From a virus (taxonomy: Duplodnaviria > Heunggongvirae > Uroviricota > Caudoviricetes): a stretch of DNA of 34,216 bases. Below, in pieces: positions 1 through 34,216 of this stretch. The notes beneath the pieces are model-generated. The model was given only the letters and a program-made list of their open reading frames with translations. It had not been told where the DNA came from and did no database searches. The DNA is taken from IMG/VR virus record IMGVR_UViG_3300029181_000137. One strand, given 5' to 3'. Made by a program: the position numbers and the translations under genes. How positions within the stretch are numbered: position 1 is the first letter of the stretch; each line of letters opens with the position of its first letter.

Positions 1-585
1 TTACTCCGGATATTTAAAAATTACGTAGGTATGCGAAGGGCAGAGTTTGTTAAGCACGCACTCGACAACGGTGTCGCCCCAGATACGCAGTGCGGAATCA
101 CAGGGATCGCCACATGTCATCCAGGTGGTGTTGGTGGCGGCTGGCATGTTGACCTGCCAGTAATACCGCCATTCCGGCGCATTCACTGCGTCAGTACAGG
201 CCGATGAGCAGGTGAACGTGCTTTTATCGTATCGCGTGATAGTGGCGTCTGGTCTGCCCAGGGCAGCAAGCTGTGCAAGGTAAAAATCCTCATTGATGCC
301 GCCCGCCAGATTAACCTTCGCATCCAGCCGTTGCTGACGCTGGCGAAGGGTCTGTGTCCCTGCGGGAATACATTCATCCGGCAGACCGCACAGACGCTCC
401 CAGCGGTTTATCAGTTCAGTGGTGGTGCGCGGATCCAGCTCCCGCATCAGGGCATCCGCACGCTGATGAACGCGGGTTAATGAAGGTGCCGCACCGGCAA
501 TCGCCGGATCGCTGGCTGACCATGCAGGACCGGGCGGCAACAGTGCCGATAACAGGCGGATGTAATCATCGTTTGTCACGTCCAT
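1..585 (-). CDS. Tail protein, Mu gp48-like (DUF2313/YmfQ-like)
   Basis: 194-aa ORF whose stop codon is the first 3 bases of the window; sits directly downstream of the baseplate J-like gene as in Mu-type tail modules; family assigned from memory. Confidence 0.6.
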
Positions 586-1634
586 GAAATCGTCCCCAGA
601 ACCGCCAGTTCATTTTTTGCAATGGAGATATTGTCCGCCGGGGCAAGCAACTGATGGCTGTATTCCCCGTTCGCACCGGAAATCGCCTCACTGATACGCG
701 ATACCTTCAGTTCTCCCTGAGGATAACCATCACGCAGCAGGAACGAACGCAACTCTGCGGTGATGGCAGCCCGTATTTCCGGTGTGTCCGGCGTCACGCG
801 GATATGAAAATCCACTTTATGCGCCACCGGCCTGAATACATACAAATCAGAGCCTGCCACCGGGGCCAGTGGCTCAATGTGTTGTCTTGCCGCCGTTTCC
901 GTTGATTCTTCCGGAATGGGATTAATCAGGTCACTGCTGGCAATCATCACACCGACAGTTCCCGTTCCCATCCAGTGACGGTATGTCCATGCGCGGGTAA
1001 TGCCGGGCACTTCTTTAGCCCAGACGACATAGTCCACGTCAGCCCCGCCCTGCGGCGTCCAGTAATACCGCTCAATGATGCGGGCGCGCCACGTTTCCAG
1101 CTCTTCAGTATCAAATCCGCCTGTCAGGGTGTCAGCCACACCGGAAGACGGCAGACCATTCACCGGCGTGACCAGGATTAATGCCGTACCGTCGTCAGCG
1201 TTACCGACCGCACCTGCACTTGAGCAGGCGATCGGCACGCGCAGGACACCACCGGAGCTGGTTGCATCGTCAGTTGTCGTGTACTGCACCAGGTCATCGC
1301 GCTGAATAACACTCCCGGCGGTCACCTTCAGGCCATCGCTGACACCTTCCCAGCGCATATACCCACTGGCAGCCGTGGCTCCCTTGCGCGGACACCGTTT
1401 CATCGCAGCATGTCGCGCCAGCCAGGACTCATCGCACAGGTCAGGCAGCATGTTCATTGCCAGATAATCGATGTAACCGTAAACCGTATGCAGCGCCGCC
1501 GCATACACCTTTGCCCGCACGTCTTCATCCATGCGCCGGAGCGTGTCGCTGACGTCCAGCCTGGCGAATAAATCGTTACGGAGCATACTGATATTTTCTG
1601 CCAGCGTCGGGCGCTGAAATTCACTGTCCGCCAT
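576..1634 (-). CDS. Baseplate J-like protein (Mu gp47-like)
   Basis: 352-aa ORF, size and position typical of baseplate J family, overlapping its neighbours as in an operon. Confidence 0.75.
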
Positions 1635-2049
1635 GCGTTATCGCACTCCACAGATCATCAAAAGAAATCATTACCGGTCCGTCACGACGCCAGAGAGTGA
1701 TACTGTTACCCAGTTCATTAATCCCGGTGCGGCGGATATCCAGATCAATACGGGACACCACGCCGTCATCAATCATCCATTGCAGGCATTCGCGGATATA
1801 CCCCCTTACCGTCTGCACCAGCTGATTGGTCAGTTTGCTGCGCTGAAGCAGCCACAGTCGGGAGCCGTAACGGTCATTCTGTACCGCAGGCCAGGTATCC
1901 CCCCACCATCCCATCGGGACGTCAGCATTGTCATCAGGTTCAGCCCGCCGCCAGGTGAACAGGGAAATCACCACGGCACGGGTCAGCGGATCCAGCGGTG
2001 CGCTGGCGCAGGTGCGTTTACCGTTCACCGTCAGCCACAGTTCCATCAT
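1621..2049 (-). CDS. Baseplate protein, Mu gp46-like
   Basis: 142-aa ORF between baseplate V-like and J-like genes; size and synteny match the GP46 family. Confidence 0.65.
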   Translation of the reverse strand: MMELWLTVNGKRTCASAPLDPLTRAVVISLFTWRRAEPDDNADVPMGWWGDTWPAVQNDRYGSRLWLLQRSKLTNQLVQTVRGYIRECLQWMIDDGVVSRIDLDIRRTGINELGNSITLWRRDGPVMISFDDLWSAITHGGQ

Positions 2050-2594
2050 GCCTCCATCGCTTTATCAGGTTTGTCGGTGTTACTGCCCTGACCGTTCTCT
2101 CTGTGACGATGCCCGTTATAGGCAAGCCGCATCGCTGACATGGTGGTGCCGCTGGAGTCGCACAGGTCTTTCACCTGTCCGGTCACTTCCAGGTCCATTT
2201 CAAAACGAGCCTTAGGCGCATTGCGAAACTTGATCGTTTTACCTGCACCGTCCACCACGATCCCCGCCCGGGTCAGCGTCACGGACTGCCCCTGATCGTC
2301 ATAGACAGCAACCTCACCCGTCTGCAGCCCTTTCAGGCGGTAGCGCCGGTCCGACACCGTAACAACCACCGCATGAGAACGGTCACCATCCGGAAACAAC
2401 ACCACCGCTTCCGCACCGCTGTTTGCCCTTGCGGTAAAACCGTAGGGTTCAAGATGTTCAACCCCGGCTTTGGGTTCACCGGCAATCAGGGACACATCCA
2501 CGGTCTGACATTTCGTGGCGGCACTGATGCTTTTCACCACCGCCCGCCCAATCAGGCCGAGGAGTTGTCGCTGTATGGTTTCAATCGCCTTCAT
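2046..2594 (-). CDS. Baseplate assembly protein V / spike (Mu gp45-like)
   Basis: 182-aa ORF, 4-bp overlap with downstream gene, in the conserved position between gpD-like and gp46-like genes. Confidence 0.7.
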   Translation of the reverse strand: MKAIETIQRQLLGLIGRAVVKSISAATKCQTVDVSLIAGEPKAGVEHLEPYGFTARANSGAEAVVLFPDGDRSHAVVVTVSDRRYRLKGLQTGEVAVYDDQGQSVTLTRAGIVVDGAGKTIKFRNAPKARFEMDLEVTGQVKDLCDSSGTTMSAMRLAYNGHRHRENGQGSNTDKPDKAMEA

Positions 2595-3673
2595 CAGAAC
2601 GGGTCCTCCTGTACTCTGGCTTTTTTCTTTTTCCGCGCGCCGGGGGCTTCGGGTTCAGGCAGATAAGCATCAGGTGGGCCGACACGGATTTCCGTCAGGG
2701 TGCCATTCTGGTCCTGAGTAAACGTGACTTCCGAGACAAGCAGTTCGGTATTGTCGAAACCACAGACCGGATCGAAGACAATCACCCGCTGGTTGGGCTG
2801 CCACAGCGTACCGTTACCCTGTCGCCAGCCCTGCACCACATAGGTGGTTTCATCCGTCCGCGCCGCCCGTTGTCGGGCTTCAAAGTCAGCACGCGCAATA
2901 CAGCCTGCCCCCGTAGCCTGCCCTGTCTGCCTGATATACATCGGACGGTAACGGGCAATAAATGCATCCTCTGTGCGGGCCCGCAGCGCGGTGGTGGTGG
3001 CCTCACCGAAATCATCGTCGTTTCCGGCACGCTGCCCCGCCACCTGGTAAACTGAAAACCGCTCCCGGATACTCTTCTCCGTATCACAGGAAAGGATGTT
3101 TTCCCCGAGTACCAACGCGGTATGTGCCCGCGTTGAGCCAATACCGCCAATCACCAGCCTGCCGTGCGGGTCGTCATAAGCCAGCGCCTGCTGCTGACCG
3201 AGTATTTTGTTGATCACCTCAATCACCGTTTCACCGTGATCAGGCTGGACATCAGGAATAACACCCGACGGCGCACCGCTGTTCACCACCTCAATGCCGA
3301 AAGGCGCAGCAAGCGCCTGCGCAATCTGTACCAGCGATCGTCCGTTAAACTGTGTCGGTTCGGCTGCACAGTCAATCAGGTCAGCGGTCAGACTACGTCC
3401 GGCAATACCGGTGCTGACCGAACGAGCATCGTAACGAACGGGCGTCGCCTCCACCCAGCCGGTGATCACCAGCTCATCACCAATCAGCACTTCCACTTTT
3501 GAACCGTTTTTAATGCGCGGCTGAAGCGTGGTAATACCCTCATCTCCCGGCCACTGGCGGGTGATCTCCACACTGAAATCCCGCGCCAATCGTTCAACAC
3601 CGGCACCGATGCGCACCGATGTCCAGCCATTCCACTCCCGGCCATTTACCCGTAGCGTGACGTTATCGTTCAT
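2594..3673 (-). CDS. Baseplate hub, late control D family (Mu gp44/P-like)
   Basis: 359-aa ORF downstream of the DNA circulation N-like gene; size and synteny of gpD/Mu P family. Confidence 0.7.
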   Translation of the reverse strand: MNDNVTLRVNGREWNGWTSVRIGAGVERLARDFSVEITRQWPGDEGITTLQPRIKNGSKVEVLIGDELVITGWVEATPVRYDARSVSTGIAGRSLTADLIDCAAEPTQFNGRSLVQIAQALAAPFGIEVVNSGAPSGVIPDVQPDHGETVIEVINKILGQQQALAYDDPHGRLVIGGIGSTRAHTALVLGENILSCDTEKSIRERFSVYQVAGQRAGNDDDFGEATTTALRARTEDAFIARYRPMYIRQTGQATGAGCIARADFEARQRAARTDETTYVVQGWRQGNGTLWQPNQRVIVFDPVCGFDNTELLVSEVTFTQDQNGTLTEIRVGPPDAYLPEPEAPGARKKKKARVQEDPF

Positions 3674-4998
3674 TGCACTGGCACCTTCAGAGGGATCACC
3701 GGCACAAAGCCGGGATGCGTAATGGCATTACGCCGGATAATGTCCGCGTCACGCGCCGCGTTATCAAACCAGGTCGCCGCCAGCACCAGCGCGGGTAAAA
3801 CCTCATCCGGCGTGCGCTGAATGATCCGTGCAGACTGTTTAAGGCGCGTGTTGATATCCGCATTCAGATCTGCTTTCACCCGGCGCAGCGCCAGAAACAG
3901 CGCATCACTGGTTGTACGGGACAACTCCTTATCAATTGCCGTATTCAGTGTGTAGCGAATGTCAGTCAGTTCTTCCCACGTCGGCAGGTCAACCGTGCTT
4001 TTCACCGCCGGTGCATTGTTCAGTGCCGGATGCGTGACGGAAGGCCAGCCAGTGCTCTGCGCGGGTGTTGTTGCCTGCCCCACTGCGGCATTCTGCATCA
4101 CCGCGGAAGTTGTTGGCGCAGGTAATCGGGTGACGGCATACGCCGCTTCGCTGATTGCGGTCGTACGAAGGATGCTGGCAACCACGTTACGCTGCTGCGT
4201 CGCCGTGGCGGTGGTTTTACTGTCCGTTTTCCAGACGCCGCGCGGTTGCAGATCACTGCCGAGGCTGACACCGGAAAGCGTTTTGATCATGGTGACCAGG
4301 TCGCTGGCGTTACCATAAAGGCGTTTCCCGGTACGCCACATTTTCTGCACCTGCTCAACGAAATTTTTGCCTGACGATGGCGGCGGCAGAAGTACCGAGA
4401 TATCCCCCTGCAACAGCCTGGCGGCATCCGATACGGCAGAATCCACCACTTTCATCGCATCAGAAACATACCCAAGCATTGTGCTGGCATTACCGACGAC
4501 ATCGTTCTGCACAAAATCTGCCACGCCATCGATACTGAAACTACTGAAACTGTCACTGATGCAGTCATCCAGTGCAGAACAGGATGACATCAGCGTCTGC
4601 GCCGTCGCCGCACCTGATGTGGGGTAAGAGAGTTCTCCCGCTTCGACAAACTTCAGGTCAAAGCGGACAATACGCCCTTCACTCTTCGATGTGCTGACCC
4701 GAACTTCTCCGTCAACACAGACTTTCAGTTCACCGTAAGTCGGATGGACAAGCGTGCCGGGACCGGGTTTATTCAGCGCGTCAATCAGGCGATCGCGCTG
4801 GTCAAAGCAATCATCTCCCACCACATAAGCCGTGATGGACGGGCGGAAAGTGATTTTCCCCAGGTCTTCGGTATAGGGTTTGTCGCGGTTCGGGTATTCG
4901 TGCGTTTCCACACGACGTCCAGTTCCCGCACTTTCTTCTTCAACCTTAAACGGCACACCTCGAAATGACGCATCCTGAAGCCTGTCTTTCCACGTCAT
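3670..4998 (-). CDS. DNA circulation protein N-like (Mu gp43)
   Basis: 442-aa ORF; N-terminus (WKDRLQDASFRGVPF...HEYPNRDKPYTEDLGK) matches the remembered DNA_circ_N signature; SD GGAG upstream. Confidence 0.75.
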   Translation of the reverse strand: MTWKDRLQDASFRGVPFKVEEESAGTGRRVETHEYPNRDKPYTEDLGKITFRPSITAYVVGDDCFDQRDRLIDALNKPGPGTLVHPTYGELKVCVDGEVRVSTSKSEGRIVRFDLKFVEAGELSYPTSGAATAQTLMSSCSALDDCISDSFSSFSIDGVADFVQNDVVGNASTMLGYVSDAMKVVDSAVSDAARLLQGDISVLLPPPSSGKNFVEQVQKMWRTGKRLYGNASDLVTMIKTLSGVSLGSDLQPRGVWKTDSKTTATATQQRNVVASILRTTAISEAAYAVTRLPAPTTSAVMQNAAVGQATTPAQSTGWPSVTHPALNNAPAVKSTVDLPTWEELTDIRYTLNTAIDKELSRTTSDALFLALRRVKADLNADINTRLKQSARIIQRTPDEVLPALVLAATWFDNAARDADIIRRNAITHPGFVPVIPLKVPVQ

Positions 4999-5010
4999 AT
5001 ATACTCCGAA

Positions 5011-5040
5011 AATTAAAAAGCCACCTATTAGAAGGTGGCC
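5011..5040 (-). terminator. Intrinsic terminator downstream of the tail-module moron
   Basis: Minus-strand hairpin GCCACC-TTCTAAT-AGGTGGC followed by TTTTTAATTTT, 20 bp after the moron stop codon. Confidence 0.55.
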
Positions 5041-5059
5041 TTGTAATGAATTTTATTAA

Positions 5060-5590
5060 TTAGCGAGTCAGAAACAACGAATCTTTATACTTTTGCTGTT
5101 GTTCATTTAAATACTTAGCTGTTTCATCGCTGGCAAATGGAAATATTACCGTATTTTTAGGCATGGTAATTTCTTTTTTGTCCAGCGTCAGAGTAAACAT
5201 AGGAACATACTGAGCAGAGTAACGCACCGCAGAAACGAGCTCTAGTTTAGACTCTTCAACAACACTTAAATTATCCAGGCTAACTTTCTCTTCATCTTTT
5301 TTCTTTGACGCATTTAAAGTTTTTATTACTTTATTTAATTCCTCCTGAAAATCCTCCTTAAAGTTTTCAGGATTGCCGTCGACAACAAGAATCTGTTCAC
5401 CCTGATTATCTGGAAAAATAATCTTTGCACTTATCAATTTATTTTCTTTATAAACATCACCAAGTTTTATGGCTCCTCCAGATAACTGAATAATATGTTC
5501 ATCTTTAAAGGAGATGTTGCCAGAGATTATGAGAGATGAAAAAATAGCCGCTGCTCCAAGAATTACACTTGCTGTGATATAGCCTTTCAT
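5060..5590 (-). CDS. AT-rich moron: hypothetical secreted/membrane-anchored protein
   Basis: 176-aa ORF with hydrophobic N-terminus (MKGYITASVILGAAAIFSSLIISG) and Lys/Glu-rich body; about 25-30% GC by eye versus about 55% in flanking tail genes; own promoter-like and terminator elements. Confidence 0.7.
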   Translation of the reverse strand: MKGYITASVILGAAAIFSSLIISGNISFKDEHIIQLSGGAIKLGDVYKENKLISAKIIFPDNQGEQILVVDGNPENFKEDFQEELNKVIKTLNASKKKDEEKVSLDNLSVVEESKLELVSAVRYSAQYVPMFTLTLDKKEITMPKNTVIFPFASDETAKYLNEQQQKYKDSLFLTR

Positions 5591-5625
5591 TTTTCGCCTA
5601 TTAACATTTTTCTAAATGTGCATTA

Positions 5626-5653
5626 ATTCTATCACTCTATTTATGACTTACAA
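5626..5653 (-). promoter_or_regulatory. Candidate sigma70 promoter of the tail-module moron
   Basis: Minus strand reads TTGTAA-16 nt-TAGAAT about 35 nt upstream of the moron ATG. Confidence 0.35.
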
Positions 5654-5681
5654 CCAGCAATACCTGTGAGGGGAATCCTAG

Positions 5682-7514
5682 CTACCAAAATCGGGTATAG
5701 CCAACATCGTGATTTATATCAATGCCACTGGAGCGTGTTTCCGTAACCCGCATACCTGGTGGCATATTTATAAATGATACCTTGATCTCACCATCAACTT
5801 TTGGCGCAGAAGCTTTGTTAATCATGAAGGGATTCGAGCCTGTGGCACCGGAGGCGTTGTTTGACTGAGCCAGATCCACCGCCGGATAAGGTGTGTATCC
5901 CCGCGCCGGTATTCCCGTCCCATAAGCATCATAAGCACCCGCGCCCCACTGCGCAGAGTTAATGGCATCGACCGTGTCACCAGAACTGTCGGTAAACCAC
6001 TCAATAATTGGCTTCAGCTTGTCCCACATATCCTGAAACCACTTAACAACCGGCCCCCAGTTATTGATCACCATCCCCAGCGGCGACCAGGCAAAAACTT
6101 TCTTAAGGAGTTCCCAGCCAGCCTCAAAATAAGGACCAATGGTTTCCCAGAGTTTCTTAAAATAAGGTCCGACAACATCCCAGTTAGTGATAATTAATCC
6201 CGCAGCCAGGGCTATCGCCGTCGCAATCATGCCAATCGGCGTCATCGACATGATCCTGCTGACAATGCTGATGGCACTGCCCACGCCCATCAATCCCAGT
6301 TTCAGAATCGCAAGACCGGCAGCAAGCCCGACGACGCCGCGAATAACCCGGGGATTTTCATCCGCAAACTTCGTGAATTTCTCCCCCAACTCCCCCAGCC
6401 ACTGCGTGATGTTCTTAGCGTCACCAGAAAATGCGCCGCCAATAGCCGCAAGGCCGTTGGTTGCGGTCCCCGTCATTGCCTCCCACAGGTTGGACAGCGT
6501 ACCAAGCTGTGCCTGAACACGTTTATTCAGGCTGGCCTGTTTATTCATCTTCTGCTGGATCTGATCGTAGCCATCCTTTCCTTTATCGATCAGCGCATTG
6601 ACCACCTGAAGGGTTTCGGCGTCATCACCAAATATTGCCTTAAGTACACCAGTTCGTTTAACGTCGGTCAGTTGTCGCAGCTTTGCCAGTTGCCTGAACA
6701 TGTTATCAAGACCGCCAAAACTCCCTTTGCCGTCAGTAAAATCGAGCTGTACCCCGAGTTTCTGGCGGGCCATGATTTTATTGACGTCCCTGATTTTCTT
6801 AACGCTTAATCCGGACTGGATAACTTTTCGCAGGGCGTTACCTGCCGACTCCCCGTTCATCCCCATCTGATCCATCATGACGCTGATGGGGGCAAGGCTC
6901 TGTGCAGCCTGAAGACCGTCCTTGTTCACCATCTTCAGAACAGAGCTGGTTTTAGTGAAGAAGGACAACATGTTGGTATCGTCAACGCCCAGATAAAACG
7001 CCTTCTGGATAGTGTCGAACAGCCCCATCATGTCTTCTGACGCCGTTCCGGTAGCATCCTGCATCTTTGCGGAAAACTCAGCAGCCGCTTCCGGTGTTTT
7101 TTTCAGTTGTACCGCAAGATAAGCTGTCGCTTTACCCACACCACCCAGAATGTTTTCTGCCGGGATCCCCTGACGCACCAGCATCTGCATCATGTTCTGG
7201 AAATCAGCCGTTGTACCGGGTAGCTGGTTACCCAGGCCAATAGCCAGTTTATTGATGTCCTGAAAGCTCTTTCCGACCTCGCCGTTCGCATCCATCATGG
7301 CGACTTTCAGCCCGGTGGCGGCGTTTTCCTGATCGGCATAAGATTTCAGGGAAAGCGTCAGACCCGCTGCCAGTCCGCCACCAAGCGCCAGCCCACCCTG
7401 TGACGCTTCTTCCGCCTGGCGTTTAAATCCCCGGATTTTCTTTTGCATTTTCGACAGCGCGGGAGAAAGCCTGTCGACACCGGTGATCAACGCCTTAAGC
7501 TCAAATTCAGCCAT
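5682..7514 (-). CDS. Tail tape measure protein
   Basis: 610-aa ORF, Ala/Gly/Leu-rich with hydrophobic C-terminal stretch, immediately downstream of the chaperone frameshift pair. Confidence 0.85.
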   Translation of the reverse strand: MAEFELKALITGVDRLSPALSKMQKKIRGFKRQAEEASQGGLALGGGLAAGLTLSLKSYADQENAATGLKVAMMDANGEVGKSFQDINKLAIGLGNQLPGTTADFQNMMQMLVRQGIPAENILGGVGKATAYLAVQLKKTPEAAAEFSAKMQDATGTASEDMMGLFDTIQKAFYLGVDDTNMLSFFTKTSSVLKMVNKDGLQAAQSLAPISVMMDQMGMNGESAGNALRKVIQSGLSVKKIRDVNKIMARQKLGVQLDFTDGKGSFGGLDNMFRQLAKLRQLTDVKRTGVLKAIFGDDAETLQVVNALIDKGKDGYDQIQQKMNKQASLNKRVQAQLGTLSNLWEAMTGTATNGLAAIGGAFSGDAKNITQWLGELGEKFTKFADENPRVIRGVVGLAAGLAILKLGLMGVGSAISIVSRIMSMTPIGMIATAIALAAGLIITNWDVVGPYFKKLWETIGPYFEAGWELLKKVFAWSPLGMVINNWGPVVKWFQDMWDKLKPIIEWFTDSSGDTVDAINSAQWGAGAYDAYGTGIPARGYTPYPAVDLAQSNNASGATGSNPFMINKASAPKVDGEIKVSFINMPPGMRVTETRSSGIDINHDVGYTRFW

Positions 7515-7689
7515 GTGTGCGTTTCTCCTGCTCTATCCTGTTTGCCTGACTGACCAGTAAGGGAATTTCACTGATCGGCATATTCAGCAATTCGAAAGGA
7601 TTAATGCGCCAGTAGCTGGCGCAGTCAAAGAAGCGATCAGTGAGGTATTCAGCCGTCAGGCCTGGAGGAAAAAACCAGCCACAAGCCAC
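7507..7689 (-). other. -1 frame extension of the tail chaperone (programmed frameshift product C-terminus)
   Basis: Overlapping -1 frame ORF with no ATG (GTG-initiated in the ORF track); slippery heptamer T-TTT-TTC on the minus strand at 7668..7674, just before the frame-0 stop; extension ends overlapping the tape-measure start. Confidence 0.6.
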
Positions 7690-7925
7690 GCCGCTGCATT
7701 CAGGTCTGCCGGAGACATCTGGTCGACAGAGCTTTGCGGCACTTTCGCCAGCCGCACAATGTATTTCGACACCACATGCGCCAGAAGTCTGACGGACTCA
7801 TCCTGATTCATCTGGTAGGGATACCCCAGCTCGCGGACATCCTTCCCGGTGGGTTCATCAAACTCCAGTACGGAGAGTGTCTCACCATGAGCGATAATCG
7901 GTTTCTTTAACTCAAGCTCTTTCAT
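7656..7925 (-). CDS. Tail assembly chaperone (Mu gp41-like), frame-0 product
   Basis: 89-aa ORF between tail tube and tape measure genes. Confidence 0.7.
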   Translation of the reverse strand: MKELELKKPIIAHGETLSVLEFDEPTGKDVRELGYPYQMNQDESVRLLAHVVSKYIVRLAKVPQSSVDQMSPADLNAAAWLVAGFFLQA

Positions 7926-8281
7926 TACTGGTAATCCCCTTCTTCACCGTGGAACTCAAGATCAACCGTGCCTTCTTCGGCATTATGGTTCGCTTCGCCG
8001 TGCAGCCAGGCGGACGACAATACATAGACCTGACCGTTCGCCAGCTCGGCAGTGATGGTCATCTCATCAGACGAGGTGATTTTGCTCACCGGAAAATTCT
8101 TCGGCACCTTGAAGGTCCCTTTGACATAAGGCGCACGGTGAGTTTCCTTGCGGTCCACTGAACCGTCCAGGCCGATGATGTCATCATTGACCGTCCTGTT
8201 CATGGGCACCTCAATGCCGCCGGTCAGCGATAGCTGCTGACCGTCAATTTTGAAATAACAGGTTCCCCCGATACGGGCCAT
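7925..8281 (-). CDS. Tail tube protein (Mu M/gp40-like)
   Basis: 118-aa ORF directly downstream of the sheath gene, stop/start overlap. Confidence 0.75.
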   Translation of the reverse strand: MARIGGTCYFKIDGQQLSLTGGIEVPMNRTVNDDIIGLDGSVDRKETHRAPYVKGTFKVPKNFPVSKITSSDEMTITAELANGQVYVLSSAWLHGEANHNAEEGTVDLEFHGEEGDYQ

Positions 8282-9777
8282 TATGCAGACTCCTCTGAAT
8301 ACTGAAGACGGAACTGGTTAACCACGGCAAAAACACGCAACTGGTTAACATAGTCAGGCGGGAACAGCGTGTTCAGGCGGTTCGGATCGCTGGCATCACG
8401 CTCAACAACCAGGTACTGCTTAAACAGTTCGTAGTTTTCCACGATCCCCGCACGCTCAAGCTGACGGTAGGTTGCCAGCAGTTCCCCTTTGATTACCGCC
8501 GGGGTGACAATCGCCTGACCGGGACCAAAGCGGGTACCGTCGCTGGCAAGCTTGTGACGCCCGTACTTACTGGTAATGACGGATTTCAGTTTGCGCAGTA
8601 CATACGCACTGGTATGCAGCGTCTCGCTGTCGAGGTAGCTGTTATCCGCAACCCCGTAAGCATTTTTCCTGTACGTGGTGACATCACGCTGAATGCGCAG
8701 CCCCCCGCTTTCGACATACGCCGTTGCCACGCCATGAGACAGCAGGGTCTGCTGCTCGGTCATCGTGAACCGTTTCCCCTTCGGCGCAGGCAGCATACCC
8801 ACCAGCTCACCGGTCTGCGTGGGACGTGCCGGATCGTTGCGGATAAACACCGCTGCGCGGGCGGTACGGCTTGCCGCCAGCTCGTCGGCAGGCGTCTGGG
8901 TCTCTTTTTCGTACCCCGCCAGGGTGATGTGCTGCTGGTTAAACTGGTCACCTGCGTTCACCAGTTCTGACAGTGTGCCGGTCTTTGCCGTATACACATG
9001 ACCATACAGCTGACGCGCATAGCTCCAGCGACCGCTGGTATCGTTCATCTCGGTCACCAGCGTGTTAACGGAGGCCGTGTCGTTGAACGGCAGACCGATA
9101 TAATCAAACGGCTCATCCGCCATTGCAGCCACCGCGCCGGTGAGAACCGGAGCGCCCGTTCCGGCGGTCCCCGTCGCCACGGCAATCTGTACGCCCGCTG
9201 GCAGCACTTCGCCCCCACCGAAGCCGTAGTAATTGAGGCTGACAGGAATTTCATTCCCGCAAAGCCCCTTATGGCGAGCGGTCAATGTAACCACACCAGC
9301 CGAAGATGAGGCCGTAAACGGCAGGGCCGGAACGGCATTGATGGCATCTTTGATACTGCTGGCAATCGTCGCGACGTTATCGCCGTTGGTCACCGGTGCC
9401 TGCACGCGGGTACGTCCCACATAAACATTCACCGTGCCGGTTTCGGTTGCTGCCCCGGTCACCGTCAGCGTAACTGTTGCCGCCGCGCCTGTGGATTCAG
9501 GAACGGCAATCACATACAGCTCGCCAAACGGATCGGTCTGGCGATAAGCCTCGACCATACGCGCCAGCTGACTTCCCGCACCACAAATCTGGCGTGCATA
9601 GTCTGCCGACGGCATCAGTACCAGACTGTTGGCAACAATCTCTGCACCGTTATTGGCATGACCAATCAGCAGCGATGCTCCGCTGTCCTGTGCAGTATTC
9701 GCCGCCTGGTTATCCATTTCCGCATAAAACAACGGAACCAGCGTATTCGACGGAATGGTGTTAAAGCTTATCGTCAT
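8281..9777 (-). CDS. Contractile tail sheath protein (Mu L/gp39-like)
   Basis: 498-aa ORF, size and position of a myovirus sheath protein. Confidence 0.85.
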   Translation of the reverse strand: MTISFNTIPSNTLVPLFYAEMDNQAANTAQDSGASLLIGHANNGAEIVANSLVLMPSADYARQICGAGSQLARMVEAYRQTDPFGELYVIAVPESTGAAATVTLTVTGAATETGTVNVYVGRTRVQAPVTNGDNVATIASSIKDAINAVPALPFTASSSAGVVTLTARHKGLCGNEIPVSLNYYGFGGGEVLPAGVQIAVATGTAGTGAPVLTGAVAAMADEPFDYIGLPFNDTASVNTLVTEMNDTSGRWSYARQLYGHVYTAKTGTLSELVNAGDQFNQQHITLAGYEKETQTPADELAASRTARAAVFIRNDPARPTQTGELVGMLPAPKGKRFTMTEQQTLLSHGVATAYVESGGLRIQRDVTTYRKNAYGVADNSYLDSETLHTSAYVLRKLKSVITSKYGRHKLASDGTRFGPGQAIVTPAVIKGELLATYRQLERAGIVENYELFKQYLVVERDASDPNRLNTLFPPDYVNQLRVFAVVNQFRLQYSEESA

Positions 9778-9931
9778 CGGTATTCACCTTTTTATTCACG
9801 CGCCGGATATCACCCGCTGCTTCACGGCGCAGCCAGTAGTTGTTCTCGTCAACATTTCGCCCTTCGGCGGGCAAAAGGTCGCCGCGGGCAGGGTCAGGCA
9901 CTGACCGCCCTTTAACAGGTTTGACAAACAT
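9761..9931 (-). CDS. Small protein upstream of sheath (Mu gp38/DUF2635-like)
   Basis: 56-aa ORF I translated by hand (MFVKPVKGRSVPDPARGDLLPAEGRNVDENNYWLRREAAGDIRRVNKKVNTDDDKL); below the ORF-track size cutoff; fills the sheath-gp37 gap. Confidence 0.45.
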   Translation of the reverse strand: MFVKPVKGRSVPDPARGDLLPAEGRNVDENNYWLRREAAGDIRRVNKKVNTDDDKL

Positions 9932-9939
9932 GAGGATCC

Positions 9940-10500
9940 TCAGGAAGGAAGGGTTATTTCGGTGTGATGTTCGATATCGCCGTCAGGCCCGTTACCGGGC
10001 TCGAGATAATCAACATCAATCGCCAGCGTTTGCAGTTCATCCAGACTGTTCAGATCATCCTGCTGGCGGGTATCGTCTTCAGTCAGCTCGCTGATGACCG
10101 AAAAATCGAACTGATAAATCAGCTCATGACGATTCAGATCCAGCAGCGTGCCGCCGTCATAGGTAATCGGGTTACCGCACGCTTCCGGATTCCAGCCCAG
10201 CAGGGCCTTAAAGAGCATCTGCCGGACATCGTCCACCACATCATACGAGGCAAACTGACCGCGCTCATCACGCCCGTTACTCAGTATGACAACCACGGAG
10301 AAGCCCTCTTTCAGCTCCTGCCAGTAGTCGGTCTGGCTTTTGTTTTCTCCCGGAGAGTCATCACCCGGTACCACATACGCCGCCGGGAGTCTCAGCTTTC
10401 CGACCTCCGGCAGATTTTTGAACTGTGCCGCGCCTGCCACCCGGTTTTCAAAATACGGGCAGCGGGCACGCAGCGCAGCAATAACAGGCGTCAGTTTCAT
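9940..10500 (-). CDS. Mu gp37-like protein (DUF1834-like)
   Basis: 186-aa ORF in conserved position upstream of the sheath gene; 4-bp overlap with the upstream gene. Confidence 0.6.
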   Translation of the reverse strand: MKLTPVIAALRARCPYFENRVAGAAQFKNLPEVGKLRLPAAYVVPGDDSPGENKSQTDYWQELKEGFSVVVILSNGRDERGQFASYDVVDDVRQMLFKALLGWNPEACGNPITYDGGTLLDLNRHELIYQFDFSVISELTEDDTRQQDDLNSLDELQTLAIDVDYLEPGNGPDGDIEHHTEITLPS

Positions 10501-11003
10501 CTGTGTCGTCGCTCCGGCTTCAGTGATTTACGCAATTCCCGCGCCAGAAAATAGCGTGTCCAGCTGCGGTTCTTTTCAAGCGCTTCCACCATGAAGTTAT
10601 TACGTGGAGCCAGTCGCCAGCCGCTGCCACCGGATGCACCACGATGATGACTACGACGACGTTTTGCTCCTCCCCGGACACCAAAAAACAGAAACGCCGG
10701 ATAGAAGTCACCAGAGATCATCCGGTTCCCCTTCCCGTTGCGCTGGTTAGGGGCAATGCGTGTCATAAAACCGGCTCGCTTTTTACTGGCTCTCGGCACC
10801 ATATAACCAATCGAACGAGCCAGGCGTCCGGTCTGATAACCGGGGTTTTCACCCGGTGCCGACCGCGCACGGCGCATCACCAGCCGACGGGCATCACGCA
10901 TATGACGCTGCCCAATCGTGACAAACGCCCGCCGGACACGGGCGCGGTTAAAGCGCATCTCGGCGGGCTGCTGAACATCAACGTGAAAAAAGGGAGTCGC
11001 CAT
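10497..11003 (-). CDS. HK97 gp10-family virion protein
   Basis: 168-aa basic protein with TGRLARSIGY motif reminiscent of the HK97 gp10 family. Confidence 0.55.
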   Translation of the reverse strand: MATPFFHVDVQQPAEMRFNRARVRRAFVTIGQRHMRDARRLVMRRARSAPGENPGYQTGRLARSIGYMVPRASKKRAGFMTRIAPNQRNGKGNRMISGDFYPAFLFFGVRGGAKRRRSHHRGASGGSGWRLAPRNNFMVEALEKNRSWTRYFLARELRKSLKPERRHR

Positions 11004-11388
11004 TGCTGCCTCCGTGACTCTGCCTACATTCGCCCAGCTCCGTACACTCCAGCAGCAGAAAGCGCCGCGCCCCGTTCAGATCGCGCTGACGTTTCACCCG
11101 GTACACACTGTCACCGCAGACCACCTCATAATCAGCGGTGATCCCCCGGCGGTAACGAATGGTGATGTAATGGGTGATGGCGTCCCCGGTCTGCGCGGTT
11201 TCCTGCCAGGTGGTGGCACTGGTCTGGATAACCTTCGCCCATGTCCGGAACGTAACCGGGTATTGAGGCTCCACGCCAAAGTTATCCGCGGGCATATCCA
11301 CCCGCAGGCGGATCAGGACGCGTTTATTCAGTTCACCGGGGTCCGGCAGAATGTAGGTTGCGCTGGTCTGCGCCTGACGAATTTTCAT
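10978..11388 (-). CDS. Head closure / head-tail adaptor protein
   Basis: 136-aa ORF downstream of the connector-like gene; pattern consistent with head-tail joining family. Confidence 0.6.
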   Translation of the reverse strand: MKIRQAQTSATYILPDPGELNKRVLIRLRVDMPADNFGVEPQYPVTFRTWAKVIQTSATTWQETAQTGDAITHYITIRYRRGITADYEVVCGDSVYRVKRQRDLNGARRFLLLECTELGECRQSHGGSNGDSLFSR

Positions 11389-11708
11389 TGCGGAAAGTAC
11401 CTGTACGGGCCGACAAGCCAGCCAAAACTCTGCGGCATGTCGAGTTTCTCCACTTCCGTAACCGACGAGCGGTTTTCGTAAAAATGGCTGATAAGCATCA
11501 GCATCCCCAGACGAATATCATCCGGCAGGTGCAGCCCGTCCGGATCGCTCTCCGGAATGGTTTCATCCGGTGCATAGAGCTTCCGGTTCAGATACGTTTC
11601 CGTCCGCTTTTGCGCCGCACAGGCCAGCAGTTGCAGATGGCGGTCATCAGCATCGAAATCCTCATCCAGCCGGAGTTGGGCTTTAATCTCTTCCATTGTC
11701 AGAAGCAT
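11385..11708 (-). CDS. Head-tail connector protein (gp6-like)
   Basis: 107-aa acidic protein (EEIKAQLRLDEDFDADD...) typical of gp6-like connector/DNA-packaging proteins. Confidence 0.7.
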   Translation of the reverse strand: MLLTMEEIKAQLRLDEDFDADDRHLQLLACAAQKRTETYLNRKLYAPDETIPESDPDGLHLPDDIRLGMLMLISHFYENRSSVTEVEKLDMPQSFGWLVGPYRYFPQ

Positions 11709-11710
11709 AC

Positions 11711-11911
11711 TCAGCCCTCTTTACTGGTCGTGGCTTTTTTCTCTTTTGCCGCTTTACTGCTTTTTGCACTGGTTCCGCGCTCTGCTAACCCGGCCTGAAG
11801 TGCAATCTCCTGCACCCGGGCAGGAAGCGCCCCGTCGTCATACTCACCGGCCCGAATGACCTCAACACGCATACCGTCCGGTGACCATTTCAGATCTTGT
11901 TTCAGGATCAT
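11711..11911 (-). CDS. Small hypothetical protein downstream of capsid gene
   Basis: 66-aa ORF with Lys/Ser-rich tail, tightly packed in the head module. Confidence 0.45.
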   Translation of the reverse strand: MILKQDLKWSPDGMRVEVIRAGEYDDGALPARVQEIALQAGLAERGTSAKSSKAAKEKKATTSKEG

Positions 11912-11960
11912 GATTCTTCACCCGTCAGAACAGGGGGCGCGGTTCCGCGCCCCTGAGTGA

Positions 11961-13166
11961 TTACGCCGCTGCAATCTTCAGCAGTTTGATGGCCTGCGAA
12001 TCGACCAGCATCCCGCCGGTGCGCTTGGTGGTATAAAAACCGACAAACGGTTTATTGGTGTACGGGTCACGCAGAATGCGGGTGCCGATACGGTCAACGA
12101 TGGTGTAACCCCGTTTGAAGTTACCAAATGCAATGGCTTTCGCATCAGCGGCGATATCCGGCATCTGTTCGTTTTCAGCGATACCGTAACCCGCCAGAGA
12201 GGACGGCTGCCCCAGTTCCAGCCCCGGACGCCACAGATAGTTACCCTCGGTGTCTTTCAGCAGACGGATGGCAAACAGGCTGTTGTTGTTCATCATGAAC
12301 TTCGCGCCAGTGCGGTGTGCCTTACGCAGCGTGTAAATCAGTTTGATAATGGCGTCTGCGGTCACCGCGGTCGCTTCGCCGGATACAATATGCTGAAGTT
12401 TGCCGAACGCCCGGACCTTGTCGGTTTCATCAGTGGATTCATACGCCAGGAACCCTTTCGGCTTCTTGGTGCCATCGCCTGAGGTAAAGGCAATTTCTTC
12501 CTGTTCAGCAAATTCGGTTGCCAGCTCGCTGTTGATCCAGGCCTCCACGTTGAAGAAGGCATCGTCCAGCATTTTCTGGGTAGCCTGCGGGTTGCCGTAG
12601 ATTTCCCCCATGAGAGGTTCAATCAGCTCCAGTCTGGAGGTGGCAGTCTGGGATCGCGTATCCGTTTCCCCCACCCACCCGGAAGCCGTACCGCCCAGAT
12701 TCACCAGTTTTTTGTAGTCGGAACCGCCAACGGTGATCACCGTGGCTTCCTGACGCATCACCACTTCATCTTTCAGCAGGTTAAGAATGTTGCGATCCAG
12801 TTCTTCCGGCACGGCGTAGCCACCGTCTTCATCGGTACCCACCTGCAATGCCTTACGCTCCAGATCGCGCAGACCGTCTTCACGGCCTTTACGTAGAAAG
12901 CCCACAAACGCCTCTTTATGCTCGGTGGCCAGTTTATTTTGCGCTCCACCTGCCGGACGTTTCAGCTCAAGCAGCTCTTTTTCAAGGTCGCTTTTGAGAT
13001 TTTCCAGCTCGCTGAGTTTCCCGTTCAGGGTTTCCACCTGCCCGGCAAGCTTGCCTTTTTCCTGCTCAATCGCATCCACGCGCTTGTCGTTCTTTGCTTT
13101 GAAGTCGTCAAACTTCTGCTGCAGCTCCTGCGCGACCTGTTCGACATCTTTAATATCAACCGCCAT
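11961..13166 (-). CDS. Major capsid protein, HK97 family (with N-terminal delta/scaffold domain)
   Basis: 401-aa ORF; N-terminal 100 aa predicted coiled coil (QELQQKFDDFKAKNDKRVDAIEQEKGKLAGQVETLNGKLSELENLK), then capsid-like body; follows the prohead protease. Confidence 0.9.
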   Translation of the reverse strand: MAVDIKDVEQVAQELQQKFDDFKAKNDKRVDAIEQEKGKLAGQVETLNGKLSELENLKSDLEKELLELKRPAGGAQNKLATEHKEAFVGFLRKGREDGLRDLERKALQVGTDEDGGYAVPEELDRNILNLLKDEVVMRQEATVITVGGSDYKKLVNLGGTASGWVGETDTRSQTATSRLELIEPLMGEIYGNPQATQKMLDDAFFNVEAWINSELATEFAEQEEIAFTSGDGTKKPKGFLAYESTDETDKVRAFGKLQHIVSGEATAVTADAIIKLIYTLRKAHRTGAKFMMNNNSLFAIRLLKDTEGNYLWRPGLELGQPSSLAGYGIAENEQMPDIAADAKAIAFGNFKRGYTIVDRIGTRILRDPYTNKPFVGFYTTKRTGGMLVDSQAIKLLKIAAA

Positions 13167-13180
13167 CGTATTTCTCCTGA

Positions 13181-13867
13181 TTAGAAGTTCAGATTTTTCA
13201 GTGCATTCAGTGCAGAGCCCACATCCTCAGCGTCGCGCAGGGACAGTGCGCCATAGCCCCCGGCCATGAATGCTTTGGCCTGGGTACGGGAGAGTCCGAC
13301 ATCACGCAGGACTCTTTCGATTTTTTTCTGTTCGGGGATTTCCCCGCGGGCCAGCGCGTTCTTGACGTCGCTGATCCGCGCCTCGTCGTTAGACGGAAAC
13401 GTCACCAGACTGACTTCCCAGAGGTCGATTTCTTTCAGCAGAAAGGCTTCTTTGCTCCGGTCGTATTCCCAGTCTTTCAGGACGTACCCAATAGAAAGGC
13501 CGGTTAACGAACCGGCCTTCATGTGTGCATGTGCGCGTTTTGCGAGGGGATCATCATCAATAAGCAACCGCCCCCTGACGTAAAGCCCGACATCGTCTTC
13601 CTTCATTTCGGTGTAAACACCGATGGGTTCATCCATGCGGTGCTGCCAGAGCAGCGCAGGTAACGCTTTTCTGTCACTCCACGCCCGCAGGGAAGCAGCA
13701 AATGCCCCGGACATCACCACATCATCGTGGCTGTCCTTTACACCAAAGACGGAGCCATACCCTTCAAACTCACCGGAGTCACTGACAGATTTCAGACTCA
13801 GCGGTACATCAAGACGTTGTTTCGTCTGCATTGGCGTTATCCTTCTGCTTACCGGCTTTACTGCCAT
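13181..13867 (-). CDS. Prohead protease, HK97 family
   Basis: 228-aa ORF between portal and capsid genes; size and sequence character of the prohead protease family. Confidence 0.85.
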   Translation of the reverse strand: MAVKPVSRRITPMQTKQRLDVPLSLKSVSDSGEFEGYGSVFGVKDSHDDVVMSGAFAASLRAWSDRKALPALLWQHRMDEPIGVYTEMKEDDVGLYVRGRLLIDDDPLAKRAHAHMKAGSLTGLSIGYVLKDWEYDRSKEAFLLKEIDLWEVSLVTFPSNDEARISDVKNALARGEIPEQKKIERVLRDVGLSRTQAKAFMAGGYGALSLRDAEDVGSALNALKNLNF

Positions 13868-14771
13868 CGGAGGGTTTCGTGGTCATGTTCATCGGTGTGA
13901 GATAGACATCCCCACCGGGACGCGGATTCATATCTTCCAGGTCGCGGCAGTCATTGGGAGAGTAAATTCCCCAGTTAATCCCGGTGGCGTAGGCTTCAAA
14001 ACGGGACTTCATATCCCCGCGCAGTAACGCCCCGGCGTTAAATTTGGCGTAATAAACGCCCTGCTTACTTTTTCGTACCAGTCCGGTGTTGATCCGCTGC
14101 TCAATGCGGGTCAGATACGGCACCAGTGAATAGTTGATAAATCCGAGCCCCAGCTCTTCGATATTGTTGAAGGTGGCGCGATCGGTGTTCTGCACCATGT
14201 GCAATGGCACACGGAACAGACGACAAATTTCTTCAAGCTGAAACTTGCGGGTTTCCAGGAACTGGCTGTCCTCTGCGTTCAACGCCATCGACTTCCAGTC
14301 CAGCCCCATCTCAAGGATCATCGGGCGGTGAGCATTGCCAAGCCCGGTGTGACGCTCCTCAAAATCTTTCTTCAGGCGCTCATAAGCCTGATCCGACAGC
14401 GTCTGCTCTGTACGCAAAACACCCGACGTCACCGCGCCATTGCTGAACAGTCTGGCCCCGTGCTCTTCGGTCGCTGCCGCCAGCGATATTGCCTCGCGGG
14501 CATAGGCGATGGGATTCAGCCCCACCAGTCCGTCCAGCGTCAGCGTACGCACATGCCAGATATCCTCCTGGCTCAGTACATCCGTGGAGCCATCCGGGAA
14601 TGTGACCTGATAGACCGGTTCCCAGCTACTGTTAAGCTTCGGTACCACACAGCCGGGATCGACGGGCAGCAGTTCAGCCACTTCGCCAAATGCTTTCACT
14701 TTGTAGGCGTAAAAGTTTCCCCTCAGGCACAGACAGGTGACCACCAGCTCCCAGAACTCCTGCGGCGTCAT
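13809..14771 (-). CDS. Portal protein, HK97 family, N-terminally truncated
   Basis: 320-aa ORF (intact portals are about 400+ aa); begins at the conserved ...HPNGY-MTPQEFWELVV...LRGNFYAY... portal segment; the frame stays open upstream to 14945 without a start codon. Confidence 0.7.
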   Translation of the reverse strand: MTPQEFWELVVTCLCLRGNFYAYKVKAFGEVAELLPVDPGCVVPKLNSSWEPVYQVTFPDGSTDVLSQEDIWHVRTLTLDGLVGLNPIAYAREAISLAAATEEHGARLFSNGAVTSGVLRTEQTLSDQAYERLKKDFEERHTGLGNAHRPMILEMGLDWKSMALNAEDSQFLETRKFQLEEICRLFRVPLHMVQNTDRATFNNIEELGLGFINYSLVPYLTRIEQRINTGLVRKSKQGVYYAKFNAGALLRGDMKSRFEAYATGINWGIYSPNDCRDLEDMNPRPGGDVYLTPMNMTTKPSDGSKAGKQKDNANADETTS

Positions 14772-14842
14772 ATAGCCATTGGGATGCGTGGAGATCAGTT
14801 TATGCAGACGTTCGCCGGTGGCTCTCTGCTTCAGGCTGCCGT

Positions 14843-14923
14843 TCAGGTGATACAGATTCCGGCCAGCGCCTTGCGCGCCGTTGGCTTGGGGCGACGCCCG
14901 GAACGCCCCGCCGTTCCAGCCAT
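14843..14923 (-). pseudogene. Small terminase (P27-family-like) remnant, 26 codons
   Basis: Hand translation MAGTAGRSGRRPKPTARKALAGICIT*; the GR(R/P)PKPT..K.L.G start matches my memory of P27-family small terminase N-termini, then premature stop. Confidence 0.55.
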
Positions 14924-15048
14924 ATGCGGCACTCCTGGTTAAATTTCATTTTTCGCGGGTATAAAAAAACGATGGGGCGGGCAGTCCGGAAGACGTCAGG
15001 CCGCAGGGATTTGACCCGCCCCTCCCCTCAGGAAGTTGAGAATTATTA

Positions 15049-15399
15049 TCACTTCAACCGTTCACGGGCCGTCTTCGCCTTATGACATGGCCAGCACAGG
15101 CTCTGCAGATTACTGTCAGCGTCAGTGCCGCCATGCGCCTTAGGGATAATGTGGTCAACGGTTTTCGCCTCACGCACCACACCGGCACGCAGACATAACT
15201 GACACAGGCCTTTGTCACGCTTCAGCACACGTTCACGGATGGTATCCCACTTCGAACCGTAACCGCGCTGATGACGTGACAGGCCTGGTTTGTATTGCTT
15301 CCAGCCTTCGCTTTTGTGGCTTTCGCAATAGCCTGACGGGTCAGTAGTGGTATTGCGGCAACCGCGAACGCGGCAGGCTTTTGGTGTACGTGGTGGCAT
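15049..15399 (-). CDS. HNH endonuclease (terminase-associated type)
   Basis: Cys/His motifs CRVRGC...CESH...VDHIIPKAHGG...NLQSLCWPCH; start chosen at internal Met (MPPRTPKACRV) with AAGGAA SD; ORF track start is 15486. Confidence 0.8.
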   Translation of the reverse strand: MPPRTPKACRVRGCRNTTTDPSGYCESHKSEGWKQYKPGLSRHQRGYGSKWDTIRERVLKRDKGLCQLCLRAGVVREAKTVDHIIPKAHGGTDADSNLQSLCWPCHKAKTARERLK

Positions 15400-15472
15400 T
15401 AATTGTTTCCTTAAGCCATTACGATGCGTCTGAAAATGAGTTAATCTGAAAATTCCTTCACTATGCGAGAGC

Positions 15473-15778
15473 ATGACAATGGTCATAGGACAAGAAGATC
15501 AGAAATGCTGCCCGGCTTGCAATTCAGATGCGACCTGGCAGAACCGTGATACCGCTTGGTTAATTAGATGCCCGATGTGTGAAACATTTCTCATCAGGAA
15601 TTCCACCATTGAAATTTTGCGAAGTGACGTTGTGTATCGGACATTAGCTGGTGACCTTCTCAAACAAGAAGGTGGGTGTGACTACATGCTTACAAGAGGA
15701 AGGCTTGCGAACTTCGCGAAAACCCAGCTCCCAAAATCAAAGTTTCAGGAATACTTCCCTGGTGACAACTACGAATAA
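15473..15778 (+). CDS. Small zinc-ribbon protein, opposite-strand ORF inside the late region
   Basis: 101-aa ORF with CPAC-x17-CPMC spacing; antisense to late transcription; weak RBS, so uncertain. Confidence 0.4.
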   Translation: MTMVIGQEDQKCCPACNSDATWQNRDTAWLIRCPMCETFLIRNSTIEILRSDVVYRTLAGDLLKQEGGCDYMLTRGRLANFAKTQLPKSKFQEYFPGDNYE

Positions 15779-15819
15779 GCCATTACAAAGCCCACCCGCA
15801 GATGAGCTTTGTAATGGCT
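15778..15819. terminator. Perfect 14-bp inverted repeat between convergent genes
   Basis: AGCCATTACAAAGC-14 nt-GCTTTGTAATGGCT; no U-tract; lies between the zinc-ribbon ORF stop and the Rz1 stop. Confidence 0.4.
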
Positions 15820-16075
15820 ACTGTGAGTTGCGTGACGTTTCTATCTTCCTGATACTGGCCTTGTCGATGTTGCACTGGCCCAGCGCCGAAAGCAGGCTCA
15901 CATTCAGATCCAGACTGGCCCCATAGGTCAGCGGGTCGGGAATGACTGGCTGGGGCGTTTCAGTGGTCAGGCTTGTTGGCAGCGGTACCGCCGGAGCCGG
16001 CACGTAAACTGTTCGCGTACTTCCGCAACCTGTCAGCAGCGGCAGCAGGCACAGGACGTACAGCACAATCATCAT
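15818..16075 (-). CDS. Rz1: o-spanin Rz1 (outer-membrane lipoprotein)
   Basis: Internal start MMIVLYVLCLLPLLTGCGS with lipobox LLTGC and Pro-rich mature part; overlaps the 3' end of Rz in another frame. Confidence 0.7.
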   Translation of the reverse strand: MMIVLYVLCLLPLLTGCGSTRTVYVPAPAVPLPTSLTTETPQPVIPDPLTYGASLDLNVSLLSALGQCNIDKASIRKIETSRNSQ

Positions 16076-16352
16076 CCGCAACAGCCCCTTTGATATCTTC
16101 CTGGGTTCTCTGTGACTCCAGTACGATCTGCTGTTTTGCATACTGGTTAGCCTCCAGAACTGTATTGACGATTTGCAGTGATTGCAGGACGTTATTGGTA
16201 ATGGCAGTTGCTGATTCAGCATTTCGTACAGCCTCATTAGCACGTTTCTTTTCGTGCTGATATTTGCTGTAGTAGTGGCTGGCAGACCAAGTGAAAGAAC
16301 CGATGACAGTCACGAAGAAAGCAGCGATAACCAGCTTATAGCTCAACTTCAT
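15960..16352 (-). CDS. Rz: i-spanin Rz
   Basis: 130-aa ORF with N-terminal TM helix (LVIAAFFVTVIGSFTW) and coiled-coil body, directly after the endolysin. Confidence 0.75.
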   Translation of the reverse strand: MKLSYKLVIAAFFVTVIGSFTWSASHYYSKYQHEKKRANEAVRNAESATAITNNVLQSLQIVNTVLEANQYAKQQIVLESQRTQEDIKGAVADDDCAVRPVPAAAADRLRKYANSLRAGSGGTAANKPDH

Positions 16353-16812
16353 TTACCACCCCGCCAGCCTCTTTAAACCGGGCAATCAGGTCACCGATTT
16401 TATGTTCATACTGACCGTAACCTGCACCGGGTAATGAAGCCCAGATATTGCTGCAACGATCGATAGCCTGACGGATATCGCCACGATCAATCATCGGTAA
16501 AGCGCCACGCTCTTTAATCTGCTGCAGTGCAACAGCGTCCTGGCTTTTCGGAGAGAAGTCTTTCAGGCCAAGCTGCTTGCGGTAGGCATCCCACCAACGG
16601 GAAAGAAGCTGGTAACGTCCGGCGGCTGTTGATTTAAGTTTCTGGTTCAGCGTGACAAGTTTGCGAGGATGATCGGAGTAATCAGTGAAGAGTTTGCCAC
16701 CAACAATAACATCATAACCGTGGTTTCGTGTTGGTTGTCGCCCGTTATCCGTTCCTTCTGACCACGCCACCATATCGAGGAAAGCTTTACGCTGAGAATT
16801 TAGTGTCTGCAT
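16336..16812 (-). CDS. R: Endolysin, lambda R-like lytic transglycosylase
   Basis: 158 aa, near-identical by memory to lambda R (NSQRKAFLDMVAWSEGTDNGRQ...HGYDVIVGG...RYQLLSRWWDAYRKQLGLKDFSP...). Confidence 0.9.
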   Translation of the reverse strand: MQTLNSQRKAFLDMVAWSEGTDNGRQPTRNHGYDVIVGGKLFTDYSDHPRKLVTLNQKLKSTAAGRYQLLSRWWDAYRKQLGLKDFSPKSQDAVALQQIKERGALPMIDRGDIRQAIDRCSNIWASLPGAGYGQYEHKIGDLIARFKEAGGVVNEVEL

Positions 16813-16815
16813 AAA

Positions 16816-17151
16816 TTACTCCTTAGAGCCACCAAACTTGTTACCGATTACTCTCATTGCAGCCCCGCGAATTGCATCGACCCCGATCAGCCCCACCCCA
16901 CCACCAATGGCAACAGAAAGCGATTTAGGCCATCCGACATACTCAAGAGCGGATGCAAAAGTCAGCGTCAGAGCGCCACAAAGCAGAATTTCGAGTGTTT
17001 TTCGTTTCCAGCCGCCACCACCACCAAAATAGGCAATACGCAAACCAGCCATAACAATCGACATAATCACTGCGCCAAGAGGCGTATCTCCACGCCACCA
17101 GCTCTGGAACAACTCCAACCAGTCCGGCCAGGTATTTGGGTTATGAGGCAT
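16816..17151 (-). CDS. S: Holin, lambda S-like (three TM segments)
   Basis: Three hydrophobic segments and GGGG turn resembling lambda S; start set at MPHNPN with GAGGTGA SD; ORF track gives an upstream start at 17223. Confidence 0.7.
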   Translation of the reverse strand: MPHNPNTWPDWLELFQSWWRGDTPLGAVIMSIVMAGLRIAYFGGGGGWKRKTLEILLCGALTLTFASALEYVGWPKSLSVAIGGGVGLIGVDAIRGAAMRVIGNKFGGSKE

Positions 17152-17228
17152 TTCGTCATCTCTCACCTCGCGATTATTTGCGGGTGCTGTGTTGGAAATA
17201 AAAAGGCCACGCAACGTGACCACCAGAA

Positions 17229-18281
17229 TTATTTCCCCACCAGTTCACTTACCTCTTTCGCCGTCTGGTTAAACCGTTCTGACTCAAGCTCAACACCTAA
17301 CGCCCGACGCCCCAGCGCCATTGCTGCTTTTATTGTGGAACCGGATCCCATAAAGAAATCAGCAACCAGATCGCCTGGCCGACTACTGGCATTGATTATT
17401 TGTCGGAGCATATCCGCTGGTTTCTCACACGGATGTTTACCCGGGTAGAACTGAACGGGGTTATGCATCCAGACATCGGTATAAGGCACGGAGACTGATA
17501 CGGAGAAATAGCGCCGGAGAGATTTAAACTCATCCAGCAATTCAGAATATTTGCGATTCAGTGAATCATAAGATGCCACCAGCTGGTGGTGTGGTTGTTC
17601 CAGTTGTTGTTTCTGAAACTTCTCTGCCGCTATACGGGAAAAAAGTGCCTGCAACTTCCGGTAGTCAGCCTCATTCGGCAACTGCCACTGACTGGCACCA
17701 AACCAGTGGGAAACCATATTTTTCTTACCTGTGGCTTCGGCAATCTGTTTTGCCGTTATACCCAGTTCGGCACGAGCATCCCTGAAATACGATATCAGCG
17801 GTGCCATTATGTGCTGTTTGAGTTCCCTTTCTTTTGCCGCATAGCCGTCACTTTTGCCGCGATATGGCCCCTGGTAATGTTCAGCAAACAGAACGCGCTC
17901 TGTGGCAGGAAAATATGCGCGCAAACTTTCTTTATTACACCCATTCCATCGTCCGGACGGCTTCGCCCAGATGATATGGTTAAGCACATTGAAACGTTCA
18001 CGCATCATGATCTCGATATCAGATGCCAGGCGATGTCCACAGAACAGGTAAAGGCTTCCGGCAGGTTTCAACACCCGCCAGAACTGGGCCAGACAGTGGT
18101 CCAGCCACTTAAGGTAATCTTCGTCCCCTTTCCACTGATTGTCCCAGCCGTTGGGCTTCACTTTGAAGTACGGTGGATCGGTAACAATCAGATCAATGGA
18201 GTCATCAGGCAGGGACTGAATAAAATGCAGGCAATCAGCGTTGATTAAATCAACACTGTTTATTTTTACAGTATTTTTCAT
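17229..18281 (-). CDS. Orphan DNA methyltransferase, beta-class (N6-adenine or N4-cytosine)
   Basis: 350-aa ORF with DPPY catalytic motif near the N-terminus (LIVTDPPYF) and AdoMet motif FxGxG near the C-terminus (DFFMGSGST); no adjacent restriction gene. Confidence 0.85.
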   Translation of the reverse strand: MKNTVKINSVDLINADCLHFIQSLPDDSIDLIVTDPPYFKVKPNGWDNQWKGDEDYLKWLDHCLAQFWRVLKPAGSLYLFCGHRLASDIEIMMRERFNVLNHIIWAKPSGRWNGCNKESLRAYFPATERVLFAEHYQGPYRGKSDGYAAKERELKQHIMAPLISYFRDARAELGITAKQIAEATGKKNMVSHWFGASQWQLPNEADYRKLQALFSRIAAEKFQKQQLEQPHHQLVASYDSLNRKYSELLDEFKSLRRYFSVSVSVPYTDVWMHNPVQFYPGKHPCEKPADMLRQIINASSRPGDLVADFFMGSGSTIKAAMALGRRALGVELESERFNQTAKEVSELVGK

Positions 18282-18416
18282 GGATCAGTAAGCGTAACTC
18301 TGGTAGGCTCACTCTGCTTTTGCGCTAAAGCAGTGGGCCATGGTTCGCTTGTGACCAGTAAGCATGAGCGAATGGCTGGCAGGTGCTACCAACACCCACC
18401 AGCCGCCCATTTTCAC

Positions 18417-18443
18417 AAATTAAAAGCCCTTCATTGCTGAAGG
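18417..18443 (-). terminator. Intrinsic terminator-like hairpin at the end of the small ORF
   Basis: Minus strand CCTTCA-GCAA-TGAAGG followed by GCTTTTAATTT; overlaps the stop codon of ORF 18431..18649. Confidence 0.4.
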
Positions 18444-18649
18444 CGTCTGTAACAGCCGAACTGGTAATCTACCAGCCCCGCCATAACCAGCTGGGTCAGT
18501 ATTAACTGACAGCGTTCGCGTGAAAGGTATGTGTTTTGTGCAATCTCCCCGACTGTTGCCGGTTCGATGCTTAATTCATTAAAAACAACTTTTGCCGTTT
18601 CTGTCATATCTTGCTGTTTTAGCATGTCTTTTTCCCTTCTGGTTAACAT
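18431..18649 (-). CDS. Small hypothetical protein
   Basis: 72-aa ORF in late-operon orientation between the cargo cassette and the methyltransferase; no recognisable family. Confidence 0.45.
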   Translation of the reverse strand: MLTRREKDMLKQQDMTETAKVVFNELSIEPATVGEIAQNTYLSRERCQLILTQLVMAGLVDYQFGCYRRLQQ

Positions 18650-18747
18650 GACATACCAATAACTCTTGTCTAAAAAGCCAGCAAGATAAAAAGTCAGTAT
18701 TCACGACCACCAGCGTGTTTACCGTACTGCTCTTGGTTTACAGGTAC

Positions 18748-18768
18748 AAAAAAACCGCTCGACGGCGG
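18748..18768. terminator. Short GC hairpin flanked by A7/T7 runs
   Basis: AAAAAAA-CCGC-TCGACG-GCGG; reads as stem plus T7 on the minus strand; weak 4-bp stem. Confidence 0.3.
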
Positions 18769-18870
18769 GTTTAAGCTGTGTGGCGAAGTAACCACTCTTA
18801 ACAGATTATGATAGTTTTTGCGTACGCGTTAGTAATTTATTATGCTCTTTACAATTGTTAGCTTAACCGC

Positions 18871-20037
18871 ATGGAATTGACCAAAAAAATGAGCAAAGCA
18901 AGCATACGCCACGTAATCGTTCATGAGCTCTTAAAAGAATCTAATAAAGACTTCGATCACTCCAAACCATACAATCTTCGTGATACAGAACTAGATAAAA
19001 CAAATGATATAGTAAAAAAATTAGTAGACGGTGTTATTGATTTGTATGGTTCAAAAGGGAACTCAGCGCATTATGGTGTTTTTATTAAAAATAAAACAAA
19101 GCAAGGCCCTATACCAGAACTATTTCATAAATACTCTTTAGTTCAACAATCTGTTTCAAGTGATTTCATTGAATTATCGAAGGAAGTTATGAAACAAATG
19201 TATAAATCTGCTCAAGAGCAGATTTGGGCTTCTGGAGGATATGTTGTTTTTACTGATTATATTTTATCTGGTTTCCGTTATCTATTGGTTACAATGATCA
19301 AAAAAACTAATGGCGTAACTATTAGTGAAAATTTAGAGCCAGAGGAAATGATTCACTTAGAACTTGGTAATATTAACCAAGCAGCAAAAATAAATTTCAG
19401 ATATTATGAAGAATACCAAAAAGCAGATGACTTAAAAAAAACAGAGTTAAGTTATCTAAGCTTTATAAGCAAAACTACGGGACAGTCAGCGGCAGCATAT
19501 TTTATAGCAGCATTAGGATGTGACAAGGGGATTGCTTCAGCAGGTGCAACCCGTAAGTTACCAGATGAAATAAGGCGTTTCTTTAAGAAAGAACCTCTTT
19601 TAAAAAATCAAGCAGAGTCATTTAGAAATGATGTTATCAAATACTTAGAAAAGCAATTTGACAACGAGCACTCTGCAAGGCTTTCTGATATCGAATCGCT
19701 TGCTTCAGGCCATATGTCCTATTTAAAAGAGGAAGAAAAAACAGAACTTGTTGATAAATTAATGAAACACCTCAATAGTGAGGAAGTCAGAATCCCATCA
19801 GAGTTCGTAATCAATAAAAACTCCTTAGATAAAATCCGCAATGTGATATATAAAACTCCATCATTGAGCTTTCACTTCGACAAGGATTTACTCGGTGTCA
19901 CAACTGATGCTAAAATATATTATGATGACGAAAACCAAAGCCTAACATTTAATAATTTGCCTGTTGAAGCATTAACTAAGATAAGAAGAGCGTTGAAAGA
20001 AACTGATAACCCGAGTAACGAAGAAGATAAAGAATGA
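18871..20037 (+). CDS. NdpA/YejK-family (NA37) nucleoid-associated-like protein, cargo gene A
   Basis: 388-aa ORF; blocks alignable by eye to E. coli YejK (GGYVVFTDY..RYLLV...ISENLE; YLSFISKTTGQSAAAYFIAALG; FHFDKDLLG); about 30-35% GC by eye; opposite strand to phage genes. Confidence 0.8.
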   Translation: MELTKKMSKASIRHVIVHELLKESNKDFDHSKPYNLRDTELDKTNDIVKKLVDGVIDLYGSKGNSAHYGVFIKNKTKQGPIPELFHKYSLVQQSVSSDFIELSKEVMKQMYKSAQEQIWASGGYVVFTDYILSGFRYLLVTMIKKTNGVTISENLEPEEMIHLELGNINQAAKINFRYYEEYQKADDLKKTELSYLSFISKTTGQSAAAYFIAALGCDKGIASAGATRKLPDEIRRFFKKEPLLKNQAESFRNDVIKYLEKQFDNEHSARLSDIESLASGHMSYLKEEEKTELVDKLMKHLNSEEVRIPSEFVINKNSLDKIRNVIYKTPSLSFHFDKDLLGVTTDAKIYYDDENQSLTFNNLPVEALTKIRRALKETDNPSNEEDKE

Positions 20038-21260
20038 ATGATTTTAGTATAATAGTTAATCTGTATAGATTATCAAGCTATCCTCATTTTGACGGGGCTA
20101 AGTTTTCTGCGCGTATAGCTTATAATGCAGACGTAAAATCATTGTTCAAAAGAATTTTGAACCCTACTTTTCAAGCTGGTACAGCTGACGAAATAGAGGT
20201 GGATGGTCATTTAATTTATGATTATGAAGACTTTCCTGAAAAGGGAAATTTTCTTACATACTCGTTTAAAATTTCACAAGGAAGTGCGAATCGTTTTTAT
20301 AAAAATAAAAACGAGTTTGTAAAAATAAACACGCTCAAGAAAGGCATAATGCCAGAGTATTTCTATATTATAGAGGATGATTTCTATTCATTAGAAACAC
20401 CAAAACCTTCTTATATCCAAAAAATTGAGGACATTTGTGAGCTAATCAATGCTCTTTCCATGCTTGCTCATTTCCATGATATAAAAAAAGATAGCAAAGG
20501 TACATTTTATCGTTTAGTCTTTATTTTAAACTCAGAGTCTAAATCTTCTTCTGCTGTAATTGAAACAAATATTACAGAAGAAATTTTTAATGATAAAACA
20601 GTAAATACTCAGTTAGTTAAAACATTAGTAAGTAGTGAAGCTACTACTGATGCCCATCATATTGAAAAGATTAACACTTTCAGAAACACAGTTATTGAGT
20701 ATGTTAATAAAAATGGAAATTCCTTTGTCGAGTTAATTAACAAGTGGGATTTCATATGCGAACTTTATACGAACAACTTAGCTGCTTATATGTCGGCATT
20801 TTCTTTTCATAAAGCAAGGAAAGAAGTTGTTGATGCTGAACTCGATTACTCAGAAAAACTGTCAAAAATAATTTCAGAAATTTCTAACAAAGCTCTTGCC
20901 ATACCTATTTCACTAGCTGGTTCAATTGCTATTTTTAAATTAACAACAAAAGCTGATTGGATTATTGCTTTAATTGGATTGATTATCACAGCAATAATAA
21001 CATCTGCAATGATTGTGTCACAAAAAAAACAACTTGCTCGTATTTCACACTCTAAAGAAATACTTTTTGGACAATTAAGATATAGAATAAAGGATGACAC
21101 CAGCGATCTTAAAGAGAGCTTAGAAGAGGCTATTAAAAAATTAAATGACAATGAGGATTTTTGTCATAAGGTGCTTGACAGTTTATTATCACTAGCATGG
21201 ATGCCTACATTCATAGGCATCATCGGTATTTTATTTAAATTAATGCCAAATATTACTTGA
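20034..21260 (+). CDS. Membrane protein with three C-terminal TM helices, cargo gene B
   Basis: 408-aa ORF, ATGA start/stop overlap with gene A; hydrophobic segments LAIPISLAGSIAIFKL, WIIALIGLIITAIITSAMIVS, LLSLAWMPTFIGIIGILFKLM; AT-rich. Confidence 0.8.
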   Translation: MNDFSIIVNLYRLSSYPHFDGAKFSARIAYNADVKSLFKRILNPTFQAGTADEIEVDGHLIYDYEDFPEKGNFLTYSFKISQGSANRFYKNKNEFVKINTLKKGIMPEYFYIIEDDFYSLETPKPSYIQKIEDICELINALSMLAHFHDIKKDSKGTFYRLVFILNSESKSSSAVIETNITEEIFNDKTVNTQLVKTLVSSEATTDAHHIEKINTFRNTVIEYVNKNGNSFVELINKWDFICELYTNNLAAYMSAFSFHKARKEVVDAELDYSEKLSKIISEISNKALAIPISLAGSIAIFKLTTKADWIIALIGLIITAIITSAMIVSQKKQLARISHSKEILFGQLRYRIKDDTSDLKESLEEAIKKLNDNEDFCHKVLDSLLSLAWMPTFIGIIGILFKLMPNIT

Positions 21261-21612
21261 GCATGTACATAACCCCATTAATGAAACCTAACGCAGTCTG
21301 CAATTGCTTCCGGATTGTTCCATCTGAGCATCTGCGTCTCTTCGCAATAGAACGCAGTGAAATACCTATAACGAAGTGAGCAATGATCAGCTCATATTCG
21401 TCTGGTTTATACTTACACAGGCGGGCAACACAGCCGTCTATCATGATGCCTTCATCATCATCACACTGAAGGCGTATTTTTTTACCATGAGGTAAAAGCC
21501 CCTTAAAGCCTGCTGCTATCGGCTGCCAGTCCACACCACTGTTATCTGCTGCAGCCCACGCTCCCCAGCGGTCTAAAACTTCATACATATCACGCATCAA
21601 CTTTCTCCACAA
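21253..21612 (-). CDS. Q: Late antiterminator Q (QuuD / Phage_antitermQ type)
   Basis: 119 aa with LDRWGAWAA...IAAGFKGL...C..C...CSDG pattern matching my memory of DLP12 QuuD. Confidence 0.8.
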   Translation of the reverse strand: MWRKLMRDMYEVLDRWGAWAAADNSGVDWQPIAAGFKGLLPHGKKIRLQCDDDEGIMIDGCVARLCKYKPDEYELIIAHFVIGISLRSIAKRRRCSDGTIRKQLQTALGFINGVMYMLK

Positions 21613-21614
21613 AA

Positions 21615-22610
21615 TCAGGCCAGCACACCAATTGCCAGCGCGCGATCGATAAAACGAAATATCAGCTCCAGCTGGGAGCCATACTTCTCTTCAAATGCCA
21701 CGGTATCCGCGTGCAGCTCGTCGTGATGCTTTCTGCACAAAGGCAACACAAAGAGATCATGCGCTTTTGTACCCATTCCACCCTGACCGTGGCCTATCAA
21801 GTGGTGGGGATCATCAGCTGGCTTTCCACAACATGCGCACGGCTGCGTCTTAACCCAGCGCGTGTACTTTTCATTAACCCAGCGGCGACGTTTGGGGCGT
21901 AACATAAAAGACTCCGGCGACTCCGGATCCACTTTCAGCACCAGCACCTTTTTCGCTTTATCCTGGATAATGCTGGTGGCAGGAACCGAAGGCACAAGGT
22001 CACTTTCCCGGGTGACAGATGGCACAACAGGCTTCGGTAATCTCAGTGCCTTACGGGCGGCACTTTCCGGTAAGGCATCCGCCAAATCATTACGAACCAG
22101 CCACCAGCACAGTTCCGGCATTGTCACAACGTGACTGTCATCAAAACCGAGATCCAGACGCACGACAGACAACACCCAGCGGGCACAGTTATCCGTTGCC
22201 ATTGATTCCAGCCGTTCCGTGAACTGATCGCGCAGCTGGTTATCGCAGTGCCAGCACAGACGAATTGCTCCCGGAGCGTGCCGCATTGTGGTCATGTTCT
22301 CGCTGTGCCAGTCGGAATGAGGCCACTGACAGTCCTTTTCACGAAGTAACCAGCTTTCAAGACATTCCACGCCACCAGCACGACGGATCACTGCCTCATT
22401 GCGGAACACGGCCCGAACGGCAGGATCATCCGCCAGCGGTTGTGATGCCGCCGGAACGGCACCACTGGCGAAAGATGAATAACGTTCCGGCTCAGGCTCC
22501 AGCAGGACACGCCCCTGCATAAACAGGGGCATCAGCTCTGAACCTGGCCTGAACAATACGATCCCCATACGCGGGGCAATTTCAGGGGTCAGTAGTGCTC
22601 TCACGGTCAC
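21615..22610 (-). CDS. DUF968-like prophage protein with C-terminal HNH-like Cys/His motif
   Basis: 331-aa ORF; C-terminus CACCGKPADDPHHLIGHG...CRKHHDELH; nin-region position upstream of Q; family from memory. Confidence 0.55.
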   Translation of the reverse strand: MTVRALLTPEIAPRMGIVLFRPGSELMPLFMQGRVLLEPEPERYSSFASGAVPAASQPLADDPAVRAVFRNEAVIRRAGGVECLESWLLREKDCQWPHSDWHSENMTTMRHAPGAIRLCWHCDNQLRDQFTERLESMATDNCARWVLSVVRLDLGFDDSHVVTMPELCWWLVRNDLADALPESAARKALRLPKPVVPSVTRESDLVPSVPATSIIQDKAKKVLVLKVDPESPESFMLRPKRRRWVNEKYTRWVKTQPCACCGKPADDPHHLIGHGQGGMGTKAHDLFVLPLCRKHHDELHADTVAFEEKYGSQLELIFRFIDRALAIGVLA

Positions 22611-22611
22611 C

Positions 22612-23442
22612 TCAATGAACGGTATCGAGCAGCTTTAACAGCTCAGGGAATCGGGATTCGAAGAAATGCGGCTGCGTCTCGCGCGGATTTGCGGGACTGG
22701 TGATGTTCTTGCCGAACATGCAGCCTTTCGCTGTCAGCGACCAGAATTTTTTGATGTTATTAATCGCGGTACGGCTGTATCGTTCACGTTGCTCAACGAT
22801 CCCCAGCTTCGCCATCTGGTGATATGCCTGATTAGCCGTCAGGCGGATACCATACTGTTTCAGCAGTGCACTCAGTGACAGTGTCGGGCGACTTGAGCCA
22901 TCGTGTGCATCAGCAGGAGCATCAATGGCATAGCGCGGTGCCAGATTAGGTAAGCCAACAGCCTCCTGGAGTTTCTGGCAGGCACCAAGCACTGATGAGT
23001 TAGACAGGTTTAACTCCCGACGCATAAAGTCCAGCAGAATCACACCAGCCTGCATCTTGTCAGCAGCCTGTCCTGATAATTTTTCCGGTGCGCTGGTTAC
23101 CATATCGAAAGTACGGATCACCTTCAGATGGAATGACGGGCTTATCCACATTGCATAGGCATACACCAGTTCTTTGCAGACATACGTCCCCTGGTTATTT
23201 CCGCCACGAATAACGTTAACTGACTCTATATTGACCGAGTTGCAAATCTGCAACTCGCTTATTAAACGTTCAGTTTGCTCATTGCGGAGCCAGAATGCAG
23301 GCTTATGCTTATCCAGAGAACCGGCAGCCCTGTGCAGATCGTTCAGGCTGTAACGCCCATAAGCATCACGACGAACTTCAATACCATCAATGACCATCAG
23401 ATTATTCATACTTCGTTTCTCCTCTTGATCAGGCGGCTGCAC
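22612..23442 (-). CDS. KilA-N domain protein (putative antirepressor-like)
   Basis: 276-aa ORF; N-terminal segment IDGIEVRRDAYGRYSLNDLHRAAG...KPAFWLRNEQTERLISEL resembles KilA-N. Confidence 0.65.
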   Translation of the reverse strand: MQPPDQEEKRSMNNLMVIDGIEVRRDAYGRYSLNDLHRAAGSLDKHKPAFWLRNEQTERLISELQICNSVNIESVNVIRGGNNQGTYVCKELVYAYAMWISPSFHLKVIRTFDMVTSAPEKLSGQAADKMQAGVILLDFMRRELNLSNSSVLGACQKLQEAVGLPNLAPRYAIDAPADAHDGSSRPTLSLSALLKQYGIRLTANQAYHQMAKLGIVEQRERYSRTAINNIKKFWSLTAKGCMFGKNITSPANPRETQPHFFESRFPELLKLLDTVH

Positions 23443-23818
23443 CCGCCGTTTTCTCGTACTTACTGATAGTGATCTCGACCTTCCCTTCCGGGATAACCGG
23501 TCCCCACTCCACCAGCATTCTTTTCACCTGGCTGTCGTCTTCCCACACACCCGCGTGGGTCAGGGCGTCAAACAGCGCCTTGTTATAGTTGTCCAGATCG
23601 CGGATCCGGTTATCCGGAGGAAACAACACGATCTCCACTGAAGCAGGTGCCGACGTTGGTTTCGGCAGACGACGTAACTGCTCAATGATGGCGGCACACG
23701 CCGCGCCCTGGAATTTGCGCCCCGCCGCGCTTATCAGGCTCTTACCTGCAAACGCCCCTTTGTTGGGGTGTCGCCAGTACGTATTCACGCTGGGCGGAAA
23801 AGGCAGAATCAGCTTCAT
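23429..23818 (-). CDS. rusA: Holliday junction resolvase RusA
   Basis: 129 aa; PPSVNTYWRH...DLDNYNKALFDALTHAGVWEDDSQV matches RusA signature with catalytic Asp residues. Confidence 0.85.
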   Translation of the reverse strand: MKLILPFPPSVNTYWRHPNKGAFAGKSLISAAGRKFQGAACAAIIEQLRRLPKPTSAPASVEIVLFPPDNRIRDLDNYNKALFDALTHAGVWEDDSQVKRMLVEWGPVIPEGKVEITISKYEKTAGAAA

Positions 23819-24141
23819 ACTTTCAGGCCCCTCTCATGTAACCAGTAGGCTGCACGCAGCCTGGCGTTTTCCTCACCGGCAAGCAGTGAGCGGATAATCC
23901 CGACCGCCTCGCTGTCGTCATCCTTCACCGCGGTATGAAGAGTTATCCCCCGGGCCACGCCACGCTTTATCGTGATGACGCCTTTTTTCTCCAGTGCGCG
24001 AAGATGCTCTACCGCTGCATTCACTGAATGGTATCCCAGCATGGTTGCCACCTCCTGATTGGTTGGCGGAAAGCCACGCTCTTTCTGATAAGAAATCAGC
24101 ATATCCAGCACCTGCTGCTGGCATTGAGTTAACGTCGTCAT
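23815..24141 (-). CDS. LexA-type DNA-binding-domain protein lacking peptidase domain
   Basis: TQCQQQVLDMLISYQKERGFPPTNQEVATMLGYHSVNAAVEHLRALEKKGVI parallels LexA N-terminal winged helix; start set at MTTLTQ, where TAATG overlaps the upstream stop; ORF track start 24174. Confidence 0.6.
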   Translation of the reverse strand: MTTLTQCQQQVLDMLISYQKERGFPPTNQEVATMLGYHSVNAAVEHLRALEKKGVITIKRGVARGITLHTAVKDDDSEAVGIIRSLLAGEENARLRAAYWLHERGLKV

Positions 24142-24635
24142 TACGCCCCCACGTAATTCCCTGACAGATACCACTCATCACTCGATACAGCGCGCTTGCT
24201 GCTTTTCCGTAAACACTGCTCACGACGCGCCAGAAAATTGTTTCGTTCTGGCTGGGAGTGGCTTTCACGGAATGCCGCCATCCACACGGTTGCAGCACGA
24301 CGGTATAAGCCCCTTGACTCCAGTTCTTCAGCCTGGCGGGTCAGGCACAAAATCACCCGGGGATCGTTAGTGCCGACATAGAAATTGCGCACAGGTCTGG
24401 TTTCACGAACTGGTTGTGGTTCCGGCTCCTGCGCTCTCTCAGTCAGGCGCGGGAAATGTCTGCGTGTATCCCCTTCACAACGGTGAGCCACACGCCCACT
24501 CTGACGTAACTTGCTTGCTGACTGCAGAACGCGCTGCCGTGAGTAACCTGCAAAAGCATCCGCAATGTCTCCGGAAGTACACCCCGGATGGGCTTCAATG
24601 AATTTCTGAACGTCATTCAAAAGACTCATAATCAC
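24141..24635 (-). CDS. PerC-like (Pch-like) regulator domain protein
   Basis: 164-aa ORF; C-terminal AEELESRGLYRRAATVWMAAF...ARREQCL resembles the PerC family pattern as I remember it. Confidence 0.5.
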   Translation of the reverse strand: MIMSLLNDVQKFIEAHPGCTSGDIADAFAGYSRQRVLQSASKLRQSGRVAHRCEGDTRRHFPRLTERAQEPEPQPVRETRPVRNFYVGTNDPRVILCLTRQAEELESRGLYRRAATVWMAAFRESHSQPERNNFLARREQCLRKSSKRAVSSDEWYLSGNYVGA

Positions 24636-25573
24636 CCCCTGAATCCTGCCGGGATCTGGCTGTAGTCCACGTTGTCGTAACTGGCTTTAAAGTACGGGTC
24701 TTCGCGTTTTTCTGTGTACGTGCTGACGGACGGTGATAAGCGCAGGGAAAGTTCATCCCATTTTTCCCGCAATTTCGATGGGCTGAGGACGTTACGGCAC
24801 CAGAACGGGTCACGACTGACGCGGCTGTACATCTCGCAGATTTGTTTGTGAGTGCGACCATCCTGAACACACATCAGGCGAATTTCGTTTGCCCAGGCTG
24901 TCCAGTTTGGTTCTTTGGGACGAACCACCTCGCCGTCACATTCGGCGGCCTGCTCGTACAGGGCAATGATTTTTTTCCAGATCCACTGTGCGCAGGTCAA
25001 ATCATCCTGCGTTCCCCACTGGCGCTTTTTAGGGCTGAATACAACCGCATCAGGATGGCGAGTTAAAAAATCCTGTTCATCCTTCTTCATGTCCGGTTGC
25101 GAAGCGTCCGGACGAGAGGTTTTTTTATCTGACGGATCATGTTTTGATTTTACTGACGGATCCCCGCCAGATTCTGACGGGTGAAAACCCGCTTTTTTGC
25201 CAGATTTCGACGCATCATATTTTGACGGGTCAGATTTTAATGCGTCAGATTTTGACGGGTCAGAATCTGACAGTTGAGAAAATGCCGCGGCCTGAAGCTT
25301 CGCAACGTTAAGCTGATAAACATTCGACGCATTGCGGTTACCCTGGCGACGCGCCTTACGCGTTAACCAGCCTTCTGCTTCCAGCCGTGCGATAGCCGTC
25401 CTGACGGTACTCATCCCCGCGCCAATCTGGCGGGCAATGGTTTCAATTGATGGCCAGCACACACCTTCGTCATTACTGAAATCAGCCAGGCGGGCCATAA
25501 TTGCCACGCTGGATAATTTCATGCCTGACGCTGCGCAACCATCCCATACATAGCCGGTTAATTTAGTGCTCAT
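24632..25573 (-). CDS. Replication initiator, lambda O-like (HTH N-domain, low-complexity linker)
   Basis: 313-aa ORF; N-terminal HTH typical of phage replication proteins; DPSK-rich linker encoded by the iteron repeats; first large gene after the cro module. Confidence 0.75.
   Translation of the reverse strand: MSTKLTGYVWDGCAASGMKLSSVAIMARLADFSNDEGVCWPSIETIARQIGAGMSTVRTAIARLEAEGWLTRKARRQGNRNASNVYQLNVAKLQAAAFSQLSDSDPSKSDALKSDPSKYDASKSGKKAGFHPSESGGDPSVKSKHDPSDKKTSRPDASQPDMKKDEQDFLTRHPDAVVFSPKKRQWGTQDDLTCAQWIWKKIIALYEQAAECDGEVVRPKEPNWTAWANEIRLMCVQDGRTHKQICEMYSRVSRDPFWCRNVLSPSKLREKWDELSLRLSPSVSTYTEKREDPYFKASYDNVDYSQIPAGFRG
25121..25270. repeat. Iteron-like direct repeats inside the O-like gene (candidate ori)
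   Basis: At least five copies of (T)CTGACGG(G) at 25128, 25153, 25174, 25221, 25251, including two identical 14-mers TTTGACGGGTCAGA 30 bp apart, plus inverted copies. Confidence 0.55.
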
Positions 25574-25582
25574 GACCGACCT

Positions 25583-25921
25583 CTATTTCCCTGAATTTAC
25601 GACGAAACTGTTCGAGCGGGCTGAAGCACTCATGCTCATAGCCTTCACGGAGGTAGATAACCCGTTGTGTTTCCGGCTCCCAACGAATGACTCTGACGGG
25701 CACTCCGTAGTGATCTTTGAACCAGCGGTTAACTTGTCGCAAAGGACTGTCTCCTTCTGCCGGTTGAAATCCCCCACAGCCCACTCTGCAAAGCTGTGGG
25801 TTACAATTTCCCTGTCACCTGGTACATTCACTGCATAGCAATACTCCACCTTCGCTTTTCCACCCGGTACAGGAAGCGCAATCAGTTGCGAGCGACGGTA
25901 GTGTGTTGTTAAACTGTTCAT
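25583..25921 (-). CDS. Hypothetical protein between cII-position gene and O (frame uncertain)
   Basis: 112-aa ORF with ATGA coupling to the upstream gene and a stop 9 nt before the O start; a competing 73-aa ORF (25563..25784) overlaps in another frame. Confidence 0.35.
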
Positions 25922-26481
25922 GCGTTAGTTTCTCCACAGTCACGACACGCCACGGCGCCCGGAGCTGCACACTCGCGGGCGTCATTACTTTCTGAAATGC
26001 AAAAAATTTTGTAGACCAGTGCTGCATGCTCCTGCAGCTTCGAAATTGAGAGGTACAGCTCGTCGTTAATTGCTGTCTTCTCATGCGGTTCCACTACACC
26101 GTCTTCAATTGCTGAACGAATCTGTTTTGAATAACTGCCGATCTGTTCAATGACCTCCAGCAGGCGCTGGTTAATATCGGCGTTGTCCACATCCTCGACG
26201 TCAGGAAGAGACACAAAGACGCCATTTGCAGACTGCGCCACAGCATCAGCAATGAAGTGAGTGCCACCAGCACGCTGTAAAACCATTGCCCATCCCAGCG
26301 GGAAAATCTGATCGCCATCTGCACGAAGGCGGTTGAATAAAGCGTTTTCTGTTACATCGAGCCAGTCAGCCGCTTCAGCGTAACCACCCGGCAACGCCGC
26401 GATAGTTTTTCTGACAGCTTTCACGTACCACTCAGGCTGTTTTTCTATTTTCCAGTGATGCTTACCCACGATTAGCCTCAT
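25918..26481 (-). CDS. Hypothetical early protein in cII position
   Basis: 187-aa ORF immediately downstream of cro; no family recognised. Confidence 0.55.
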
Positions 26482-26512
26482 CGTTCTGTGGTTAAAAATT
26501 GAAAGTGTTCTG

Positions 26513-26713
26513 CTAATCTTTCGGATAGATATCCGGTCTTAAGTCAGATTTCGTAATTGCACCTGACGTGCATTGCTCAAGTTTTTTAGCCAGCACAAAA
26601 CTGGCTTTTTTATAGCCATTGAAAACCAGCCGTAAGTAGCCAGGTGTTGAGCCAACTTTTCCGGCCAACTCGCCCTGCTGTTCTTTGGTTAAAGAGTCCC
26701 AATACACTTTCAT
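26513..26713 (-). CDS. cro: Cro-like HTH regulator
   Basis: 66-aa product from internal Met (MKVYWDSLTKEQQGELAGKVGSTPGYLRLVFNG...) with GGAGG SD; divergent from cI; the longer ORF-track version would run through the operators and into cI. Confidence 0.7.
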   Translation of the reverse strand: MKVYWDSLTKEQQGELAGKVGSTPGYLRLVFNGYKKASFVLAKKLEQCTSGAITKSDLRPDIYPKD

Positions 26714-26803
26714 ACAATATGTACCTCCGGTATACATATTACATGATTGAAATGAACCTTCAAGATACTTGTACCTTAACGGTACAAGGGTTTTAATTTT
26801 GTT
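26714..26803. promoter_or_regulatory. cI/cro intergenic region: OR-like operators and candidate pR
   Basis: Perfect 21-bp palindrome CTTGTACC-TTAAC-GGTACAAG at 26768..26788; imperfect ATATGTACC...GGTATACAT at 26717..26737; minus-strand TTGAAG-16-TAATAT (26736..26763). Confidence 0.65.
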
Positions 26804-27478
26804 ATGAAAACAATCCATGACATCCGGCGGTCTAACGCCAGAAAACTGAGAGATGGTGTTGGCGGGAATTCTTCCTTTGCCACTATGATTGATCGCGAGC
26901 CAACCCAGACCAGCAGGTTTATGGGAGATGGTGCTACTAAAAATATCGGTGACAGCATGGCACGACACATCGAAAAATGTTTCGACCTGCCTGTCGGATG
27001 GCTCGATCAAGAACACCAGACAACGAACATCACAAAAAAACCTGATGTTTCAATCACTAATAAACAAATCACATTAGTCCCTGTCATATCATGGGTACAG
27101 GCCGGAGCATGGAAAGAAGTTGGATATTCTGAGGTTGATTTGAGCACAGCAGAAACGTATCCCTGCCCTGTCCCCTGTGGGGAAATGACTTATATCTTGC
27201 GGGTGATAGGTGATTCAATGATTGATGAGTACCGCCCGGGAGACATGATTTTTGTCGATCCTGAAGTACCTGCCTGCCACGGTGACGACGTTATTGCATT
27301 GATGCACGATACAGGTGAAACCACCTTCAAAAGGTTGATAGAAGATGGGACACAGCGTTATCTCAAAGCGTTAAACCCAAACTGGCCTGAGCCTTACATT
27401 AAGATCAACGGTAATTGCTCTATAATTGGTACAGTGATTTTCTCAGGAAAACCAAGAAGATACAAAATCAAAGCCTAA
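26804..27478 (+). CDS. cI: CI-type repressor (HTH plus S24 LexA-like autopeptidase domain)
   Basis: 224 aa; C-terminal domain with GDSM motif (VIGDSMIDEYRPGDMIFVD) and downstream Lys (TFKRL); divergent from cro. Confidence 0.9.
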   Translation: MKTIHDIRRSNARKLRDGVGGNSSFATMIDREPTQTSRFMGDGATKNIGDSMARHIEKCFDLPVGWLDQEHQTTNITKKPDVSITNKQITLVPVISWVQAGAWKEVGYSEVDLSTAETYPCPVPCGEMTYILRVIGDSMIDEYRPGDMIFVDPEVPACHGDDVIALMHDTGETTFKRLIEDGTQRYLKALNPNWPEPYIKINGNCSIIGTVIFSGKPRRYKIKA

Positions 27479-27491
27479 TCAATGTTTATGA

Positions 27492-27513
27492 ACCTGCTTC
27501 GGCAGGTTTTTTT
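27492..27513 (+). terminator. Intrinsic terminator after cI
   Basis: ACCTGC-TTCG-GCAGGT followed by TTTTTTT, 14 nt after the cI stop. Confidence 0.65.
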
Positions 27514-27517
27514 ATAC

Positions 27518-27549
27518 TTGACAATGTACCTTTGAGATACATAATGTAC
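27518..27549 (+). promoter_or_regulatory. Candidate pL with OL-like operator half-sites
   Basis: TTGACA (27518..27523)-16 nt-CATAAT; two ATGTACC half-sites (27523..27529, 27543..27549) sharing the TGTACC motif of the OR palindromes. Confidence 0.5.
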
Positions 27550-27636
27550 CCAAGCGAAACAACAAACAGGCAGGTCGTCCACGAAGTAGCCGCCTGGGGC
27601 ATATGAAGTCCAGGATGATTCGTTAGCAACAAAAAA

Positions 27637-27667
27637 GCGCCCTACAGGACGCTTAGCTCTTTAACAA
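27637..27667 (+). promoter_or_regulatory. nut-like element: hairpin plus boxA-like GCTCTTTAACAA
   Basis: GCTCTTTAACAA at 27656..27667 matches the remembered boxA core of rrn operons; preceded by imperfect hairpin GCGCCC-TACA-GGACGC. Confidence 0.4.
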
Positions 27668-27712
27668 TCTGGTCCCCTTCAACAAGTAACTGATAACTTG
27701 AGGAGGTGTGAA

Positions 27713-27919
27713 ATGCACAAAACAGAACCCAAAATCGTCGCGCCTGGCTACACAGATGAGGAAATTTATGAGTGGATGACAAAGAAGCTGGCAGCTATAA
27801 ACCAGCTTCGTGAAGTGCTGTCTTATCGACAGGAAACAATAGACTCCTTAAAAAAACTGGATCAGGAAATCACGGTTTTATCACAGGATGTTACTTTAGA
27901 TATTGTGCAGACAAATTAG
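27713..27919 (+). CDS. First pL-operon ORF, small acidic hypothetical protein
   Basis: 68-aa product from MHKTEPK with strong SD GAGGAGGTG; no Arg-rich motif, so not a recognisable N. Confidence 0.5.
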   Translation: MHKTEPKIVAPGYTDEEIYEWMTKKLAAINQLREVLSYRQETIDSLKKLDQEITVLSQDVTLDIVQTN

Positions 27920-28325
27920 GATCCCATTCATTTTCGTCAAAATCATCAAAGTGATGAATTTGTGATCTCCAGTCTCGATAATCTAAAAATTTCTGGGCGG
28001 TTACGCTTATTTTATCAAGCGTGAGTTCATCCTGAATTGAAAGAAGAAGTTCATCAAATTTCATCTCATTAATCTGCTTTGGCATCCAGTGATGCTTCAT
28101 CAGAATAAGGTGAACCAGAGCCTTTTTCCCATTCAACTGATTATAGGGAGTGCCGAATTTCTTCCGGTGCTCATGTAAGACAAGGTCCAGAAGAGTAAGT
28201 AATGTTGCCCTTGATTCAACTTTACTTATTTCGACTGATGACACTACCCCACTGATTTCAATGCCCCGATACTTTCCAACATTTTCACAGTGGGATTTGT
28301 ACAACGTGTAGATATTACCGGACAT
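27891..28325 (-). CDS. AT-rich hypothetical protein in the immunity region
   Basis: 144-aa ORF, about 35% GC by eye, good SD (AAAGGAAAAG), convergent with and overlapping the 3' end of the pL-proximal ORF. Confidence 0.6.
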   Translation of the reverse strand: MSGNIYTLYKSHCENVGKYRGIEISGVVSSVEISKVESRATLLTLLDLVLHEHRKKFGTPYNQLNGKKALVHLILMKHHWMPKQINEMKFDELLLSIQDELTLDKISVTAQKFLDYRDWRSQIHHFDDFDENEWDPNLSAQYLK

Positions 28326-28340
28326 TTCTTTTCCTTTTGC

Positions 28341-28392
28341 GTTGTTGGGGATAACCAGATTAACCGAATCCTTGTTGTTGGGGAATAACCAG
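28341..28392. repeat. Two direct repeats upstream of the 144-aa gene
   Basis: GTTGTTGGGGATAACCAG (28341..28358) and GTTGTTGGGGAATAACCAG (28374..28392), 15-bp spacer. Confidence 0.5.
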
Positions 28393-28655
28393 GTCCACCT
28401 CGCCTGATGTGGCTAAAAGCAGGCACATAACAGCTAAGTATTTTCAACCAGAGAGAATTCTTAGCGTTGTGGTGAATGCGGCTCAGCGCACGCGGGTTAA
28501 GGTTGAGGCTGACAGTCGACCTTCTGTAGATACCCACCCGCCTGGTGTGCAACCTTCGCCAGGCACCGGGAGGCACCCGGCACCACAACTTTATGCTGTG
28601 TGTAGTCCTGGCGGTACCAGCTTGTACTCTTGCTTCCGGCTGGTACCGTCCTTTT

Positions 28656-28745
28656 TACAAAACAGAGAAGAGCATCACCGGACGACGGGCTCATAACCCA
28701 ATCCATCCGGGCGGCTGCCACCGCAGGTGTTCTTCTCTGTTTTGT
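28656..28745 (+). ncRNA. Long structured RNA element in the early-left leader (function unknown)
   Basis: 18-bp stem ACAAAACAGAGAAGAGCA (28657..28674) with TGTTCTTCTCTGTTTTGT (28728..28745); the single non-Watson-Crick position is a G-U pair only on the + strand transcript; 53-nt GC-rich interior with sub-hairpins. Confidence 0.4.
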
Positions 28746-28793
28746 GGAGAAACTAATCGGCCTTGCAGGGTCGATATGATGAGGAGCAGCAAA

Positions 28794-29156
28794 ATGGCTA
28801 GCGAACGCAGTACTGATGTGCAGGCATTTATCGGGGAGCTGGACGGCGGCGTATTTGAAACCAAAATCGGCGCAGTTCTCAGTGAAGTCGCTTCCGGTGT
28901 GATGAACACGAAAACCAAAGGTAAGGTCTCACTCAACCTGGAAATCGAACCATTTGATGAGAACCGTGTGAAAATCAAACACAAACTCTCATATGTTCGC
29001 CCGACTAACCGCGGGAAAATTTCCGAAGAAGACACCACCGAAACGCCGATGTATGTCAATCGCGGTGGTCGCCTGACTATTCTGCAGGAAGACCAGGGAC
29101 AGTTACTGACTCTTGCCGGTGAACCTGACGGAAAACTCCGCGCAGCAGGTCGTTAA
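28794..29156 (+). CDS. yfdP: YfdP-like prophage protein
   Basis: 120-aa product from MASERSTDVQ with GAGGAG SD; first of five consecutive genes whose lengths (120/274/178/120/101 aa) match the CPS-53 yfdPQRST set as I remember it. Confidence 0.6.
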   Translation: MASERSTDVQAFIGELDGGVFETKIGAVLSEVASGVMNTKTKGKVSLNLEIEPFDENRVKIKHKLSYVRPTNRGKISEEDTTETPMYVNRGGRLTILQEDQGQLLTLAGEPDGKLRAAGR

Positions 29157-29221
29157 TATCGTTTTTAATTAACTGATTATTTATCTCATCACTGAATATC
29201 TTTATATAGTGAGGACTTATT

Positions 29222-30046
29222 ATGTCTCAGAACTTAGACGCAACCGCAATTAATCAAATCCATGCCCTTATTTCTGCTCAGGGTGTTAATGAAATTATCA
29301 GTAAGATTGGTGCCGATGCTGTGGCATTGCCTGAGAATTTCCGCATTCATGATCTGGAAAAATTTAATTTAAATCGCTTCCGTTTCCGTGGTGCGCTTTC
29401 CACTGCCAGCATCGATGACTTTACCCGTTATTCTAAAGATCTTGCAGATGAAGGCACCCGCTGCTTTATCGATGCTGATAATATGCGTGCCGTCAGTGTG
29501 CTTAACCTGGGTACTATTGATGAACCAGGTCACGCAGATAACACCGCCACACTCAAACTGAAAAAGACAGCACCGTTCTCTGCTCTGTTGTCTGTTAACG
29601 GCGAGCGTAACTCCCAGAAGTCACTGGCAGAATGGATTGAAGACTGGGCCGACTATCTTGTGGGCTTTGATGCTAATGGTGACGCTATTCAGGCAACAAA
29701 AGCGGCTGCGGCTGTCCGTAAAATCACGATTGAAGCAAACCAGACCGCTGATTTTGAAGATAATGACTTCAGCGGCAAACGCTCCCTGATGGAGTCTGTC
29801 GAAGCGAAGACCAAAGACATTATGCCAGTGGCATTTGAATTTAAATGCGTTCCGTTTGAAGGTCTGAAAGAACGTCCGTTTAAATTACGCCTCAGTATTA
29901 TCACTGGCGATCGTCCTGTACTGGTTCTGCGCATTATTCAGCTGGAGGCGGTGCAGGAAGAAATGGCTAACGAATTTCGTGATCTGCTTGTTGAGAAATT
30001 CAAGGACAGCAAAGTAGAAACCTTTATTGGTACTTTCACCGCCTGA
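29222..30046 (+). CDS. yfdQ: YfdQ-like protein (DUF2303-like)
   Basis: 274-aa ORF following yfdP-like gene; size and synteny. Confidence 0.65.
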
Positions 30047-30058
30047 TTTCATTACTGC

Positions 30059-30082
30059 AAATGCCCCTGCGGGGGCATTTAT
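30059..30082 (+). terminator. Hairpin between yfdQ-like and yfdR-like genes
   Basis: AAATGCCCC-TGC-GGGGCATTT perfect 9-bp stem followed by ATGG; weak U-tract. Confidence 0.35.
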
Positions 30083-30173
30083 GGAAACGTAATTTACTCA
30101 ATAATCGCCGGATGGTGAGGGATTCTTTTTACCAGAATTCAGCGCGGTGCAGCGCATATACGTGGAGAACAAA

Positions 30174-30710
30174 ATGTCATTTATTAAAACTTTTTCCGGG
30201 AAGCATTTTTATTATGACAGGATAAATAAAGACGACATCGATATTAACGATATCGCGGTTTCCCTTTCAAATATCTGTCGCTTTGCCGGTCATCTTTCGC
30301 ACTTCTACAGCGTCGCCCAACATGCGGTTCTTTGCAGCCAGCTGGTGCCGCAGGAATTTGCTTTTGAAGCGTTAATGCATGATGCAACAGAAGCGTATTG
30401 CCAGGACATTCCCGCACCACTGAAACGCCTTCTTCCTGACTATAAACAAATGGAAGAAAAAATAGACGCCGTAATCCGTGAGAAATACGGGTTACCCCCG
30501 GTTATGAGTACGCCCGTGAAATATGCCGATCTCATCATGCTGGCAACCGAACGCCGCGATCTCGGGCTTGATGATGGCTCTTTCTGGCCTGTACTGGAAG
30601 GTATCCCGGCAACAGAGATGTTCAACGTGATTCCACTGGCACCGGGCCATGCCTACGGGATGTTTATGGAACGCTTTAACGAGTTATCGGAGTTACGCAA
30701 ATGCGCATGA
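30174..30710 (+). CDS. yfdR: HD-domain 5'-deoxynucleotidase, YfdR-like
   Basis: 178-aa product from MSFIKTF with GGAGAA SD; HD motif context (CRFAGHLSHFYSVAQHAVLCS...LMHDATEAY). Confidence 0.75.
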   Translation: MSFIKTFSGKHFYYDRINKDDIDINDIAVSLSNICRFAGHLSHFYSVAQHAVLCSQLVPQEFAFEALMHDATEAYCQDIPAPLKRLLPDYKQMEEKIDAVIREKYGLPPVMSTPVKYADLIMLATERRDLGLDDGSFWPVLEGIPATEMFNVIPLAPGHAYGMFMERFNELSELRKCA

Positions 30711-31063
30711 ATGTTTTCGAAATGGAAGGGTTTCTTCGTGGGAGATGTGTACCGCGAGATCTGAAAGTAAATGAAACAGATGCTGAATACCTGGTGCGTA
30801 AATTCGATGCGCTTGAAGCTAAATGTGCAGCACAGGAAAACAAAGTAATACCAGTGTCAACTGAACTGCCACCAGCAAATGAAAGTGTTTTGTTATTCGA
30901 TGCTAACGGAGAAGGCTGGCTAATTGGCTGGCGTTCTCTCTGGTACACCTGGGGACAAAAAGAAACCGGAGAATGGCAGTGGACATTTCAGGTCGGGGAC
31001 CTTGAAAACGTCAATATCACTCACTGGGCAGTAATGCCAAAAGCACCGGAGGCTGGAGCATAA
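30701..31063 (+). CDS. yfdS: YfdS-like protein
   Basis: 120-aa ORF overlapping the yfdR-like stop; size and synteny. Confidence 0.55.
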   Translation: MRMNVFEMEGFLRGRCVPRDLKVNETDAEYLVRKFDALEAKCAAQENKVIPVSTELPPANESVLLFDANGEGWLIGWRSLWYTWGQKETGEWQWTFQVGDLENVNITHWAVMPKAPEAGA

Positions 31064-31368
31064 TGACCACTTTTACCGACAAAGAACTGATTAAAGAAAT
31101 TAAAGAGCGTATCAGCAGCCTTGACGTGCGAGACGATATTGAGCGCCGTGCTTATGAAATCGCACTCCTATCTCTGGAAGTAGAACCAGATGAACGCGAA
31201 GCTTATGAATTATTCATGGAAAAGCGTTTCGGTGACTTAGTAGATCGTCGGAGAGCAAAAAACGGCGATAACGAATACATGGCATGGGATATGACTCTCG
31301 GTTGGATCGTCTGGCAGCAACGAGCTGGTATCCATTTTTCAACAATGTCACAGCAAGAGGTGAAATAA
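31063..31368 (+). CDS. yfdT: YfdT-like protein
   Basis: 101-aa ORF, ATGA-type overlap with yfdS-like; size and synteny. Confidence 0.55.
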   Translation: MTTFTDKELIKEIKERISSLDVRDDIERRAYEIALLSLEVEPDEREAYELFMEKRFGDLVDRRRAKNGDNEYMAWDMTLGWIVWQQRAGIHFSTMSQQEVK

Positions 31369-31718
31369 TGGAGCCATACAGCCTCACACTCGATGAGGCC
31401 TGTCATTTTCTCAAGATATCCAGACCGACTGCCATTAACTGGATACGCACAGGGCGTCTTCAGGCAACACGCAAAGATCCCACTAAGAATAAATCTCCTT
31501 ACCTCACAACACGACAAGCCTGCATTGCGGCGCTTCAGTCTCCGCTGCATACTGTCCAGGTGAGCGCGGGTGATGGCATAACAGAGGAAAGAAAATGTCA
31601 CTCTTCCGCAGAGGTGAAATATGGTACGCCAGTTTCACATTGCCGAACGGTAAAAGATTTAAACAGTCTCTTGGAACAAAGGACAAAAGGCAGGCGACAG
31701 AACTCCATGACAAGCTAA
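31368..31718 (+). CDS. xis: Excisionase (HTH_17/Xis family)
   Basis: 116-aa product from [33 protein letters not shown] with TAATG coupling and AAGAGG SD; overlaps the int start by about 120 nt. Confidence 0.65.
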
Positions 31719-32758
31719 AGGCTGAAGCATGGCGGGTCAGCAAACTTGGTGAAATACCTGATATAACGTTCGAGGAAGCGTGTGTCAGGTGGCTTGAAGA
31801 GAAAGCACATAAAAAATCACTGGACGATGACAAAAGCCGGATCGGATTCTGGCTTCAACATTTCGCAGGAATGCAACTAAGAGACATTACTGAATCAAAA
31901 ATTTATTCAGCAATGCAGAAAATGACGAACCGGCGTCATGAGGAAAACTGGAAACTCAGGGCAGAAGCATGCAGAAAAAAAGGGAAACCTGTTCCAGAAT
32001 ACACGCCAAAACCAGCGTCCGTTGCAACGAAGGCTACGCATCTTTCATTTATAAAGGCCCTACTAAGAGCCGCAGAGCGTGAATGGAAAATGCTGGATAA
32101 GGCACCAATTATTAAAGTGCCTCAACCAAAGAATAAACGGATCCGCTGGCTGGAGCCCCATGAAGCACAAAGGCTGATTGATGAATGTCCGGAGCCATTA
32201 AAGTCTGTTGTTGAATTTGCACTGGCAACAGGCTTAAGACGCTCGAACATCATCAACCTTGAATGGCAACAAATAGATATGCAGCGCCGGGTGGCATGGA
32301 TAAACCCGGAAGAGAGTAAATCAAACCGCGCAATTGGCGTTGCGCTGAATGATACTGCATGTCGCGTATTGAAAAAACAAATCGGGAATCATCACCGTTG
32401 GGTATTTGTGTACAAGGAAAGCTGTACCAAACCAGACGGAACGAAAGCGCCAACAGTAAGGAAGATGCGGTATGACGCAAACACAGCCTGGAAAGCGGCG
32501 CTGAGACGGGCTGGTATTGATGATTTCAGATTTCACGACTTGAGACACACCTGGGCAAGTTGGCTGGTTCAAGCCGGAGTCCCGTTGTCAGTTTTACAGG
32601 AAATGGGAGGCTGGGAGTCTATCGAAATGGTTCGTCGATATGCTCACCTTGCACCTAATCACCTTACCGAACACGCACGGCAAATAGACTCGATCCTGAA
32701 CCCATCGGTCCCAAATTTGTCCCAGTCAAAAAATAAGGAAGGTACTAATGATGTGTAA
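31595..32758 (+). CDS. int: Tyrosine integrase, P22-type
   Basis: 387 aa; C-terminal catalytic region with HDLRHTWAS and RRYAHLA (catalytic Tyr); ends 15 bp from the tRNA-Thr 3' end. Confidence 0.95.
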
Positions 32759-32772
32759 CTTATTGATTTTAA

Positions 32773-32848
32773 TGGTGCCGATAATAGGAGTCGAACCTAC
32801 GACCTTCGCATTACGAATGCGCTGCTCTACCAACTGAGCTATATCGGC
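32773..32848 (-). tRNA. thrW: tRNA-Thr (anticodon CGT), integration target
   Basis: Minus strand reads GCCGATATAGCTCAGTTGGTAGAGCAGCGCATTCGTAATGCGAAGGTCGTAGGTTCGACTCCTATTATCGGCACCA; anticodon loop ATTCGTAAT; encoded CCA end. Confidence 0.9.
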
Positions 32849-32962
32849 CCTGAAAGGACATGTTCACGAACGTGAATCACGGTGGACAAGGTTAAAACTA
32901 ACCGGGCGATGCGTCAATGGCCTTGTGAATCAAATGGCTACTTTTGCATCACCCGGTTTTAT

Positions 32963-34216
32963 TTACGCACGAATGGTGTAATCACCAATGCCGATCCACT
33001 TGTAAGTGGTCAGTGCTTCCAGCCCCATTGGGCCACGCGCGTGGAGTTTTTGTGTGCTTACCGCCACTTCCGCACCCAGACCAAACTGGCCGCCGTCGGT
33101 AAAACGCGTAGAGGCGTTAACGTAAACAGCGGACGAATCCACTTCGTTAACAAAACGCTGGGCGTTGCGCATATCGCGGGTCAGGATCGCATCGGAGTGT
33201 TGTGTGCCGTGTTCACGAATATGGGCGATGGCATCGTCAAGATCGCTGACGATTTTGACGTTCAAATCTAATGACAGAAACTCATCGTCATACTCTTCGG
33301 CTTTAACAGCAACCACCTTCGCAGGGCCTGCCTGCAACTGCGCCAGTGCAGCTGCATCTGCGTGTAATGTCACGCCGCTTTCCGCCATTTGTTTGCTTAA
33401 TGCGGGCAGGAAGCTATCGGCGATGTTTTTATTCACCAGCAACGTTTCAACCGTATTACATGTGCTCGGACGCTGAGTTTTCGCGTTGACGATCACTTTT
33501 AATGCTTCAGCGATCTCTACACTTTCATCAACGTAAATATGGCATACGCCTATACCACCTGTGATCACCGGGATTGTCGACTGTTCACGGCACAGTTTAT
33601 GCAAACCAGCGCCACCACGCGGGATCAGCATGTCGATGTATTTATCCATACGCAGCATTTCACTGACCAGCGCACGGTCAGGATTATCAATCGCCTGCAC
33701 GGCACCCGCCGGTAAGCCGCAGGATTTCAGGGCGTCCTGAATCACCGCCACCGTTGCAGCGTTAGTGCGACACGTTTCTTTGCCACCGCGCAGGATCACC
33801 GCATTACCGGTTTTCAGGCACAGCGAAGCGACATCAACCGTCACGTTCGGGCGCGCTTCATAAATCACGCCAATAACCCCCAGCGGTACGCGACGACGCT
33901 CAAGACGCAGGCCGCTGTCCAGTACGCCGCCATCGATTACCTGCCCCACCGGATCGGCGAGGTTGCACACCTGACGTACATCGTCGGCAATGCCTTTCAG
34001 CCGTGCGGGCGTCAGTGCCAGACGGTCAAGCATCGCTTCGCTAAGGCCATTGGCTCGCGCGTCAGCAACATCCTGGGCGTTAGCGTTGAGGATGATTTCG
34101 CTTTGTGCTTCCAGTTCATCGGCGATTTTTTCCAGCACGCGATTTTTTTCGCGGCTGGAGAGTTGCGCTAATTTATACGAGGCTTGCTTCGCGGCAATGC
34201 CCATTTGTTCCAGCAT
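32963..34216 (-). CDS. proA: Gamma-glutamyl phosphate reductase (host gene)
   Basis: 417-aa ORF whose start codon is the last 3 bases of the window; recognised as E. coli ProA ([36 protein letters not shown]...). Confidence 0.95.

What the first reader, a model, noticed from the sequence alone, without database searches (positions are those of the whole stretch)
5011..5680. Self-contained AT-rich moron inside the tail operon, between tape measure and DNA-circulation genes
A 176-aa protein with an N-terminal signal or anchor sequence is flanked by a promoter-like TTGTAA-16-TAGAAT and a clean hairpin+T-run terminator, at much lower GC than the tail genes. This is the classic moron layout, implying expression in the lysogen. 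Exported morons in tail regions are often superinfection-exclusion or host-interaction factors.
Basis: partly seen in the sequence, partly recalled or inferred. Interest (0 to 1): 0.6.

Follow-up and report, generated by a model that had tools for sequence, protein, structure and literature searches.

The report
Exported cargo gene in phage tail operon
A small, AT-rich add-on gene for a membrane-anchored periplasmic protein of unknown function sits in a swappable slot between two tail genes of a defective E. coli prophage; the layout is a textbook phage "moron", but the protein family is uncharacterised and may block infection by other phages.

Summary
A 176-aa ORF (5060..5590, minus strand, GC 0.35 against 0.56 for the late operon) lies between the tape-measure and DNA-circularisation genes. 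A strong hairpin plus T-run follows it; a TTGTAA-16-TAGAAT site precedes it.

The moron reading is supported by comparison:
- Phages SfI, SfII, SfV and SfIV and most E. coli relatives have about 41 bp where this window has 662 bp.
- The same interval holds at least five unrelated AT-rich cassettes in other E. coli prophages. Two are antisense, and four encode exported or membrane proteins.
- In Lelliottia a 770-bp fragment carrying this gene survives alone in the chromosome, still intact.

The protein belongs to a small family absent from Pfam. It has one N-terminal membrane helix and a confidently modelled periplasmic domain with no convincing solved-structure match. Its one remote relative is a lipoprotein of virulent Pseudomonas phages.

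Weak points:
- The promoter match is no better than chance.
- Expression in lysogens is untested.
- Function is inferred only. An envelope-level block to superinfecting phages, as with HK97 gp15, is the best guess.

Verdict: a new member of a known kind, of moderate interest.

The parts
5026..5687 (-). The 662-bp cargo cassette: the interval that differs from related prophages. SfII has 41 bp here.
   Evidence: Against SfII, blastn homology ends at 5025 and resumes at 5688. Against L020 and L022 the boundaries are 5025 and 5682-5688. GC is 0.343. There are no flanking direct repeats.
5626..5653 (-). Sigma-70-like promoter candidate, TTGTAA-16-TAGAAT with a TG extension. The predicted transcription start is near 5619.
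   Evidence: Found but not above chance. A TTG and an ..AAT lie at aligned positions in 4 of 5 diverged upstream regions.
5060..5590 (-). ORF of 176 aa; a member of phrog_5485 (unknown function) and of a family of about 79 clusters that is absent from Pfam.
   Evidence: dN/dS is 0.078 between two homologues whose synonymous sites are not saturated.
5522..5587 (-). Codons for residues 2-23: the single N-terminal membrane helix (signal anchor or signal peptide).
   Evidence: AlphaFold helix 2-23. A hydrophobic 19-mer starts within the first 15 residues in 59 of 60 family members; the N-terminus is net positive and the stretch after the helix net negative.
5063..5521 (-). Codons for residues 24-176: the predicted periplasmic alpha/beta domain. 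The most conserved motif (G39, L43, G44, E49) lies just after the anchor.
   Evidence: Model with pLDDT 91.3 and pTM 0.76. Conservation. The remote homologue carries a lipobox instead of the helix.
5005..5042 (-). Intrinsic terminator: stem-loop 5042..5017 and T-run 5016..5005, 18 nt after the stop codon and ending just before the start of the DNA-circularisation gene.
   Evidence: -17 kcal/mol, z = -4.9. The position is conserved in homologous loci.
5682..7514 (-). Tail tape-measure gene, the upstream border of the slot.
   Evidence: PF10145 and phrog_28.
3670..4998 (-). DNA-circularisation / baseplate hub gene, the downstream border of the slot.
   Evidence: PF07157 and phrog_184.
21253..21612 (-). 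Q-like antiterminator gene. It explains how late transcription can pass the terminator inside the tail operon.
   Evidence: phrog_79, E = 9e-46. The role of Q in SfV-type phages is described in PMC3851460.

Best explanation
The interval 5026..5687 is a moron. It is an exchangeable cargo cassette in a polymorphic slot between the tape-measure and DNA-circularisation genes of a lambdoid-regulated, Mu-type-tailed (SfV-like) prophage integrated at thrW/proA.

It encodes a 176-aa protein with one N-terminal membrane helix (N-terminus inside) and a globular alpha/beta domain of about 150 residues facing the periplasm. The protein belongs to a small uncharacterised family that travels as cargo on different mobile elements.

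Inferred mechanism:
- In the lysogen the gene is transcribed from its own weak sigma-70 promoter.
- That transcript stops at the hairpin plus T-run, so the baseplate genes stay silent.
- During lytic growth, Q-modified RNA polymerase reads through the terminator.
- The protein is not part of the virion.
- Its most likely job is to act at the inner membrane or periplasm of the lysogen to stop superinfecting phages from delivering DNA, as HK97 gp15 does.

Status of each step:
- Shown: the cassette nature, the slot polymorphism, purifying selection, the anchor-plus-domain architecture, and its non-structural status.
- Inferred: periplasmic orientation (strong), promoter use in lysogens (moderate), and anti-phage exclusion (weak).
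For: Cassette and slot:
- SfII has 41 bp where the window has 662 bp, between flanks that are 95-96% identical.
- The flank-only query finds both flanks in 863 of 5426 complete E. coli genomes.
- Cassette counts in those 5426 genomes: this cassette 175; a 164-aa secreted protein 84; a membrane-anchored OB-fold PF12869 protein 58; a bPH_1 protein 24; a two-helix membrane protein 5.
- All cassettes have GC 0.31-0.41 against 0.50-0.54 in the flanks, and two are antisense to the operon.

Autonomy:
- In Lelliottia amnigena only 770 bp survive: 190 bp of the tape-measure gene's 3' end, the gene and its terminator. They lie downstream of the icd terminator, and the ORF is intact.
- Distant homologues (22-24% identity) sit in small integrase/resolvase islands of Pseudomonas-like bacteria, not in tail operons.

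Real gene:
- dN/dS is 0.078 at dS 1.07.
- 79 clusters of uniform 170-180 aa length.

Topology:
- AlphaFold gives helix 2-23 plus a domain, pLDDT 91.3.
- Family-wide charge bias fits an N-in orientation.
- The remote homologue in Pseudomonas phage ventosus replaces the helix with a lipobox (LLTGC) and keeps the motif that follows the anchor: Foldseek E = 1.6e-6, hhalign 82.8% probability, E = 9e-6.

Read-through: a Q-like antiterminator is present.

Analogy: HK97 gp15 is a tail-operon moron next to the tape-measure gene. It is an inner-membrane protein expressed from the prophage that blocks DNA entry (PMC3594210).

Retention: the cassette is intact in a prophage that has lost its terminase and the start of its portal gene.
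Against: - The promoter match is at chance level, and in Leclercia L002 no site reaches the scan threshold upstream of the gene.
- The gene has the same orientation as the operon, so late read-through alone could express it.
- AT-rich DNA in E. coli is commonly silenced by H-NS (general knowledge, not tested here).
- Homologues in virulent phages show that the family is not tied to lysogeny.
- The Lelliottia copy could be a recent remnant rather than a long-maintained gene.
Confidence: 0.5

Rival explanations
1. It is a lysogenic-conversion factor for host fitness rather than phage defence. The periplasmic or membrane protein would alter envelope properties (stress, serum or colonisation traits), as lambda Bor and Lom or the P2-like prophage gene neaT do.
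For: - The protein is exported or anchored.
- It is kept intact in a defective prophage and as a lone chromosomal remnant in Lelliottia, which fits a benefit to the host.
- It occurs in E. coli from humans, animals, soil and water.
- neaT shows that tail-operon morons can be virulence or fitness genes (PMC3573123).
Against: - Remote homologues occur in virulent Pseudomonas phages of about 95-100 kb, which gain nothing from long-term host fitness.
- There is no similarity to any known envelope virulence factor.
- Nothing here separates this rival decisively from the exclusion hypothesis.
Confidence: 0.25
2. It is a lytic-cycle accessory gene with no promoter of its own. It would be transcribed only with the late operon and act in the infected cell envelope, for example by masking receptors or entry factors so that progeny are not wasted on lysing cells, as the T5 lipoprotein Llp does.
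For: - The gene has the same strand as the tail operon, and Q-mediated read-through is available.
- The promoter match is at chance level.
- Homologues in virulent phages are lipoproteins.
Against: - The stand-alone Lelliottia copy lies behind the icd terminator with no late operon upstream, yet keeps an intact ORF.
- Homologues in Pseudomonas islands have no phage late operon.
- A TTG/..AAT pair lies at aligned positions in 4 of 5 diverged upstream regions, and three of them score in the top 3-6% of shuffles.
- The window's prophage can no longer package DNA, yet the gene is intact.
Confidence: 0.15
3. It is a tail structural or assembly component specific to this tail type, for example a membrane-associated partner of the tape-measure protein.
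For: - Its position is directly after the tape-measure gene.
- Homologues occupy the same position in prophages of four enterobacterial genera.
Against: - It is absent from the plaque-forming phages SfI, SfII, SfV and SfIV, whose flanking genes are 91-96% identical, and from most E. coli relatives.
- Unrelated genes, some antisense, replace it in other prophages.
- It is found outside any tail module.
- A membrane anchor is atypical for a virion protein assembled in the cytoplasm.
Confidence: 0.03
4. It is a membrane-acting abortive-infection effector that kills or arrests the cell on infection.
For: It is a small membrane-anchored protein in a prophage hotspot. Such hotspots often hold defence genes (PMC11364771).
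Against: - It has a single helix plus a well-folded soluble domain, not a pore-former architecture.
- There is no partner gene in the cassette.
- There is no PADLOC match.
Confidence: 0.05

Closest known systems
HK97 gp15 moron (Juhala et al. 2000; Cumby et al. 2012; summarised in PMC3594210)
   Same: - A single-gene, compositionally distinct insert inside the tail operon, directly beside the tape-measure gene, with its own transcription signals.
- The product is a small inner-membrane protein.
- For gp15, expression from the prophage and a block of DNA entry by superinfecting phages have been shown.
   Different: - gp15 lies upstream of the tape-measure gene in a siphovirus; this gene lies downstream of it in a myovirus tail module.
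- gp15 is a short YebO-like protein. This protein has 176 aa with a large periplasmic domain and gave no Pfam match.
- Expression and exclusion are unproven here.
Variable moron positions of P2-like prophages (Z/fun, neaT position between tail genes G and FI)
   Same: A fixed slot between tail genes that carries different, un-ameliorated, sometimes antisense cargo genes in different prophages (PMC3573123; bioRxiv 10.1101/2024.10.15.618418).
   Different: The phage lineage and the slot differ. Cargo here is dominated by small exported or membrane proteins. I found no description of the tape-measure/DNA-circularisation slot in the papers searched.
Phage-encoded envelope lipoproteins that exclude phages (T5 Llp, phi80/N15 Cor, TP-J34 Ltp) and single-anchor Sie proteins of lactococcal prophages (Sie2009)
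   Same: Small phage proteins tethered to the envelope with a domain outside the cytoplasm. The remote homologue in Pseudomonas phage ventosus is a lipoprotein. Cor and SieA are cited as exclusion proteins in PMC3594210.
   Different: No sequence or fold similarity to any of them was detected; the resemblance is architectural only. Llp, Ltp and Sie2009 are recalled from general knowledge and were not compared here.
phrog_5485
   Same: Full-length match, E = 3.4e-107, positions 1-176 of 176.
   Different: The PHROG carries no functional annotation, so membership says nothing about function.

Membership tests
Moron (as defined by Juhala/Hendrix; see PMC3594210) | Present in some genomes and absent from closely related ones at the same position | tested here: met
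   SfII has 41 bp against 662 bp here. 29 of 48 sampled two-flank E. coli junctions are empty.
Moron (as defined by Juhala/Hendrix; see PMC3594210) | Base composition differs from the surrounding genes | tested here: met
   GC 0.343 against 0.557 for the late operon.
Moron (as defined by Juhala/Hendrix; see PMC3594210) | Own terminator | tested here: met
   Hairpin plus T-run, -17 kcal/mol, z = -4.9. The empty site also has one.
Moron (as defined by Juhala/Hendrix; see PMC3594210) | Own promoter | tested here: inconclusive
   A 9/12 match with TG extension is present but at chance level. There is partial positional conservation. The stand-alone Lelliottia copy implies a promoter within about 370 nt upstream.
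Moron (as defined by Juhala/Hendrix; see PMC3594210) | Expressed from the repressed prophage | not testable with these tools
   Needs RNA or protein data from lysogens.
HK97 gp15 / YebO-like exclusion proteins | Sequence homology to gp15/YebO | tested here: not met
   No Pfam family at E <= 0.01 for this protein. No shared family above noise in 60 relatives.
HK97 gp15 / YebO-like exclusion proteins | Blocks DNA entry of superinfecting phages when expressed alone | not testable with these tools
   Requires plating, adsorption and DNA-entry assays.
Known anti-phage defence systems (PADLOC-DB v2) | Match to a defence-protein model | tested here: not met
   No match at E <= 1.
Tail structural or assembly genes of the SfV/Mu-type tail module | Conserved in all functional relatives of the module | tested here: not met
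   Absent from SfI, SfII, SfV and SfIV and from most E. coli prophages with the same flanks. Unrelated cassettes replace it.
phrog_5485 | Full-length profile match | tested here: met
   E = 3.4e-107, positions 1-176 of 176.
Bitopic (N-in, C-out) or secreted envelope protein | Single N-terminal hydrophobic helix, positive N-terminus, soluble domain outside the cytoplasm | tested here: met
   A lipobox-anchored remote homologue supports the outside location. Cleavage of the helix is undetermined.

The most novel reading that the evidence does not exclude
The family would be a previously unrecognised class of envelope-tethered phage-exclusion proteins. Its periplasmic domain would intercept the tail tip (tape-measure or hub proteins) of incoming contractile-tailed phages. 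Its anchor would be interchangeable: a membrane helix in temperate enterobacterial prophages and a lipid anchor in virulent Pseudomonas phages. The tape-measure/DNA-circularisation slot of SfV-like prophages would then be a dedicated hotspot for such envelope-level defences, with at least five further untested candidates.
Probability: 0.25. Interest if true: 0.6.

Novelty: new member of a known kind. Interest (0 to 1): 0.4.

Why it matters
Morons in tail operons are a classic and well-understood layout, so the architecture itself is not news. What the analysis adds:

- It defines a six-state cargo slot in a prophage lineage whose slot-flanking sequences are found in about a fifth of complete E. 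coli genomes (1094 of 5426).
- The cargo is mostly small exported or membrane proteins of unknown function.
- It provides a confident structural model for the commonest cargo protein.
- It links that protein remotely to lipoproteins of virulent phages.
- It supplies natural "empty" alleles that make clean knock-out designs trivial.

If the protein excludes phages at the envelope, it and its slot-mates would extend the short list of characterised injection-blocking proteins. That could matter for phage-therapy host range in E. coli.

Tried and rejected
Searches on the protein that found nothing useful:
- Pfam, NCBIfam and PADLOC scans gave nothing.
- Pfam on 60 family members gave only noise.
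- PDB sequence searches with the single protein and with the family profile gave nothing significant.

Structure:
- The afdb50 library was unavailable.

Searches of phage and genome collections:
- tblastn against isolated phage genomes gave no match with this protein or a distant relative.
With the close alignment it found only two species-representative loci.

Other checks:
- Insertion scars: no flanking direct or inverted repeats, so cassette exchange by homologous recombination in the flanks is more likely than site-specific insertion.
- Rfam: only a sub-threshold Phe_leader match caused by the terminator hairpin.
- I suspected the window's terminal gene was icd, to link it with the Lelliottia remnant. 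This was rejected: it is an aldehyde-dehydrogenase-family gene beside tRNA-Thr(CGT), that is proA/thrW.
- I tested whether the secreted 180-aa neighbour in the Pseudomonas islands is a paralogue. It is not.
- Literature searches found no paper on this slot or this protein.

Full report
**What is there.** The finding's interval holds one ORF, 5060..5590 on the minus strand, encoding 176 aa. Upstream on the same strand is the tape-measure gene (5682..7514, PF10145). Downstream is the DNA-circularisation / baseplate hub gene (3670..4998, PF07157). Both sit within a run of Mu-type sheath, tube, chaperone and baseplate genes. The cassette has GC 0.343, against 0.557 for the rest of the late operon.

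A 10-pair hairpin (5042..5017) with a T-run follows the stop codon. It folds at -17 kcal/mol, z = -4.9. TTGTAA-16-TAGAAT with a TG extension lies at 5653..5626. This motif is not above chance: the scan found 3 sites against 2.9 expected in shuffles, and 20% of shuffles of the upstream 100 nt score as well. No Rfam family and no repeat scars are present.

**Genomic setting.** The window is a lambdoid-regulated prophage with a Mu-type contractile tail, the SfV/SfI/SfII type.
- The integrase lies beside tRNA-Thr(CGT), with an aldehyde-dehydrogenase-family gene (proA) next to it.
- CI-like repressor, CII-like, O-like replication and RusA genes are present, as is a Q-like antiterminator at 21253..21612.
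- Holin, endolysin and spanin genes follow, then the head and tail genes.
- Comparison with a complete relative shows a 2,543-bp deletion at 14857/14858. It removes most of the small terminase gene, all of the large terminase gene and the portal start, so this prophage is defective.

**It is an exchangeable cassette.**
- Against phage SfII the flanks align at 95-96% identity up to 5025 and from 5688. SfII has 41 bp in between, including its own hairpin plus T-run, which its authors annotated as a terminator.
- SfI, SfV, SfIV and several coliphages likewise match only the flank.
- A query made of the two flanks alone finds both flanks in 863 of 5426 complete E. coli genomes.
- In an evenly spaced sample of 60 records, 48 had both flanks. 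Of these, 29 were empty, 10 carried this cassette, and the rest carried other inserts.

The other inserts occupy exactly the same interval. They are unrelated to one another, all low in GC (0.31-0.41), and each has its own terminator.

| Cargo | Strand relative to operon | Complete E. coli genomes |
|---|---|---|
| This 176-aa protein | same | 175 |
| 164-aa protein with a typical signal peptide | same | 84 |
| 148-aa OB-fold protein (PF12869) with an N-terminal helix | opposite | 58, plus partial copies |
| 125-aa bPH_1 protein | same | 24 |
| 145-aa protein with two membrane helices | opposite | 5 |

Four of these five other cargos are exported or membrane proteins, as is this one. None matches PADLOC.

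**It is old in this slot and can live alone.**
- Homologues at 52-58% identity lie between the tape-measure and DNA-circularisation genes of related prophages in Leclercia and in metagenomes.
- A 57% homologue follows the tape-measure gene in a Citrobacter freundii assembly, and a 40% homologue occupies the slot in Edwardsiella anguillarum.
- Every such copy measured is AT-rich: 0.35-0.36 in the Leclercia and metagenome loci and 0.352 in Edwardsiella, and the Leclercia and metagenome copies are each followed by a hairpin plus T-run. Low GC is therefore a persistent property here, not evidence of recent arrival.
- The protein has diverged more than its structural neighbours: 52-55% identity against mostly 63-88% for tube, sheath, DNA-circularisation and tape-measure proteins (one tape-measure comparison, with L002, is only 37%).
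- It is under strong purifying selection: dN/dS = 0.078 at dS 1.07.
- In Lelliottia amnigena only 770 bp remain: 190 bp of the tape-measure gene's 3' end, the gene and its terminator. They lie just downstream of icd and its terminator, and the ORF is intact.
- More distant relatives (22-24% identity) lie in small integrase/resolvase islands of Pseudomonas-like bacteria with no tail genes nearby.
- No isolated phage genome in the INPHARED collection encodes the family detectably by tblastn. A few circular records of about 35-38 kb filed as plasmids do.

**The protein.**
- An exhaustive profile search finds 79 clusters (at 50% identity), nearly all 170-180 aa. None of 60 aligned members matches Pfam.
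- The family shares an N-terminal hydrophobic 19-mer starting near residue 5 (59 of 60 members). The N-terminus is net positive and the stretch after the helix net negative.
- The most conserved motif comes directly after the helix. G44 and Y124 are invariant; G39, L43, E49, N93 and L134 are nearly so.
- With the 60-sequence alignment AlphaFold gives pLDDT 91.3 and pTM 0.76. The model has helix 2-23; strands 32-36, 39-44, 46-58 and 67-72; helix 74-93; strands 114-126 and 132-143; and helix 149-171.
- Foldseek against viral models gives one significant match (E = 1.6e-6, TM 0.56/0.66), labelled a lipoprotein of Pseudomonas phage ventosus.
- I located the only lipobox-bearing 144-aa ORF in that genome, CNR37_00111, and take it to be that entry. 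Its N-terminus is MKRLLFLGITALLLTGC. The motif after the anchor, DTIIHTRSAVVNVGEVTAEG, mirrors EHIIQLSGGAIKLGDVYKEN in this protein. hhalign against the family gives 82.8% probability and E = 9e-6 over 132 columns.
- Three more virulent Pseudomonas phages of about 95-100 kb carry relatives of it.
- A lipid anchor in place of the helix argues that the domain works outside the cytoplasm.

**How it most likely works.** The evidence fits the standard moron model (PMC3594210; PMC3851460). A short independent transcription unit is insulated from the baseplate genes by its terminator in the lysogen, and Q-modified polymerase reads through it during lytic growth. The product is an envelope-tethered periplasmic protein that is not needed for virion formation.

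For function I commit to superinfection exclusion at the DNA-entry step. The grounds are:
- the analogy with HK97 gp15, a tail-operon moron beside the tape-measure gene that encodes an inner-membrane protein blocking entry;
- the envelope bias of the slot's cargo;
- the presence of relatives in virulent phages, where an envelope protein is more easily explained by phage-phage competition than by host fitness.

I give about 0.9 to the cassette/moron status, 0.8 to periplasmic exposure, 0.6 to expression in lysogens and 0.35 to exclusion. The rivals are a host-fitness envelope factor, late-only expression, a structural role (contradicted) and an abortive-infection effector.

**Novelty.** The layout is already known as a kind. 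The specific slot, its six states and this protein family appear uncharacterised in the libraries and papers I could search. This is a new member of a known kind, of moderate interest.

Noticed in passing
window 14857/14858 (region 13809..15486): Relative to a complete relative (CP088862.1), 2,543 bp are missing. The deletion removes most of the small terminase gene, all of the large terminase gene and about 64 codons of the portal start. The portal ORF 13809..14771 matches its profile only from position 138. The prophage therefore looks packaging-defective.
   Followed up: yes
window 18871..21260 (+), low-GC block 18501..21600: A second moron-like insert lies between the Q antiterminator and the lysis genes, antisense to the late genes, with GC down to 0.29. 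It holds two genes: an NA37 (YejK-like) nucleoid-associated protein of 388 aa and a 408-aa protein of unknown function (phrog_5023). Neither matches PADLOC. The same pair is present in CP088862.1.
   Followed up: partly
window 27401..28400, ORF 27891..28325 (-): A third low-GC patch (0.39) lies next to the CI-like repressor gene and holds a 144-aa ORF of unknown function (phrog_5286). This is the position where lambdoid phages often carry exclusion genes.
   Followed up: no
L001 (phage SfII) 3109..3147; same position as window 5005..5042: Even the empty slot keeps a hairpin plus T-run between the tape-measure and DNA-circularisation genes (-18.7 kcal/mol, z = -3.3). An internal terminator in the tail operon therefore seems to be a conserved feature of this lineage, with or without cargo. 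The SfII record starts the DNA-circularisation gene 42 nt further upstream, inside this hairpin, which is probably a mis-called start.
   Followed up: partly
L008 (Lelliottia amnigena) 5810..6581: A lone 770-bp remnant (190 bp of the tape-measure gene's 3' end, the cargo gene and its terminator) lies between icd with its terminator and a GATase gene. No other phage DNA was detected in the roughly 1.3 kb compared with the prophage loci.
   Followed up: yes
L009 (E. coli DG342-2) 702..1088: A copy of the OB-fold cargo cassette has lost its 5' end, including the start codon and the membrane helix. Cargo in this slot also decays.
   Followed up: partly
L013 5401..5943 and L016 (Pseudomonas-like islands): In small integrase/resolvase islands the distant homologue is preceded by an unrelated 180-aa protein with a classical signal peptide. 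The pair may form a two-gene exported module.
   Followed up: partly
window 32773..32848 and 31595..32758: tRNA-Thr(CGT) lies directly beside the integrase, with a proA-like gene at 32963..34216. From general knowledge, thrW/proA is the attachment site used by the Shigella serotype-converting phages. No gtr or O-antigen modification genes were seen in the part of the window examined.
   Followed up: partly

What the first reader, a model, noticed from the sequence alone, without database searches (positions are those of the whole stretch)
14772..15048. Packaging module is disrupted: HNH, then a 26-codon small-terminase stub, no large terminase, N-truncated portal
In HK97-type heads the expected order is HNH, terS, terL, portal, protease, capsid. 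Here HNH (15049..15399) is followed by an ORF that stops after 26 codons with a P27-like N-terminus, and 70 bp further the portal frame begins at a conserved internal motif with no start codon upstream. A single deletion removing most of terS, all of terL and about 50-80 portal codons would explain this, making the prophage unable to package DNA while keeping lysis and tail genes. A GC-rich inverted repeat (GGGGCGGG...CCCGCCCC plus T7) between HNH and the stub may be a terminator or cos-related site.
Basis: partly seen in the sequence, partly recalled or inferred. Interest (0 to 1): 0.6.

Follow-up and report, generated by a model that had tools for sequence, protein, structure and literature searches.

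The report
Prophage crippled by one packaging-gene deletion
An otherwise intact E. coli prophage of the SfI/SfV/ST64B type has lost its DNA-packaging genes in a single 2.5-kb deletion, which is ordinary prophage decay and not a new kind of element.

Summary
On the minus strand, an HNH gene (15399..15049) is followed by an intact cos site and then a 26-codon small-terminase stub (14923..14843). The stub runs straight into portal DNA that starts at portal codon 65 of 413.

Ten intact relatives, including phage SfI and E. coli YZ3-11, 1008S13 and GCA_037889575.1, give the same breakpoints. The lesion is one 2,543-bp deletion at window 14858/14857, with 2 bp of microhomology (AA). It removes terS codons 23-164, all of terL (577 aa), the 60-aa ymfR gene and portal codons 1-64.

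No terL or ymfR homologue is found elsewhere in the window. All 44 other reference genes checked are full length and free of stop codons, so the deletion looks like a single recent event.

The right arm of the "GC-rich inverted repeat" is the 10-nt cohesive end found experimentally in SfI (TGCCCGCCCC). It is not a terminator.

The junction is rare. It is absent from 5,426 complete E. coli genomes and occurs in one other assembly, which is 100% identical.

The expected outcome is a prophage that can be induced and can lyse the cell but cannot package DNA. Interest is low.

The parts
15049..15399 (-). HNH endonuclease gene (116 aa), intact. It is the accessory nuclease of HK97-type cos packaging.
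   Evidence: Pfam PF01844 at E = 2.3e-16. The exact protein is listed in 2,557 blocks of the collection, and in all 10 places shown it is followed by terS, terL, a 60-aa gene and the portal region (the 413-aa gene was not called in one of them).
15015..15022 (-). Left arm (GGGGCGGG) of the 8-bp inverted repeat that flanks cos.
   Evidence: Read directly from the sequence. It is conserved in SfI. The fold is no more stable than shuffled sequence, z = -0.2.
14974..14983 (-). The cos cohesive-end sequence TGCCCGCCCC. It contains the right arm (CCCGCCCC) of the inverted repeat.
   Evidence: Identical to the 10-nt gap found by sequencing SfI virion DNA ends (PMC3636060). The SfI record ends exactly here.
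14924..14973 (-). Spacer between cos and terS, with T7 and A5 tracts and the terS Shine-Dalgarno (AGGAG). It is the probable TerS-binding region, by analogy with HK97.
   Evidence: 100% identical to SfI positions 2-50. The HK97 TerS site lies 15-29 bp downstream of the cos cut and includes an A-tract (PMC11331095). The assignment here is an inference.
14843..14923 (-). Small-terminase stub ORF: 22 native codons, 4 out-of-frame codons and a TGA stop.
   Evidence: Translation. tblastn shows terS residues 1-22 at 100% identity. The intact terS is 164 aa and carries PF05119.
14857..14858 (-). Deletion junction. The two A residues are shared by both parental flanks (2-bp microhomology).
   Evidence: BLAST segments overlap by 2 nt against SfI, L014 and L016-L025. 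The flanking sequences are printed.
13809..14856 (-). Portal gene remnant, codons 65-413 of 413. The first in-frame start is the ATG at 14771 (Met94), which has no Shine-Dalgarno.
   Evidence: tblastn shows residues 65-413 at 99.4% identity. Pfam Phage_portal profile positions 28-321 of 321 are covered. There is no start codon upstream.
13181..13867 (-). HK97-family prohead protease gene, intact.
   Evidence: 100% identical over the full length to the L014 protease. PF04586.
11961..13166 (-). HK97-type major capsid protein gene, intact (401 aa).
   Evidence: Full-length match at 97% identity with no stop codons. PF05065.
1..11911 (-). Head-completion and contractile-tail/baseplate genes (connector, sheath, tube, tape measure, baseplate). 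All are full length as far as the window edge.
   Evidence: Colinear with SfI positions 2661-16927 at 97% identity. Every reference protein is covered end to end without stop codons.
15842..17151 (-). Lysis cassette (holin, endolysin, i-spanin/o-spanin), intact.
   Evidence: Essentially full-length matches without stop codons: holin and endolysin end to end, the spanins to within a few C-terminal residues (129/130 and 77/82).
32773..32848 (-). tRNA-Thr(CGT) (thrW) at the prophage/chromosome border. The integrase gene lies at 31595..32758 and proA at 32963..34216.
   Evidence: ARAGORN. The integrase is 100% identical to that of the L014 prophage, which sits at the same site next to proA.

Best explanation
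The window is most of an E. coli prophage of the SfI/SfV/ST64B/phiP27 group, which has an HK97-type head, cos packaging assisted by an HNH nuclease, and a Mu-like contractile tail. It is integrated at tRNA-thrW next to proA.

It carries one illegitimate-recombination deletion of 2,543 bp with 2-bp microhomology. The deletion joins codon 23 of the small-terminase gene, out of frame, to codon 65 of the portal gene. It removes TerS (apart from a 22-residue N-terminal stub), TerL, the small membrane protein YmfR and the portal N-terminus together with the portal start codon.

Everything else visible is intact: integrase, repressor, replication genes, Q, the lysis cassette, HNH, cos, protease, capsid, connectors and tail.

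Shown: the deletion, its exact breakpoints, its rarity, and the integrity of the other genes.

Inferred from established phage biology: on induction the element can probably still excise, replicate, express late genes and lyse the cell. It cannot cut cos or fill heads, because it has no terminase, and it cannot build portal-containing proheads. It would therefore release only empty shells and free tails. It is a recently immobilised, defective prophage.
For: - **Breakpoints.** terS-side homology ends at window 14857 and portal-side homology starts at 14858. This holds against SfI, L014 and nine of the ten further prophages. The gap is always 2,543 bp.
- **What is missing.** tblastn finds terS residues 1-22 and portal residues 65-413 only, with no terL or ymfR in the window.
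- **What the intact form looks like.** Relatives carrying the identical HNH protein have HNH, terS (164 aa), terL (577 aa), a 60-aa gene and the portal (413 aa) in all 10 places shown, although the portal gene was not called in one of them. PGAP-annotated siblings agree.
- **Other genes.** 44 of 44 other reference genes are full length with no in-frame stop codons.
- **cos.** The sequence TGCCCGCCCC is retained.
- **Independent assembly.** The same junction lies in a metagenome contig that is 100% identical over 20,963 bp but has different contig ends.
- **Role of terminase and HNH.** PMC9410871 and PMC3592412.
Against: - Only a 34-kb window is available. A second prophage elsewhere in the host could supply terminase and portal in trans, so whether no particles form in the cell cannot be decided here.
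- The far end of the prophage, with the tail fibres and the second att site, is outside the window. The element may carry further lesions there.
- The two assemblies that share the junction may come from the same or closely related samples. Independence is suggested only by their different contig boundaries.
- No expression or induction data exist.
Confidence: 0.93

Rival explanations
1. Helper-dependent element. The deletion derivative persists as a satellite-like, cos-bearing prophage that is packaged in trans by a co-resident or superinfecting relative. The helper would supply TerS, TerL and portal, so the loss is tolerated or even selected.
For: - cos, HNH and the cos-proximal 116 bp are intact. 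By analogy with HK97, that stretch should hold the TerS-binding site.
- SfI, SfII, SfIV and SfV are reported to share the same cos (PMC3851460).
- Some E. coli genomes give 4-7 matching places, which means at least two prophages of this family in one cell.
- The genome would be only 2.5 kb shorter than the wild type.
Against: - The junction is out of frame and has only 2-bp microhomology, as expected of an accident.
- It is found in no complete E. coli genome out of 5,426 and in only one other assembly, which is 100% identical. There is therefore no sign of spread or selection.
- The element keeps a full, costly set of head and tail genes, unlike true satellites.
- No helper is visible in the window.
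Confidence: 0.05
2. Assembly or sequencing artefact. The junction is a mis-join, and the real genome has the intact packaging module.
For: Only one other assembly shows the junction, and it could derive from related data. No complete genome carries it.
Against: - The two flanks share only 2 bp, so a k-mer or overlap assembler has no repeat on which to mis-join.
- A second assembly with different contig ends has the identical junction and is 100% identical over 21 kb. That contig starts at the att/thrW border, whereas the window runs on into proA.
- The flanking sequence is clean, with all neighbouring ORFs intact.
Confidence: 0.02
3. A natural alternative gene arrangement, in which this phage lineage normally lacks terS and terL at this position and encodes a functional terminase and a short portal elsewhere.
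For: Gene callers often report a 320-aa portal in related contigs.
Against: - Those 320-aa calls come from contigs in which the portal N-terminus is itself damaged, or in which the contig starts at an IS element.
- Every relative with the same HNH has the full module.
- The window has no terL homologue.
- The portal remnant lacks a start codon and Pfam profile positions 1-27.
Confidence: 0.01

Closest known systems
Enterobacteria phage SfI (NC_027339), with SfII, SfIV, SfV, Salmonella phage ST64B and phage phiP27
   Same: - The structural module is colinear with SfI positions 2661-16927 at 97% nucleotide identity.
- The window has an identical cos decamer, an identical terS N-terminus and the same order of HNH then cos then terS.
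- The integrase is related and the integration site at thrW/proA is the same.
   Different: - The window lacks SfI positions 118-2660, which hold most of terS, terL, gp03/YmfR and portal codons 1-64.
- The early region is of a different lambdoid mosaic type: megablast finds no match between 15400 and 31356.
- No gtr serotype-conversion genes are seen, because that region is outside the window.
Intact sibling prophages at thrW in E. coli 1008S13 (NZ_CP147053) and in GCA_037889575.1
   Same: They share the chromosomal site and the early, regulatory, cargo and lysis genes at 97-99.9% identity.
   Different: - They carry the complete terS-terL-ymfR-portal block; the window has the 2,543-bp gap.
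- There are small mosaic differences at 28770-30063 and 15414-15897.
Cryptic or defective E. coli prophages such as e14, Rac, DLP12 and CP4-6, as a general class
   Same: These are prophages immobilised by the loss of essential morphogenesis or packaging genes through deletion (general knowledge; review PMC6379469 listed).
   Different: The classical cryptic prophages are heavily eroded. This one has a single lesion and otherwise intact genes, so it is at the very first step of decay.
HK97 cos packaging system (TerS, TerL, HNH gp74, portal)
   Same: The architecture is the same, with an HNH gene next to cos and the terminase genes. The HNH stimulates cos cleavage by TerL (PMC9410871; PMC3592412).
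   Different: Only the HNH gene and cos survive here. The motor and the recognition subunit are gone.

Membership tests
SfI/SfV/ST64B-like temperate myovirus prophage (HK97-type head, Mu-like tail) | Colinear head, tail and baseplate gene set with high identity to type members | tested here: met
   14.8 kb is colinear with SfI at 97% identity. All structural proteins are matched full length.
SfI/SfV/ST64B-like temperate myovirus prophage (HK97-type head, Mu-like tail) | cos packaging with the cohesive end TGCCCGCCCC located between the HNH gene and terS | tested here: met
   The decamer is present at 14983..14974. It was determined experimentally for SfI. Cleavage itself cannot be tested here.
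SfI/SfV/ST64B-like temperate myovirus prophage (HK97-type head, Mu-like tail) | Complete packaging module (terS, terL, portal), as needed for a viable phage | tested here: not met
   Only terS residues 1-22 and portal residues 65-413 remain, and terL is absent. The element is a defective derivative, not a viable member.
P27-family small terminase (Pfam PF05119, Terminase_4) | Full Terminase_4 domain of about 160 aa | tested here: not met
   The stub has 22 native residues, identical to the N-terminus of the 164-aa protein. The rest is deleted.
Phage portal protein (Pfam PF04860) | Complete domain with its own start codon | tested here: not met
   Profile positions 28-321 of 321 are covered, against 2-321 in SfI. 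There is no ATG, GTG or TTG before Met94.
Phage-associated HNH endonuclease of cos packaging systems | HNH domain, with the gene immediately upstream of cos and terS | tested here: met
   PF01844 at E = 2e-16. The position is as in SfI and E. coli siblings.
   The arms are 33 nt apart, and the T7 run starts 4 nt after the right arm. The scan finds no terminator in 14600-15600. The fold has z = -0.2 against shuffled sequence.
Phage satellite (PICI / cf-PICI / P4-like) | A small element lacking most structural genes, with dedicated functions for hijacking a helper | tested here: not met
   The element keeps a full lambdoid early region and complete head, tail and lysis modules. No satellite-specific genes were seen.
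R-type tailocin locus | Tail and lysis genes without capsid, protease or replication genes, conserved as such across strains | tested here: not met
   Capsid, protease, connector and replication genes are all present. The arrangement is not conserved: it is absent from 5,426 complete genomes.

The most novel reading that the evidence does not exclude
The deletion derivative is not simply dead. It keeps cos, the likely TerS-binding site, HNH and a full set of capsid and tail genes. It could therefore behave as a helper-dependent element that is packaged and transferred by any co-resident phage of the SfI/SfV/ST64B group with the same cos. Alternatively, on induction it could act as a producer of free contractile tails, in the manner of a tailocin.
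Probability: 0.08. Interest if true: 0.3.

Novelty: already known. Interest (0 to 1): 0.1.

Why it matters
The finding matters mainly for annotation. This prophage should be labelled defective, with terS and the portal gene marked as pseudogenes and terL and ymfR as deleted, even though prophage-finding software would probably score it as intact.

It is a clean example of the first step of prophage decay: one lesion and nothing else eroded. It also gives an exactly mapped breakpoint that could serve as a clonal marker.

It does not open any new biological question.

Tried and rejected
- **Terminator reading of the inverted repeat: rejected.** The terminator scan is negative and the fold is no better than shuffled sequence. 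The right arm is the cos overhang.
- **Terminase elsewhere in the window: rejected.** tblastn with SfI TerS, TerL and YmfR at E ≤ 10 gave only noise.
- **Search for the junction elsewhere.** An exact 41-mer search gave 0 hits in the GTDB species representatives and 0 in IMG/VR. It gave one metagenome contig, ERZ773111 NODE_365. No complete E. coli genome has the two halves abutting.
- **Look-up of the 320-aa portal product.** It mostly returned contigs with other portal defects or noisy assemblies. This is a selection bias of the exact-product query, not evidence for a natural short portal. The six "similar places not shown" for L003 could not be inspected, so the number of samples carrying the deletion is unknown.
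- **Look-up of the 408-aa neighbouring protein to find more carriers.** It returned only the longest contigs, and none of them had the deletion.
- **Longer repeats at the breakpoints.** None was found beyond the AA.
- **Satellite and tailocin readings: rejected** on gene content and lack of conservation.
- **PADLOC and literature check of the NA37/408-aa pair.** Both gave nothing.

Full report
**What is in the sequence.** All genes of interest lie on the minus strand. The elements are, in order:
- An HNH endonuclease gene at 15399..15049 (116 aa; Pfam HNH, E = 2e-16).
- A 125-bp spacer.
- A short ORF with a good Shine-Dalgarno (AGGAG) and an ATG at 14923, stopping at TGA 14845..14843 after 26 codons: MAGTAGRSGRRPKPTARKALAGICIT*.
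- A long reading frame ending at 13809, which is a phage portal (Pfam PF04860, E = 4e-99, profile positions 28-321 of 321).

The portal frame has no ATG, GTG or TTG between its upstream stop codon and the ATG at 14771. That ATG has no purine-rich Shine-Dalgarno in front of it. The prohead protease, the HK97-type capsid gene, the connector genes and a complete contractile-tail and baseplate set follow, down to position 1.

**Mapping the lesion.** Megablast of 13800-15500 against phage genomes splits the query into two blocks that abut in the window but lie about 2.5 kb apart in every relative.

Against phage SfI (NC_027339; annotation):
- Window 15399..14974 matches the HNH gene and the end of the SfI record.
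- Window 14972..14857 matches SfI positions 2-117 at 100% identity.
- Window 14858 onwards matches SfI from position 2661.

The two blocks overlap by the dinucleotide AA. The parental flanks are ...GCGCTGGCCGGAA|ACCCCGG... (terS) and ...GCCCTGCAA|TCTGTATC... (portal). The window reads ...GCGCTGGCCGGAATCTGTATC....

The same breakpoints and the same gap of 2,543 bp are obtained against several intact prophages:
- The sibling prophage of E. coli 1008S13.
- Nine of the ten further prophages that encode the identical HNH protein; the tenth (L022) gave no portal-side match.
- Among those, GCA_037889575.1 is 99.87% identical to the window on the HNH side.

In protein terms, terS residues 1-22 of 164 remain at 100% identity and portal residues 65-413 of 413 remain at 99.4%. 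terL (577 aa) and the 60-aa membrane protein gene ymfR/gp03 are gone. The junction is out of frame, which is why the stub ends after four foreign codons.

**Is it the only lesion?** I translated 47 reference genes from the intact sibling and from SfI and compared them with the window. Apart from terS, terL, ymfR and the portal gene, one further gene (a non-essential 169-aa hypothetical gene) has no match, because the window carries a different segment there. The other 44 are covered end to end with no in-frame stop codon. They include:
- integrase, excisionase and the LexA-type repressor;
- the cro-like gene, replication genes and Q;
- the DNA methyltransferase;
- holin, endolysin and spanins;
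- HNH, protease, capsid and connectors;
- sheath, tube, tape measure and baseplate.

The element sits at tRNA-Thr(CGT) (32773..32848) next to proA. This is the site used by SfI, SfII, SfV and SfX and by the intact sibling. The picture is a prophage that was whole until one recent deletion.

**The inverted repeat is cos.** Its right arm lies inside TGCCCGCCCC (14983..14974). That is exactly the 10-nt gap found when the ends of SfI virion DNA were sequenced, meaning it is the cohesive end (PMC3636060). SfII, SfIV and SfV are reported to share it (PMC3851460).

As a terminator it fails. The arms are 33 nt apart, the consensus scan finds nothing in 14600-15600, and the fold is no more stable than shuffled sequence (z = -0.2).

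The T7 and A5 tracts just downstream of cos fall where HK97 TerS binds, 15-29 bp from the cut and including an A-tract (PMC11331095). By analogy they are probably part of the packaging signal. This is an inference. The cis-acting signals and the HNH accessory nuclease therefore survive, but the enzyme they serve does not. HNH proteins sit next to cos and the terminase genes in many phages (PMC3592412) and stimulate cos cleavage by TerL in HK97 (PMC9410871).

**How common is it?**
- None of 5,426 complete E. coli genomes has the two halves abutting, although 1,668 of them carry matching prophage sequence.
- The 41-nt junction is absent from the GTDB species representatives and from IMG/VR.
- It occurs in one metagenome contig, ERZ773111 NODE_365.

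That contig is 100% identical to window 3809..24771. By its coordinates it starts at the att/thrW border, whereas the window continues into proA, so it is a separate assembly. With only 2 bp shared by the flanks there is nothing on which an assembler could mis-join. I therefore rate an artefact as very unlikely, and the allele as real but confined to one lineage.

**How it most likely works.**
- Shown: the deletion, its endpoints, and the integrity of the remaining genes.
- Established knowledge: TerS, TerL and portal are each essential for tailed-phage DNA packaging, and HK97-type capsid protein plus protease can still form portal-less shells.
- Inferred: on SOS induction the element should still excise, replicate, transcribe its late operon and lyse the cell. 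It would release empty shells and free tails but no infectious particles.

The deletion gives the host no obvious protection, because lysis is intact. It is best seen as a neutral accident of illegitimate recombination.

**Rivals.**
- A helper-dependent life style, with packaging in trans by a relative that has the same cos, is physically possible. cos is intact, and some E. coli genomes hold two or more prophages of this family (up to 7 matching places). Nothing suggests selection for it: the allele is rare, the junction is out of frame, and the costly structural genes are all retained.
- A natural short arrangement is refuted by the relatives.
- Satellite and tailocin identities fail on gene content and conservation.

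**Comparison and novelty.** This is a defective derivative of a well-described phage group (SfI, SfII, SfIV, SfV, ST64B, phiP27) and an early-stage example of the familiar decay of prophages by deletion. The particular allele is undescribed but the phenomenon is ordinary. Interest is 0.1.

Noticed in passing
window 18871..21260 (+ strand, opposite to the late operon): Two overlapping genes sit between the Q antiterminator gene and the methyltransferase/lysis genes. One encodes a 388-aa NA37 (YejK-like nucleoid-associated protein) homologue. The other encodes a 408-aa protein with no Pfam hit. The exact 408-aa protein is listed in 1,061 blocks of the collection. In the places shown it always lies with the NA37 gene just after Q, in lambdoid prophages that have quite different packaging modules. 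In sibling prophages the same slot holds Kiwa (KwaA/KwaB; L022) or a TIR_2 protein (L005, L023, L024). That makes the pair a candidate anti-phage cargo. PADLOC and a literature search gave nothing.
   Followed up: partly
L010 1..109 and L011 1..26 (corresponding to window ~14796 and ~14791): In other genomes the same portal gene is interrupted a few codons upstream of Met94 by insertion sequences. One is an IS3 end (L010, confirmed). The other looks like an IS1 terminal repeat (L011, recognised from memory only). L006 appears to have an in-frame stop at portal codon 84. These are independent inactivations of the same gene, although they were found through a query that selects for truncated portals.
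   Followed up: partly
window 28770..30063: A segment of about 1.3 kb is absent from the otherwise near-identical sibling prophage of E. coli 1008S13. It carries a 274-aa DUF2303 protein gene (29222..30046, + strand). The same gene occurs in other relatives (L026, L033), so this is mosaic exchange and not an insertion specific to this element.
   Followed up: no
window 5060..5590 (- strand): A 176-aa ORF lies between the tape-measure gene and the DNA-circulation gene. It has no Pfam or PADLOC hit and is absent from SfI, where the two genes are only about 45 bp apart. It is present in several E. coli contigs (L003, L005, L006, L011).
   Followed up: no
window 15414..15897: The segment between the spanin genes and HNH differs from E. 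coli 1008S13, which has a 169-aa hypothetical gene there. In the window it holds a 101-aa ORF on the opposite strand (15473..15778) with weak zinc-ribbon / Lar-like matches that fall below the Pfam cut-offs. The same 99-aa gene is called in L019, L022 and L024.
   Followed up: no
window 17229..18281 (- strand): A 350-aa N6/N4 DNA methyltransferase gene lies just upstream of the holin gene. It is a strong match to a PADLOC type II methyltransferase model, and no partner nuclease is visible. It is probably an orphan, phage-borne methylase.
   Followed up: no

What the first reader, a model, noticed from the sequence alone, without database searches (positions are those of the whole stretch)
17229..18281. 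Orphan beta-class DNA methyltransferase between Q/tR' region and the holin
DPPY motif precedes the FxGxG AdoMet motif (beta-class order, CcrM-like), with a roughly 170-aa insertion that could be a target-recognition domain. No restriction partner is adjacent. Co-transcription with lysis genes suggests late expression to methylate progeny DNA (anti-restriction) or to modulate host epigenetics during induction.
Basis: partly seen in the sequence, partly recalled or inferred. Interest (0 to 1): 0.5.

Follow-up and report, generated by a model that had tools for sequence, protein, structure and literature searches.

The report
M.EcoGII-family prophage adenine methyltransferase gene
The flagged gene is a real and intact DNA adenine methyltransferase, but it is an ordinary copy of the well-studied prophage enzyme family typified by M.EcoGII, which methylates adenines in any sequence context, and it occupies that family's usual place just upstream of the phage lysis genes.

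Summary
A 350-aa ORF fills 17229-18281 exactly, but on the minus strand. DPPY (aa 35-38) precedes FMGSG (aa 310-314). About 166 residues between the two lobes have no counterpart in solved beta-class MTases.

It is not novel. The protein is 81% identical, without gaps, to M.EcoGII, the characterised non-specific N6-adenine MTase of an E. coli O104:H4 prophage. It is 98% identical to SfV orf48. The gene occurs in 1260 of 5426 complete E. coli genomes and in phages SfV, cdtI, mEp460 and Ayreon.

The order Q, small ORF, MTase, holin recurs in E. coli and Klebsiella prophages; an Erwinia prophage keeps MTase-holin downstream of Q. No restriction gene is adjacent. Alleles differ mostly at synonymous sites (pN/pS 0.04-0.10). 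The catalytic motifs are intact; one atypical substitution, K274N, is present.

Best explanation: a Q-dependent late gene that is silent in the lysogen and methylates replicating phage DNA at adenines in any context, giving blanket protection from restriction. This is inferred from M.EcoGII, not shown here.

One caveat is that this prophage lacks its terminase genes and the 5' end of the portal gene, so it probably makes no progeny to protect.

Interest is low.

The parts
17229..18281 (-). M.EcoGII-family beta-class N6-adenine DNA methyltransferase CDS (350 aa plus stop)
   Evidence: ORF. PF01555 E=1.7e-42. 81% identity without gaps to M.EcoGII. 98% to SfV orf48. pN/pS 0.04-0.10 against four alleles.
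18168..18179 (-). Catalytic motif IV, DPPY (aa 35-38)
   Evidence: Regex on the translation. Invariant D35 P36 P37 Y38 in the 32-sequence family alignment.
17340..17354 (-). AdoMet-binding motif I, F-M-G-S-G (aa 310-314; D308 F309 F310 G312 S313 G314 are invariant in the family)
17439..17936 (-). Central region (aa ~116-281) with no counterpart in solved beta-class MTases. By homology to M.EcoGII it contains linker 1 (135-159), a four-helix-bundle HTH target-recognition domain (160-237; nt 17571-17804) and linker 2 (238-259).
   Evidence: PDB sequence alignments cover only aa 9-115 and 282-341. Domain limits come from the published AlphaFold model of M.EcoGII. Identity to M.EcoGII is 77% in the TRD and 72-73% in the linkers, with identical K+R counts. 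My own AF2 model shows helices at 146-173, 177-184, 190-194, 204-223 and 231-255, but at only moderate confidence.
17458..17460 (-). Codon for N274, the only residue that departs from a near-invariant family position (K in 30 of 31 homologues, R in 1)
   Evidence: Column analysis of alignment A2. SfV orf48 has K at this position.
18431..18649 (-). Small leader ORF (72 aa as the longest ORF; 63-77 aa as annotated elsewhere), phrog_331, with a weak winged-helix signal. It is the first gene of the late transcript, upstream of the MTase.
   Evidence: ORF. phrog_331 E=1.4e-34. Sub-threshold TrmB, DprA_WH and MarR_2 hits. Conserved upstream of the MTase in SfV, 1720a-02, TA8571, mEp460, 720R4 and Klebsiella prophages. 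It also occurs without the MTase.
18747..18766 (-). tR'-like element: short GC hairpin (CCGCCGTCGAGCGG) followed by T7
   Evidence: Terminator scan. Aligns with the annotated 'putative rho-independent terminator' downstream of Q in SfV. The hairpin is weak by energy alone (-7.4 kcal/mol for the 51-nt stretch folded, z=0.08).
18772..18845 (-). Candidate pR'/Q-loading region. This block is conserved only among prophages with the same PF06530-type Q and is replaced by a different block in phages with the SfV-type Q.
   Evidence: Alignment A1. No consensus sigma-70 promoter was called here, so the assignment rests on position and on co-variation with Q type.
17205..17221 (-). Terminator-like hairpin (7-bp GC-rich stem plus T-run) between the MTase stop and the holin start
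   Evidence: Terminator scan. -12.5 kcal/mol, z=-2.6. The homologous position is annotated as a terminator in SfV.
16816..17151 (-). Holin S (111 aa from the ATG at 17151)
   Evidence: PF05106 E=4.9e-27. SfV S is 111 aa.
16336..16812 (-). Endolysin R
   Evidence: Homologous to the SfV and 720R4 endolysin by position and about 94% nt identity.
15960..16352 (-). Rz spanin (an Rz1-type ORF is embedded)
   Evidence: PF10828. SfV and 720R4 annotation.
21253..21612 (-). Antiterminator Q (PF06530 type), the presumed activator of the late operon that contains the MTase
   Evidence: PF06530 E=5e-44.

Best explanation
The ORF encodes an orphan beta-class N6-adenine methyltransferase of the M.EcoGII family. 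It is the second gene of the Q-dependent late operon of an SfV-like lambdoid prophage integrated at thrW. In the lysogen, transcripts from pR' should stop at tR', so the enzyme is not made (inferred). After induction, Q-modified RNA polymerase should read through tR' and through the hairpin between the MTase and the holin. The MTase would then be made together with the lysis proteins (inferred from architecture). Like M.EcoGII, the enzyme most likely acts as a homodimer. Its basic four-helix HTH domain and charged linkers would bind nucleic acid without reading bases, and it would methylate adenines in essentially any context. That would leave replicating or packaged phage DNA refractory to many adenine-sensitive restriction systems in the next host (inferred by homology). 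Shown here: the gene is intact, both motifs are present, homology is full-length, synteny is conserved, no restriction gene is adjacent, and selection is purifying. Not shown here: expression timing, activity, lack of specificity and any anti-restriction benefit. This particular prophage has lost its terminase genes, so the gene is probably a still-intact passenger here.
For: PF01555 E=1.7e-42, with DPPY and FMGSG in beta order. 283/348 identities with no gaps to M.EcoGII (sequence from PMC11551740 Table S1). Identity by region is 90% (N core), 77% (TRD), 72-73% (linkers) and 77% (C core), with identical numbers of basic residues in each region. M.EcoGII methylates adenine in any context, is silent in the lysogen, and was proposed to defeat host restriction (PMC5778455). 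All five reconstructed family ancestors keep DNA and RNA methylation activity, and the nanopore assay of M.EcoGII and its variants found them largely non-sequence-specific. Homologues with about 93% similarity to M.EcoGI/GII are listed with predicted specificity 'nonspecific', and no extra methylated motif was detected in the lysogens. Same gene at about 97% nt in SfV orf48, cdtI, mEp460 and Ayreon; 1260 of 5426 complete E. coli genomes; 3064 clusters with E<=1e-10, the best 120 coming from many genera of Enterobacterales. Synteny Q, small ORF, MTase, holin in SfV, 720R4, TA8571, mEp460_4F5 and Klebsiella, and MTase-holin downstream of Q in Erwinia. Q, small ORF, MTase, then stx2A or tRNAs in 1720a-02 and EC15. 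The pR'-type block and tR' co-vary with Q type and lie directly upstream. pN/pS is 0.04-0.10. Foldseek top hits are all beta-class N6A/N4C MTases. No restriction-like neighbour.
Against: There are no activity or expression data for this allele. 19% of residues differ from M.EcoGII, including 23% of the TRD, so some sequence preference cannot be excluded. K274N alters a position that is K or R in all 31 aligned homologues. The tR'-like hairpin is weak by energy and no consensus promoter was called in the candidate pR' block. A terminator-like hairpin separates the MTase from the holin. The prophage lacks terS, terL, the head-tail joining gene and the 5' end of the portal gene, so progeny protection cannot operate without a helper. 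My AF2 model reached only mean pLDDT 66.9.
Confidence: 0.8

Rival explanations
1. It is a sequence-specific orphan MTase with a defined recognition motif set by its TRD, and not a non-specific enzyme.
For: The TRD is only 77% identical to that of M.EcoGII. The SUPREM paper notes that the site-specific M.PflMI has a similar predicted overall fold. NCBI annotation calls family members 'site-specific DNA-methyltransferase'.
Against: M.PflMI lacks the charged linker, whereas this protein keeps both linkers without gaps and with the same basic-residue counts as M.EcoGII. All five reconstructed family ancestors are active on DNA and RNA, and the nanopore assay found M.EcoGII and its variants largely non-sequence-specific. 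The window protein differs from the family majority consensus at few positions. The NCBI name is a generic label, not a tested property.
Confidence: 0.08
2. It is an inactive or decaying relic: the gene looks intact but the enzyme no longer works, or is never expressed, in a defective prophage.
For: A 2.5-kb deletion removes terS (all but its first 66 nt), terL, the head-tail joining gene and the first 192 nt of the portal gene. That junction occurs in none of 5426 complete E. coli genomes. K274N lies at a near-invariant basic position. The tR'-like hairpin has one stem pair fewer than in SfV.
Against: The reading frame is full-length with all invariant motif residues. Only 4-7 amino-acid changes accompany 23-34 nucleotide changes relative to functional-phage alleles. 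The Q gene, the lysis cassette and the leader are intact. The uniqueness of the deletion suggests it is recent.
Confidence: 0.1
3. Its main in vivo substrate is RNA (host rRNA, mRNA or phage transcripts), so it modulates translation late in infection and does not primarily protect DNA.
For: M.EcoGII methylates rA in RNA and in DNA:RNA hybrids in vitro. An unrelated Stx-phage MT-A70 enzyme is redirected to 16S rRNA by a small winged-helix partner. Here a small ORF with a weak winged-helix signal lies just upstream.
Against: M.EcoGII is far more active on DNA. Residue 179 is Q here, as in M.EcoGII, and not the E that the SUPREM study linked to high RNA activity. The rRNA MTase belongs to a different family and genome position. 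The small ORF also occurs where the MTase is replaced by an unrelated gene.
Confidence: 0.04
4. It acts in the lysogen as an epigenetic regulator of host genes, in the manner of Dam or CcrM.
For: It is an orphan MTase of the same class as CcrM.
Against: It scores far below the CcrM and YhdJ equivalog cut-offs. It sits behind a terminator in a Q-dependent late operon. M.EcoGI and M.EcoGII are not expressed in the lysogen, and forced expression slows growth. No extra methylated motifs were found in STEC strains carrying homologues.
Confidence: 0.02

Closest known systems
M.EcoGII (and its close homologue M.EcoGI) of E. coli O104:H4 C227-11 prophages (Murray et al. 2018, PMC5778455)
   Same: Beta-class order DPPY, TRD, FxGxG. 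349 vs 350 aa. 81% identity and 91% similarity with no gaps. Prophage-borne orphan. A 95%-identical allele sits at Q, small ORF, MTase. Q179 is shared.
   Different: 19% of residues differ; this is a different sub-clade, the SfV orf48 type. K274N is specific to this copy. Here the gene is followed directly by the holin, and not by tRNAs or stx. Activity of this allele is untested.
SfV orf48 and the equivalent 'DNA methylase' genes of phages cdtI, mEp460, Ayreon, vB_EcoM-720R4, PhiR40_1
   Same: 96.6-97.2% nt identity over the whole gene. 343/350 aa identical to SfV orf48. Same order: small ORF, MTase, hairpin, S, R, Rz.
   Different: The Q module differs (PF06530-type Q plus a two-gene moron here, against a 250-aa Q in SfV and 720R4). 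SfV, TA8571 and 1720a-02 also carry an early Dam-like MTase that has no homologue in this window. Those phages have terminase genes.
CcrM (Caulobacter) and YhdJ-type (PRK11524) orphan beta-class adenine MTases
   Same: Same class and catalytic fold. Foldseek and phmmer hits to CcrM 6pbd.
   Different: Not orthologous: 68 bits against a cut-off of 830 for CcrM, and 109 against 292 for PRK11524. Those enzymes are sequence-specific, chromosomal and expressed in growing cells, with different TRDs. CcrM also has a C-terminal domain that is absent here.
M.BceJIV (PDB 8urk, 9c3s-u), the closest solved structure
   Same: Best sequence match (E=3e-24) and best Foldseek match (E=1.7e-9) in the PDB. Beta-class N6-adenine MTase core.
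   Different: Only about 20% identity. 249-283 aa, without the ~166-aa central region. Alignments cover only the two core lobes.
Phage N15 gp52
   Same: 56% identical to M.EcoGII over 97% of its length, so a more distant member of the same family in another temperate coliphage.
   Different: More divergent. Its genomic context was not examined here.
Stx-phage MT-A70 methyltransferase with PNB-2 (16S rRNA MTase; Gong et al. 2023, PMC10810198)
   Same: A prophage-encoded adenine-MTase-like enzyme preceded by a small winged-helix ORF.
   Different: Different family (MT-A70, related to M.EcoGV). [quoted passage not shown] It needs the partner for activity, whereas M.EcoGII is active alone.

Membership tests
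Beta-class amino (N6A/N4C) DNA methyltransferases (Pfam PF01555) | Catalytic motif IV (D/S/N-P-P-Y/F/W) lies N-terminal to AdoMet motif I (FxGxG) | tested here: met
   DPPY at aa 35-38 and FMGSG at aa 310-314. PF01555 covers 29-341, E=1.7e-42.
Beta-class amino (N6A/N4C) DNA methyltransferases (Pfam PF01555) | Rossmann-type MTase core resembling solved beta-class enzymes | tested here: met
   The top 37 Foldseek PDB hits (E<=1e-3) are all beta-class MTases: M.BceJIV, CcrM, TTHA0409, M.MboIIA, M1.HpyAVI, M.RsrI, M.PvuII and the rotifer N4C MTase. The model has only moderate confidence (pLDDT 66.9).
M.EcoGII family (non-specific prophage adenine MTases) | Full-length colinear homology to M.EcoGII, including the TRD and both charged linkers | tested here: met
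   283/348 identical with no gaps. TRD 77%, linkers 72-73%, identical K+R counts.
M.EcoGII family (non-specific prophage adenine MTases) | Encoded on a lambdoid prophage as an orphan, with no cognate restriction endonuclease | tested here: met
   The neighbours are Q, a small ORF, holin, endolysin and Rz. No restriction enzyme was found by Pfam or PADLOC. The prophage is integrated at thrW next to a proA-like gene.
M.EcoGII family (non-specific prophage adenine MTases) | Methylates adenine in any sequence context (dsDNA, ssDNA, RNA) | not testable with these tools
   Inferred only, from M.EcoGII and reconstructed ancestors and the listed 'nonspecific' prediction for homologues.
M.EcoGII family (non-specific prophage adenine MTases) | Transcriptionally silent in the lysogen and expressed on induction | not testable with these tools
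   The architecture is consistent: the gene lies downstream of a tR'-like hairpin and a Q-type-specific leader. There are no expression data.
CcrM family (cell-cycle-regulated GANTC MTases) | Scores above the NCBIfam equivalog cut-off and has the CcrM C-terminal domain | tested here: not met
   NF050803 scores 68.1 bits against a cut-off of 830. Only the motif I region (282-344) aligns.
YhdJ / PRK11524 adenine-specific MTases | Scores above the NCBIfam equivalog cut-off | tested here: not met
   NF008572 scores 109.1 bits against a cut-off of 292.
Type II restriction-modification system | A cognate restriction endonuclease gene adjacent to the MTase | tested here: not met
   Both flanks are phage late and lysis genes. 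PADLOC matches only MTase models for this protein and nothing for the nearby NA37 and 408-aa genes.
Lambdoid Q-dependent late operon | Order Q gene, pR', tR', late genes, lysis cassette, all on one strand | tested here: inconclusive
   The order and strand are met, and a leader block co-varies with Q type. However, pR' was not called by the consensus scan, tR' is weak by energy, and a 2.4-kb opposite-strand insert separates Q from the leader.

The most novel reading that the evidence does not exclude
The conserved small ORF with a weak winged-helix signal (phrog_331, 18431-18649) that opens the late transcript just upstream of the MTase might be a functional partner. It could gate or retarget the otherwise indiscriminate enzyme, for example towards phage DNA or a particular RNA. 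The analogy is PNB-2, which redirects an unrelated Stx-phage MT-A70 methyltransferase to 16S rRNA. If so, the in vivo activity of M.EcoGII-type enzymes would differ from the 'non-specific' activity measured for the isolated protein.
Probability: 0.05. Interest if true: 0.55.

Novelty: already known. Interest (0 to 1): 0.12.

Why it matters
It matters little as a discovery. The gene family, its biochemistry and its prophage location are published, and M.EcoGII has been biochemically characterised and engineered as a methylation tool (PMC5778455, PMC11551740). The practical result is an annotation: the gene should be named an M.EcoGII-family (SfV orf48-type) non-specific adenine MTase, not a 'site-specific' or 'CcrM-like' enzyme. 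Methylome studies of the host should expect no motif from it unless the prophage late operon is switched on. The in vivo role of this very widespread late gene (about a quarter of complete E. coli genomes) has still not been demonstrated genetically in the papers I found. That is an open but modest question.

Tried and rejected
(1) I looked for a second, Dam-like MTase such as the one in the early operon of SfV, TA8571 and 1720a-02. tblastn of SfV Dam against the window found nothing below E=0.1. PerC (24635-24141) abuts the LexA-like gene (24174-23815), the position where that gene sits in TA8571 and 1720a-02.

(2) I tested whether the 16S rRNA methyltransferase of Stx phages is the same gene. 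It is not: it is an MT-A70 enzyme at a different locus.

(3) I tested whether the small upstream ORF is an obligate partner of the MTase. Its region occurs in 2297 genomes against 1260 for the MTase, and in O157:H7 strain 9234 it precedes an unrelated 237-aa HTH protein. So the linkage is positional, not exclusive.

(4) AlphaFold2 with 32 close homologues gave only mean pLDDT 66.9, with two segments below 50. I therefore used it only for class-level fold matching and did not analyse the TRD fold.

(5) The supplementary table of homologues in the M.EcoGII paper is not held. I took the M.EcoGII protein sequence from the SUPREM paper's Table S1 and corrected three obvious PDF-reading errors, one of them (NHII) against that paper's DNA sequence and the other two by comparison with close homologues. 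The 81% figure could therefore be off by a residue or two.

(6) The consensus promoter scan found no minus-strand pR' candidate between 18772 and 18870.

(7) I tried to name the Q family from the literature. The Yin et al. preprint prints PF06530 for both the Q21/Q933W and Q82 families, so I call it only 'PF06530-type Q'.

(8) PADLOC found no known defence system in the NA37 plus 408-aa gene pair.
Full report
**Observation.** The stated coordinates hold one 350-aa ORF, but it runs on the minus strand: ATG at 18281 and stop codon at 17231-17229. The plus strand of the same stretch is full of stop codons. The protein matches Pfam PF01555 (N6_N4_Mtase) over residues 29-341 at E=1.7e-42. DPPY is at residues 35-38 and F-M-G-S-G at 310-314, which is the beta-class order. 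Sequence alignments to every solved relative (M.BceJIV, M.RsrI, M.MboIIA, CcrM, M1.HpyAVI, TTHA0409) break into two stretches, about 9-115 and about 282-341.

**Identity.**
- The gene is about 97% identical in nucleotides to annotated DNA methylase genes of phages SfV (orf48), cdtI, mEp460, Ayreon and vB_EcoM-720R4.
- It is present in 1260 of 5426 complete E. coli genomes.
- A protein search returned 3064 90%-identity clusters with E<=1e-10. The best 120 come from Escherichia, Citrobacter, Klebsiella, Salmonella, Enterobacter, Cronobacter, Pantoea, Erwinia and others.
- The prototype of the family is M.EcoGII, the non-specific adenine methyltransferase encoded on a prophage of E. coli O104:H4 C227-11 (PMC5778455).
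- I took the M.EcoGII sequence from Table S1 of the SUPREM paper (PMC11551740). The window protein is 283/348 identical (81%, 91% positives) with no gaps.
- Using the published domain limits, identity is 90% in the N-terminal core, 72% and 73% in the two charged linkers, 77% in the four-helix HTH target-recognition domain and 77% in the C-terminal core. Each region has the same number of Lys+Arg as M.EcoGII.
- The protein is 343/350 identical to SfV orf48.
- It falls far below the NCBIfam equivalog cut-offs for CcrM (68 against 830 bits) and YhdJ/PRK11524 (109 against 292). "CcrM-like" is therefore true only at class level.
- An AlphaFold2 model built from 32 close homologues reached only pLDDT 66.9. 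Its Foldseek hits with E<=1e-3 are nevertheless all beta-class MTases.

**Integrity.** All invariant family residues, including D35 P36 P37 Y38 and D308 F309 F310 G312 S313 G314, are present. Against four other alleles there are 23-34 nucleotide differences but only 4-7 amino-acid differences, giving pN/pS of 0.04-0.10. The one departure from a near-invariant column is K274N, where 30 of 31 homologues have K and one has R. Its effect is unknown.

**Context (minus strand).** The gene order is:
- DUF968/YdfU (22610-21615);
- Q of the PF06530 type (21612-21253);
- two plus-strand genes, NA37 nucleoid-associated-like (18871-20037) and a 408-aa protein of unknown function (20034-21260);
- a leader block of about 100 bp;
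- a short GC hairpin plus T7 (18766-18747);
- a 72-aa ORF (18649-18431);
- the MTase;
- a 7-bp GC hairpin plus T-run (17221-17205);
- holin S (17151-16816), endolysin (16812-16336), Rz/Rz1 and an HNH gene.

SfV annotates both hairpin positions as putative rho-independent terminators. Alignment of the Q-to-small-ORF interval shows that the block just upstream of the first hairpin is shared only by prophages with the same small Q (1720a-02, mEp460_4F5). It is replaced by a different block in SfV and 720R4, which have another Q. That is the expected behaviour of a pR'/Q-loading cassette. The plus-strand gene pair therefore appears to be an insertion between Q and pR' that leaves the late transcription unit intact. 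About 30 complete E. coli genomes carry exactly this arrangement. The promoter itself was not called by the consensus scan, and the first hairpin is weak by energy. "Late, Q-dependent" remains an architectural inference.

**Synteny elsewhere.**
- Klebsiella prophages have Q, a 63-73-aa ORF, the MTase and the holin.
- An Erwinia prophage has a lambda-type Q, a 162-aa ORF, an opposite-strand AAA_13 gene, the MTase and the holin.
- Phage 1720a-02, which the M.EcoGII authors name as carrying a very similar MTase, has Q, the small ORF, the MTase and stx2A.
- E. coli EC15 carries an allele 95% identical to M.EcoGII at Q, small ORF, MTase, tRNA-Ile, tRNA-Arg.
- Phage N15 gp52 is a 56%-identical relative. 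933W-type Stx2a phages keep only a 33-residue C-terminal remnant.

No neighbour resembles a restriction endonuclease, so the gene is an orphan.

**Mechanism.** The M.EcoGII paper shows methylation of adenine in any context on dsDNA, ssDNA, DNA:RNA hybrids and RNA. It reports up to 99% modification in vitro, resistance of the product to many restriction enzymes, silence in the lysogen and slow growth when over-expressed. It proposes that the enzyme is switched on as the prophage excises in order to defeat host restriction. The SUPREM study found that M.EcoGII and its ancestors elute as dimers. [quoted passage not shown] It attributes non-specific binding to the basic surface of the TRD and linker. 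STEC homologues with about 93% similarity are listed as 'nonspecific', and no additional methylated motif was detected in those lysogens. By homology, I assign the window protein the same activity and role at about 0.8 confidence. No step of that function is demonstrated for this allele.

**Caveat for this copy.** Relative to phage 720R4, window positions 14858/14857 join nucleotide 66 of terS directly to nucleotide 193 of the portal gene. This removes 2543 bp containing the rest of terS, terL, the head-tail joining gene and the portal 5' end. No complete E. coli genome spans this junction. The prophage is integrated at thrW, next to a 417-aa aldehyde-dehydrogenase-family gene that I take to be proA. 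It therefore probably cannot package DNA, so "protecting progeny" is moot here unless a helper phage supplies terminase. The deletion could also be an assembly artefact.

**Rivals.**
- A sequence-specific enzyme (0.08) is disfavoured by the retained linkers and by the non-specificity reported for M.EcoGII and its engineered variants.
- An inactive relic (0.10) is suggested by K274N and the defective prophage, but opposed by the intact frame and the low pN/pS.
- An RNA-directed role (0.04) has no direct support, and residue 179 is Q, as in M.EcoGII, and not the E linked to high RNA activity.
- A regulatory role in the lysogen (0.02) conflicts with the published silence of the family.

The Stx-phage 16S rRNA methyltransferase is an MT-A70 enzyme at another locus, so it is not this gene.

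**The small upstream ORF.** It belongs to phrog_331 (E=1.4e-34, unknown function) and has only sub-threshold winged-helix matches. It accompanies the MTase in E. coli and Klebsiella prophages. It is also more widespread than the MTase (2297 against 1260 genomes) and can precede an unrelated gene. It is best regarded as a leader gene of the late operon. A partner role is the most novel reading not excluded, at about 0.05.

**Verdict.** It is already known and very common, so interest is low (0.12).

Noticed in passing
window 14857/14858 (minus-strand order: HNH 15486-15049, then portal fragment 14771-13809): A 2543-bp deletion relative to phage vB_EcoM-720R4 joins nt 66 of terS to nt 193 of the portal gene. 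It removes the rest of terS, terL, the head-tail joining gene and the portal 5' end. The junction occurs in none of 5426 complete E. coli genomes, so the prophage is probably packaging-defective, or the assembly is wrong.
   Followed up: partly
window 18871-21260 (+ strand): A two-gene cassette lies on the opposite strand between Q and the pR'/tR' leader: an NA37/YejK-like nucleoid-associated protein (388 aa, PF04245, phrog_3767) and a 408-aa protein of unknown function (phrog_5023, no Pfam). It is conserved as a unit in about 30 complete E. coli genomes and matches no PADLOC defence model. Other prophages carry different inserts at the same spot (a 308-aa ORF in mEp460_4F5, an AAA_13 gene in Erwinia), so this looks like a moron or defence hot spot.
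   Followed up: partly
window 18431-18649 (- strand): A small ORF (phrog_331) with sub-threshold winged-helix matches (TrmB, DprA_WH, MarR_2) is the first gene after tR'. It comes in two sequence variants that share the MLKQQDMTETA and RCQLILTQLV motifs. It is more widespread than the MTase and sometimes precedes an unrelated HTH protein.
   Followed up: partly
window 24141-24174 (junction of the PerC-like and LexA-like genes): The early-operon Dam-like phage N6-adenine MTase (654 bp) lies between the PerC and LexA-like genes in TA8571 and just upstream of the LexA-like gene in 1720a-02. SfV carries the same gene in its early region. It is absent here: the two genes overlap, and tblastn with SfV Dam finds nothing.
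   Followed up: yes
window 17458-17460 (codon 274 of the MTase): Asn replaces a Lys that is K in 30 and R in 1 of 31 aligned family members. The position lies in the conserved DVWTHKPVQ(F/Y)YPGKHP segment ahead of the C-terminal core. The functional effect is unknown.
   Followed up: partly
window 15404-15860: About 457 bp between Rz/Rz1 and the HNH gene has no counterpart in SfV or 720R4, where the interval is about 81 bp. It contains a plus-strand 101-aa ORF (15473-15778) with two CxxC pairs.
   Followed up: no
phage records hit (for example CP111102.1 EDL933-Stx 53068-53166 and NC_004914.3 52345-52443): 933W-type Stx2a phages retain only a 33-residue remnant (aa 316-348, 85-88% identical) of the M.EcoGII-type MTase. 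This suggests the gene was truncated when the late region of those phages was remodelled.
   Followed up: no
window 31595-34216: The prophage end comprises an integrase-sized ORF (31595-32758, +; not checked by a domain search), tRNA-Thr(CGT) at 32773-32848 (-) and a 417-aa aldehyde-dehydrogenase-family gene (32963-34216, -). The last is most likely proA, judging from its size and family (my inference). This would be the thrW attachment site used by SfV-like phages.
   Followed up: partly
bioRxiv 10.1101/651190, main text: The preprint prints Pfam PF06530 for both the Q21/Q933W and the Q82 families. The classical family of this window's Q therefore could not be named from that source.
   Followed up: no

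What the first reader, a model, noticed from the sequence alone, without database searches (positions are those of the whole stretch)
18650..21260. AT-rich two-gene cassette (NdpA/YejK-like protein plus 3-TM membrane protein) in the Q-to-lysis moron slot: candidate new defence module
Two translationally coupled genes (ATGA overlap) sit on the strand opposite to every flanking phage gene, at roughly 30-35% GC against about 55% for the backbone (by-eye counts), so they are horizontally acquired cargo with their own expression. Gene A aligns by eye to the NA37/YejK nucleoid-associated family, a DNA-binding family known to interact with topoisomerases. Gene B has a soluble N-terminal region of about 280 aa and three C-terminal TM helices. 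A DNA-sensing component paired with a membrane effector is the architecture of many abortive-infection systems, and the site (immediately after Q, before the lysis genes) is where lambdoid phages carry stx, nmpC and other morons. I do not recognise this pair as a named system.
Basis: partly seen in the sequence, partly recalled or inferred. Interest (0 to 1): 0.9.

Follow-up and report, generated by a model that had tools for sequence, protein, structure and literature searches.

The report
Divergent DS-1/PANGU-type prophage defence cassette
This AT-rich two-gene insert in an E. coli lambdoid prophage is a distant relative of DS-1 / type II PANGU, a recently published anti-phage system that pairs a YejK-like DNA-binding sensor with a membrane effector, so it is real and very probably defensive but not a new kind of system.

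Summary
Two overlapping genes (A 18871/18889..20037, B 20034..21260, ATGA overlap) lie on the + strand at 28-36% GC inside a 47-59% GC, minus-strand lambdoid prophage. Gene A is a clear NA37/YejK protein. Gene B has a soluble, mildly acidic N-terminal region and 2-3 C-terminal TM helices.

The pair is not unnamed. Both proteins are distant homologues (23-24% identity; hhalign 96.5%) of DS-1A/DS-1B, validated as anti-phage in DefensePredictor (Science 2026). The architecture also matches type II PANGU (bioRxiv, April 2026), where the nucleoid protein leaves the nucleoid on T4 infection (attributed to genome degradation) and binds the effector's soluble domain.

DefensePredictor scored alleles of both genes as novel defence genes but did not test them.

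My additions:
- The A-B pairing is kept in 20/20 species-level loci.
- Gene B's family has about 1,000 cluster representatives and no Pfam model.
- DS-1 occupies exactly the same slot, between Q and the late-promoter region, in sister prophages with 85-98% identical flanks.
- The slot appears to supply a backbone -35 to a cargo -10.
- Gene B and Q converge with overlapping stop codons.

Verdict: new, untested member of a known kind; moderate interest.

The parts
18754..18766 (-). tR'-like intrinsic terminator hairpin of the phage late leader. It is backbone, not cargo, and marks the late-promoter region that borders the slot.
   Evidence: The terminator scan finds GCCGTCGAGCGGT followed by a T-run. 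The homologous position is annotated 'terminator' in SfV and in phage Ayreon. It is conserved in the DS-1 and mEp460_4F5 loci.
18816..18831 (+). Invariant backbone 16-mer TTTTGCGTACGCGTTA (palindromic core GCGTACGC) bordering the cargo slot. It may be part of the late-promoter/Q-loading region and the source of the cargo promoter's -35.
   Evidence: It occurs exactly once in every Q-adjacent cassette locus L001-L020 and L033, in mEp460_4F5 (L034) upstream of a different cargo, and in 33 of the 36 DS-1 loci. The three DS-1 loci without it are truncated on the upstream side. Chance expectation in the window is 0.04.
18818..18846 (+). Putative hybrid sigma70 promoter for the cassette: -35 TTGCGT (18818-18823, backbone), a 17-nt spacer, and -10 TATGCT (18841-18846, cargo side). 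The left cargo boundary lies at about 18833-18836, inside the spacer.
   Evidence: A TAnnCT/TAnnnT hexamer sits exactly 17 nt after TTGCGT in 9/11 orthologous loci. The same is true for three different cargos: TATGCT here, TAGAAT for DS-1 and TAAACT for mEp460_4F5. The generic scan did not call it. This part is an inference.
18889..20037 (+). Gene A: a YejK/NA37-family nucleoid-associated protein and the putative sensor (DS-1A/Pag2A-like). The alternative upstream start at 18871 gives 388 aa.
   Evidence: PF04245 172 bits, E 2e-50. NCBIfam YejK 133 bits and DS1_1_antiphage 97.8 bits, both below cutoff. phrog_3767. PDB 9be2 YejK at E 6e-15. 23% identical to DS-1A, E 1e-10. Annotated as WP_120130707.1, which has DefensePredictor log-odds 10.3.
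20034..20888 (+). Gene B, soluble N-terminal region (residues 1-285): an alpha/beta domain (about 1-200) plus helices, mildly acidic. It is the putative docking ('DMK-like') domain for gene A's protein.
   Evidence: AlphaFold2 model with mean pLDDT 87. Net charge -8 and pI 5.46 here; family mean -12.7 and pI 5.04. Conserved motifs AHFHDxK, RLVFVxxSESKS, H..EKxxTFRNTxxE and NNLxxYMSAFSFHKARKE. Homologous to DS-1B over residues 88-318.
20892..21026 (+). Gene B, first hydrophobic region (residues 287-331): one weak and one strong TM helix.
   Evidence: Kyte-Doolittle 19-residue windows of 1.6 to 2.76. The model has helices 289-302 and 306-352.
21174..21248 (+). Gene B, C-terminal TM helix (residues 381-405).
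   Evidence: Kyte-Doolittle peak of 1.94. Helix 390-403 in the model, with conserved W389 and P391.
21253..21612 (-). Phage antiterminator Q (backbone), convergent with gene B. The two stop codons overlap by 8 bp (21253-21260).
   Evidence: PF06530 at E 5e-44. The sequence shows the overlap. The stops overlap or abut in 9/11 orthologous loci. No + strand terminator-like site between 21260 and 21700.

Best explanation
The cassette is a prophage-borne, two-gene anti-phage (abortive-infection-type) system of the DS-1 / type II PANGU kind.

Proposed mechanism:
1. Gene A encodes a YejK-like nucleoid-associated protein that normally sits on the host chromosome.
2. Gene B encodes an inner-membrane protein whose soluble, acidic N-terminal region is the docking site for A.
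3. When an infecting phage degrades or otherwise disrupts the host nucleoid, A is released and binds B's N-terminal region.
4. That binding switches on B's helical/TM part, which damages membrane function. The infected cell stops supporting phage growth.

The cassette is expressed in the lysogen from a promoter at the edge of the cargo slot (backbone -35, cargo -10), divergent from the phage late promoter.

Shown here: the family assignments, homology of both genes to DS-1, strict A-B co-occurrence, the TM architecture, the shared genomic slot with DS-1, and the boundaries.

Taken from the literature for relatives: anti-phage activity (DS-1, PANGU-Ecu), the requirement for both genes, the lack of toxicity of either gene alone, NAP relocalisation on T4 infection, and nanomolar NAP-effector binding.

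Inferred for this allele: that it defends, what triggers it, and that B acts on the membrane.

My estimates: defence function about 0.85; this specific trigger and effector mechanism about 0.6.
For: Homology and family:
- Gene A is NA37/YejK.
- Gene A hits NCBIfam DS1_1_antiphage at E 6e-28 and gene B hits DS1_2_antiphage at E 1.7e-28.
- BLASTP to the published DS-1A and DS-1B gives E 1e-10 and 2e-10. hhalign of the gene B family against DS-1B gives 96.5% probability over 219 columns.

What is known for relatives:
- The PANGU paper names T1 and T5 as phages that degrade host DNA. The same is established for T7/T3 (my knowledge).
- In type II PANGU (NAP plus an effector with an N-terminal acidic domain and a C-terminal TM domain), both genes are needed, neither is toxic alone, Pag2A binds the effector domain with KD 19 nM, and Pag2A-GFP leaves the nucleoid on T4 infection.

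Prediction for these genes:
- DefensePredictor gives log-odds 10.3 for WP_120130707.1, a gene A allele 99.5% identical to the window's. It gives 13.05 for WP_016159279.1, the gene B allele in a genome whose cassette DNA is 99.6% identical to the window.

Context:
- A homologue lies directly upstream of the B homologue in 20/20 species-level loci, from Shigella to Pseudomonas and Vibrio.
- The Vibrio copy neighbours a DEAD/ResIII helicase and a T5orf172 protein.
- The gene B family's N-terminal region is acidic throughout and its TM part is basic.
- DS-1 occupies the identical slot in sister prophages whose flanks are 85-98% identical.
Against: - This allele has never been tested. Only 45% of DefensePredictor picks validated overall.
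- Both proteins score far below the NCBIfam equivalog cutoffs (97.8 against 330, and 99.8 against 315). They are only 23-24% identical to DS-1.
- Gene A lacks DS-1A's N-terminal zinc ribbon.
- PADLOC v2 finds nothing.
- The window's gene B N-terminal region is only mildly acidic (net -8).
- No fold search gave a specific match that would confirm a pore or channel.
- The PANGU authors state that how Pag2A activates Pag2B is undetermined.
- The promoter is inferred from conservation alone, and the generic scan did not call it.
Confidence: 0.6

Rival explanations
1. The cassette is an anti-phage system of the same family, but the trigger is not release of the nucleoid protein by genome degradation. 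Gene A could instead sense incoming phage DNA, a phage DNA-protein complex, a phage-encoded nucleoid or topoisomerase modifier, or a change in supercoiling, and then activate gene B.
For: EndoII escape mutants were shown for type I PANGU only. T1 and T5 degrade host DNA yet escape the two PANGU systems studied. DS-1 restricts T1-like and T5-like phages. So the spectrum is not explained by genome degradation alone. Gene A is only 23% identical to DS-1A and lacks its zinc ribbon, which leaves room for a different specificity.
Against: Pag2A-GFP relocalises from the nucleoid on T4 infection in a type II system. The phages restricted by DS-1 are all host-DNA degraders. No extra sensor domain is detectable in gene A or B.
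Confidence: 0.22
2. The cassette is a regulatory or maintenance module of the prophage rather than a defence against other phages. It would act through convergent transcription into Q and back-to-back placement with the late promoter, damping Q and late expression and so stabilising lysogeny, or it would act as an addiction module.
For: The gene B and Q stop codons overlap or abut in 9/11 loci, with no terminator between them. The cassette lies immediately beside the conserved late-promoter region. The A-B-Q arrangement is conserved across the Enterobacterales loci.
Against: The same pair occurs without any Q or phage genes in Pseudomonas and Vibrio. DS-1 protects when cloned alone in a non-lysogen. 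Unrelated cargo genes, or nothing at all, occupy the same slot in sister phages, so the slot does not need this pair. PANGU genes are not toxic individually.
Confidence: 0.06
3. The cassette is a non-defence lysogenic-conversion moron. A YejK-like protein would remodel host nucleoid or gene expression, and the membrane protein would serve some host-fitness role unrelated to phage.
For: Chromosomal YejK is a genuine nucleoid protein of unclear physiology. Gene A scores higher on the YejK model than on the DS-1A model. Gene B has no recognisable catalytic or toxin fold.
Against: Both partners are homologous to a validated defence pair. Both have high DefensePredictor scores. The pairing is strict. 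At one hotspot there is a series of deeply divergent alleles inside near-identical flanks, which is typical of defence cargo.
Confidence: 0.07

Closest known systems
DS-1 (DefensePredictor system D390: DS-1A WP_000355468.1 + DS-1B WP_000150292.1; NCBIfam NF053868/NF053869)
   Same: Same gene order and similar sizes: an NA37 protein followed by a protein of about 400 aa with a hydrophobic C-terminus. Both proteins are homologous. Both cassettes are AT-rich. DS-1 sits in the identical slot between Q and the late-promoter region of the same prophage lineage, with the same backbone 16-mer upstream and Q convergent downstream.
   Different: Only 23-24% identity, and scores far below the equivalog cutoffs. 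Gene A lacks the N-terminal CxxC...CxxC zinc ribbon of DS-1A. Gene B has more strongly hydrophobic helices than DS-1B. It is rarer in complete E. coli genomes: 30 against 106 of 5426. It has been predicted but not tested.
Type II PANGU (Pag2A + Pag2B; bioRxiv 10.64898/2026.04.06.716658)
   Same: A bicistronic operon of a YejK-like NAP plus an effector with a soluble acidic N-terminal domain and a C-terminal TM domain, found in E. coli. The proposed mechanism (NAP release leading to effector activation and abortive infection) is the best available model for this cassette.
   Different: Sequence identity to Pag2A/Pag2B is unknown because no sequences or accessions were accessible. The cassette could even be PANGU-Ecu itself. 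The paper links PANGU loci to defence islands and does not mention prophages. The acidity of the window's gene B N-terminal region is modest.
Type I PANGU (Pag1A + GRel toxSAS Pag1B)
   Same: It uses the same class of YejK-like sensor, with a DNA-mimicking docking domain on the effector.
   Different: The effector is a soluble alarmone synthetase, not a membrane protein. Gene B has no toxSYNTH domain.
Chromosomal YejK/NdpA (PF04245; PDB 9be2)
   Same: Gene A shares the full-length NA37 domain.
   Different: It scores 133 bits against the YejK equivalog cutoff of 341. It is AT-rich mobile cargo coupled to a membrane partner, not the standalone housekeeping gene.
Lambda RexA/RexB (from general knowledge, not tested here)
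   Same: It works in a similar way: a prophage-encoded, lysogen-expressed, two-gene exclusion system with a cytoplasmic sensor linked to DNA events and a multi-pass inner-membrane effector that collapses membrane potential.
   Different: There is no sequence or fold relationship, and it sits at a different locus (the immunity region).

Membership tests
NA37 / YejK nucleoid-associated protein family (PF04245) | Full-length match to the Pfam NA37 model above the gathering score | tested here: met
   172.3 bits against a cutoff of 24.6, residues 16-364 on model positions 1-321 of 325. PDB YejK 9be2 at E 6e-15.
NA37 / YejK nucleoid-associated protein family (PF04245) | Equivalog of chromosomal YejK (NCBIfam NF001557 cutoff) | tested here: not met
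   133 bits against a cutoff of 341. It is a family member, not the housekeeping orthologue.
DS-1 (DefensePredictor; NCBIfam DS1_1/DS1_2 equivalogs) | Gene A reaches the NF053868 cutoff | tested here: not met
   97.8 bits against 330, E 6e-28. 23% identity to DS-1A.
DS-1 (DefensePredictor; NCBIfam DS1_1/DS1_2 equivalogs) | Gene B reaches the NF053869 cutoff | tested here: not met
   99.8 bits against 315, E 1.7e-28, covering model positions 31-336 of 337. 24% identity.
DS-1 (DefensePredictor; NCBIfam DS1_1/DS1_2 equivalogs) | Both partners homologous to DS-1A/B, in the same order and operon | tested here: met
   BLASTP E 1e-10 and 2e-10. hhalign 96.5%. ATGA overlap. Same genomic slot.
DS-1 (DefensePredictor; NCBIfam DS1_1/DS1_2 equivalogs) | N-terminal zinc ribbon on the NA37 protein | tested here: not met
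   In DS-1A the NA37 domain spans residues 42-382, after a CxxC...CxxC segment. In gene A the NA37 domain starts at residue 16 of the 388-aa ORF and there are no Cys pairs.
DS-1 (DefensePredictor; NCBIfam DS1_1/DS1_2 equivalogs) | Reduces plating of phages when cloned | not testable with these tools
   Shown only for DS-1 itself. Alleles of the window genes are only predicted.
Type II PANGU (Pag2A/Pag2B) | YejK-like NAP in a two-gene operon (gap under 40 bp) | tested here: met
   NA37 domain. 4-bp overlap with gene B. The pairing is conserved in 20/20 loci.
Type II PANGU (Pag2A/Pag2B) | Effector with a C-terminal transmembrane domain | tested here: met
   Hydropathy segments 287-331 and 381-405, modelled as long helices at pLDDT 87.
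Type II PANGU (Pag2A/Pag2B) | N-terminal acidic DNA-mimicking (DMK) domain on the effector | tested here: inconclusive
   The N-terminal region has net charge -8 and pI 5.46 here. The family mean is -12.7, range -20 to -4. Surface electrostatics and DNA mimicry could not be computed.
Type II PANGU (Pag2A/Pag2B) | Sequence match to the authors' Pag2A/Pag2B HMMs (their Cluster 2) | not testable with these tools
   No sequences, accessions or supplements are held for the preprint.
Type II PANGU (Pag2A/Pag2B) | NAP binds the effector domain and relocalises from the nucleoid on infection | not testable with these tools
   These are experimental properties, reported for PANGU-Ecu only.

The most novel reading that the evidence does not exclude
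The junction between Q and the late promoter in this lambdoid lineage may be a dedicated, promoter-equipped cargo slot. The backbone would supply an invariant -35 inside a palindromic 16-mer next to the late promoter, and each cargo would bring its own -10. The slot exchanges deeply divergent NAP-membrane defence alleles (this cassette, DS-1, at least one further Shigella variant) and unrelated unknown genes.

Because the cargo is back-to-back with the late promoter and converges on Q with overlapping stop codons, it would be on in the lysogen. On induction, antisense read-through from the early operon, or Q/RNA polymerase loading at the late promoter, would silence it. That would stop a sensor of nucleoid damage from firing against its own phage.
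Probability: 0.3. Interest if true: 0.55.

Novelty: new member of a known kind. Interest (0 to 1): 0.35.

Why it matters
The cassette adds a second, very divergent E. coli lineage (about 23% identity) to the newly described family of NAP-plus-membrane-effector defences. Comparing it with DS-1 should show which residues matter: the conserved AHFHDxK, SESKS, TFRNT and YMSAFSFHK motifs of the effector are obvious targets. The effector's mode of action is still undetermined in the literature.

The analysis also shows that these systems are prophage cargo at a specific, exchangeable slot beside the Q antiterminator. Neither source paper mentions this. It bears on how lysogens acquire and swap immunity, and on how a sensor of genome damage coexists with its own phage's lytic cycle.

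On the practical side, current annotation pipelines leave both this cassette and DS-1 itself named 'nucleoid-associated protein' plus 'hypothetical protein' in RefSeq genomes.

Tried and rejected
- PADLOC-DB v2 (2023): no real hit. The DrmC match at E 0.031 was rejected as noise.
- Weak Pfam and NCBIfam hits for gene B (DUF4456 at E 0.03, AcrID1 at E 0.07) were rejected because they are below cutoff and short.
- Fold searches with a confident gene B model:
  - Foldseek against PDB gave 0 hits at E<=1e-3. The weak CorA and ClyA resemblances (TM-scores 0.15-0.27) are not evidence.
  - BFVD gave nothing.
  - The AFDB50 library was unavailable.
- I tried to establish whether the cassette is PANGU-Ecu itself. 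The preprint text holds no accessions and no supplements, so this is unresolved.
- The generic sigma70 scan found no promoter between 18650 and 18870, and overall counts were no higher than in shuffled sequence. The promoter proposal rests on comparative conservation instead.
- The alternative cargos in the same slot (mEp460_4F5, 308 aa; PhiR40_1, 148 aa) have no Pfam, NCBIfam or PADLOC hits.
- A literature search for a described lambdoid Q-adjacent defence hotspot found nothing relevant.
- I considered and rejected the idea that the cassette occupies the stx slot. In phage 1720a-02, stx lies beyond the methyltransferase, downstream of the late leader, whereas the empty site for this cassette is at the Q stop codon.
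Full report
**1. What is in the sequence**

The window is a lambdoid prophage. Its replication, Q, lysis and morphogenesis genes are on the minus strand, and an integrase (31595..32758) sits beside tRNA-Thr(CGT) at 32773..32848.

Two plus-strand ORFs lie inside it. Gene A is 18871..20037 (388 aa) and gene B is 20034..21260 (408 aa), overlapping in ATGA. GC is 0.28-0.36 across 18800-21200 and 0.47-0.59 on either side.

The neighbours, all on the minus strand, are:
- Q antiterminator 21253..21612 (PF06530) and a DUF968/HNH protein 21615..22610
- a 72-aa winged-helix-like ORF 18431..18649
- an N6/N4 DNA methyltransferase 17229..18281
- holin 16816..17223 and a probable lysozyme 16336..16812 (no Pfam hit; 91-98% identical homologues sit beside the holin in related loci)

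Gene A probably starts at Met7 (18889, 382 aa). That ATG aligns with the starts of the orthologues, and it is the start PGAP uses in four of the five cassette-bearing E. coli genomes examined; the fifth is annotated from 18871.

**2. What the two proteins are**

Gene A is a full-length NA37/YejK protein. It scores 172 bits on PF04245 and matches YejK structure 9be2 at E 6e-15.

Gene B has no Pfam family. It matches phrog_5023, of unknown function. An AlphaFold2 model built on 55 homologues is confident (mean pLDDT 87, pTM 0.65). It shows an alpha/beta domain at about residues 1-200 followed by very long helices. Hydropathy gives a weak segment at 287-305 and strong segments at 303-331 and 381-405.

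The soluble region (1-285) has net charge -8 and pI 5.5. Across the family it averages -12.7 and pI 5.0, while the TM part is basic.

**3. It is a relative of a published system**

PADLOC v2 (2023) is silent. NCBIfam release 20 matches gene A to 'DS1_1_antiphage' (E 6e-28) and gene B to 'DS1_2_antiphage' (E 1.7e-28), both far below the equivalog cutoffs.

DS-1 is system D390 of the DefensePredictor study (PMC13092281). It consists of WP_000355468.1 (zinc ribbon plus NA37, 391 aa) followed by WP_000150292.1 (404 aa). [quoted passage not shown]
- Bas1 by 7.6 logs
- Bas26 by 2.7 logs
- Bas3 and T3 by 1.7 logs each
- T5 and T7 by about 1 log each

The paper gives no mechanism for DS-1.

Using the published sequences, gene A is 23% identical to DS-1A (E 1e-10). 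Gene B is 24% identical to DS-1B (E 2e-10). A profile of the gene B family aligns to DS-1B with 96.5% probability over 219 columns. Gene A lacks DS-1A's zinc ribbon.

A second paper (bioRxiv 10.64898/2026.04.06.716658) defines PANGU systems as operons of a YejK-like NAP plus an effector. Type II has a NAP (Pag2A) and a protein with an N-terminal acidic 'DNA-mimicking' domain and a C-terminal TM domain (Pag2B). For an E. coli type II system the authors report the following:
- Both genes are required.
- Neither gene is toxic alone.
- Protection has abortive-infection features.
- Pag2A binds the Pag2B soluble domain with KD 19 nM.
- Pag2A-GFP leaves the nucleoid on T4 infection.

How the effector is activated is stated to be unknown. 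No sequences are accessible, so I cannot say whether this cassette is that system, a close relative or a distinct lineage.

**4. Alleles of these genes were predicted but not tested**

In strains K71-77 and 1EC187, gene A is annotated WP_120130707.1; that allele is 99.5% identical to the window's gene A. In strain 1008S13, whose cassette DNA is 99.6% identical to the window, gene B is WP_016159279.1.

Both accessions appear in DefensePredictor Table S10 as 'Predicted novel defense gene', with log-odds 10.3 and 13.05. For comparison, DS-1B has 12.7-12.9.

Table S6, which lists the tested units, contains only one nucleoid-associated unit, and that is DS-1.

**5.

- Gene A scores as NA37: yes.
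- The genes co-occur: yes. In 20 of 20 species-representative genome loci (Shigella, Ewingella, Pantoea, Xenorhabdus, Pectobacterium, Providencia, Proteus, Pseudomonas, Vibrio), a gene A homologue (35-72% identity) lies on the same strand directly upstream of the gene B homologue (27-53% identity). Three of these copies look degraded.
- The pair matches a characterised system: yes, so the novelty claim fails.

An exhaustive profile search finds 1,009 representatives of 50%-identity clusters at E<=1e-3, and 196 at E<=1e-30. The top 150 listed are mostly about 400-430 aa and align full length.

The cassette is present at 99% identity or more in 30 of 5,426 complete E. coli genomes. DS-1 is present in 106.

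**6. Where exactly it sits, and what I add**

A synthetic 'cassette-deleted' query finds empty sites in phages 1720a-02 and PPyecE_EH1910, where the Q stop codon is followed directly by the region that here lies at 18650-18835. That region carries a terminator hairpin on the phage strand (18766..18754). The hairpin is annotated as a terminator in SfV and Ayreon. I take it to be the late-promoter/leader region.

So the cassette lies between Q and the late promoter, not downstream of it where stx lies.

In all ten Enterobacterales loci and in Klebsiella phage P7641, the pair sits in the same place, convergent with a Q homologue. The gene B and Q stop codons overlap or abut in 9 of 11 cases, and no terminator-like site follows gene B.

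DS-1 occupies the same slot in 36 IMG/VR prophage contigs. In most of them the flanking genes are nearly identical to the window's: Q mostly 84-88%, DUF968 mostly 97-100%, and KilA and RusA up to 98-99%. So the two cassettes are positional alternatives inside a shared backbone.

Other phages carry unrelated opposite-strand genes of unknown function in the same slot: 308 aa in mEp460_4F5 and 148 aa in PhiR40_1.

An invariant 16-mer, TTTTGCGTACGCGTTA (18816-18831), borders the slot in every Q-adjacent cassette locus (L001-L020, L033), in mEp460_4F5, and in 33 of the 36 DS-1 loci; the three without it are truncated on the upstream side. The three kinds of cargo diverge just after it. Each has a TAnnnT hexamer exactly 17 nt after the backbone TTGCGT: TATGCT here, TAGAAT for DS-1 and TAAACT for mEp460_4F5. 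The same spacing holds in 9 of 11 orthologous loci.

I infer a hybrid promoter with the -35 from the backbone and the -10 from the cargo, back-to-back with the late promoter. This is comparative inference, not a measured start site.

**7. Most likely mechanism**

By homology to DS-1 and by architecture shared with type II PANGU, the cassette is most likely expressed in the lysogen. Protein A would coat the nucleoid. Destruction or disruption of the nucleoid by an infecting phage would free A to bind B's acidic soluble region. B would then compromise the membrane and abort the infection.

The phages restricted by DS-1 fit this. They are T1-like, T5-like and T7-like; the BASEL phage classification is from memory. 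The PANGU paper names T1 and T5 as host-DNA degraders, and the same is established for T7/T3 (my knowledge).

The weak points are:
- This allele has not been tested.
- Identity to DS-1 is low.
- The acidity of this copy's N-terminal region is modest.
- No fold evidence shows what B does to the membrane.

In Vibrio the pair lies beside a DEAD/ResIII helicase and a T5orf172 protein rather than in a prophage. The module therefore works independently of Q, which argues against a purely prophage-regulatory role.

**8. Verdict**

It is a new, untested and highly divergent member of the DS-1 / type II PANGU kind.

The points of residual interest are the allelic series at a conserved slot between Q and the late promoter, the apparent shared promoter, the convergent overlap with Q, and the conserved effector motifs that could guide work on the still-unknown effector mechanism.

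Noticed in passing
window 18816-18831 (+); also L001-L020, L033, L034 and 33 of the 36 DS-1 loci (L036-L068): An invariant 16-mer TTTTGCGTACGCGTTA (palindromic core GCGTACGC) borders the cargo slot in every Q-adjacent cassette-bearing locus. It also precedes a different cargo in mEp460_4F5. It may belong to the late-promoter/Q-loading region and may supply the -35 of the cargo promoter.
   Followed up: partly
L034:1648-2574 (-) in phage mEp460_4F5; L035:1407-1853 (+) in phage PhiR40_1: Unrelated opposite-strand genes of unknown function (308 aa and 148 aa) occupy the same slot between Q and the late promoter in sister phages. They have no Pfam, NCBIfam or PADLOC hits. They are candidates for further uncharacterised cargo, possibly defence genes.
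   Followed up: partly
window 21253-21260; L011, L012, L015, L017-L020, L033: The stop codons of gene B and the convergent Q gene overlap or abut in 9 of 11 loci (often a shared TTAA), with no terminator between them. Cassette transcripts must therefore run antisense into Q, and early read-through must run antisense into the cassette.
   Followed up: partly
L011 and L014 (Shigella flexneri CP182557.1); L027; L030: One Shigella genome holds two further variants of the pair in Q slots: B at 53% identity, and a second copy at 44% with a truncated gene A. L027 (Pseudomonas) and L030 (Pantoea symbiont) also look degraded. So the family shows allelic diversity and decay.
   Followed up: no
E. coli 268.2, NZ_CP059947.1 1161599-1164986 (hit H21): In one genome the cassette match is split into two pieces spanning 3,388 bp instead of 2,611, with an annotated IS1 transposase inside. 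The cassette is interrupted by IS1 there.
   Followed up: no
window 18431-18649 (-): A 72-aa ORF with weak winged-helix hits (TrmB, DprA_WH, MarR_2; E about 1e-3) is the first gene after the late leader/terminator. Its counterpart in phiP27 is annotated as a TrmB-family regulator. Its role in the late operon is unknown.
   Followed up: no
window 17229-18281 (-): An N6/N4 DNA methyltransferase (PF01555) lies between the late leader and the holin, conserved in SfV, 1720a-02 and mEp460. In the empty-site phage 1720a-02, the stx2 genes lie beyond it. It may be a phage anti-restriction methylase.
   Followed up: no
L029 475-3768 (Vibrio sp. LaRot3): The Vibrio copy of the pair is preceded on the same strand by a DEAD/ResIII helicase (676 aa) and a T5orf172/MUG113 protein (419 aa). 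The context looks like a defence island, and this could be a larger multi-gene arrangement.
   Followed up: no
RefSeq E. coli genomes, e.g. NZ_CP009050.1 2344251-2346643 (hit H57): DS-1 itself (100% identical) is still annotated as 'nucleoid-associated protein' plus 'hypothetical protein' in the five complete genomes listed, out of 106 that carry it, although NCBIfam now has DS1_1/DS1_2 models.
   Followed up: no
window 31595-32848: The prophage integrase (31595..32758, +) abuts tRNA-Thr(CGT) (32773..32848, -), which is the likely attachment site.
   Followed up: no

What the first reader, a model, noticed from the sequence alone, without database searches (positions are those of the whole stretch)
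23815..24141. Stand-alone LexA-type DNA-binding domain protein in the nin region
The protein resembles the LexA N-terminal winged helix but has no S24 peptidase domain. Such a protein could bind SOS boxes without being cleavable, modulating the host SOS response or prophage induction.
Basis: partly seen in the sequence, partly recalled or inferred. Interest (0 to 1): 0.45.

Follow-up and report, generated by a model that had tools for sequence, protein, structure and literature searches.

The report
Phage LexA DNA-binding domain without protease
This prophage gene encodes a small protein that copies the DNA-binding head of the bacterial SOS repressor LexA but lacks the self-cleaving part; it is a real, conserved and already annotated phage gene family present in about 40% of complete E. 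coli genomes, and no experimental study of its function turned up in my literature searches.

Summary
Window 23815-24141 (minus strand) encodes a 108-aa protein. Residues 1-65 match Pfam LexA_DNA_bind end to end (E=7e-19), and residues 2-69 are 48-50% identical to E. coli LexA without indels. There is no S24 peptidase domain.

The gene is not new. RefSeq annotates it as "LexA family transcriptional regulator", it falls in PHROG 362, it occurs in 2233 of 5426 complete E. coli genomes, and it is carried by SfV, SfII, SfIV, mEp460, cdtI and Stx2a/Stx2c phages.

It sits in a conserved early-operon cassette: replication initiator, PerC-like (sometimes Dam), LexA-DBD, RusA, (KilA-N), DUF968, Q. It is translationally coupled to both neighbours and evolves under purifying selection (dN/dS about 0.2).

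Four of LexA's five DNA-contact residues are kept (S39, N41, A42, E45). E44 is V or A in all but a few of 120 family sequences and never E. A family-specific tail follows the domain: an acidic linker and two conserved helices, probably a dimeriser.

The best reading is a RecA-insensitive LexA-type operator binder made during lytic growth. Whether it targets host SOS boxes (about 0.4) or private phage sites, as GIL01 gp6 does (about 0.3), cannot be settled by computation. Interest is modest.

The parts
23815..24141 (-). CDS of the stand-alone LexA-DBD protein (108 aa plus TGA stop)
   Evidence: ORF and sequence; Pfam PF01726 E=7e-19; PHROG 362 full length E=3.8e-58; 99.7% nt identity to RefSeq 'LexA family transcriptional regulator' WP_000210167.1.
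23938..24141 (-). Residues 1-68: LexA-type winged helix-turn-helix (helices 6-22, 28-35, 40-52; strands 56-59 and 65-68)
   Evidence: AF2 secondary structure; Foldseek to 3jso at rmsd 1.4 A; gap-free alignment to LexA 2-69.
23986..24027 (-). Residues 39-52: recognition helix S-V-N-A-A-V-E-H-L-R-A-L-E-K. LexA has S-P-N-A-A-E-E-H-L-K-A-L-A-R.
   Evidence: Alignment. Family statistics: S39 120/120, N41 117/120, A42 107/120, position 44 V/A and never E, E45 94/120. LexA contact residues from PMC3091678 and PMC13416735.
23923..23937 (-). Residues 69-73: start of the acidic, low-confidence linker (HTAVKDDDSE), analogous to LexA's QEEEE linker
   Evidence: pLDDT below 50 for residues 71-75; indels in the family fall here.
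23833..23922 (-). Residues 74-103: two family-specific helices (74-87, 93-103) with conserved hydrophobic positions V80, I82, I83, L86, L87, A93, A97, W100, L101; candidate dimerisation hairpin
   Evidence: AF2; conservation; dN/dS of the tail 0.19. That it dimerises is an inference.
24139..24143 (-). TAATG: stop of the PerC-like gene overlapping the start of the LexA-DBD gene, preceded by a GGGGG Shine-Dalgarno-like run
   Evidence: Read directly from the sequence and ORF coordinates.
23815..23818 (-). ATGA: start of rusA overlapping the stop of the LexA-DBD gene
   Evidence: Sequence. The same 4-nt overlap occurs in mEp390, whose protein is 46.7% identical.
24141..24635 (-). Upstream neighbour: YfdN/PerC-family protein (164 aa)
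   Evidence: Pfam PerC E=7.8e-10; PHROG 1324; RefSeq yfdN. It is the last recognised upstream gene in 67 of 94 related loci, and lies one gene further up, behind Dam, in 8 more.
23429..23818 (-). Downstream neighbour: RusA Holliday-junction resolvase
   Evidence: Pfam RusA E=9.4e-15. RusA follows the LexA-DBD gene in 92 of 94 related loci.

Best explanation
The gene encodes a RecA-insensitive LexA paralogue. It is transcribed as part of the early-right operon (replication, nin-like genes, Q), so it appears only after the S24-type prophage repressor has been inactivated or after infection.

Its N-terminal 68 residues form a LexA winged helix that reads CTGT-type half-sites with the same S39/N41/A42/E45 head as LexA. 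An acidic flexible linker and a conserved two-helix C-terminal hairpin replace LexA's S24 domain as the dimerisation element. Having no protease domain and no conserved cleavage site, the dimer cannot be removed by RecA*.

It therefore occupies SOS-type operators of the host, and of co-resident elements, while host LexA is depleted, damping or re-closing the SOS regulon during lytic development.

Shown: domain identity, loss of S24, conservation of four of five contact residues, operon position, purifying selection.

Inferred: expression timing, dimerisation through the tail, SOS-box binding and its physiological effect.
For: - LexA_DNA_bind scores E=7e-19 over the full profile.
- The protein is 48-50% identical to E. 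coli LexA 2-69 without indels.
- The model fits the LexA-DNA crystal 3jso at 1.4 A.
- The reported LexA DNA-contact residues are S39, N41, A42, E44, E45 (PMC3091678 and PMC13416735). The window protein has S, N, A, V, E. In 120 unique family sequences S39 is 120/120, N41 117, A42 107, E45 94, and the wing residues R64 119 and G65 120.
- The tail is conserved and under purifying selection (dN/dS 0.19, against 0.215 for the DBD).
- In the LexA-based genetic system the LexA DBD alone does not repress sulA-lacZ, but the DBD fused to any dimerising partner does (PMC7160566). 'DBD plus linker plus dimeriser' is therefore a proven way to build an SOS-operator repressor.
- The prophage repressor at 26804-27478 carries Peptidase_S24. 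Induction therefore coincides with LexA cleavage.
- The gene is translationally coupled inside the early operon.
Against: - E44, one of the five LexA contact residues, is never retained (V66, A45, F4, L2, T1, R1). The half-site read may therefore differ from CTGT.
- About a fifth of family sequences have also lost E45, and Citrobacter P0085 has NTIAGH, although enterobacterial SOS boxes do not vary.
- GIL01 gp6, the only characterised phage truncated LexA homologue, binds its own palindrome and activates transcription (PMC6182141).
- The window's only canonical SOS box (18254-18273) lies inside the late operon. A protein that bound it during lytic growth could obstruct late transcription.
- Dimerisation of the tail was not tested; only a monomer model exists.
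- No experimental paper on this family was found.
Confidence: 0.4

Rival explanations
1. gp6-like private regulator. The LexA head has drifted, through E44V/A and a new dimer geometry, to a phage-specific palindrome. The protein then activates or represses a phage promoter, for example to time Q or late expression or to control a moron, and has no role at host SOS boxes.
For: - GIL01 gp6 is a truncated LexA homologue that binds GaCACAnnTGTGaC at the late promoter P3 and activates it (PMC6182141).
- E44 is universally replaced, and positions 42 and 45 vary in some members.
- Canonical SOS boxes are not linked to the gene: only 7 of 80 mEp390-type loci have one within about 6 kb.
- Stand-alone LexA-DBD proteins of 65-140 aa are common in phage proteomes and in metagenomes.
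Against: - No conserved non-coding palindrome co-occurring with the gene was found. The palindromes shared by the most loci lie at fixed offsets that fall within the family gene itself or the adjacent upstream genes.
- The cassette from the replication gene to Q has essentially no intergenic space in the window.
- Late control here is by a Q antiterminator, so a gp6-type late activator is not needed.
- Four of five LexA contact residues stay under strong conservation.
Confidence: 0.3
2. Accessory DNA-binding subunit of the replication or recombination module. The winged helix would target or regulate RusA/DUF968 (HNH-like) activity, or assist the O-like initiator. These phages lack an obvious P/DnaC-type helicase loader. 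In this reading the protein is not a transcription factor.
For: - RusA follows the gene in 92 of 94 loci, and DUF968 follows RusA directly or after KilA-N in nearly all of them.
- The 4-nt ATGA overlap with rusA is kept even at 46.7% protein identity.
- In mEp390 the gene directly follows and overlaps the replication gene gp42.
- No loader-like gene was seen between the initiator and Q.
Against: - The loci sampled are related phages, so the synteny may be inherited rather than functional.
- Sequence-specific base-contact residues are conserved. That is expected for an operator binder, not for a structure-specific partner.
- The Klebsiella phage ST846-OXA48phi9.1 homologue is not followed by RusA.
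- PHROG and RefSeq curators file it as a transcriptional regulator, though this is annotation only.
Confidence: 0.12
3. Protein-level decoy. The retained LexA linker and cleavage-site-like segment (EAVGIIRSLLAGEE against LexA EGLPLVGRVAAGEP, with A88-G89 aligned to A84-G85) would engage RecA* or S24 proteases (LexA, the phage repressor, UmuD) as a competitive pseudo-substrate.
For: - HMMER alignments to LexA extend through residue 90, including the AGE motif.
- TIGR00498 matches positions 1-91.
- Intermolecular cleavage by LexA and lambda CI is established (Kim and Little 1993, cited in PMC8951638; otherwise my own knowledge).
Against: - G89 is not conserved: N, D, R, E or C in 21 of 120 sequences.
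- More distant members lack AG altogether, for example MVERES, LLTRKE and MIDDQP.
- AF2 predicts this segment as a helix, not the strand-loop of LexA's cleavage region.
- This reading does not explain the strong conservation of the DNA-contact residues.
Confidence: 0.05
4. Functionless remnant of a captured lexA 5' fragment, carried along with the nin-like cassette.
For: It looks like the first 90 codons of a gammaproteobacterial lexA. Many truncated or fused variants exist in databases.
Against: - Median pairwise dN/dS is 0.19 over 2436 pairs, and 0.19-0.22 for both DBD and tail.
- A full-length family is conserved down to about 40% identity with invariant core residues.
- The gene is intact in 2222 of 5426 E. 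coli genomes at 80% coverage or more.
Confidence: 0.03

Closest known systems
E. coli LexA (SOS repressor; PDB 1lea, 1jhh, 3jso)
   Same: The N-terminal winged helix is 48-50% identical over residues 2-69 with identical numbering. S39, N41, A42, E45 and the wing residues R64-G65 are kept. An acidic linker follows the domain.
   Different: There is no S24 peptidase/dimerisation domain, no Ser119/Lys156 dyad and no conserved Ala-Gly cleavage site. E44 is replaced by V or A throughout the family. A private two-helix tail is present. The gene is phage-encoded in an early lytic operon rather than being an autoregulated chromosomal gene.
GIL01 (Bacillus thuringiensis tectivirus) gp6, a truncated LexA homologue (Fornelos et al. 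2018, PMC6182141)
   Same: It is a phage-encoded, early-expressed protein consisting essentially of a LexA DNA-binding domain without the protease domain.
   Different: gp6 is only the winged helix, ending in the 14-residue extension that forms the wing. It was shown to bind its own palindrome and to activate late promoter P3 in a Gram-positive tectivirus that has no dedicated repressor. The present family has a further ~40-residue conserved tail, keeps most of the contact residues of E. coli-type LexA, and sits in lambdoid phages that use a CI-type repressor and Q antitermination.
Engineered LexA-DBD fusions of the LexA-based bacterial two-hybrid system (Dmitrova 1998; Daines and Silver 2000; used in PMC7160566)
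   Same: The architecture is a LexA DBD plus linker plus heterologous dimeriser. The fusion represses the sulA operator only when the appended module dimerises.
   Different: Those are artificial constructs carrying the wild-type LexA head, including E44. Here the dimeriser is a natural 30-residue helical hairpin whose oligomeric state is unknown.
PHROG 362 / RefSeq 'LexA family transcriptional regulator' (SfV orf42, mEp390 gp43, Stx2c-phage homologues)
   Same: This is the family the window gene belongs to: a full-length PHROG match at E=3.8e-58 and 95-99% nt identity to more than 2100 E. coli records.
   Different: Nothing of substance. The window copy has H38 where most copies have R38, and it lacks the Dam gene that often lies just upstream. 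The family names are annotations, not tested functions.

Membership tests
Canonical LexA repressor (TIGR00498) | N-terminal LexA-type winged helix DNA-binding domain (PF01726) | tested here: met
   PF01726 E=7e-19, profile 1-65 of 65; 1.4 A rmsd to 3jso.
Canonical LexA repressor (TIGR00498) | C-terminal S24 peptidase/dimerisation domain with the Ser119-Lys156 dyad | tested here: not met
   The protein ends at residue 108. There is no PF00717 hit. TIGR00498 scores 69.7 bits against a cutoff of 110.95 and matches only positions 1-91 of 203.
Canonical LexA repressor (TIGR00498) | RecA*-stimulated self-cleavage at a conserved Ala-Gly bond | tested here: not met
   A88-G89 aligns with A84-G85. However, G89 is replaced in 21 of 120 family sequences and the motif is absent in distant members. 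No catalytic domain is present. Cleavage itself cannot be tested here.
Canonical LexA repressor (TIGR00498) | Binds CTGT-N8-ACAG SOS boxes through S39, N41, A42, E44, E45 | tested here: inconclusive
   Four of five contact residues are identical, with E44 replaced by V. DNA binding cannot be tested with these tools.
Phage truncated LexA homologues (GIL01 gp6 type) | Phage-encoded protein made essentially of the LexA DBD, lacking the protease domain | tested here: met
   This protein has an extra ~40-residue tail that gp6 is not described as having.
Phage truncated LexA homologues (GIL01 gp6 type) | Binds a phage-specific palindrome overlapping a late promoter and activates transcription | not testable with these tools
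   No candidate conserved non-coding palindrome was found. Late control here is by Q.
PHROG 362 / RefSeq LexA family transcriptional regulator (SfV orf42 family) | Full-length sequence match, about 105-110 aa, DBD plus conserved helical tail | tested here: met
   PHROG 362 E=3.8e-58 over residues 1-108; 99.7% nt identity to WP_000210167.1 loci; tblastn 95-98% to SfV, SfII, SfIV and Stx2 phages.
PHROG 362 / RefSeq LexA family transcriptional regulator (SfV orf42 family) | Position in the early operon directly upstream of rusA, between the replication genes and Q | tested here: met
   Window ORF map; L001, L093 and L095 annotations; RusA downstream in 92 of 94 loci.

The most novel reading that the evidence does not exclude
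A large fraction of E. coli, including Stx2a/Stx2c lysogens, carries a phage-encoded, RecA-proof LexA surrogate. On this reading the surrogate re-represses the host SOS regulon, and LexA-controlled rival elements such as antirepressor-controlled prophages and colicin operons, once its own prophage has been induced. Lysogeny with these phages would then reshape SOS mutagenesis, filamentation, toxin release and inter-prophage competition.
Probability: 0.3. Interest if true: 0.65.

Novelty: new member of a known kind. Interest (0 to 1): 0.3.

Why it matters
If the protein does bind SOS operators, it would be a natural, uncleavable LexA carried by about 40% of sequenced E. coli and by Shiga-toxin phages. 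That bears on how induced prophages control the host damage response, compete with co-resident SOS-controlled elements, and possibly tune Stx output and SOS-dependent mutagenesis.

If it instead has a private target, it is a second, independent case after GIL01 gp6 of a phage recycling the LexA head as its own regulator.

Either way the sequence feature is already catalogued. The open point is function, and standard EMSA and reporter assays can address it directly.

Tried and rejected
1. Cis-linked targets. The window has only one canonical SOS box (18254-18273), and it lies far from the gene. Exact CTGT-Nn-ACAG counts at spacings 0-20 are at chance level. Perfect 7-bp-arm palindromes in 16-30 kb yield the CI/Cro operators and coding-sequence palindromes, nothing SOS-like near the cassette.

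2. Palindrome enrichment over 80 mEp390-type loci. The palindromes shared by the most loci lie at fixed offsets within the family gene and the genes just upstream, so no target emerged. Canonical SOS boxes occur in only 7 of 80 of these loci.

Single proteins were used instead.

5. The Zhang et al. 2010 LexA-DNA paper (PMC2921665) is not held. Contact residues were taken from two open papers that cite it and Knegtel 1995. The exact base contacted by E44 could therefore not be checked.

6. Ten literature searches found no experimental study of this family (one further attempt was rejected as malformed). 'LexA family' genes in the Stx-phage papers are the CI-type repressors, not this gene.

7. 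The cleavage-site decoy idea was largely rejected because the AG motif is not conserved.

8. The PADLOC hit (CARF3 wHTH, E=1e-4) was judged generic winged-helix similarity.

Full report
**What is there**

On the minus strand an ORF starts at ATG 24141 and ends with TGA at 23815-23817, encoding 108 aa. Its start overlaps the stop of the upstream gene (TAATG, 24139-24143) and follows a GGGGG Shine-Dalgarno-like run. Its stop overlaps the start of the downstream gene (ATGA, 23815-23818).

The domain assignment is robust:
- Pfam LexA_DNA_bind (PF01726) matches at E=7e-19, 67.8 bits against a 23.7-bit cutoff, over the whole 65-position profile. No Peptidase_S24 hit is found.
- The NCBIfam lexA equivalog TIGR00498 matches only positions 1-91 of 203 and stays below its cutoff (69.7 against 110.95 bits).
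- PDB sequence search gives the E. coli LexA N-terminal domain (1lea, E=3.6e-15) and full LexA (1jhh, 3jso, about 9e-15). Residues 2-69 align without a gap, so residue numbers equal LexA numbers.
- An AlphaFold2 model from an 11-sequence family alignment has mean pLDDT 77. It shows helices 6-22, 28-35 and 40-52, strands 56-59 and 65-68, a low-confidence stretch at 71-75, and two further helices at 74-87 and 93-103.
- Foldseek places the first 68 residues on LexA of the LexA-DNA complex 3jso at 1.4 A rmsd and 48% identity.

**Where it sits**

The window is an SfV/e14-like lambdoid prophage at tRNA-Thr(cgt)/proA. Read on the minus strand, the early-right operon is:
- a cro-like gene, then a CII-like gene (25918-26481);
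- a 112-aa ORF;
- an O-like replication initiator (24632-25573; PHROG 391);
- a PerC/YfdN-like protein (24141-24635);
- the LexA-DBD gene;
- RusA (23429-23818), a KilA-N protein (22612-23442) and DUF968 (21615-22610);
- antiterminator Q (21253-21612).

The divergent repressor at 26804-27478 carries Peptidase_S24. From established lambdoid biology the prophage should therefore be SOS-inducible. The LexA-DBD protein should be made only in lytic development, at the time host LexA is being cleaved. That timing is an inference.

**How common it is**

- Megablast finds the gene in 2233 of 5426 complete E. coli genomes (2222 at 80% coverage or more), mostly at 95-99% identity. It is annotated 'LexA family transcriptional regulator' or 'LexA family protein'.
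- tblastn finds it in 61 phage records, including SfV (orf42), SfII, SfIV, mEp460, cdtI, Ayreon, and Stx2a_1447, Stx2a_WGPS2, Stx2k and many Stx2c phages. There are 40-65% identical homologues in mEp390 and in Klebsiella, Salmonella, Edwardsiella and Proteus phages.
- It is PHROG 362 ('transcriptional repressor', E=3.8e-58, full length).
- An exhaustive HMMER scan of 1.84 billion cluster representatives gives 198 proteins at E of 1e-10 or lower. These include full-length 105-118-aa family members at 38-52% identity (P0123, P0126, P0127, P0130, P0159, P0224, P0240), many other short stand-alone LexA DBDs, and some proteins with two tandem DBDs.
- BFVD also holds many 65-140-aa phage 'LexA DNA-binding domain' proteins.

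The architecture is thus a known and widespread kind.

**Conserved cassette and selection**

- In 94 related loci, RusA follows the gene in 92, and DUF968 follows RusA directly or after KilA-N in nearly all of them.
- Upstream, the last recognised gene is a PerC-like gene in 67 loci and Dam in 10; in 8 of those Dam loci PerC lies just beyond Dam. In 11 loci the replication initiator abuts the gene directly (annotated examples).
- These loci are related phages, so the synteny is partly inherited.
- Pairwise Nei-Gojobori dN/dS has a median of 0.19 over 2436 pairs.
- In 74 mEp390-type genes it is 0.215 for codons 1-69, 0.19 for the tail and 0.16 for the recognition helix.
- Both halves are therefore maintained by selection, and the gene is not a decaying lexA fragment.

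**The DNA-reading head**

Two open papers list S39, N41, A42, E44 and E45 of helix 3 as the DNA-contacting residues of E. coli LexA (PMC3091678, PMC13416735). A water-mediated contact between N41 and operator base A15 is described in PMC5999292.

The window protein reads S39-V-N41-A42-A-V44-E45-H, against LexA S-P-N-A-A-E-E-H. In 120 unique full-length family sequences:
- S39 is 120/120, N41 117, A42 107 and E45 94;
- wing residues R64 and G65 are 119 and 120;
- position 44 is V (66), A (45), F, L, T or R, and never E.

The family thus keeps a LexA-like head with one systematic change. A minority has drifted further; Citrobacter P0085, for example, reads NTIAGH. I could not read the primary LexA-DNA structure paper, so which base E44 contacts is not established here. 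By general chemistry a glutamate can only accept a hydrogen bond from a cytosine or adenine amino group. Its replacement by V or A should remove one such contact and one negative charge. The outcome is either higher non-specific affinity or an altered half-site. This is an inference.

**The tail**

After the wing comes an acidic, low-confidence linker (HTAVKDDDSE, compare LexA's LLQEEEEG). Two helices follow, with conserved hydrophobic positions V80, I82, I83, L86, L87, A93, A97, W100 and L101.

HMMER extends the LexA alignment through residue 90, so EAVGIIRSLLAGEE lies over LexA's EGLPLVGRVAAGEP and A88-G89 over the A84-G85 cleavage bond. This suggests descent from a 5' fragment of a gammaproteobacterial lexA. 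The AG is not conserved, however: G89 is replaced in 21 of 120 sequences, and distant members have unrelated residues. AF2 also predicts a helix there. I therefore do not regard it as a cleavage site.

The most economical role for a conserved amphipathic hairpin on a flexible linker is dimerisation. This matters for a specific reason. In the LexA-based genetic system the LexA DBD alone does not repress sulA-lacZ, whereas the DBD fused to a dimerising partner does (PMC7160566). My own recollection, not checked here, is that the free LexA 1-84 fragment keeps weak operator binding and is removed by ClpXP (Neher et al. 2003).

**Target sites**

- The window holds one near-consensus SOS box, CACTGTTTATTTTTACAGTA at 18254-18273, matching 16 of 20 positions. 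It lies in codons 3-9 of a DNA methylase in the late region, not near the gene.
- Only 7 of 80 mEp390-type loci have a strong SOS box within about 6 kb.
- No palindrome outside the conserved cassette genes is shared by the loci.

If the protein has a phage target, I could not find it. If it acts on SOS boxes, they are mainly the host's.

**Explanations**

The best-supported mechanism, at about 0.4, is a RecA-insensitive LexA surrogate. It would be a DBD plus linker plus helical dimeriser, made from the early operon, that binds CTGT-type operators when LexA is depleted.

The main rival, at about 0.3, is the GIL01 gp6 precedent. There a truncated phage LexA homologue evolved its own palindrome and activates the late promoter (PMC6182141). 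The universal loss of E44 and the drift in some members favour this reading. The strong conservation of the other four contact residues, the Q-based late control and the lack of any candidate phage site weigh against it.

Lesser rivals:
- an accessory factor of the RusA/DUF968 or replication module (0.12, based on synteny);
- a pseudo-substrate decoy for RecA* or S24 proteases (0.05);
- a functionless remnant (0.03, contradicted by dN/dS).

One point against the SOS-surrogate reading in this particular phage is that its only SOS box lies within the late operon. Occupancy there during lytic growth could be counter-productive.

**Novelty and score**

The gene, its domain call and its family are already in RefSeq, Pfam and PHROGs. 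The general idea of a phage-borne truncated LexA is published for GIL01. Ten literature searches found no experimental work on this enterobacterial family.

I rate it a new, uncharacterised member of a known kind, with interest 0.3. The most novel reading not excluded is a widespread uncleavable LexA that re-closes the SOS regulon in induced E. coli, including Stx lysogens. I give it a probability of about 0.3, and it would merit about 0.65 if true.

Noticed in passing
window 18254-18273 (within the methylase gene 17229-18281, minus strand): A near-consensus LexA box, CACTGTTTATTTTTACAGTA (16 of 20 to the consensus, all-A/T spacer), is the only such site in the window. It lies in codons 3-9 of a type-II-like N6/N4 DNA methyltransferase between Q and the holin. 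The same box is present in E. coli TA8571, and the surrounding region occurs at 80% coverage or more in 775 of 5426 E. coli genomes. It suggests SOS control of a late-region methylase or of read-through into the lysis genes.
   Followed up: partly
window 18871-21260 (+ strand): A two-gene insert is oriented against the late operon. It comprises a 388-aa NA37 nucleoid-associated-protein homologue (PF04245, E=2e-50) and an overlapping 408-aa protein with no Pfam or PADLOC hit. The end of the second gene overlaps the stop of Q by 8 nt. It is a candidate moron or defence pair.
   Followed up: partly
window 18754-18766 (minus strand) and 18780-18870: A terminator-like hairpin followed by a T-run (GCCGTCGAGCGGT TTTTTTG) lies downstream of an A/T-rich stretch. 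By eye this looks like a pR'-tR' unit displaced about 2.4 kb from Q by the insert above. The consensus promoter scan found no sigma-70 site there.
   Followed up: partly
window 24141-24635 (minus strand): The upstream gene is a YfdN/PerC-family protein (164 aa) with an N-terminal winged-helix-like part (weak MarR-type PHROG hit) and a C-terminal PerC domain. It is the last recognised gene upstream of the LexA-DBD gene in 67 of 94 related loci, and one gene further up behind Dam in 8 more. In E. coli TA8571 a Dam methylase sits between the two genes; it is absent here.
   Followed up: partly
window 26716-26788: Two palindromes, TTGTACC-N5-GGTACAA and ATATGTACC-N-GGTATACATAT, lie between the S24-type repressor gene and the cro-like gene. 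They are probably the immunity operators.
   Followed up: no
window 25140-25320 (inside the O-like gene 24632-25573): The protein has a repetitive D-P-S-K-rich segment, and the DNA contains a palindrome TCAGATTTTGACGGGTCAGAATCTGA at 25245-25270. This is reminiscent of an iteron-type origin embedded in the initiator gene, as in lambda O.
   Followed up: no
proteins P0132 (222 aa) and P0143 (329 aa) from the representative library: Some metagenomic proteins carry two LexA DNA-binding domains in tandem in one chain. This is a covalent 'dimer' version of the stand-alone domain.
   Followed up: no
loci L025, L027, L035, L041, L058, L072, L073, positions about 1450-2500; L094 position 3996: A minority of related phages carry very strong SOS boxes (up to 18 of 20 to the consensus). 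In mEp390-type phages they lie near the immunity region. In a Klebsiella phage the box lies just upstream of a divergent two-gene unit between Q and the holin. This hints at LexA-controlled cargo or antirepressor genes.
   Followed up: no

What the first reader, a model, noticed from the sequence alone, without database searches (positions are those of the whole stretch)
24141..24635. PerC-like (Pch-like) regulator domain encoded in the early-right operon
The C-terminal segment resembles the PerC/Pch family, whose prophage-encoded members activate host virulence loci in pathogenic E. coli. If genuine, this prophage could influence host gene regulation.
Basis: partly seen in the sequence, partly recalled or inferred. 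Interest (0 to 1): 0.4.

Follow-up and report, generated by a model that had tools for sequence, protein, structure and literature searches.

The report
Common prophage gene yfdN (PerC-family)
The flagged stretch is yfdN, an ordinary prophage early gene already annotated in about half of all complete E. coli genomes. Its C-terminal half does belong to the PerC/Pch family, but nothing suggests it switches on host virulence genes the way Pch does.

Summary
Window 24141-24635 (minus strand) is one ORF of 164 aa (162 aa from the conserved ATG). Residues 100-154 match Pfam PerC (E 7.8e-10, 39.3 bits; cut-off 22.6).

It is yfdN, the CPS-53/KpLE1 gene of K-12, equivalent to SfV orf40, ST64B sb43 and mEp460_044. 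RefSeq already calls it 'PerC family transcriptional regulator'. It occurs in 2547 of 5426 complete E. coli genomes.

It sits in the repressor-controlled early-right operon with no recognisable promoter of its own, directly after a lambda-O-like replication initiator. That position is kept down to 26% identity. It is not a helicase-loader substitute, because one relative lies downstream of a lambda P gene.

The most likely role is a phage delayed-early DNA-binding regulator or anti-silencer that serves the phage. This role is inferred, not shown. A Pch-like effect on ler is unlikely but was not tested.

Verdict: already known, low interest.

The parts
24141..24635 (-). yfdN-type CDS. 164 aa from GTG 24635; likely true start ATG 24629, giving 162 aa; stop TAA 24141-24143.
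   Evidence: ORF list. PHROG 1324 matched full length, E 3.4e-78. RefSeq annotates 100% identical DNA as 'yfdN: PerC family transcriptional regulator'. M3-S4-L5 are invariant across homologues.
24450..24623 (-). N-terminal winged helix-turn-helix domain (residues 5-62; H1, H2, H3 and a beta-hairpin wing). It is basic, pI 9.8.
24363..24449 (-). Pro/Glu-rich, poorly conserved linker of variable length (about residues 63-91).
   Evidence: pLDDT below 50 for residues 65-86. Gaps and length variation in alignment A3.
24174..24362 (-). PerC-family core: three helices (residues 92-151) with the motif A..LE..GL.RRAAT.W..AF...ER...RR..CL.
   Evidence: Pfam PF06069 over residues 100-154, 39.3 bits. Helices 92-107, 111-124 and 128-151 at pLDDT 85-90. 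Invariant L105, R113, A114 and R138. Sub-threshold ANR_neg_reg hit, 22.5 bits against a cut-off of 32.
24144..24173 (-). Family-specific C-terminal motif W-Y-L-S-G-N-Y-V-G-A. It replaces the last third of the canonical PerC profile.
   Evidence: Conserved as W(Y/F)L(S/A)G.(Y/F)(V/S)G in most of the two-domain family, and absent from most of the single-domain PerC proteins. Low pLDDT.
24632..25573 (-). Upstream partner gene: a lambda-O-like replication initiator (HTH_36 N-domain, lambda-O-like C-domain). Its TGA stop lies 2 nt before the yfdN ATG and overlaps the GTG.
   Evidence: Pfam HTH_36 and PHROG 391 'replication initiation O-like'. Residues 131-277 are 35.6% identical to the lambda O C-terminus. 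A homologous initiator is immediately upstream of the yfdN-type gene in 56 of 58 loci whose upstream flank was available.
25124..25280 (.). Origin-like array of about 15-bp iterons (TCAGATTTTGACGGG) inside the initiator gene.
   Evidence: Direct-repeat families D1, D2 and D6 with 15-nt spacing. Local GC dip to 0.45-0.46.
23815..24141 (-). Downstream gene: a 108-aa LexA DNA-binding-domain-only protein. Its ATG overlaps the yfdN stop (TAATG).
   Evidence: Pfam LexA_DNA_bind, E 8.9e-19, with no S24 domain. PGAP coordinates. Sequence read directly.

Best explanation
The feature is yfdN, a conserved delayed-early gene of SfV/ST64B/mEp460/CPS-53-type lambdoid prophages.

Shown here:
- It encodes a basic two-domain protein. 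A winged helix-turn-helix is joined by a flexible linker to a three-helix PerC-family core.
- It is transcribed as part of the repressor-controlled early-right operon.
- It is tightly coupled to the stop codon of the lambda-O-like replication initiator.

Inferred:
- It is made only after induction or infection.
- It binds DNA through the winged helix.
- Its PerC core remodels repressive nucleoprotein complexes, such as H-NS/StpA/Hha, or engages another regulator. This is what Pch does at LEE1 and what the related ANR proteins do with AraC-type activators and H-NS.
- Its primary targets are phage DNA, meaning early/late transcription or the origin region, rather than host virulence loci.
For: Identity:
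- 100% identical DNA is annotated yfdN in RefSeq, and the gene is in 2547 of 5426 complete genomes.
- It is 95-98% identical to the SfV, SfII, SfIV and mEp460 proteins and 67% to ST64B sb43.

Architecture:
- Both domains are basic.
- 26 diverse members share the architecture, and 25 of 26 hit PerC.

Operon context:
- There is no consensus promoter in front of the gene.
- The module cI, cro, cII, initiator, YfdN-like, Dam, LexA-DBD, RusA, KilA-N, DUF968, Q is kept in a relative with only 26% identity. It is also kept in others.

Mechanistic analogy:
- Pch binds many chromosomal loci and lowers H-NS occupancy. Its activation depends entirely on H-NS/StpA/Hha (PMC4764244).
- There is a sub-threshold ANR similarity.

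Selection: dN/dS is 0.15-0.42.
Against: - No experiment addresses YfdN function. Only screen-level mentions exist: a glycogen phenotype on overexpression (PMC2853380), and use as a deleted background gene (PMC5931665).
- DNA binding by the winged helix is not shown. Some winged helices, such as the MotA N-terminal domain and RPA32C, bind proteins instead.
- Pch did not co-precipitate with H-NS (PMC4764244), so the molecular contact made by a PerC core is itself unknown.
- The last third of the PerC profile is missing.
- The near-constant position behind the initiator could point to a replication role instead.
Confidence: 0.5

Rival explanations
1. Pch-like host virulence regulator. The prophage protein would activate ler/LEE or other H-NS-silenced host loci in the lysogen.
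For: - The gene is a genuine PerC-family member.
- PerC and PchABC activate LEE1 (PMC4764244, PMC5931665).
- PchE overexpression alters csgD and flagellar genes (PMC6265319, PMC7369912).
- Stx2c phages carry this gene.
Against: - Its architecture differs from Pch and it lacks profile positions 60-90.
- It is present in K-12 and in 47% of complete E. coli genomes.
- PchD gave no ler activation and PchE less than 2-fold (PMC5931665). A PICI-encoded PerC-family protein represses LEE1 (PMC11773190).
- It has no promoter of its own and lies in a repressed operon.
Confidence: 0.1
2. Replication-module accessory. YfdN would work with the O-like initiator, for example as a helicase-recruiting adaptor in the slot where lambda has P, or by clearing nucleoid proteins from the origin.
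For: - An initiator homologue lies directly upstream in 56 of 58 loci whose upstream flank was available, and a 57th (L068) has a different Phg_2220_C initiator in that position; the start and stop codons are coupled.
- This pairing is kept in relatives of 26-31% identity.
- No helicase-loader or helicase family was matched among the early-operon genes scanned with Pfam in these modules.
- The window's initiator has a lambda-O-like C-domain, which in lambda is the P-binding domain (the P-binding role is established knowledge).
- Lambda-type phages have P in this slot.
Against: - One two-domain relative lies downstream of a bona fide lambda P gene, so it coexists with P rather than replacing it.
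- Other relatives follow RecT, or lie near Rha/AlpA genes, with no initiator adjacent.
- phiNP has a related initiator with no YfdN. YeP1 has an unrelated 156-aa gene in the slot.
- Nearly identical YfdN proteins are paired with initiators only 30% identical to each other.
- Many of the 58 loci are near-duplicates.
Confidence: 0.12
3. Ren-like function. The N-terminal domain would be a homologue of lambda Ren, and the protein would protect the phage against an exclusion (abortive-infection) system.
For: - PHROG 142 'Ren-like exclusion protein' is hit by 5 of 26 members (best E 2.4e-5; the window protein scores 0.0095).
- hhalign against a lambda-type Ren covers 64 columns at E 9e-4.
- One relative occupies the ren position directly after P.
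Against: - The hhalign probability is only 22.7%.
- The similarity may reflect only the shared winged-helix fold.
- Ren has no PerC domain.
Confidence: 0.08

Closest known systems
YfdN of E. coli K-12 (CPS-53/KpLE1 prophage; P76510), equivalent to SfV orf40, ST64B Sb43 and mEp460_044
   Same: - Same gene. The DNA is 100% identical to a RefSeq yfdN (strain L725) and about 96% identical to the copy in a K-12-derived laboratory strain (NEB10-beta).
- The proteins are 95-98% identical to the SfV, SfII, SfIV and mEp460 copies and 67% to ST64B sb43.
- Same length.
- Same position after the O-like gene.
   Different: Here the Dam methylase gene that usually follows (yfdM in K-12, dam in SfV) is absent. 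The LexA-DBD gene abuts yfdN directly.
PerC (EPEC pEAF plasmid) and PchA/B/C (EHEC prophages), Pfam PF06069
   Same: - They share a three-helix core with the motif LE..GL.RRAA..W...ER...RR..C.
- They are encoded on mobile elements.
- They are basic.
   Different: - PerC and Pch are single-domain proteins of about 60-105 aa.
- They have a further C-terminal segment (profile positions 60-90, '...MGI...').
- YfdN lacks that segment, adds an N-terminal winged helix plus linker, and ends in WYLSGNYVG.
- Pch is known to relieve H-NS silencing at LEE1 (PMC4764244). No such activity is known for YfdN.
ANR family (AraC negative regulators such as Aar; NCBIfam NF033650)
   Same: A small helical regulatory module. 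Residues 98-144 align to positions 5-51 of the 54-position model. Authors studying a PICI-encoded PerC-family protein noticed the same similarity (PMC11773190).
   Different: The score of 22.5 bits is below the 32-bit cut-off. ANR proteins are single-domain and act by binding other regulators.
Lambda Ren (PHROG 142)
   Same: A small gene placed just after the replication genes, with weak sequence similarity to the YfdN N-domain.
   Different: The similarity is weak, and Ren has no PerC domain.

Membership tests
PerC family (Pfam PF06069) | Profile match above the curated gathering score | tested here: met
   39.3 bits against 22.6, E 7.8e-10, residues 100-154. 25 of 26 relatives match at E <= 0.01.
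PerC family (Pfam PF06069) | Coverage of the whole 90-position PerC profile, and a small single-domain architecture as in PerC/Pch | tested here: not met
   Only profile positions 5-59 are matched. The protein is 162-164 aa with an added winged helix and linker. Canonical members are 60-105 aa.
PerC family (Pfam PF06069) | Conserved core motif LE..GL.RRAA..W ... RR..C | tested here: met
   The sequence ELESRGLYRRAATVWMAAF...ERNNFLARREQCL is present. L105, R113, A114 and R138 are invariant.
Pch group 1 / PerC (functional class) | Activates the LEE1 (ler) promoter by relieving H-NS silencing | not testable with these tools
   A reporter assay is needed. In the literature only PerC and PchA/B/C do this. 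PchD and PchE do not, or barely do (PMC5931665, PMC4764244).
YfdN / PHROG 1324 (winged helix + PerC two-domain family) | Full-length match and near-identity to annotated yfdN | tested here: met
   PHROG 1324, E 3.4e-78, residues 2-163 against profile positions 14-166 of 172. All 26 diverse members hit it. The DNA is 100% identical to RefSeq yfdN.
YfdN / PHROG 1324 (winged helix + PerC two-domain family) | Position immediately after an HTH_36/DnaD-like initiator in the early-right operon | tested here: met
   True for the window and for 56 of 58 loci whose upstream flank was available. Exceptions exist among distant members.
ANR family (NCBIfam NF033650) | Score above the curated cut-off | tested here: not met
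   22.5 bits against 32.
Lambda P-type helicase loader | Sequence membership (Pfam PF06992), or exclusive occupancy of the P slot | tested here: not met
   There is no P, DnaC or helicase match. A relative coexists with a P gene.
Ren-like exclusion proteins (PHROG 142) | Significant profile match of the N-domain | tested here: inconclusive
   E 0.0095 for the window protein. 5 of 26 members match, best E 2.4e-5. hhalign gives E 9e-4 but only 22.7% probability.
Winged helix-turn-helix DNA-binding fold (MarR/ArsR-like) | Three-helix bundle plus beta-hairpin wing that superposes on solved winged helices | tested here: met

The most novel reading that the evidence does not exclude
The winged-helix + PerC proteins may be a dedicated accessory of SfV-type replication modules. 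One possibility is that they clear H-NS-type nucleoprotein from the AT-rich iteron origin. Another is that they couple replication to downstream transcription. Under this reading, the stand-alone PerC/Pch/ANR virulence regulators would be domesticated offshoots of this phage early-gene domain. The near-invariant start/stop coupling to unrelated initiator types would then reflect a functional partnership.
Probability: 0.12. Interest if true: 0.5.

Novelty: already known. Interest (0 to 1): 0.12.

Why it matters
As found, it matters little. It is a correctly recognisable, already annotated prophage gene present in about half of complete E. coli genomes, and nothing makes this copy special.

The useful caution is that 'PerC family' should not be read as 'virulence activator' for this two-domain subfamily. 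Its biochemical role has never been tested.

The family's conserved coupling to phage replication initiators would be a cheap question to settle in SfV, mEp460 or ST64B.

Tried and rejected
- PDB sequence search found no solved relative.
- PADLOC gave no defence-system match for YfdN.
- Rfam and tRNA scans found nothing at the locus. The only hit in the window is tRNA-Thr at 32773-32848.
- The helicase-loader-replacement idea was rejected because a two-domain relative lies after a lambda P gene, and because related initiators occur without YfdN or with an unrelated gene in the slot.
- PchE is not a YfdN-type gene. Its operon is described as starting about 675 nt upstream with two short ORFs, which does not fit an initiator-YfdN pair (PMC7369912).
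- The search for related loci with family alignments failed for lack of a conserved stretch. I used single queries, a degenerate DNA pattern and exact-protein look-ups instead.
- Two viral-contig scans with divergent members found nothing.
- Porter et al. 2005 (PMC543544) is not held.
- I could not retrieve a bona fide PchA or PerC sequence for a direct pairwise identity. Membership therefore rests on the Pfam profile.
- I did not attempt a fused initiator-YfdN AlphaFold run.

Full report
**Observation**

Window 24141-24635 holds a single minus-strand ORF of 164 aa starting at GTG.
- Homologues all begin at the ATG two codons downstream (24629), which is preceded by AGGGGG. This gives a 162-aa protein starting MSLLNDV.
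- Pfam places a PerC domain (PF06069) on residues 100-154: E 7.8e-10, 39.3 bits against a gathering score of 22.6, profile positions 5-59 of 90.
- PHROG 1324, 'transcriptional activator', matches the full length at 3.4e-78.
- dN/dS against orthologues of 49-98% identity is 0.15-0.42.

**Identity**

The DNA is 100% identical to the gene RefSeq annotates as 'yfdN: PerC family transcriptional regulator' in E. coli L725.
- A copy at 90% identity or more, covering at least 80% of the gene, is found in 2547 of 5426 complete E. coli genomes. These include the K-12-derived laboratory strain NEB10-beta.
- In sequenced phages it is SfV orf40, mEp460_044 and ST64B sb43. It is also present in SfII, SfIV and Stx2c-converting phages.
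- The literature already calls yfdN the only PerC homologue of K-12 (PMC5931665).

**Surroundings**

The window is an SfV/e14-like prophage inserted at tRNA-Thr(CGU) next to proA. On the minus strand the early-right operon reads as follows:
- cro-like (about 26513-26713)
- cII-like (25918-26481)
- DUF4222
- lambda-O-like initiator (24632-25573)
- yfdN
- LexA-DBD-only protein (23815-24141)
- RusA, KilA-N, DUF968
- Q (21253-21612)

The cI-like S24 repressor is divergent at 26804-27478. The initiator carries about 15-bp iterons at 25124-25280, as lambda O does. Its residues 131-277 are 35.6% identical to the lambda O C-terminal domain. No consensus promoter precedes yfdN. Its start is coupled to the initiator's stop, and its own stop overlaps the next start as TAATG.

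**Anatomy of the protein**

An AlphaFold2 model (mean pLDDT 73.7) shows three parts:
- a winged helix at residues 5-62,
- a disordered linker at 65-86,
- three helices at 92-151.

A profile search of 1.8 billion representatives returned two groups:
- a coherent set of two-domain relatives, 140-165 aa, down to 24% identity;
- the short single-domain PerC proteins, 60-105 aa.

Both groups share the core A..LE..GL.RRAA..W...ER...RR..C. The canonical proteins continue into a '...MGI...' segment (profile positions 60-90). The YfdN type lacks this segment and ends in W(Y/F)L(S/A)G.(Y/F)VG instead. A sub-threshold match to the ANR family (22.5 bits against 32) fits a common small helical regulatory module.

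**Conserved context**

- In 56 of 58 fetched loci whose upstream flank was available, a homologue of the window's initiator lies immediately upstream. Its stop overlaps the YfdN-type start by 4 nt.
- The 57th locus has a different Phg_2220_C initiator in the same position.
- Many of these loci are near-duplicates. Even so, the arrangement holds across subfamilies of 26-31% identity.
- It also holds across initiators with unrelated domains.
- What follows varies: Dam methylases of three unrelated families, or directly the LexA-DBD gene and then RusA.

Exceptions argue against an obligatory partnership:
- One relative follows a lambda P gene.
- One follows RecT.
- Two lie near Rha or AlpA/DUF3950 genes.
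- phiNP has a related initiator with no YfdN. YeP1 has an unrelated 156-aa gene in the slot.

**Mechanism**

Shown here: the architecture, the operon position and the purifying selection.

Inferred: the protein is made only after derepression, binds DNA through the winged helix, and uses the PerC core to loosen repressive nucleoprotein or to engage another regulator.
- This draws on what is known for Pch. Pch binds many loci, and its activation of LEE1 depends wholly on H-NS/StpA/Hha (PMC4764244).
- It also draws on the weak ANR similarity.
- I put this at about 0.5.

Rivals:
- A Pch-like action on host virulence genes, 0.1. Only group-1 Pch and PerC activate ler (PMC5931665). A PICI-encoded PerC-family protein even represses LEE1 (PMC11773190).
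- A replication accessory role, 0.12. It is favoured by synteny and weakened by coexistence with P.
- A Ren-like anti-exclusion role, 0.08. The support is a weak PHROG 142 match and a weak hhalign match.

**Verdict**

The gene is already known and very common, so interest is low. The one point worth a bench test is why this two-domain PerC protein is so regularly coupled to phage replication initiators.

Noticed in passing
window 14855-14857 (compared with L001 11375-13922): Relative to the nearly identical prophage of E. coli L725, about 2.5 kb is missing. The deletion removes the 5' end of the portal gene, ymfR, the large terminase subunit and most of the small one. The prophage in the window is probably unable to package DNA (with the annotation).
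   Followed up: partly
window 25124-25280: An array of at least seven iterons of about 15 bp (TCAGATTTTGACGGG) lies inside the O-like initiator gene, in the segment that encodes its repetitive Ser/Asp/Lys linker. This is a lambda-style origin within the initiator gene.
   Followed up: partly
window 24632-24700 (initiator C-terminus); also L002, L054, L066, L068, L074, L077, L079: Initiators with three unrelated central or C-terminal domains all end in the same tail..(F)K.SY.NVDYS.IP.GFRG*. phiNP's rep has this tail too, although it has no YfdN gene downstream. Part of the tail (FRG-stop) doubles as the Shine-Dalgarno site for the next gene. The rest is unexplained and may be a host-factor docking motif.
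   Followed up: partly
window 18871-21260 (+ strand): Two genes lie on the opposite strand between the Q antiterminator and the lysis genes. One is an NA37/YejK-like nucleoid-associated protein (388 aa). The other is an overlapping 408-aa ORF with no Pfam or PADLOC match. The pair is rare, covering at least 80% in only 30 of 5426 complete E. coli genomes. It is a possible moron or defence cargo.
   Followed up: partly
window 17229-18281 (-): A 350-aa N6/N4 DNA methyltransferase (PADLOC Type II MTase model, 2.3e-151) sits in the region that differs from the L725 prophage. The Dam gene usually found right after yfdN is absent here.
   Followed up: no
window 23815-24141 (-): A 108-aa protein consists only of a LexA-type DNA-binding domain with no S24 peptidase domain. 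It is conserved next to RusA throughout these modules.
   Followed up: no
window 31595-34216: The prophage end: integrase (31595-32758, +), tRNA-Thr(CGU) at 32773-32848 (-) as the attachment site, then host proA (32963-34216, -).
   Followed up: yes
L085 416-1603; L055 2897-4498; L081 3325-4480; L084 2470-3974: Distant two-domain (winged helix + PerC) relatives sit in other early-gene contexts: after a lambda P gene, after RecT, and near AlpA/DUF3950 or Rha genes.
   Followed up: partly

What the first reader, a model, noticed from the sequence alone, without database searches (positions are those of the whole stretch)
25121..25270. Iteron array inside the replication initiator gene (candidate origin, lambda ori-in-O arrangement)
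Five or more direct copies of a TGACGG core, two identical 14-mers and inverted copies are clustered in the part of the gene encoding a DPSK-rich low-complexity linker, mirroring lambda where ori iterons sit inside O. No P/DnaC-like helicase loader gene is recognisable downstream, so the initiator may recruit host functions differently.
Basis: partly seen in the sequence, partly recalled or inferred. Interest (0 to 1): 0.45.

Follow-up and report, generated by a model that had tools for sequence, protein, structure and literature searches.

The report
Replication origin inside prophage initiator gene
A cluster of short palindromic DNA repeats inside the replication-initiator gene of this common E. 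coli/Shigella prophage is very probably the phage's replication origin, built like that of phage lambda, in a phage type that has no helicase-loader gene of its own.

Summary
The repeats are real and far beyond chance. The gene 24632-25573 (- strand) encodes a lambda-O-like initiator: a winged-helix N-domain, a disordered linker and a C-domain 36% identical to that of lambda O. The linker DNA carries six copies of a 13-bp palindrome, GTCARAATCTGAC, five of them in strict 15-bp phase. No other copy occurs in the 34-kb window.

In 69 homologues from about 30 genera, third codon positions are much more conserved in the linker than in the folded N-domain (p = 1e-10). That points to selection on the DNA itself.

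The repeats follow the N-domain whatever C-domain is attached. A phage with the same C-domain but another N-domain has different repeats at the same place. This is the classical lambdoid ori-in-O arrangement: a new member of a known kind, untested by experiment.

No P, DnaC or DnaB gene lies between cro and Q in the window. Such O-only lambdoid phages were flagged in 2025 as not understood.

New lead: the initiator ends in SQIPAGFRG, the C-terminal motif of host DnaT. None of 42 initiators with this tail has a loader gene downstream.

The parts
24632..25573 (-). Initiator gene (313 aa), lambda-O-like; homologue of Shigella phage SfIV gp41 and SfII 'O protein', and of the E. coli K-12 CPS-53 remnant next to yfdN
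   Evidence: ORF. PHROG 391 'replication initiation O-like', E 1.6e-135 over the full length. 97% identical to SfIV and SfII. A match is present in 2725 of 5426 complete E. coli genomes.
25280..25573 (-). Codons 1-98: winged-helix DNA-binding domain (HTH_36), the inferred iteron reader
25259..25271 (-). Iteron 1: GTCAGATTCTGAC, a perfect 6+1+6 palindrome
25244..25256 (-). Iteron 2: GTCAAAATCTGAC
   Evidence: 15 bp from iteron 1.
25229..25241 (-). Iteron 3 (degenerate): ATTAAAATCTGAC
   Evidence: in 15-bp phase.
25214..25226 (-). Iteron 4 (degenerate): GTCAAAATATGAT
   Evidence: in 15-bp phase.
25199..25211 (-). Iteron 5: GTCGAAATCTGGC
   Evidence: in 15-bp phase.
25166..25178 (-). Iteron 6: GTCAGAATCTGGC, 33 bp from iteron 5, inside a DNA block that is nearly invariant in 69 homologues
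25118..25165 (-). Conserved block GGGGATCCGTCAGTAAAATCAAAACATGATCCGTCAGATAAAAAAACC. It holds two further CCGTCAG half-sites and the A+T-richest, least stable 30 bp of the gene (25122-25152, 27% G+C). Candidate unwinding region.
   Evidence: Column conservation. Nearest-neighbour stability profile: only 3.7% of 30-bp stretches in the window are less stable than this one.
24734..25081 (-). Codons 165-280: helical C-terminal domain homologous to the lambda O C-domain, which is the P-binding domain in lambda
   Evidence: BLASTP of residues 131-277 against lambda O residues 139-270: 36% identity, E 7e-26. AF2 pLDDT about 90.
24635..24685 (-). Codons 297-313: flexible tail ending SQIPAGFRG. It is an 8/9 match to the extreme C-terminus of E. 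coli DnaT. Candidate host-factor docking motif.
24141..24635 (-). Downstream gene overlapping the initiator's stop codon (ATGA): PerC-family protein (yfdN-like). It is not a helicase loader and not an obligatory partner.
   Evidence: Pfam PerC, E 8e-10. PHROG 'transcriptional activator'. Absent downstream of many homologues.

Best explanation
The array at about 25118-25271 is the replication origin of this lambdoid (SfII/SfIV/CPS-53-type) prophage. It sits inside its own initiator gene, as ori-lambda sits inside O.

Proposed mechanism:
1. After induction, transcription from the cro-side promoter expresses the initiator.
2. Dimers of its N-terminal winged-helix domain bind the six 13-bp palindromes (GTCARAATCTGAC, five of them 15 bp apart) and the neighbouring CCGTCAG sites.
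3. Packing of many dimers distorts the DNA and opens the adjacent A+T-rich stretch (about 25122-25152).
4. The C-terminal domain and tail then bring in the host replicative helicase.
5. The phage has no P, DnaC or DnaB gene, so this last step must use host proteins. The most likely handle is the DnaT-like C-terminal tail (IPxGFRG).

What is shown: the repeats and their clustering, the domain architecture, homology of the C-domain to lambda O, nucleotide-level constraint on the linker DNA, co-inheritance of the repeats with the N-domain, and absence of a loader gene.

What is inferred: binding of the initiator to the repeats, strand opening, origin activity, and the role of the tail.
For: - Six sites matching the 13-mer with at most 2 mismatches, all within 106 bp and none elsewhere in 34 kb. 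Simulations gave a mean of 1.4 sites and a largest cluster of 2.
- The perfect copy is a 6+1+6 palindrome, as expected for a dimeric reader.
- The repeats occupy the disordered interdomain linker, directly upstream of a C-domain 36% identical to lambda O. Lambda's annotated iterons hold the same position.
- In 69 homologues from about 30 Enterobacterales genera, third-codon-position entropy is 1.38 bits in the N-domain and 0.71 bits in the linker (Mann-Whitney p = 1e-10). First and second positions are alike in the two regions, at 0.38 and 0.47 bits.
- In those homologues all 297 sites lie in the linker, and 165 of 229 neighbour spacings are exactly 15 bp.
- The array is present with either of two unrelated C-domains: 53 Phg_2220_C-type and 14 lambda-O-type.
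- Phage mEp460_4F5 has the same C-domain (94% DNA identity up to window position 25131) but another N-domain. It carries five or six different 23-nt repeats at the same place, followed by an A+T-rich stretch.
- The least stable 30 bp of the gene abuts the array.
Against: - No experiment exists for this family.
- The A+T-rich stretch is short (about 30 bp, 27% G+C) and is not an outlier: 3.7% of 30-bp stretches in the window are less stable.
- The 15-bp spacing is tighter than in lambda (20-24 bp) and is always a multiple of three. The array therefore also behaves as an in-frame tandem repeat with variable copy number.
- The two palindrome registers (6+1+6 and 6+2+6) cannot be told apart from sequence.
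- No DnaA box lies nearby and no loader gene is present, so the helicase-loading step is unexplained.
- The homologues are related and the prophages are mosaic, so the conservation statistics are not based on independent samples.
Confidence: 0.78

Rival explanations
1. The repeats are only a by-product of a repetitive, low-complexity protein linker (S-K-S-D-X units) that expands and contracts by slippage. The DNA has no function.
For: The units are in frame and 15 nt long. Copy number varies among homologues. The encoded segment is predicted to be disordered.
Against: Serine is encoded almost always by TCA and TCT, and lysine by AAA, across about 30 genera whose N-domain third positions are close to saturated. 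The non-repeated block TTTTSACCCGTCAGAATCTGGSGGGGATCCGTCAGTAAA is nearly invariant at all codon positions. In the Providencia/Proteus clade the units change GAC to GTC (Asp to Val), so the peptide is not what is conserved. The unit is palindromic, which a peptide constraint does not explain.
Confidence: 0.06
2. The repeats are real binding sites for the initiator or another protein, but they serve something other than initiation. Candidates are autoregulation of the operon, copy-number control or handcuffing, or exclusion of related phages. The true origin would lie elsewhere.
For: Iterons in plasmids also act in control. A weak promoter-like match lies in the array at 25263-25234. The A+T-rich stretch is modest.
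Against: No second cluster of the motif exists anywhere in the 34-kb window. The position is equivalent to lambda's proven origin, and the relative mEp460_4F5 has repeats followed by an A+T-rich stretch at the same place. Promoter-like matches are not above chance.
Confidence: 0.12
3. The conserved linker DNA is a recombination joint. It would be kept similar between phages because it is where N-domain and C-domain modules are exchanged, not because a protein reads it.
For: Module boundaries fall exactly at the ends of the array. Similarity to mEp460_4F5 stops at 25131 and similarity to phiNP starts at 25095. The last 76 nt of the gene are another widely shared joint.
Against: A joint would not need six phased palindromes. 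It would not need to change completely when the N-domain changes. Recent exchange would lower divergence at all codon positions, whereas only third positions stand out.
Confidence: 0.04

Closest known systems
ori-lambda inside gene O of phage lambda (and the equivalent origins of phi80, 82, 434 and Stx phage 933W)
   Same: Repeats with dyad symmetry lie in the part of the initiator gene that encodes the interdomain linker, followed by an A+T-rich stretch and then a homologous C-terminal domain (36% identity). The repeats are specific to the N-terminal domain. The gene sits in the cro-cII-O operon.
   Different: The N-domain is HTH_36, not Pfam Phage_rep_O. There are six 13-bp sites at 15-bp phase instead of four 18-19-bp sites at 20-24 bp. 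The A+T-rich stretch is much shorter. There is no P gene. The C-terminal tail is DnaT-like rather than lambda's ...DWIYGVDL.
O-only lambdoid phages (LLS and 34 of 314 Enterobacterales lambdoid phages; Genome Res 2025, PMC12315714) and HTH_36 'Eru' replication regions of Stx phages (PMC8951638)
   Same: The replication module has an O homologue only, with no helicase or loader. LLS is related to mEp460_4F5, which shares this window's C-domain and tail. Eru6 phages share the last 76 nt of the gene.
   Different: In the passages I searched, those papers do not describe iterons, an origin or the tail motif. I searched for those terms and did not read the papers in full.
Iteron-type plasmid and phage replicons with winged-helix Rep proteins, and DnaD-like replisome organizers of Gram-positive phages
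   Different: Here the repeats are inside the coding sequence. There are no DnaA boxes. The fold matches for the C-domain are weak.
E. coli DnaT (primosomal protein i)
   Same: The last nine residues match 8/9, at the very C-terminus in both proteins. Both tail variants of DnaT orthologues (GFRG and GFRGAK) also occur in the phage initiators.

Membership tests
Lambdoid origin inside the initiator gene (ori-lambda type) | Several repeated sites clustered in the initiator gene, in the DNA encoding the interdomain linker | tested here: met
   Six 13-mers at 25166-25271, in codons 101-136. The linker is disordered in the AF2 model.
Lambdoid origin inside the initiator gene (ori-lambda type) | Each repeat has internal dyad symmetry (dimer site) | tested here: met
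   GTCAGA-T-TCTGAC is a perfect palindrome. The family consensus core is TCARAATCTGA.
Lambdoid origin inside the initiator gene (ori-lambda type) | The repeat sequence is specific to the N-terminal domain and changes with it in mosaic relatives | tested here: met
   phiNP and 67 other loci keep the N-domain and the repeats with two different C-domains. mEp460_4F5 keeps the C-domain but has another N-domain and other repeats.
Lambdoid origin inside the initiator gene (ori-lambda type) | Nucleotide-level constraint on the repeats beyond what coding requires | tested here: met
   Third-position entropy is 0.71 bits in the linker against 1.38 bits in the N-domain, p = 1e-10.
Lambdoid origin inside the initiator gene (ori-lambda type) | A+T-rich unwinding region next to the repeats on the C-domain side | tested here: inconclusive
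   25122-25152 is the least stable 30 bp of the gene (27% G+C). Even so, 3.7% of 30-bp stretches in the window are less stable.
Lambdoid origin inside the initiator gene (ori-lambda type) | A P-type or other phage-encoded helicase loader or helicase follows the initiator gene | tested here: not met
   The downstream genes are PerC-like, LexA-like, RusA, KilA-N, DUF968 and Q. No P, DnaC or DnaB is present in the early region or in the annotated near-identical prophage.
Lambdoid origin inside the initiator gene (ori-lambda type) | The initiator binds the repeats and the fragment supports replication | not testable with these tools
   Needs EMSA or footprinting and an origin-cloning or origin-mapping experiment.
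Lambda O protein family | N-terminal Phage_rep_O domain (PF04492) | tested here: not met
   Lambda O hits PF04492 at E 6e-36. The window protein hits HTH_36 instead.
Lambda O protein family | C-terminal domain homologous to lambda O residues about 160-270 | tested here: met
   36% identity over 149 residues, E 7e-26. PHROG 391 and 277 'replication initiation O-like'.
Plasmid-type iteron replicon | Direct repeats of about 17-22 bp at about 22-bp spacing, outside the rep gene, with DnaA boxes | tested here: not met
   13-bp palindromes at 15-bp phase inside the gene. The only DnaA-box match in the window is at 23142.
DnaT (PF17948) | DnaT domain fold or sequence | tested here: not met
DnaT (PF17948) | C-terminal IPxGFRG motif at the extreme end of the protein | tested here: met
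   SQIPAGFRG against SQIPPGFRG. The motif is conserved in DnaT orthologues and nearly invariant in the initiator family.

The most novel reading that the evidence does not exclude
O-only lambdoid phages load the host helicase without any phage loader because their initiators end in a short motif copied from, or converged on, the C-terminus of host DnaT (..PDxxIPxGFRG). Through this tail the origin-bound initiator would plug into the host primosome, by binding DnaB-DnaC or PriA/PriB in DnaT's place. The type of C-terminal tail would then be the determinant of which helicase-loading route a lambdoid initiator uses. The observed pairings are a lambda-like DWIYG tail with P, acidic SSB-like tails with DnaC-like loaders, and GFRG tails or a third 'WxxIWK' tail with no loader gene.
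Probability: 0.35. Interest if true: 0.7.

Novelty: new member of a known kind. Interest (0 to 1): 0.42.

Why it matters
This initiator gene has a match in about half of complete E. coli genomes. It also occurs in Shigella serotype-converting phages, and related modules occur in Stx and Cdt phages. The records I inspected name it only 'helix-turn-helix protein', 'replication protein O' or 'primosomal protein', with no origin marked.

Placing the origin gives a concrete fragment for testing replication, incompatibility and induction of these prophages.

The module has no loader gene, a situation stated in 2025 to be 'not yet understood'. The defined origin plus the DnaT-like tail therefore give a directly testable route to how such phages recruit DnaB. 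They might also show what the unexplained C-terminal tail of DnaT itself does.

Tried and rejected
- DnaA-dependent origin. There is no DnaA box in or near the gene.
- Structured RNA. Rfam returned only a far sub-threshold miRNA-model hit, caused by the inverted repeats.
- Internal promoter or terminator. Promoter-like matches are not above chance. The antisense hairpin at 25178-25191 is not conserved in homologues.
- PerC-like downstream protein as a hidden P analogue. It is present after only some GFRG-type initiators and absent after phiNP, P0053 and many other loci.
- TGACGG as the iteron core. Comparative data show that the CC/GG dinucleotide is the variable spacer.
- Literature. Searches found no description of iterons or of an origin for SfII, SfIV, CPS-53 or HTH_36 'Eru' initiators, and nothing linking the DnaT tail to phage initiators. 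The library lacks most subscription journals. I could not locate the 2002 SfV genome paper, so it was not read.

Full report
**What is there.** The finding lies inside a 313-codon ORF on the minus strand, 24632-25573.
- Pfam finds an HTH_36 winged-helix domain at residues 23-70.
- PHROGs places the whole protein in family 391, 'replication initiation O-like', at E 1.6e-135.
- The gene is 97% identical to gp41 of Shigella phage SfIV and to the 'O protein' of SfII.
- A match is present in 2725 of 5426 complete E. coli genomes. These include truncated remnants next to yfdN in K-12-type genomes.
- The gene order is that of a lambdoid early-right operon. A CI-like repressor lies on the + strand. 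On the minus strand follow a Cro/YdaS-like gene, a CII-like gene, DUF4222, the initiator, a PerC-like gene, a LexA-like gene, RusA, KilA-N, DUF968 and Q.
- Window 23333-34216 is 99.87% identical to a prophage of E. coli L725, integrated at tRNA-Thr next to proA.

**Check of the observation.**
- The two 'identical 14-mers' are identical 16-mers.
- Tandem Repeats Finder gives a 15-nt period over 25201-25264.
- On the coding strand the array reads as alternating half-sites GTCARA and TCTGAC. The best description is a 13-bp palindrome, GTCARAATCTGAC.
- Allowing two mismatches there are six sites: 25259, 25244, 25229, 25214 and 25199 in exact 15-bp phase, and 25166. There is none elsewhere in the 34-kb window.
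- In 200 first-order Markov simulations the mean total was 1.4 sites, and no simulation had more than two within 120 bp.
- TGACGG is the junction of two palindromes: the start of one, GTCA, plus the CC spacer.

**Position in the protein.** An AlphaFold2 model built on 40 homologues gives four parts:
- a confident winged-helix domain, residues 1-98;
- a disordered segment, residues 103-159, pLDDT below 50;
- a confident helical domain, residues 165-280;
- a floppy tail.

The repeats occupy codons 101-151, which is the disordered linker. Residues 131-277 align with lambda O residues 139-270 at 36% identity, E 7e-26. In the lambda record the four annotated ori iterons occupy O codons 117-145, followed by the A+T-rich region, directly upstream of that same C-domain. 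The two arrays are therefore positionally equivalent. The N-domains differ: lambda O hits Pfam Phage_rep_O and the window protein does not.

**Is the DNA itself constrained?** A scan of one genome per bacterial species returned 79 loci encoding relatives of the N-domain. They include 72-100% identical ones from about 30 Enterobacterales genera.
- I aligned the first 1.1 kb of 69 genes plus one outgroup.
- Third-codon-position entropy is 1.38 bits over codons 1-99 and only 0.71 bits over codons 100-152 (Mann-Whitney p = 1e-10).
- First and second positions are about equally conserved in the two regions, at 0.38 and 0.47 bits. The usual three-base periodicity of conservation is thus lost in the linker.
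- The block TTTTSACCCGTCAGAATCTGGSGGGGATCCGTCAGTAAAWTCAA is almost invariant at every position.
- The positions that vary within the 15-nt units are the two or three bases between palindromes. The core TCARAATCTGA is fixed.
- In the Providencia/Proteus clade the units read TCTGTC instead of TCTGAC, which changes Asp to Val. The peptide is therefore not the conserved object.
- This pattern is not what a purely coding repeat would give. Recent recombination would lower divergence at all codon positions, which is not seen.

**Do the repeats go with the DNA-binding domain?** In all 68 homologues that have sites, every one of the 297 sites lies in the linker. Of 229 neighbour spacings, 165 are exactly 15 bp. 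Copy number ranges from 1 to 7.
- The array is present whether the C-domain is lambda-O-like (14 loci) or the unrelated Phg_2220_C type (53 loci, including Citrobacter phage phiNP).
- Conversely, mEp460_4F5 shares the C-domain (94% DNA identity, ending at window 25131) but has a different N-domain. At the same place it has five or six copies of a different 23-nt repeat, at 23-24-bp spacing. An A+T-rich stretch with three 12-nt repeats follows.
- This reasoning from mosaic relatives is, from my own background knowledge, the classical argument that identified lambdoid origins and their specificity. Here it holds in both directions.

**Other origin hallmarks.**
- The least stable 30 bp of the gene is 25122-25152 (27% G+C). 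It lies on the C-domain side of the array, as in lambda. It is short, and 3.7% of 30-bp stretches in the window are less stable.
- There is no DnaA box nearby.
- There is no Rfam family.
- Promoter-like matches are not above chance.

**Helicase loading.** The gene after the initiator is a PerC-family protein. The rest of the operon up to Q, the near-identical annotated prophage and the window-specific insert hold no P, DnaC or DnaB. A 2025 survey states that 34 of 314 Enterobacterales lambdoid phages encode only an O homologue, and that their replication 'is not yet understood' (PMC12315714). This prophage belongs to that class.

**A lead on the missing loader.** The protein ends in SQIPAGFRG, and E. 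coli DnaT ends in SQIPPGFRG.
- Profile comparison aligns only these last 16 residues, at E 0.0016. The C-domain model does not resemble DnaT's C-domain. The shared element is therefore a terminal motif, not a domain.
- The motif is nearly invariant in the initiator family, while the 25 residues before it vary freely.
- It is attached to both kinds of C-domain.
- It is conserved at the end of DnaT orthologues, including a GFRGAK variant that also occurs in some initiators.
- Across the fetched loci, none of 42 initiators with a GFRx tail has a lambda-P-like, DnaC-like or Walker-A ORF in the 0.8-1 kb downstream.
- Three further GFRx cases were checked separately and also lack a loader: mEp460_4F5, phiNP and a Klebsiella prophage.
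- Initiators of the same family with a lambda-like tail (..DWIYGIEE) are followed by Phage_lambda_P. This holds for P0044 and P0067, as for lambda itself.
- Six loci with other tails are followed by P or by an IstB/DnaC-like ATPase. Pfam confirmed two of them, L047 and L051. The other four (L053, L079, L083, L084) rest on BLAST.
- A third tail type, with a WxxIWK motif, also lacks a loader downstream.
- The samples are related and the downstream window is short, so this is a correlation, not a proof.
- The papers I could read do not assign a function to DnaT's tail. They say that the way DnaT recruits DnaB-DnaC is unknown (PMC13377028, PMC4132743).

**Verdict.** The array is most likely the phage origin, in the lambda ori-in-O arrangement, with a different DNA-binding domain and different, more tightly phased iterons.
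- It is a new member of a known kind, and ordinary for a specialist in lambdoid phages.
- None of the phage or genome records I inspected marks an origin, and none of the papers I could search describes one.
- The more interesting aspect is the loader-less module and the DnaT-like tail, which make a recently posed question experimentally approachable.

Noticed in passing
window 24635-24685 (codons 297-313); also loci L006-L073: The initiator ends in SQIPAGFRG, an 8/9 match to the extreme C-terminus of E. coli DnaT. The motif is nearly invariant in the family, sits on two unrelated C-domains, and mirrors both DnaT tail variants (GFRG and GFRGAK).
   Followed up: yes
loci L006-L084, L086-L088: The tail type of the initiator tracks the next gene. 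None of 42 loci with a GFRx tail has a P/DnaC-like gene downstream. Lambda-like DWIYG tails are followed by Phage_lambda_P. Loci L051 and L083 end in acidic SSB-like tails (TDDDFI, EDIDAMPF) and are followed by IstB/DnaC-like ATPases. A third tail type with a WxxIWK motif (about 23 loci) also has no loader.
   Followed up: partly
window 24632-24707: The last 76 nt of the gene (the tail plus the ATGA overlap with the next gene) are 96-97% identical in many phages whose initiators are otherwise unrelated at DNA level (SfV, mEp460, cdtI, Stx2a_1447, Stx2a_WGPS2, Stx2c phages). This looks like a shared module joint.
   Followed up: no
window 25563-25921: Two overlapping same-strand ORFs in different frames both have family support. 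The 112-aa ORF 25583-25921 hits PHROG 1170 and is annotated as SfIV gp40. The DUF4222 ORF 25563-25784 has a Pfam hit at E 3e-19 and is the one annotated by PGAP. One of the two annotations is probably spurious.
   Followed up: no
window 25178-25191 (+ strand): A terminator-like hairpin, CGGGTGAAAACCCG followed by a T-run, lies antisense to the initiator gene in the middle of the array. Its upstream arm is not conserved in homologues.
   Followed up: partly
window 17229-21260: An insert between Q and the lysis genes is absent from the otherwise similar E. coli L725 prophage. It holds a DNA methylase (-), and on the opposite strand an NA37 nucleoid-associated protein homologue and a 408-aa protein with no Pfam hit. 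It may be a moron or a defence cassette.
   Followed up: no
L003 3491-3667 (phage mEp460_4F5): The initiator gene of mEp460_4F5 has five or six 23-nt repeats (coding-strand consensus CATCGGGTCAAAATG..) at 23-24-bp spacing. Three 12-nt repeats (TACAGAGAATA.) follow in an A+T-rich stretch. This is a second unannotated candidate origin, closer to lambda in its layout.
   Followed up: partly
window 24141-24635 and loci L022, L026, L033, L044, L046, L054, L071: A PerC/ANR-family gene with an N-terminal winged-helix-like part often follows these initiator genes directly, here overlapping the stop codon. It is not universal, so it is not an obligatory replication partner. Its role in the replication module is unknown.
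   Followed up: partly
window about 32770-34216: The window runs out of the prophage into host DNA. By 99.87% identity to E. coli L725, the integrase is followed by tRNA-Thr and then proA. The early region studied here is therefore about 7 kb from the int-proximal prophage end.
   Followed up: partly
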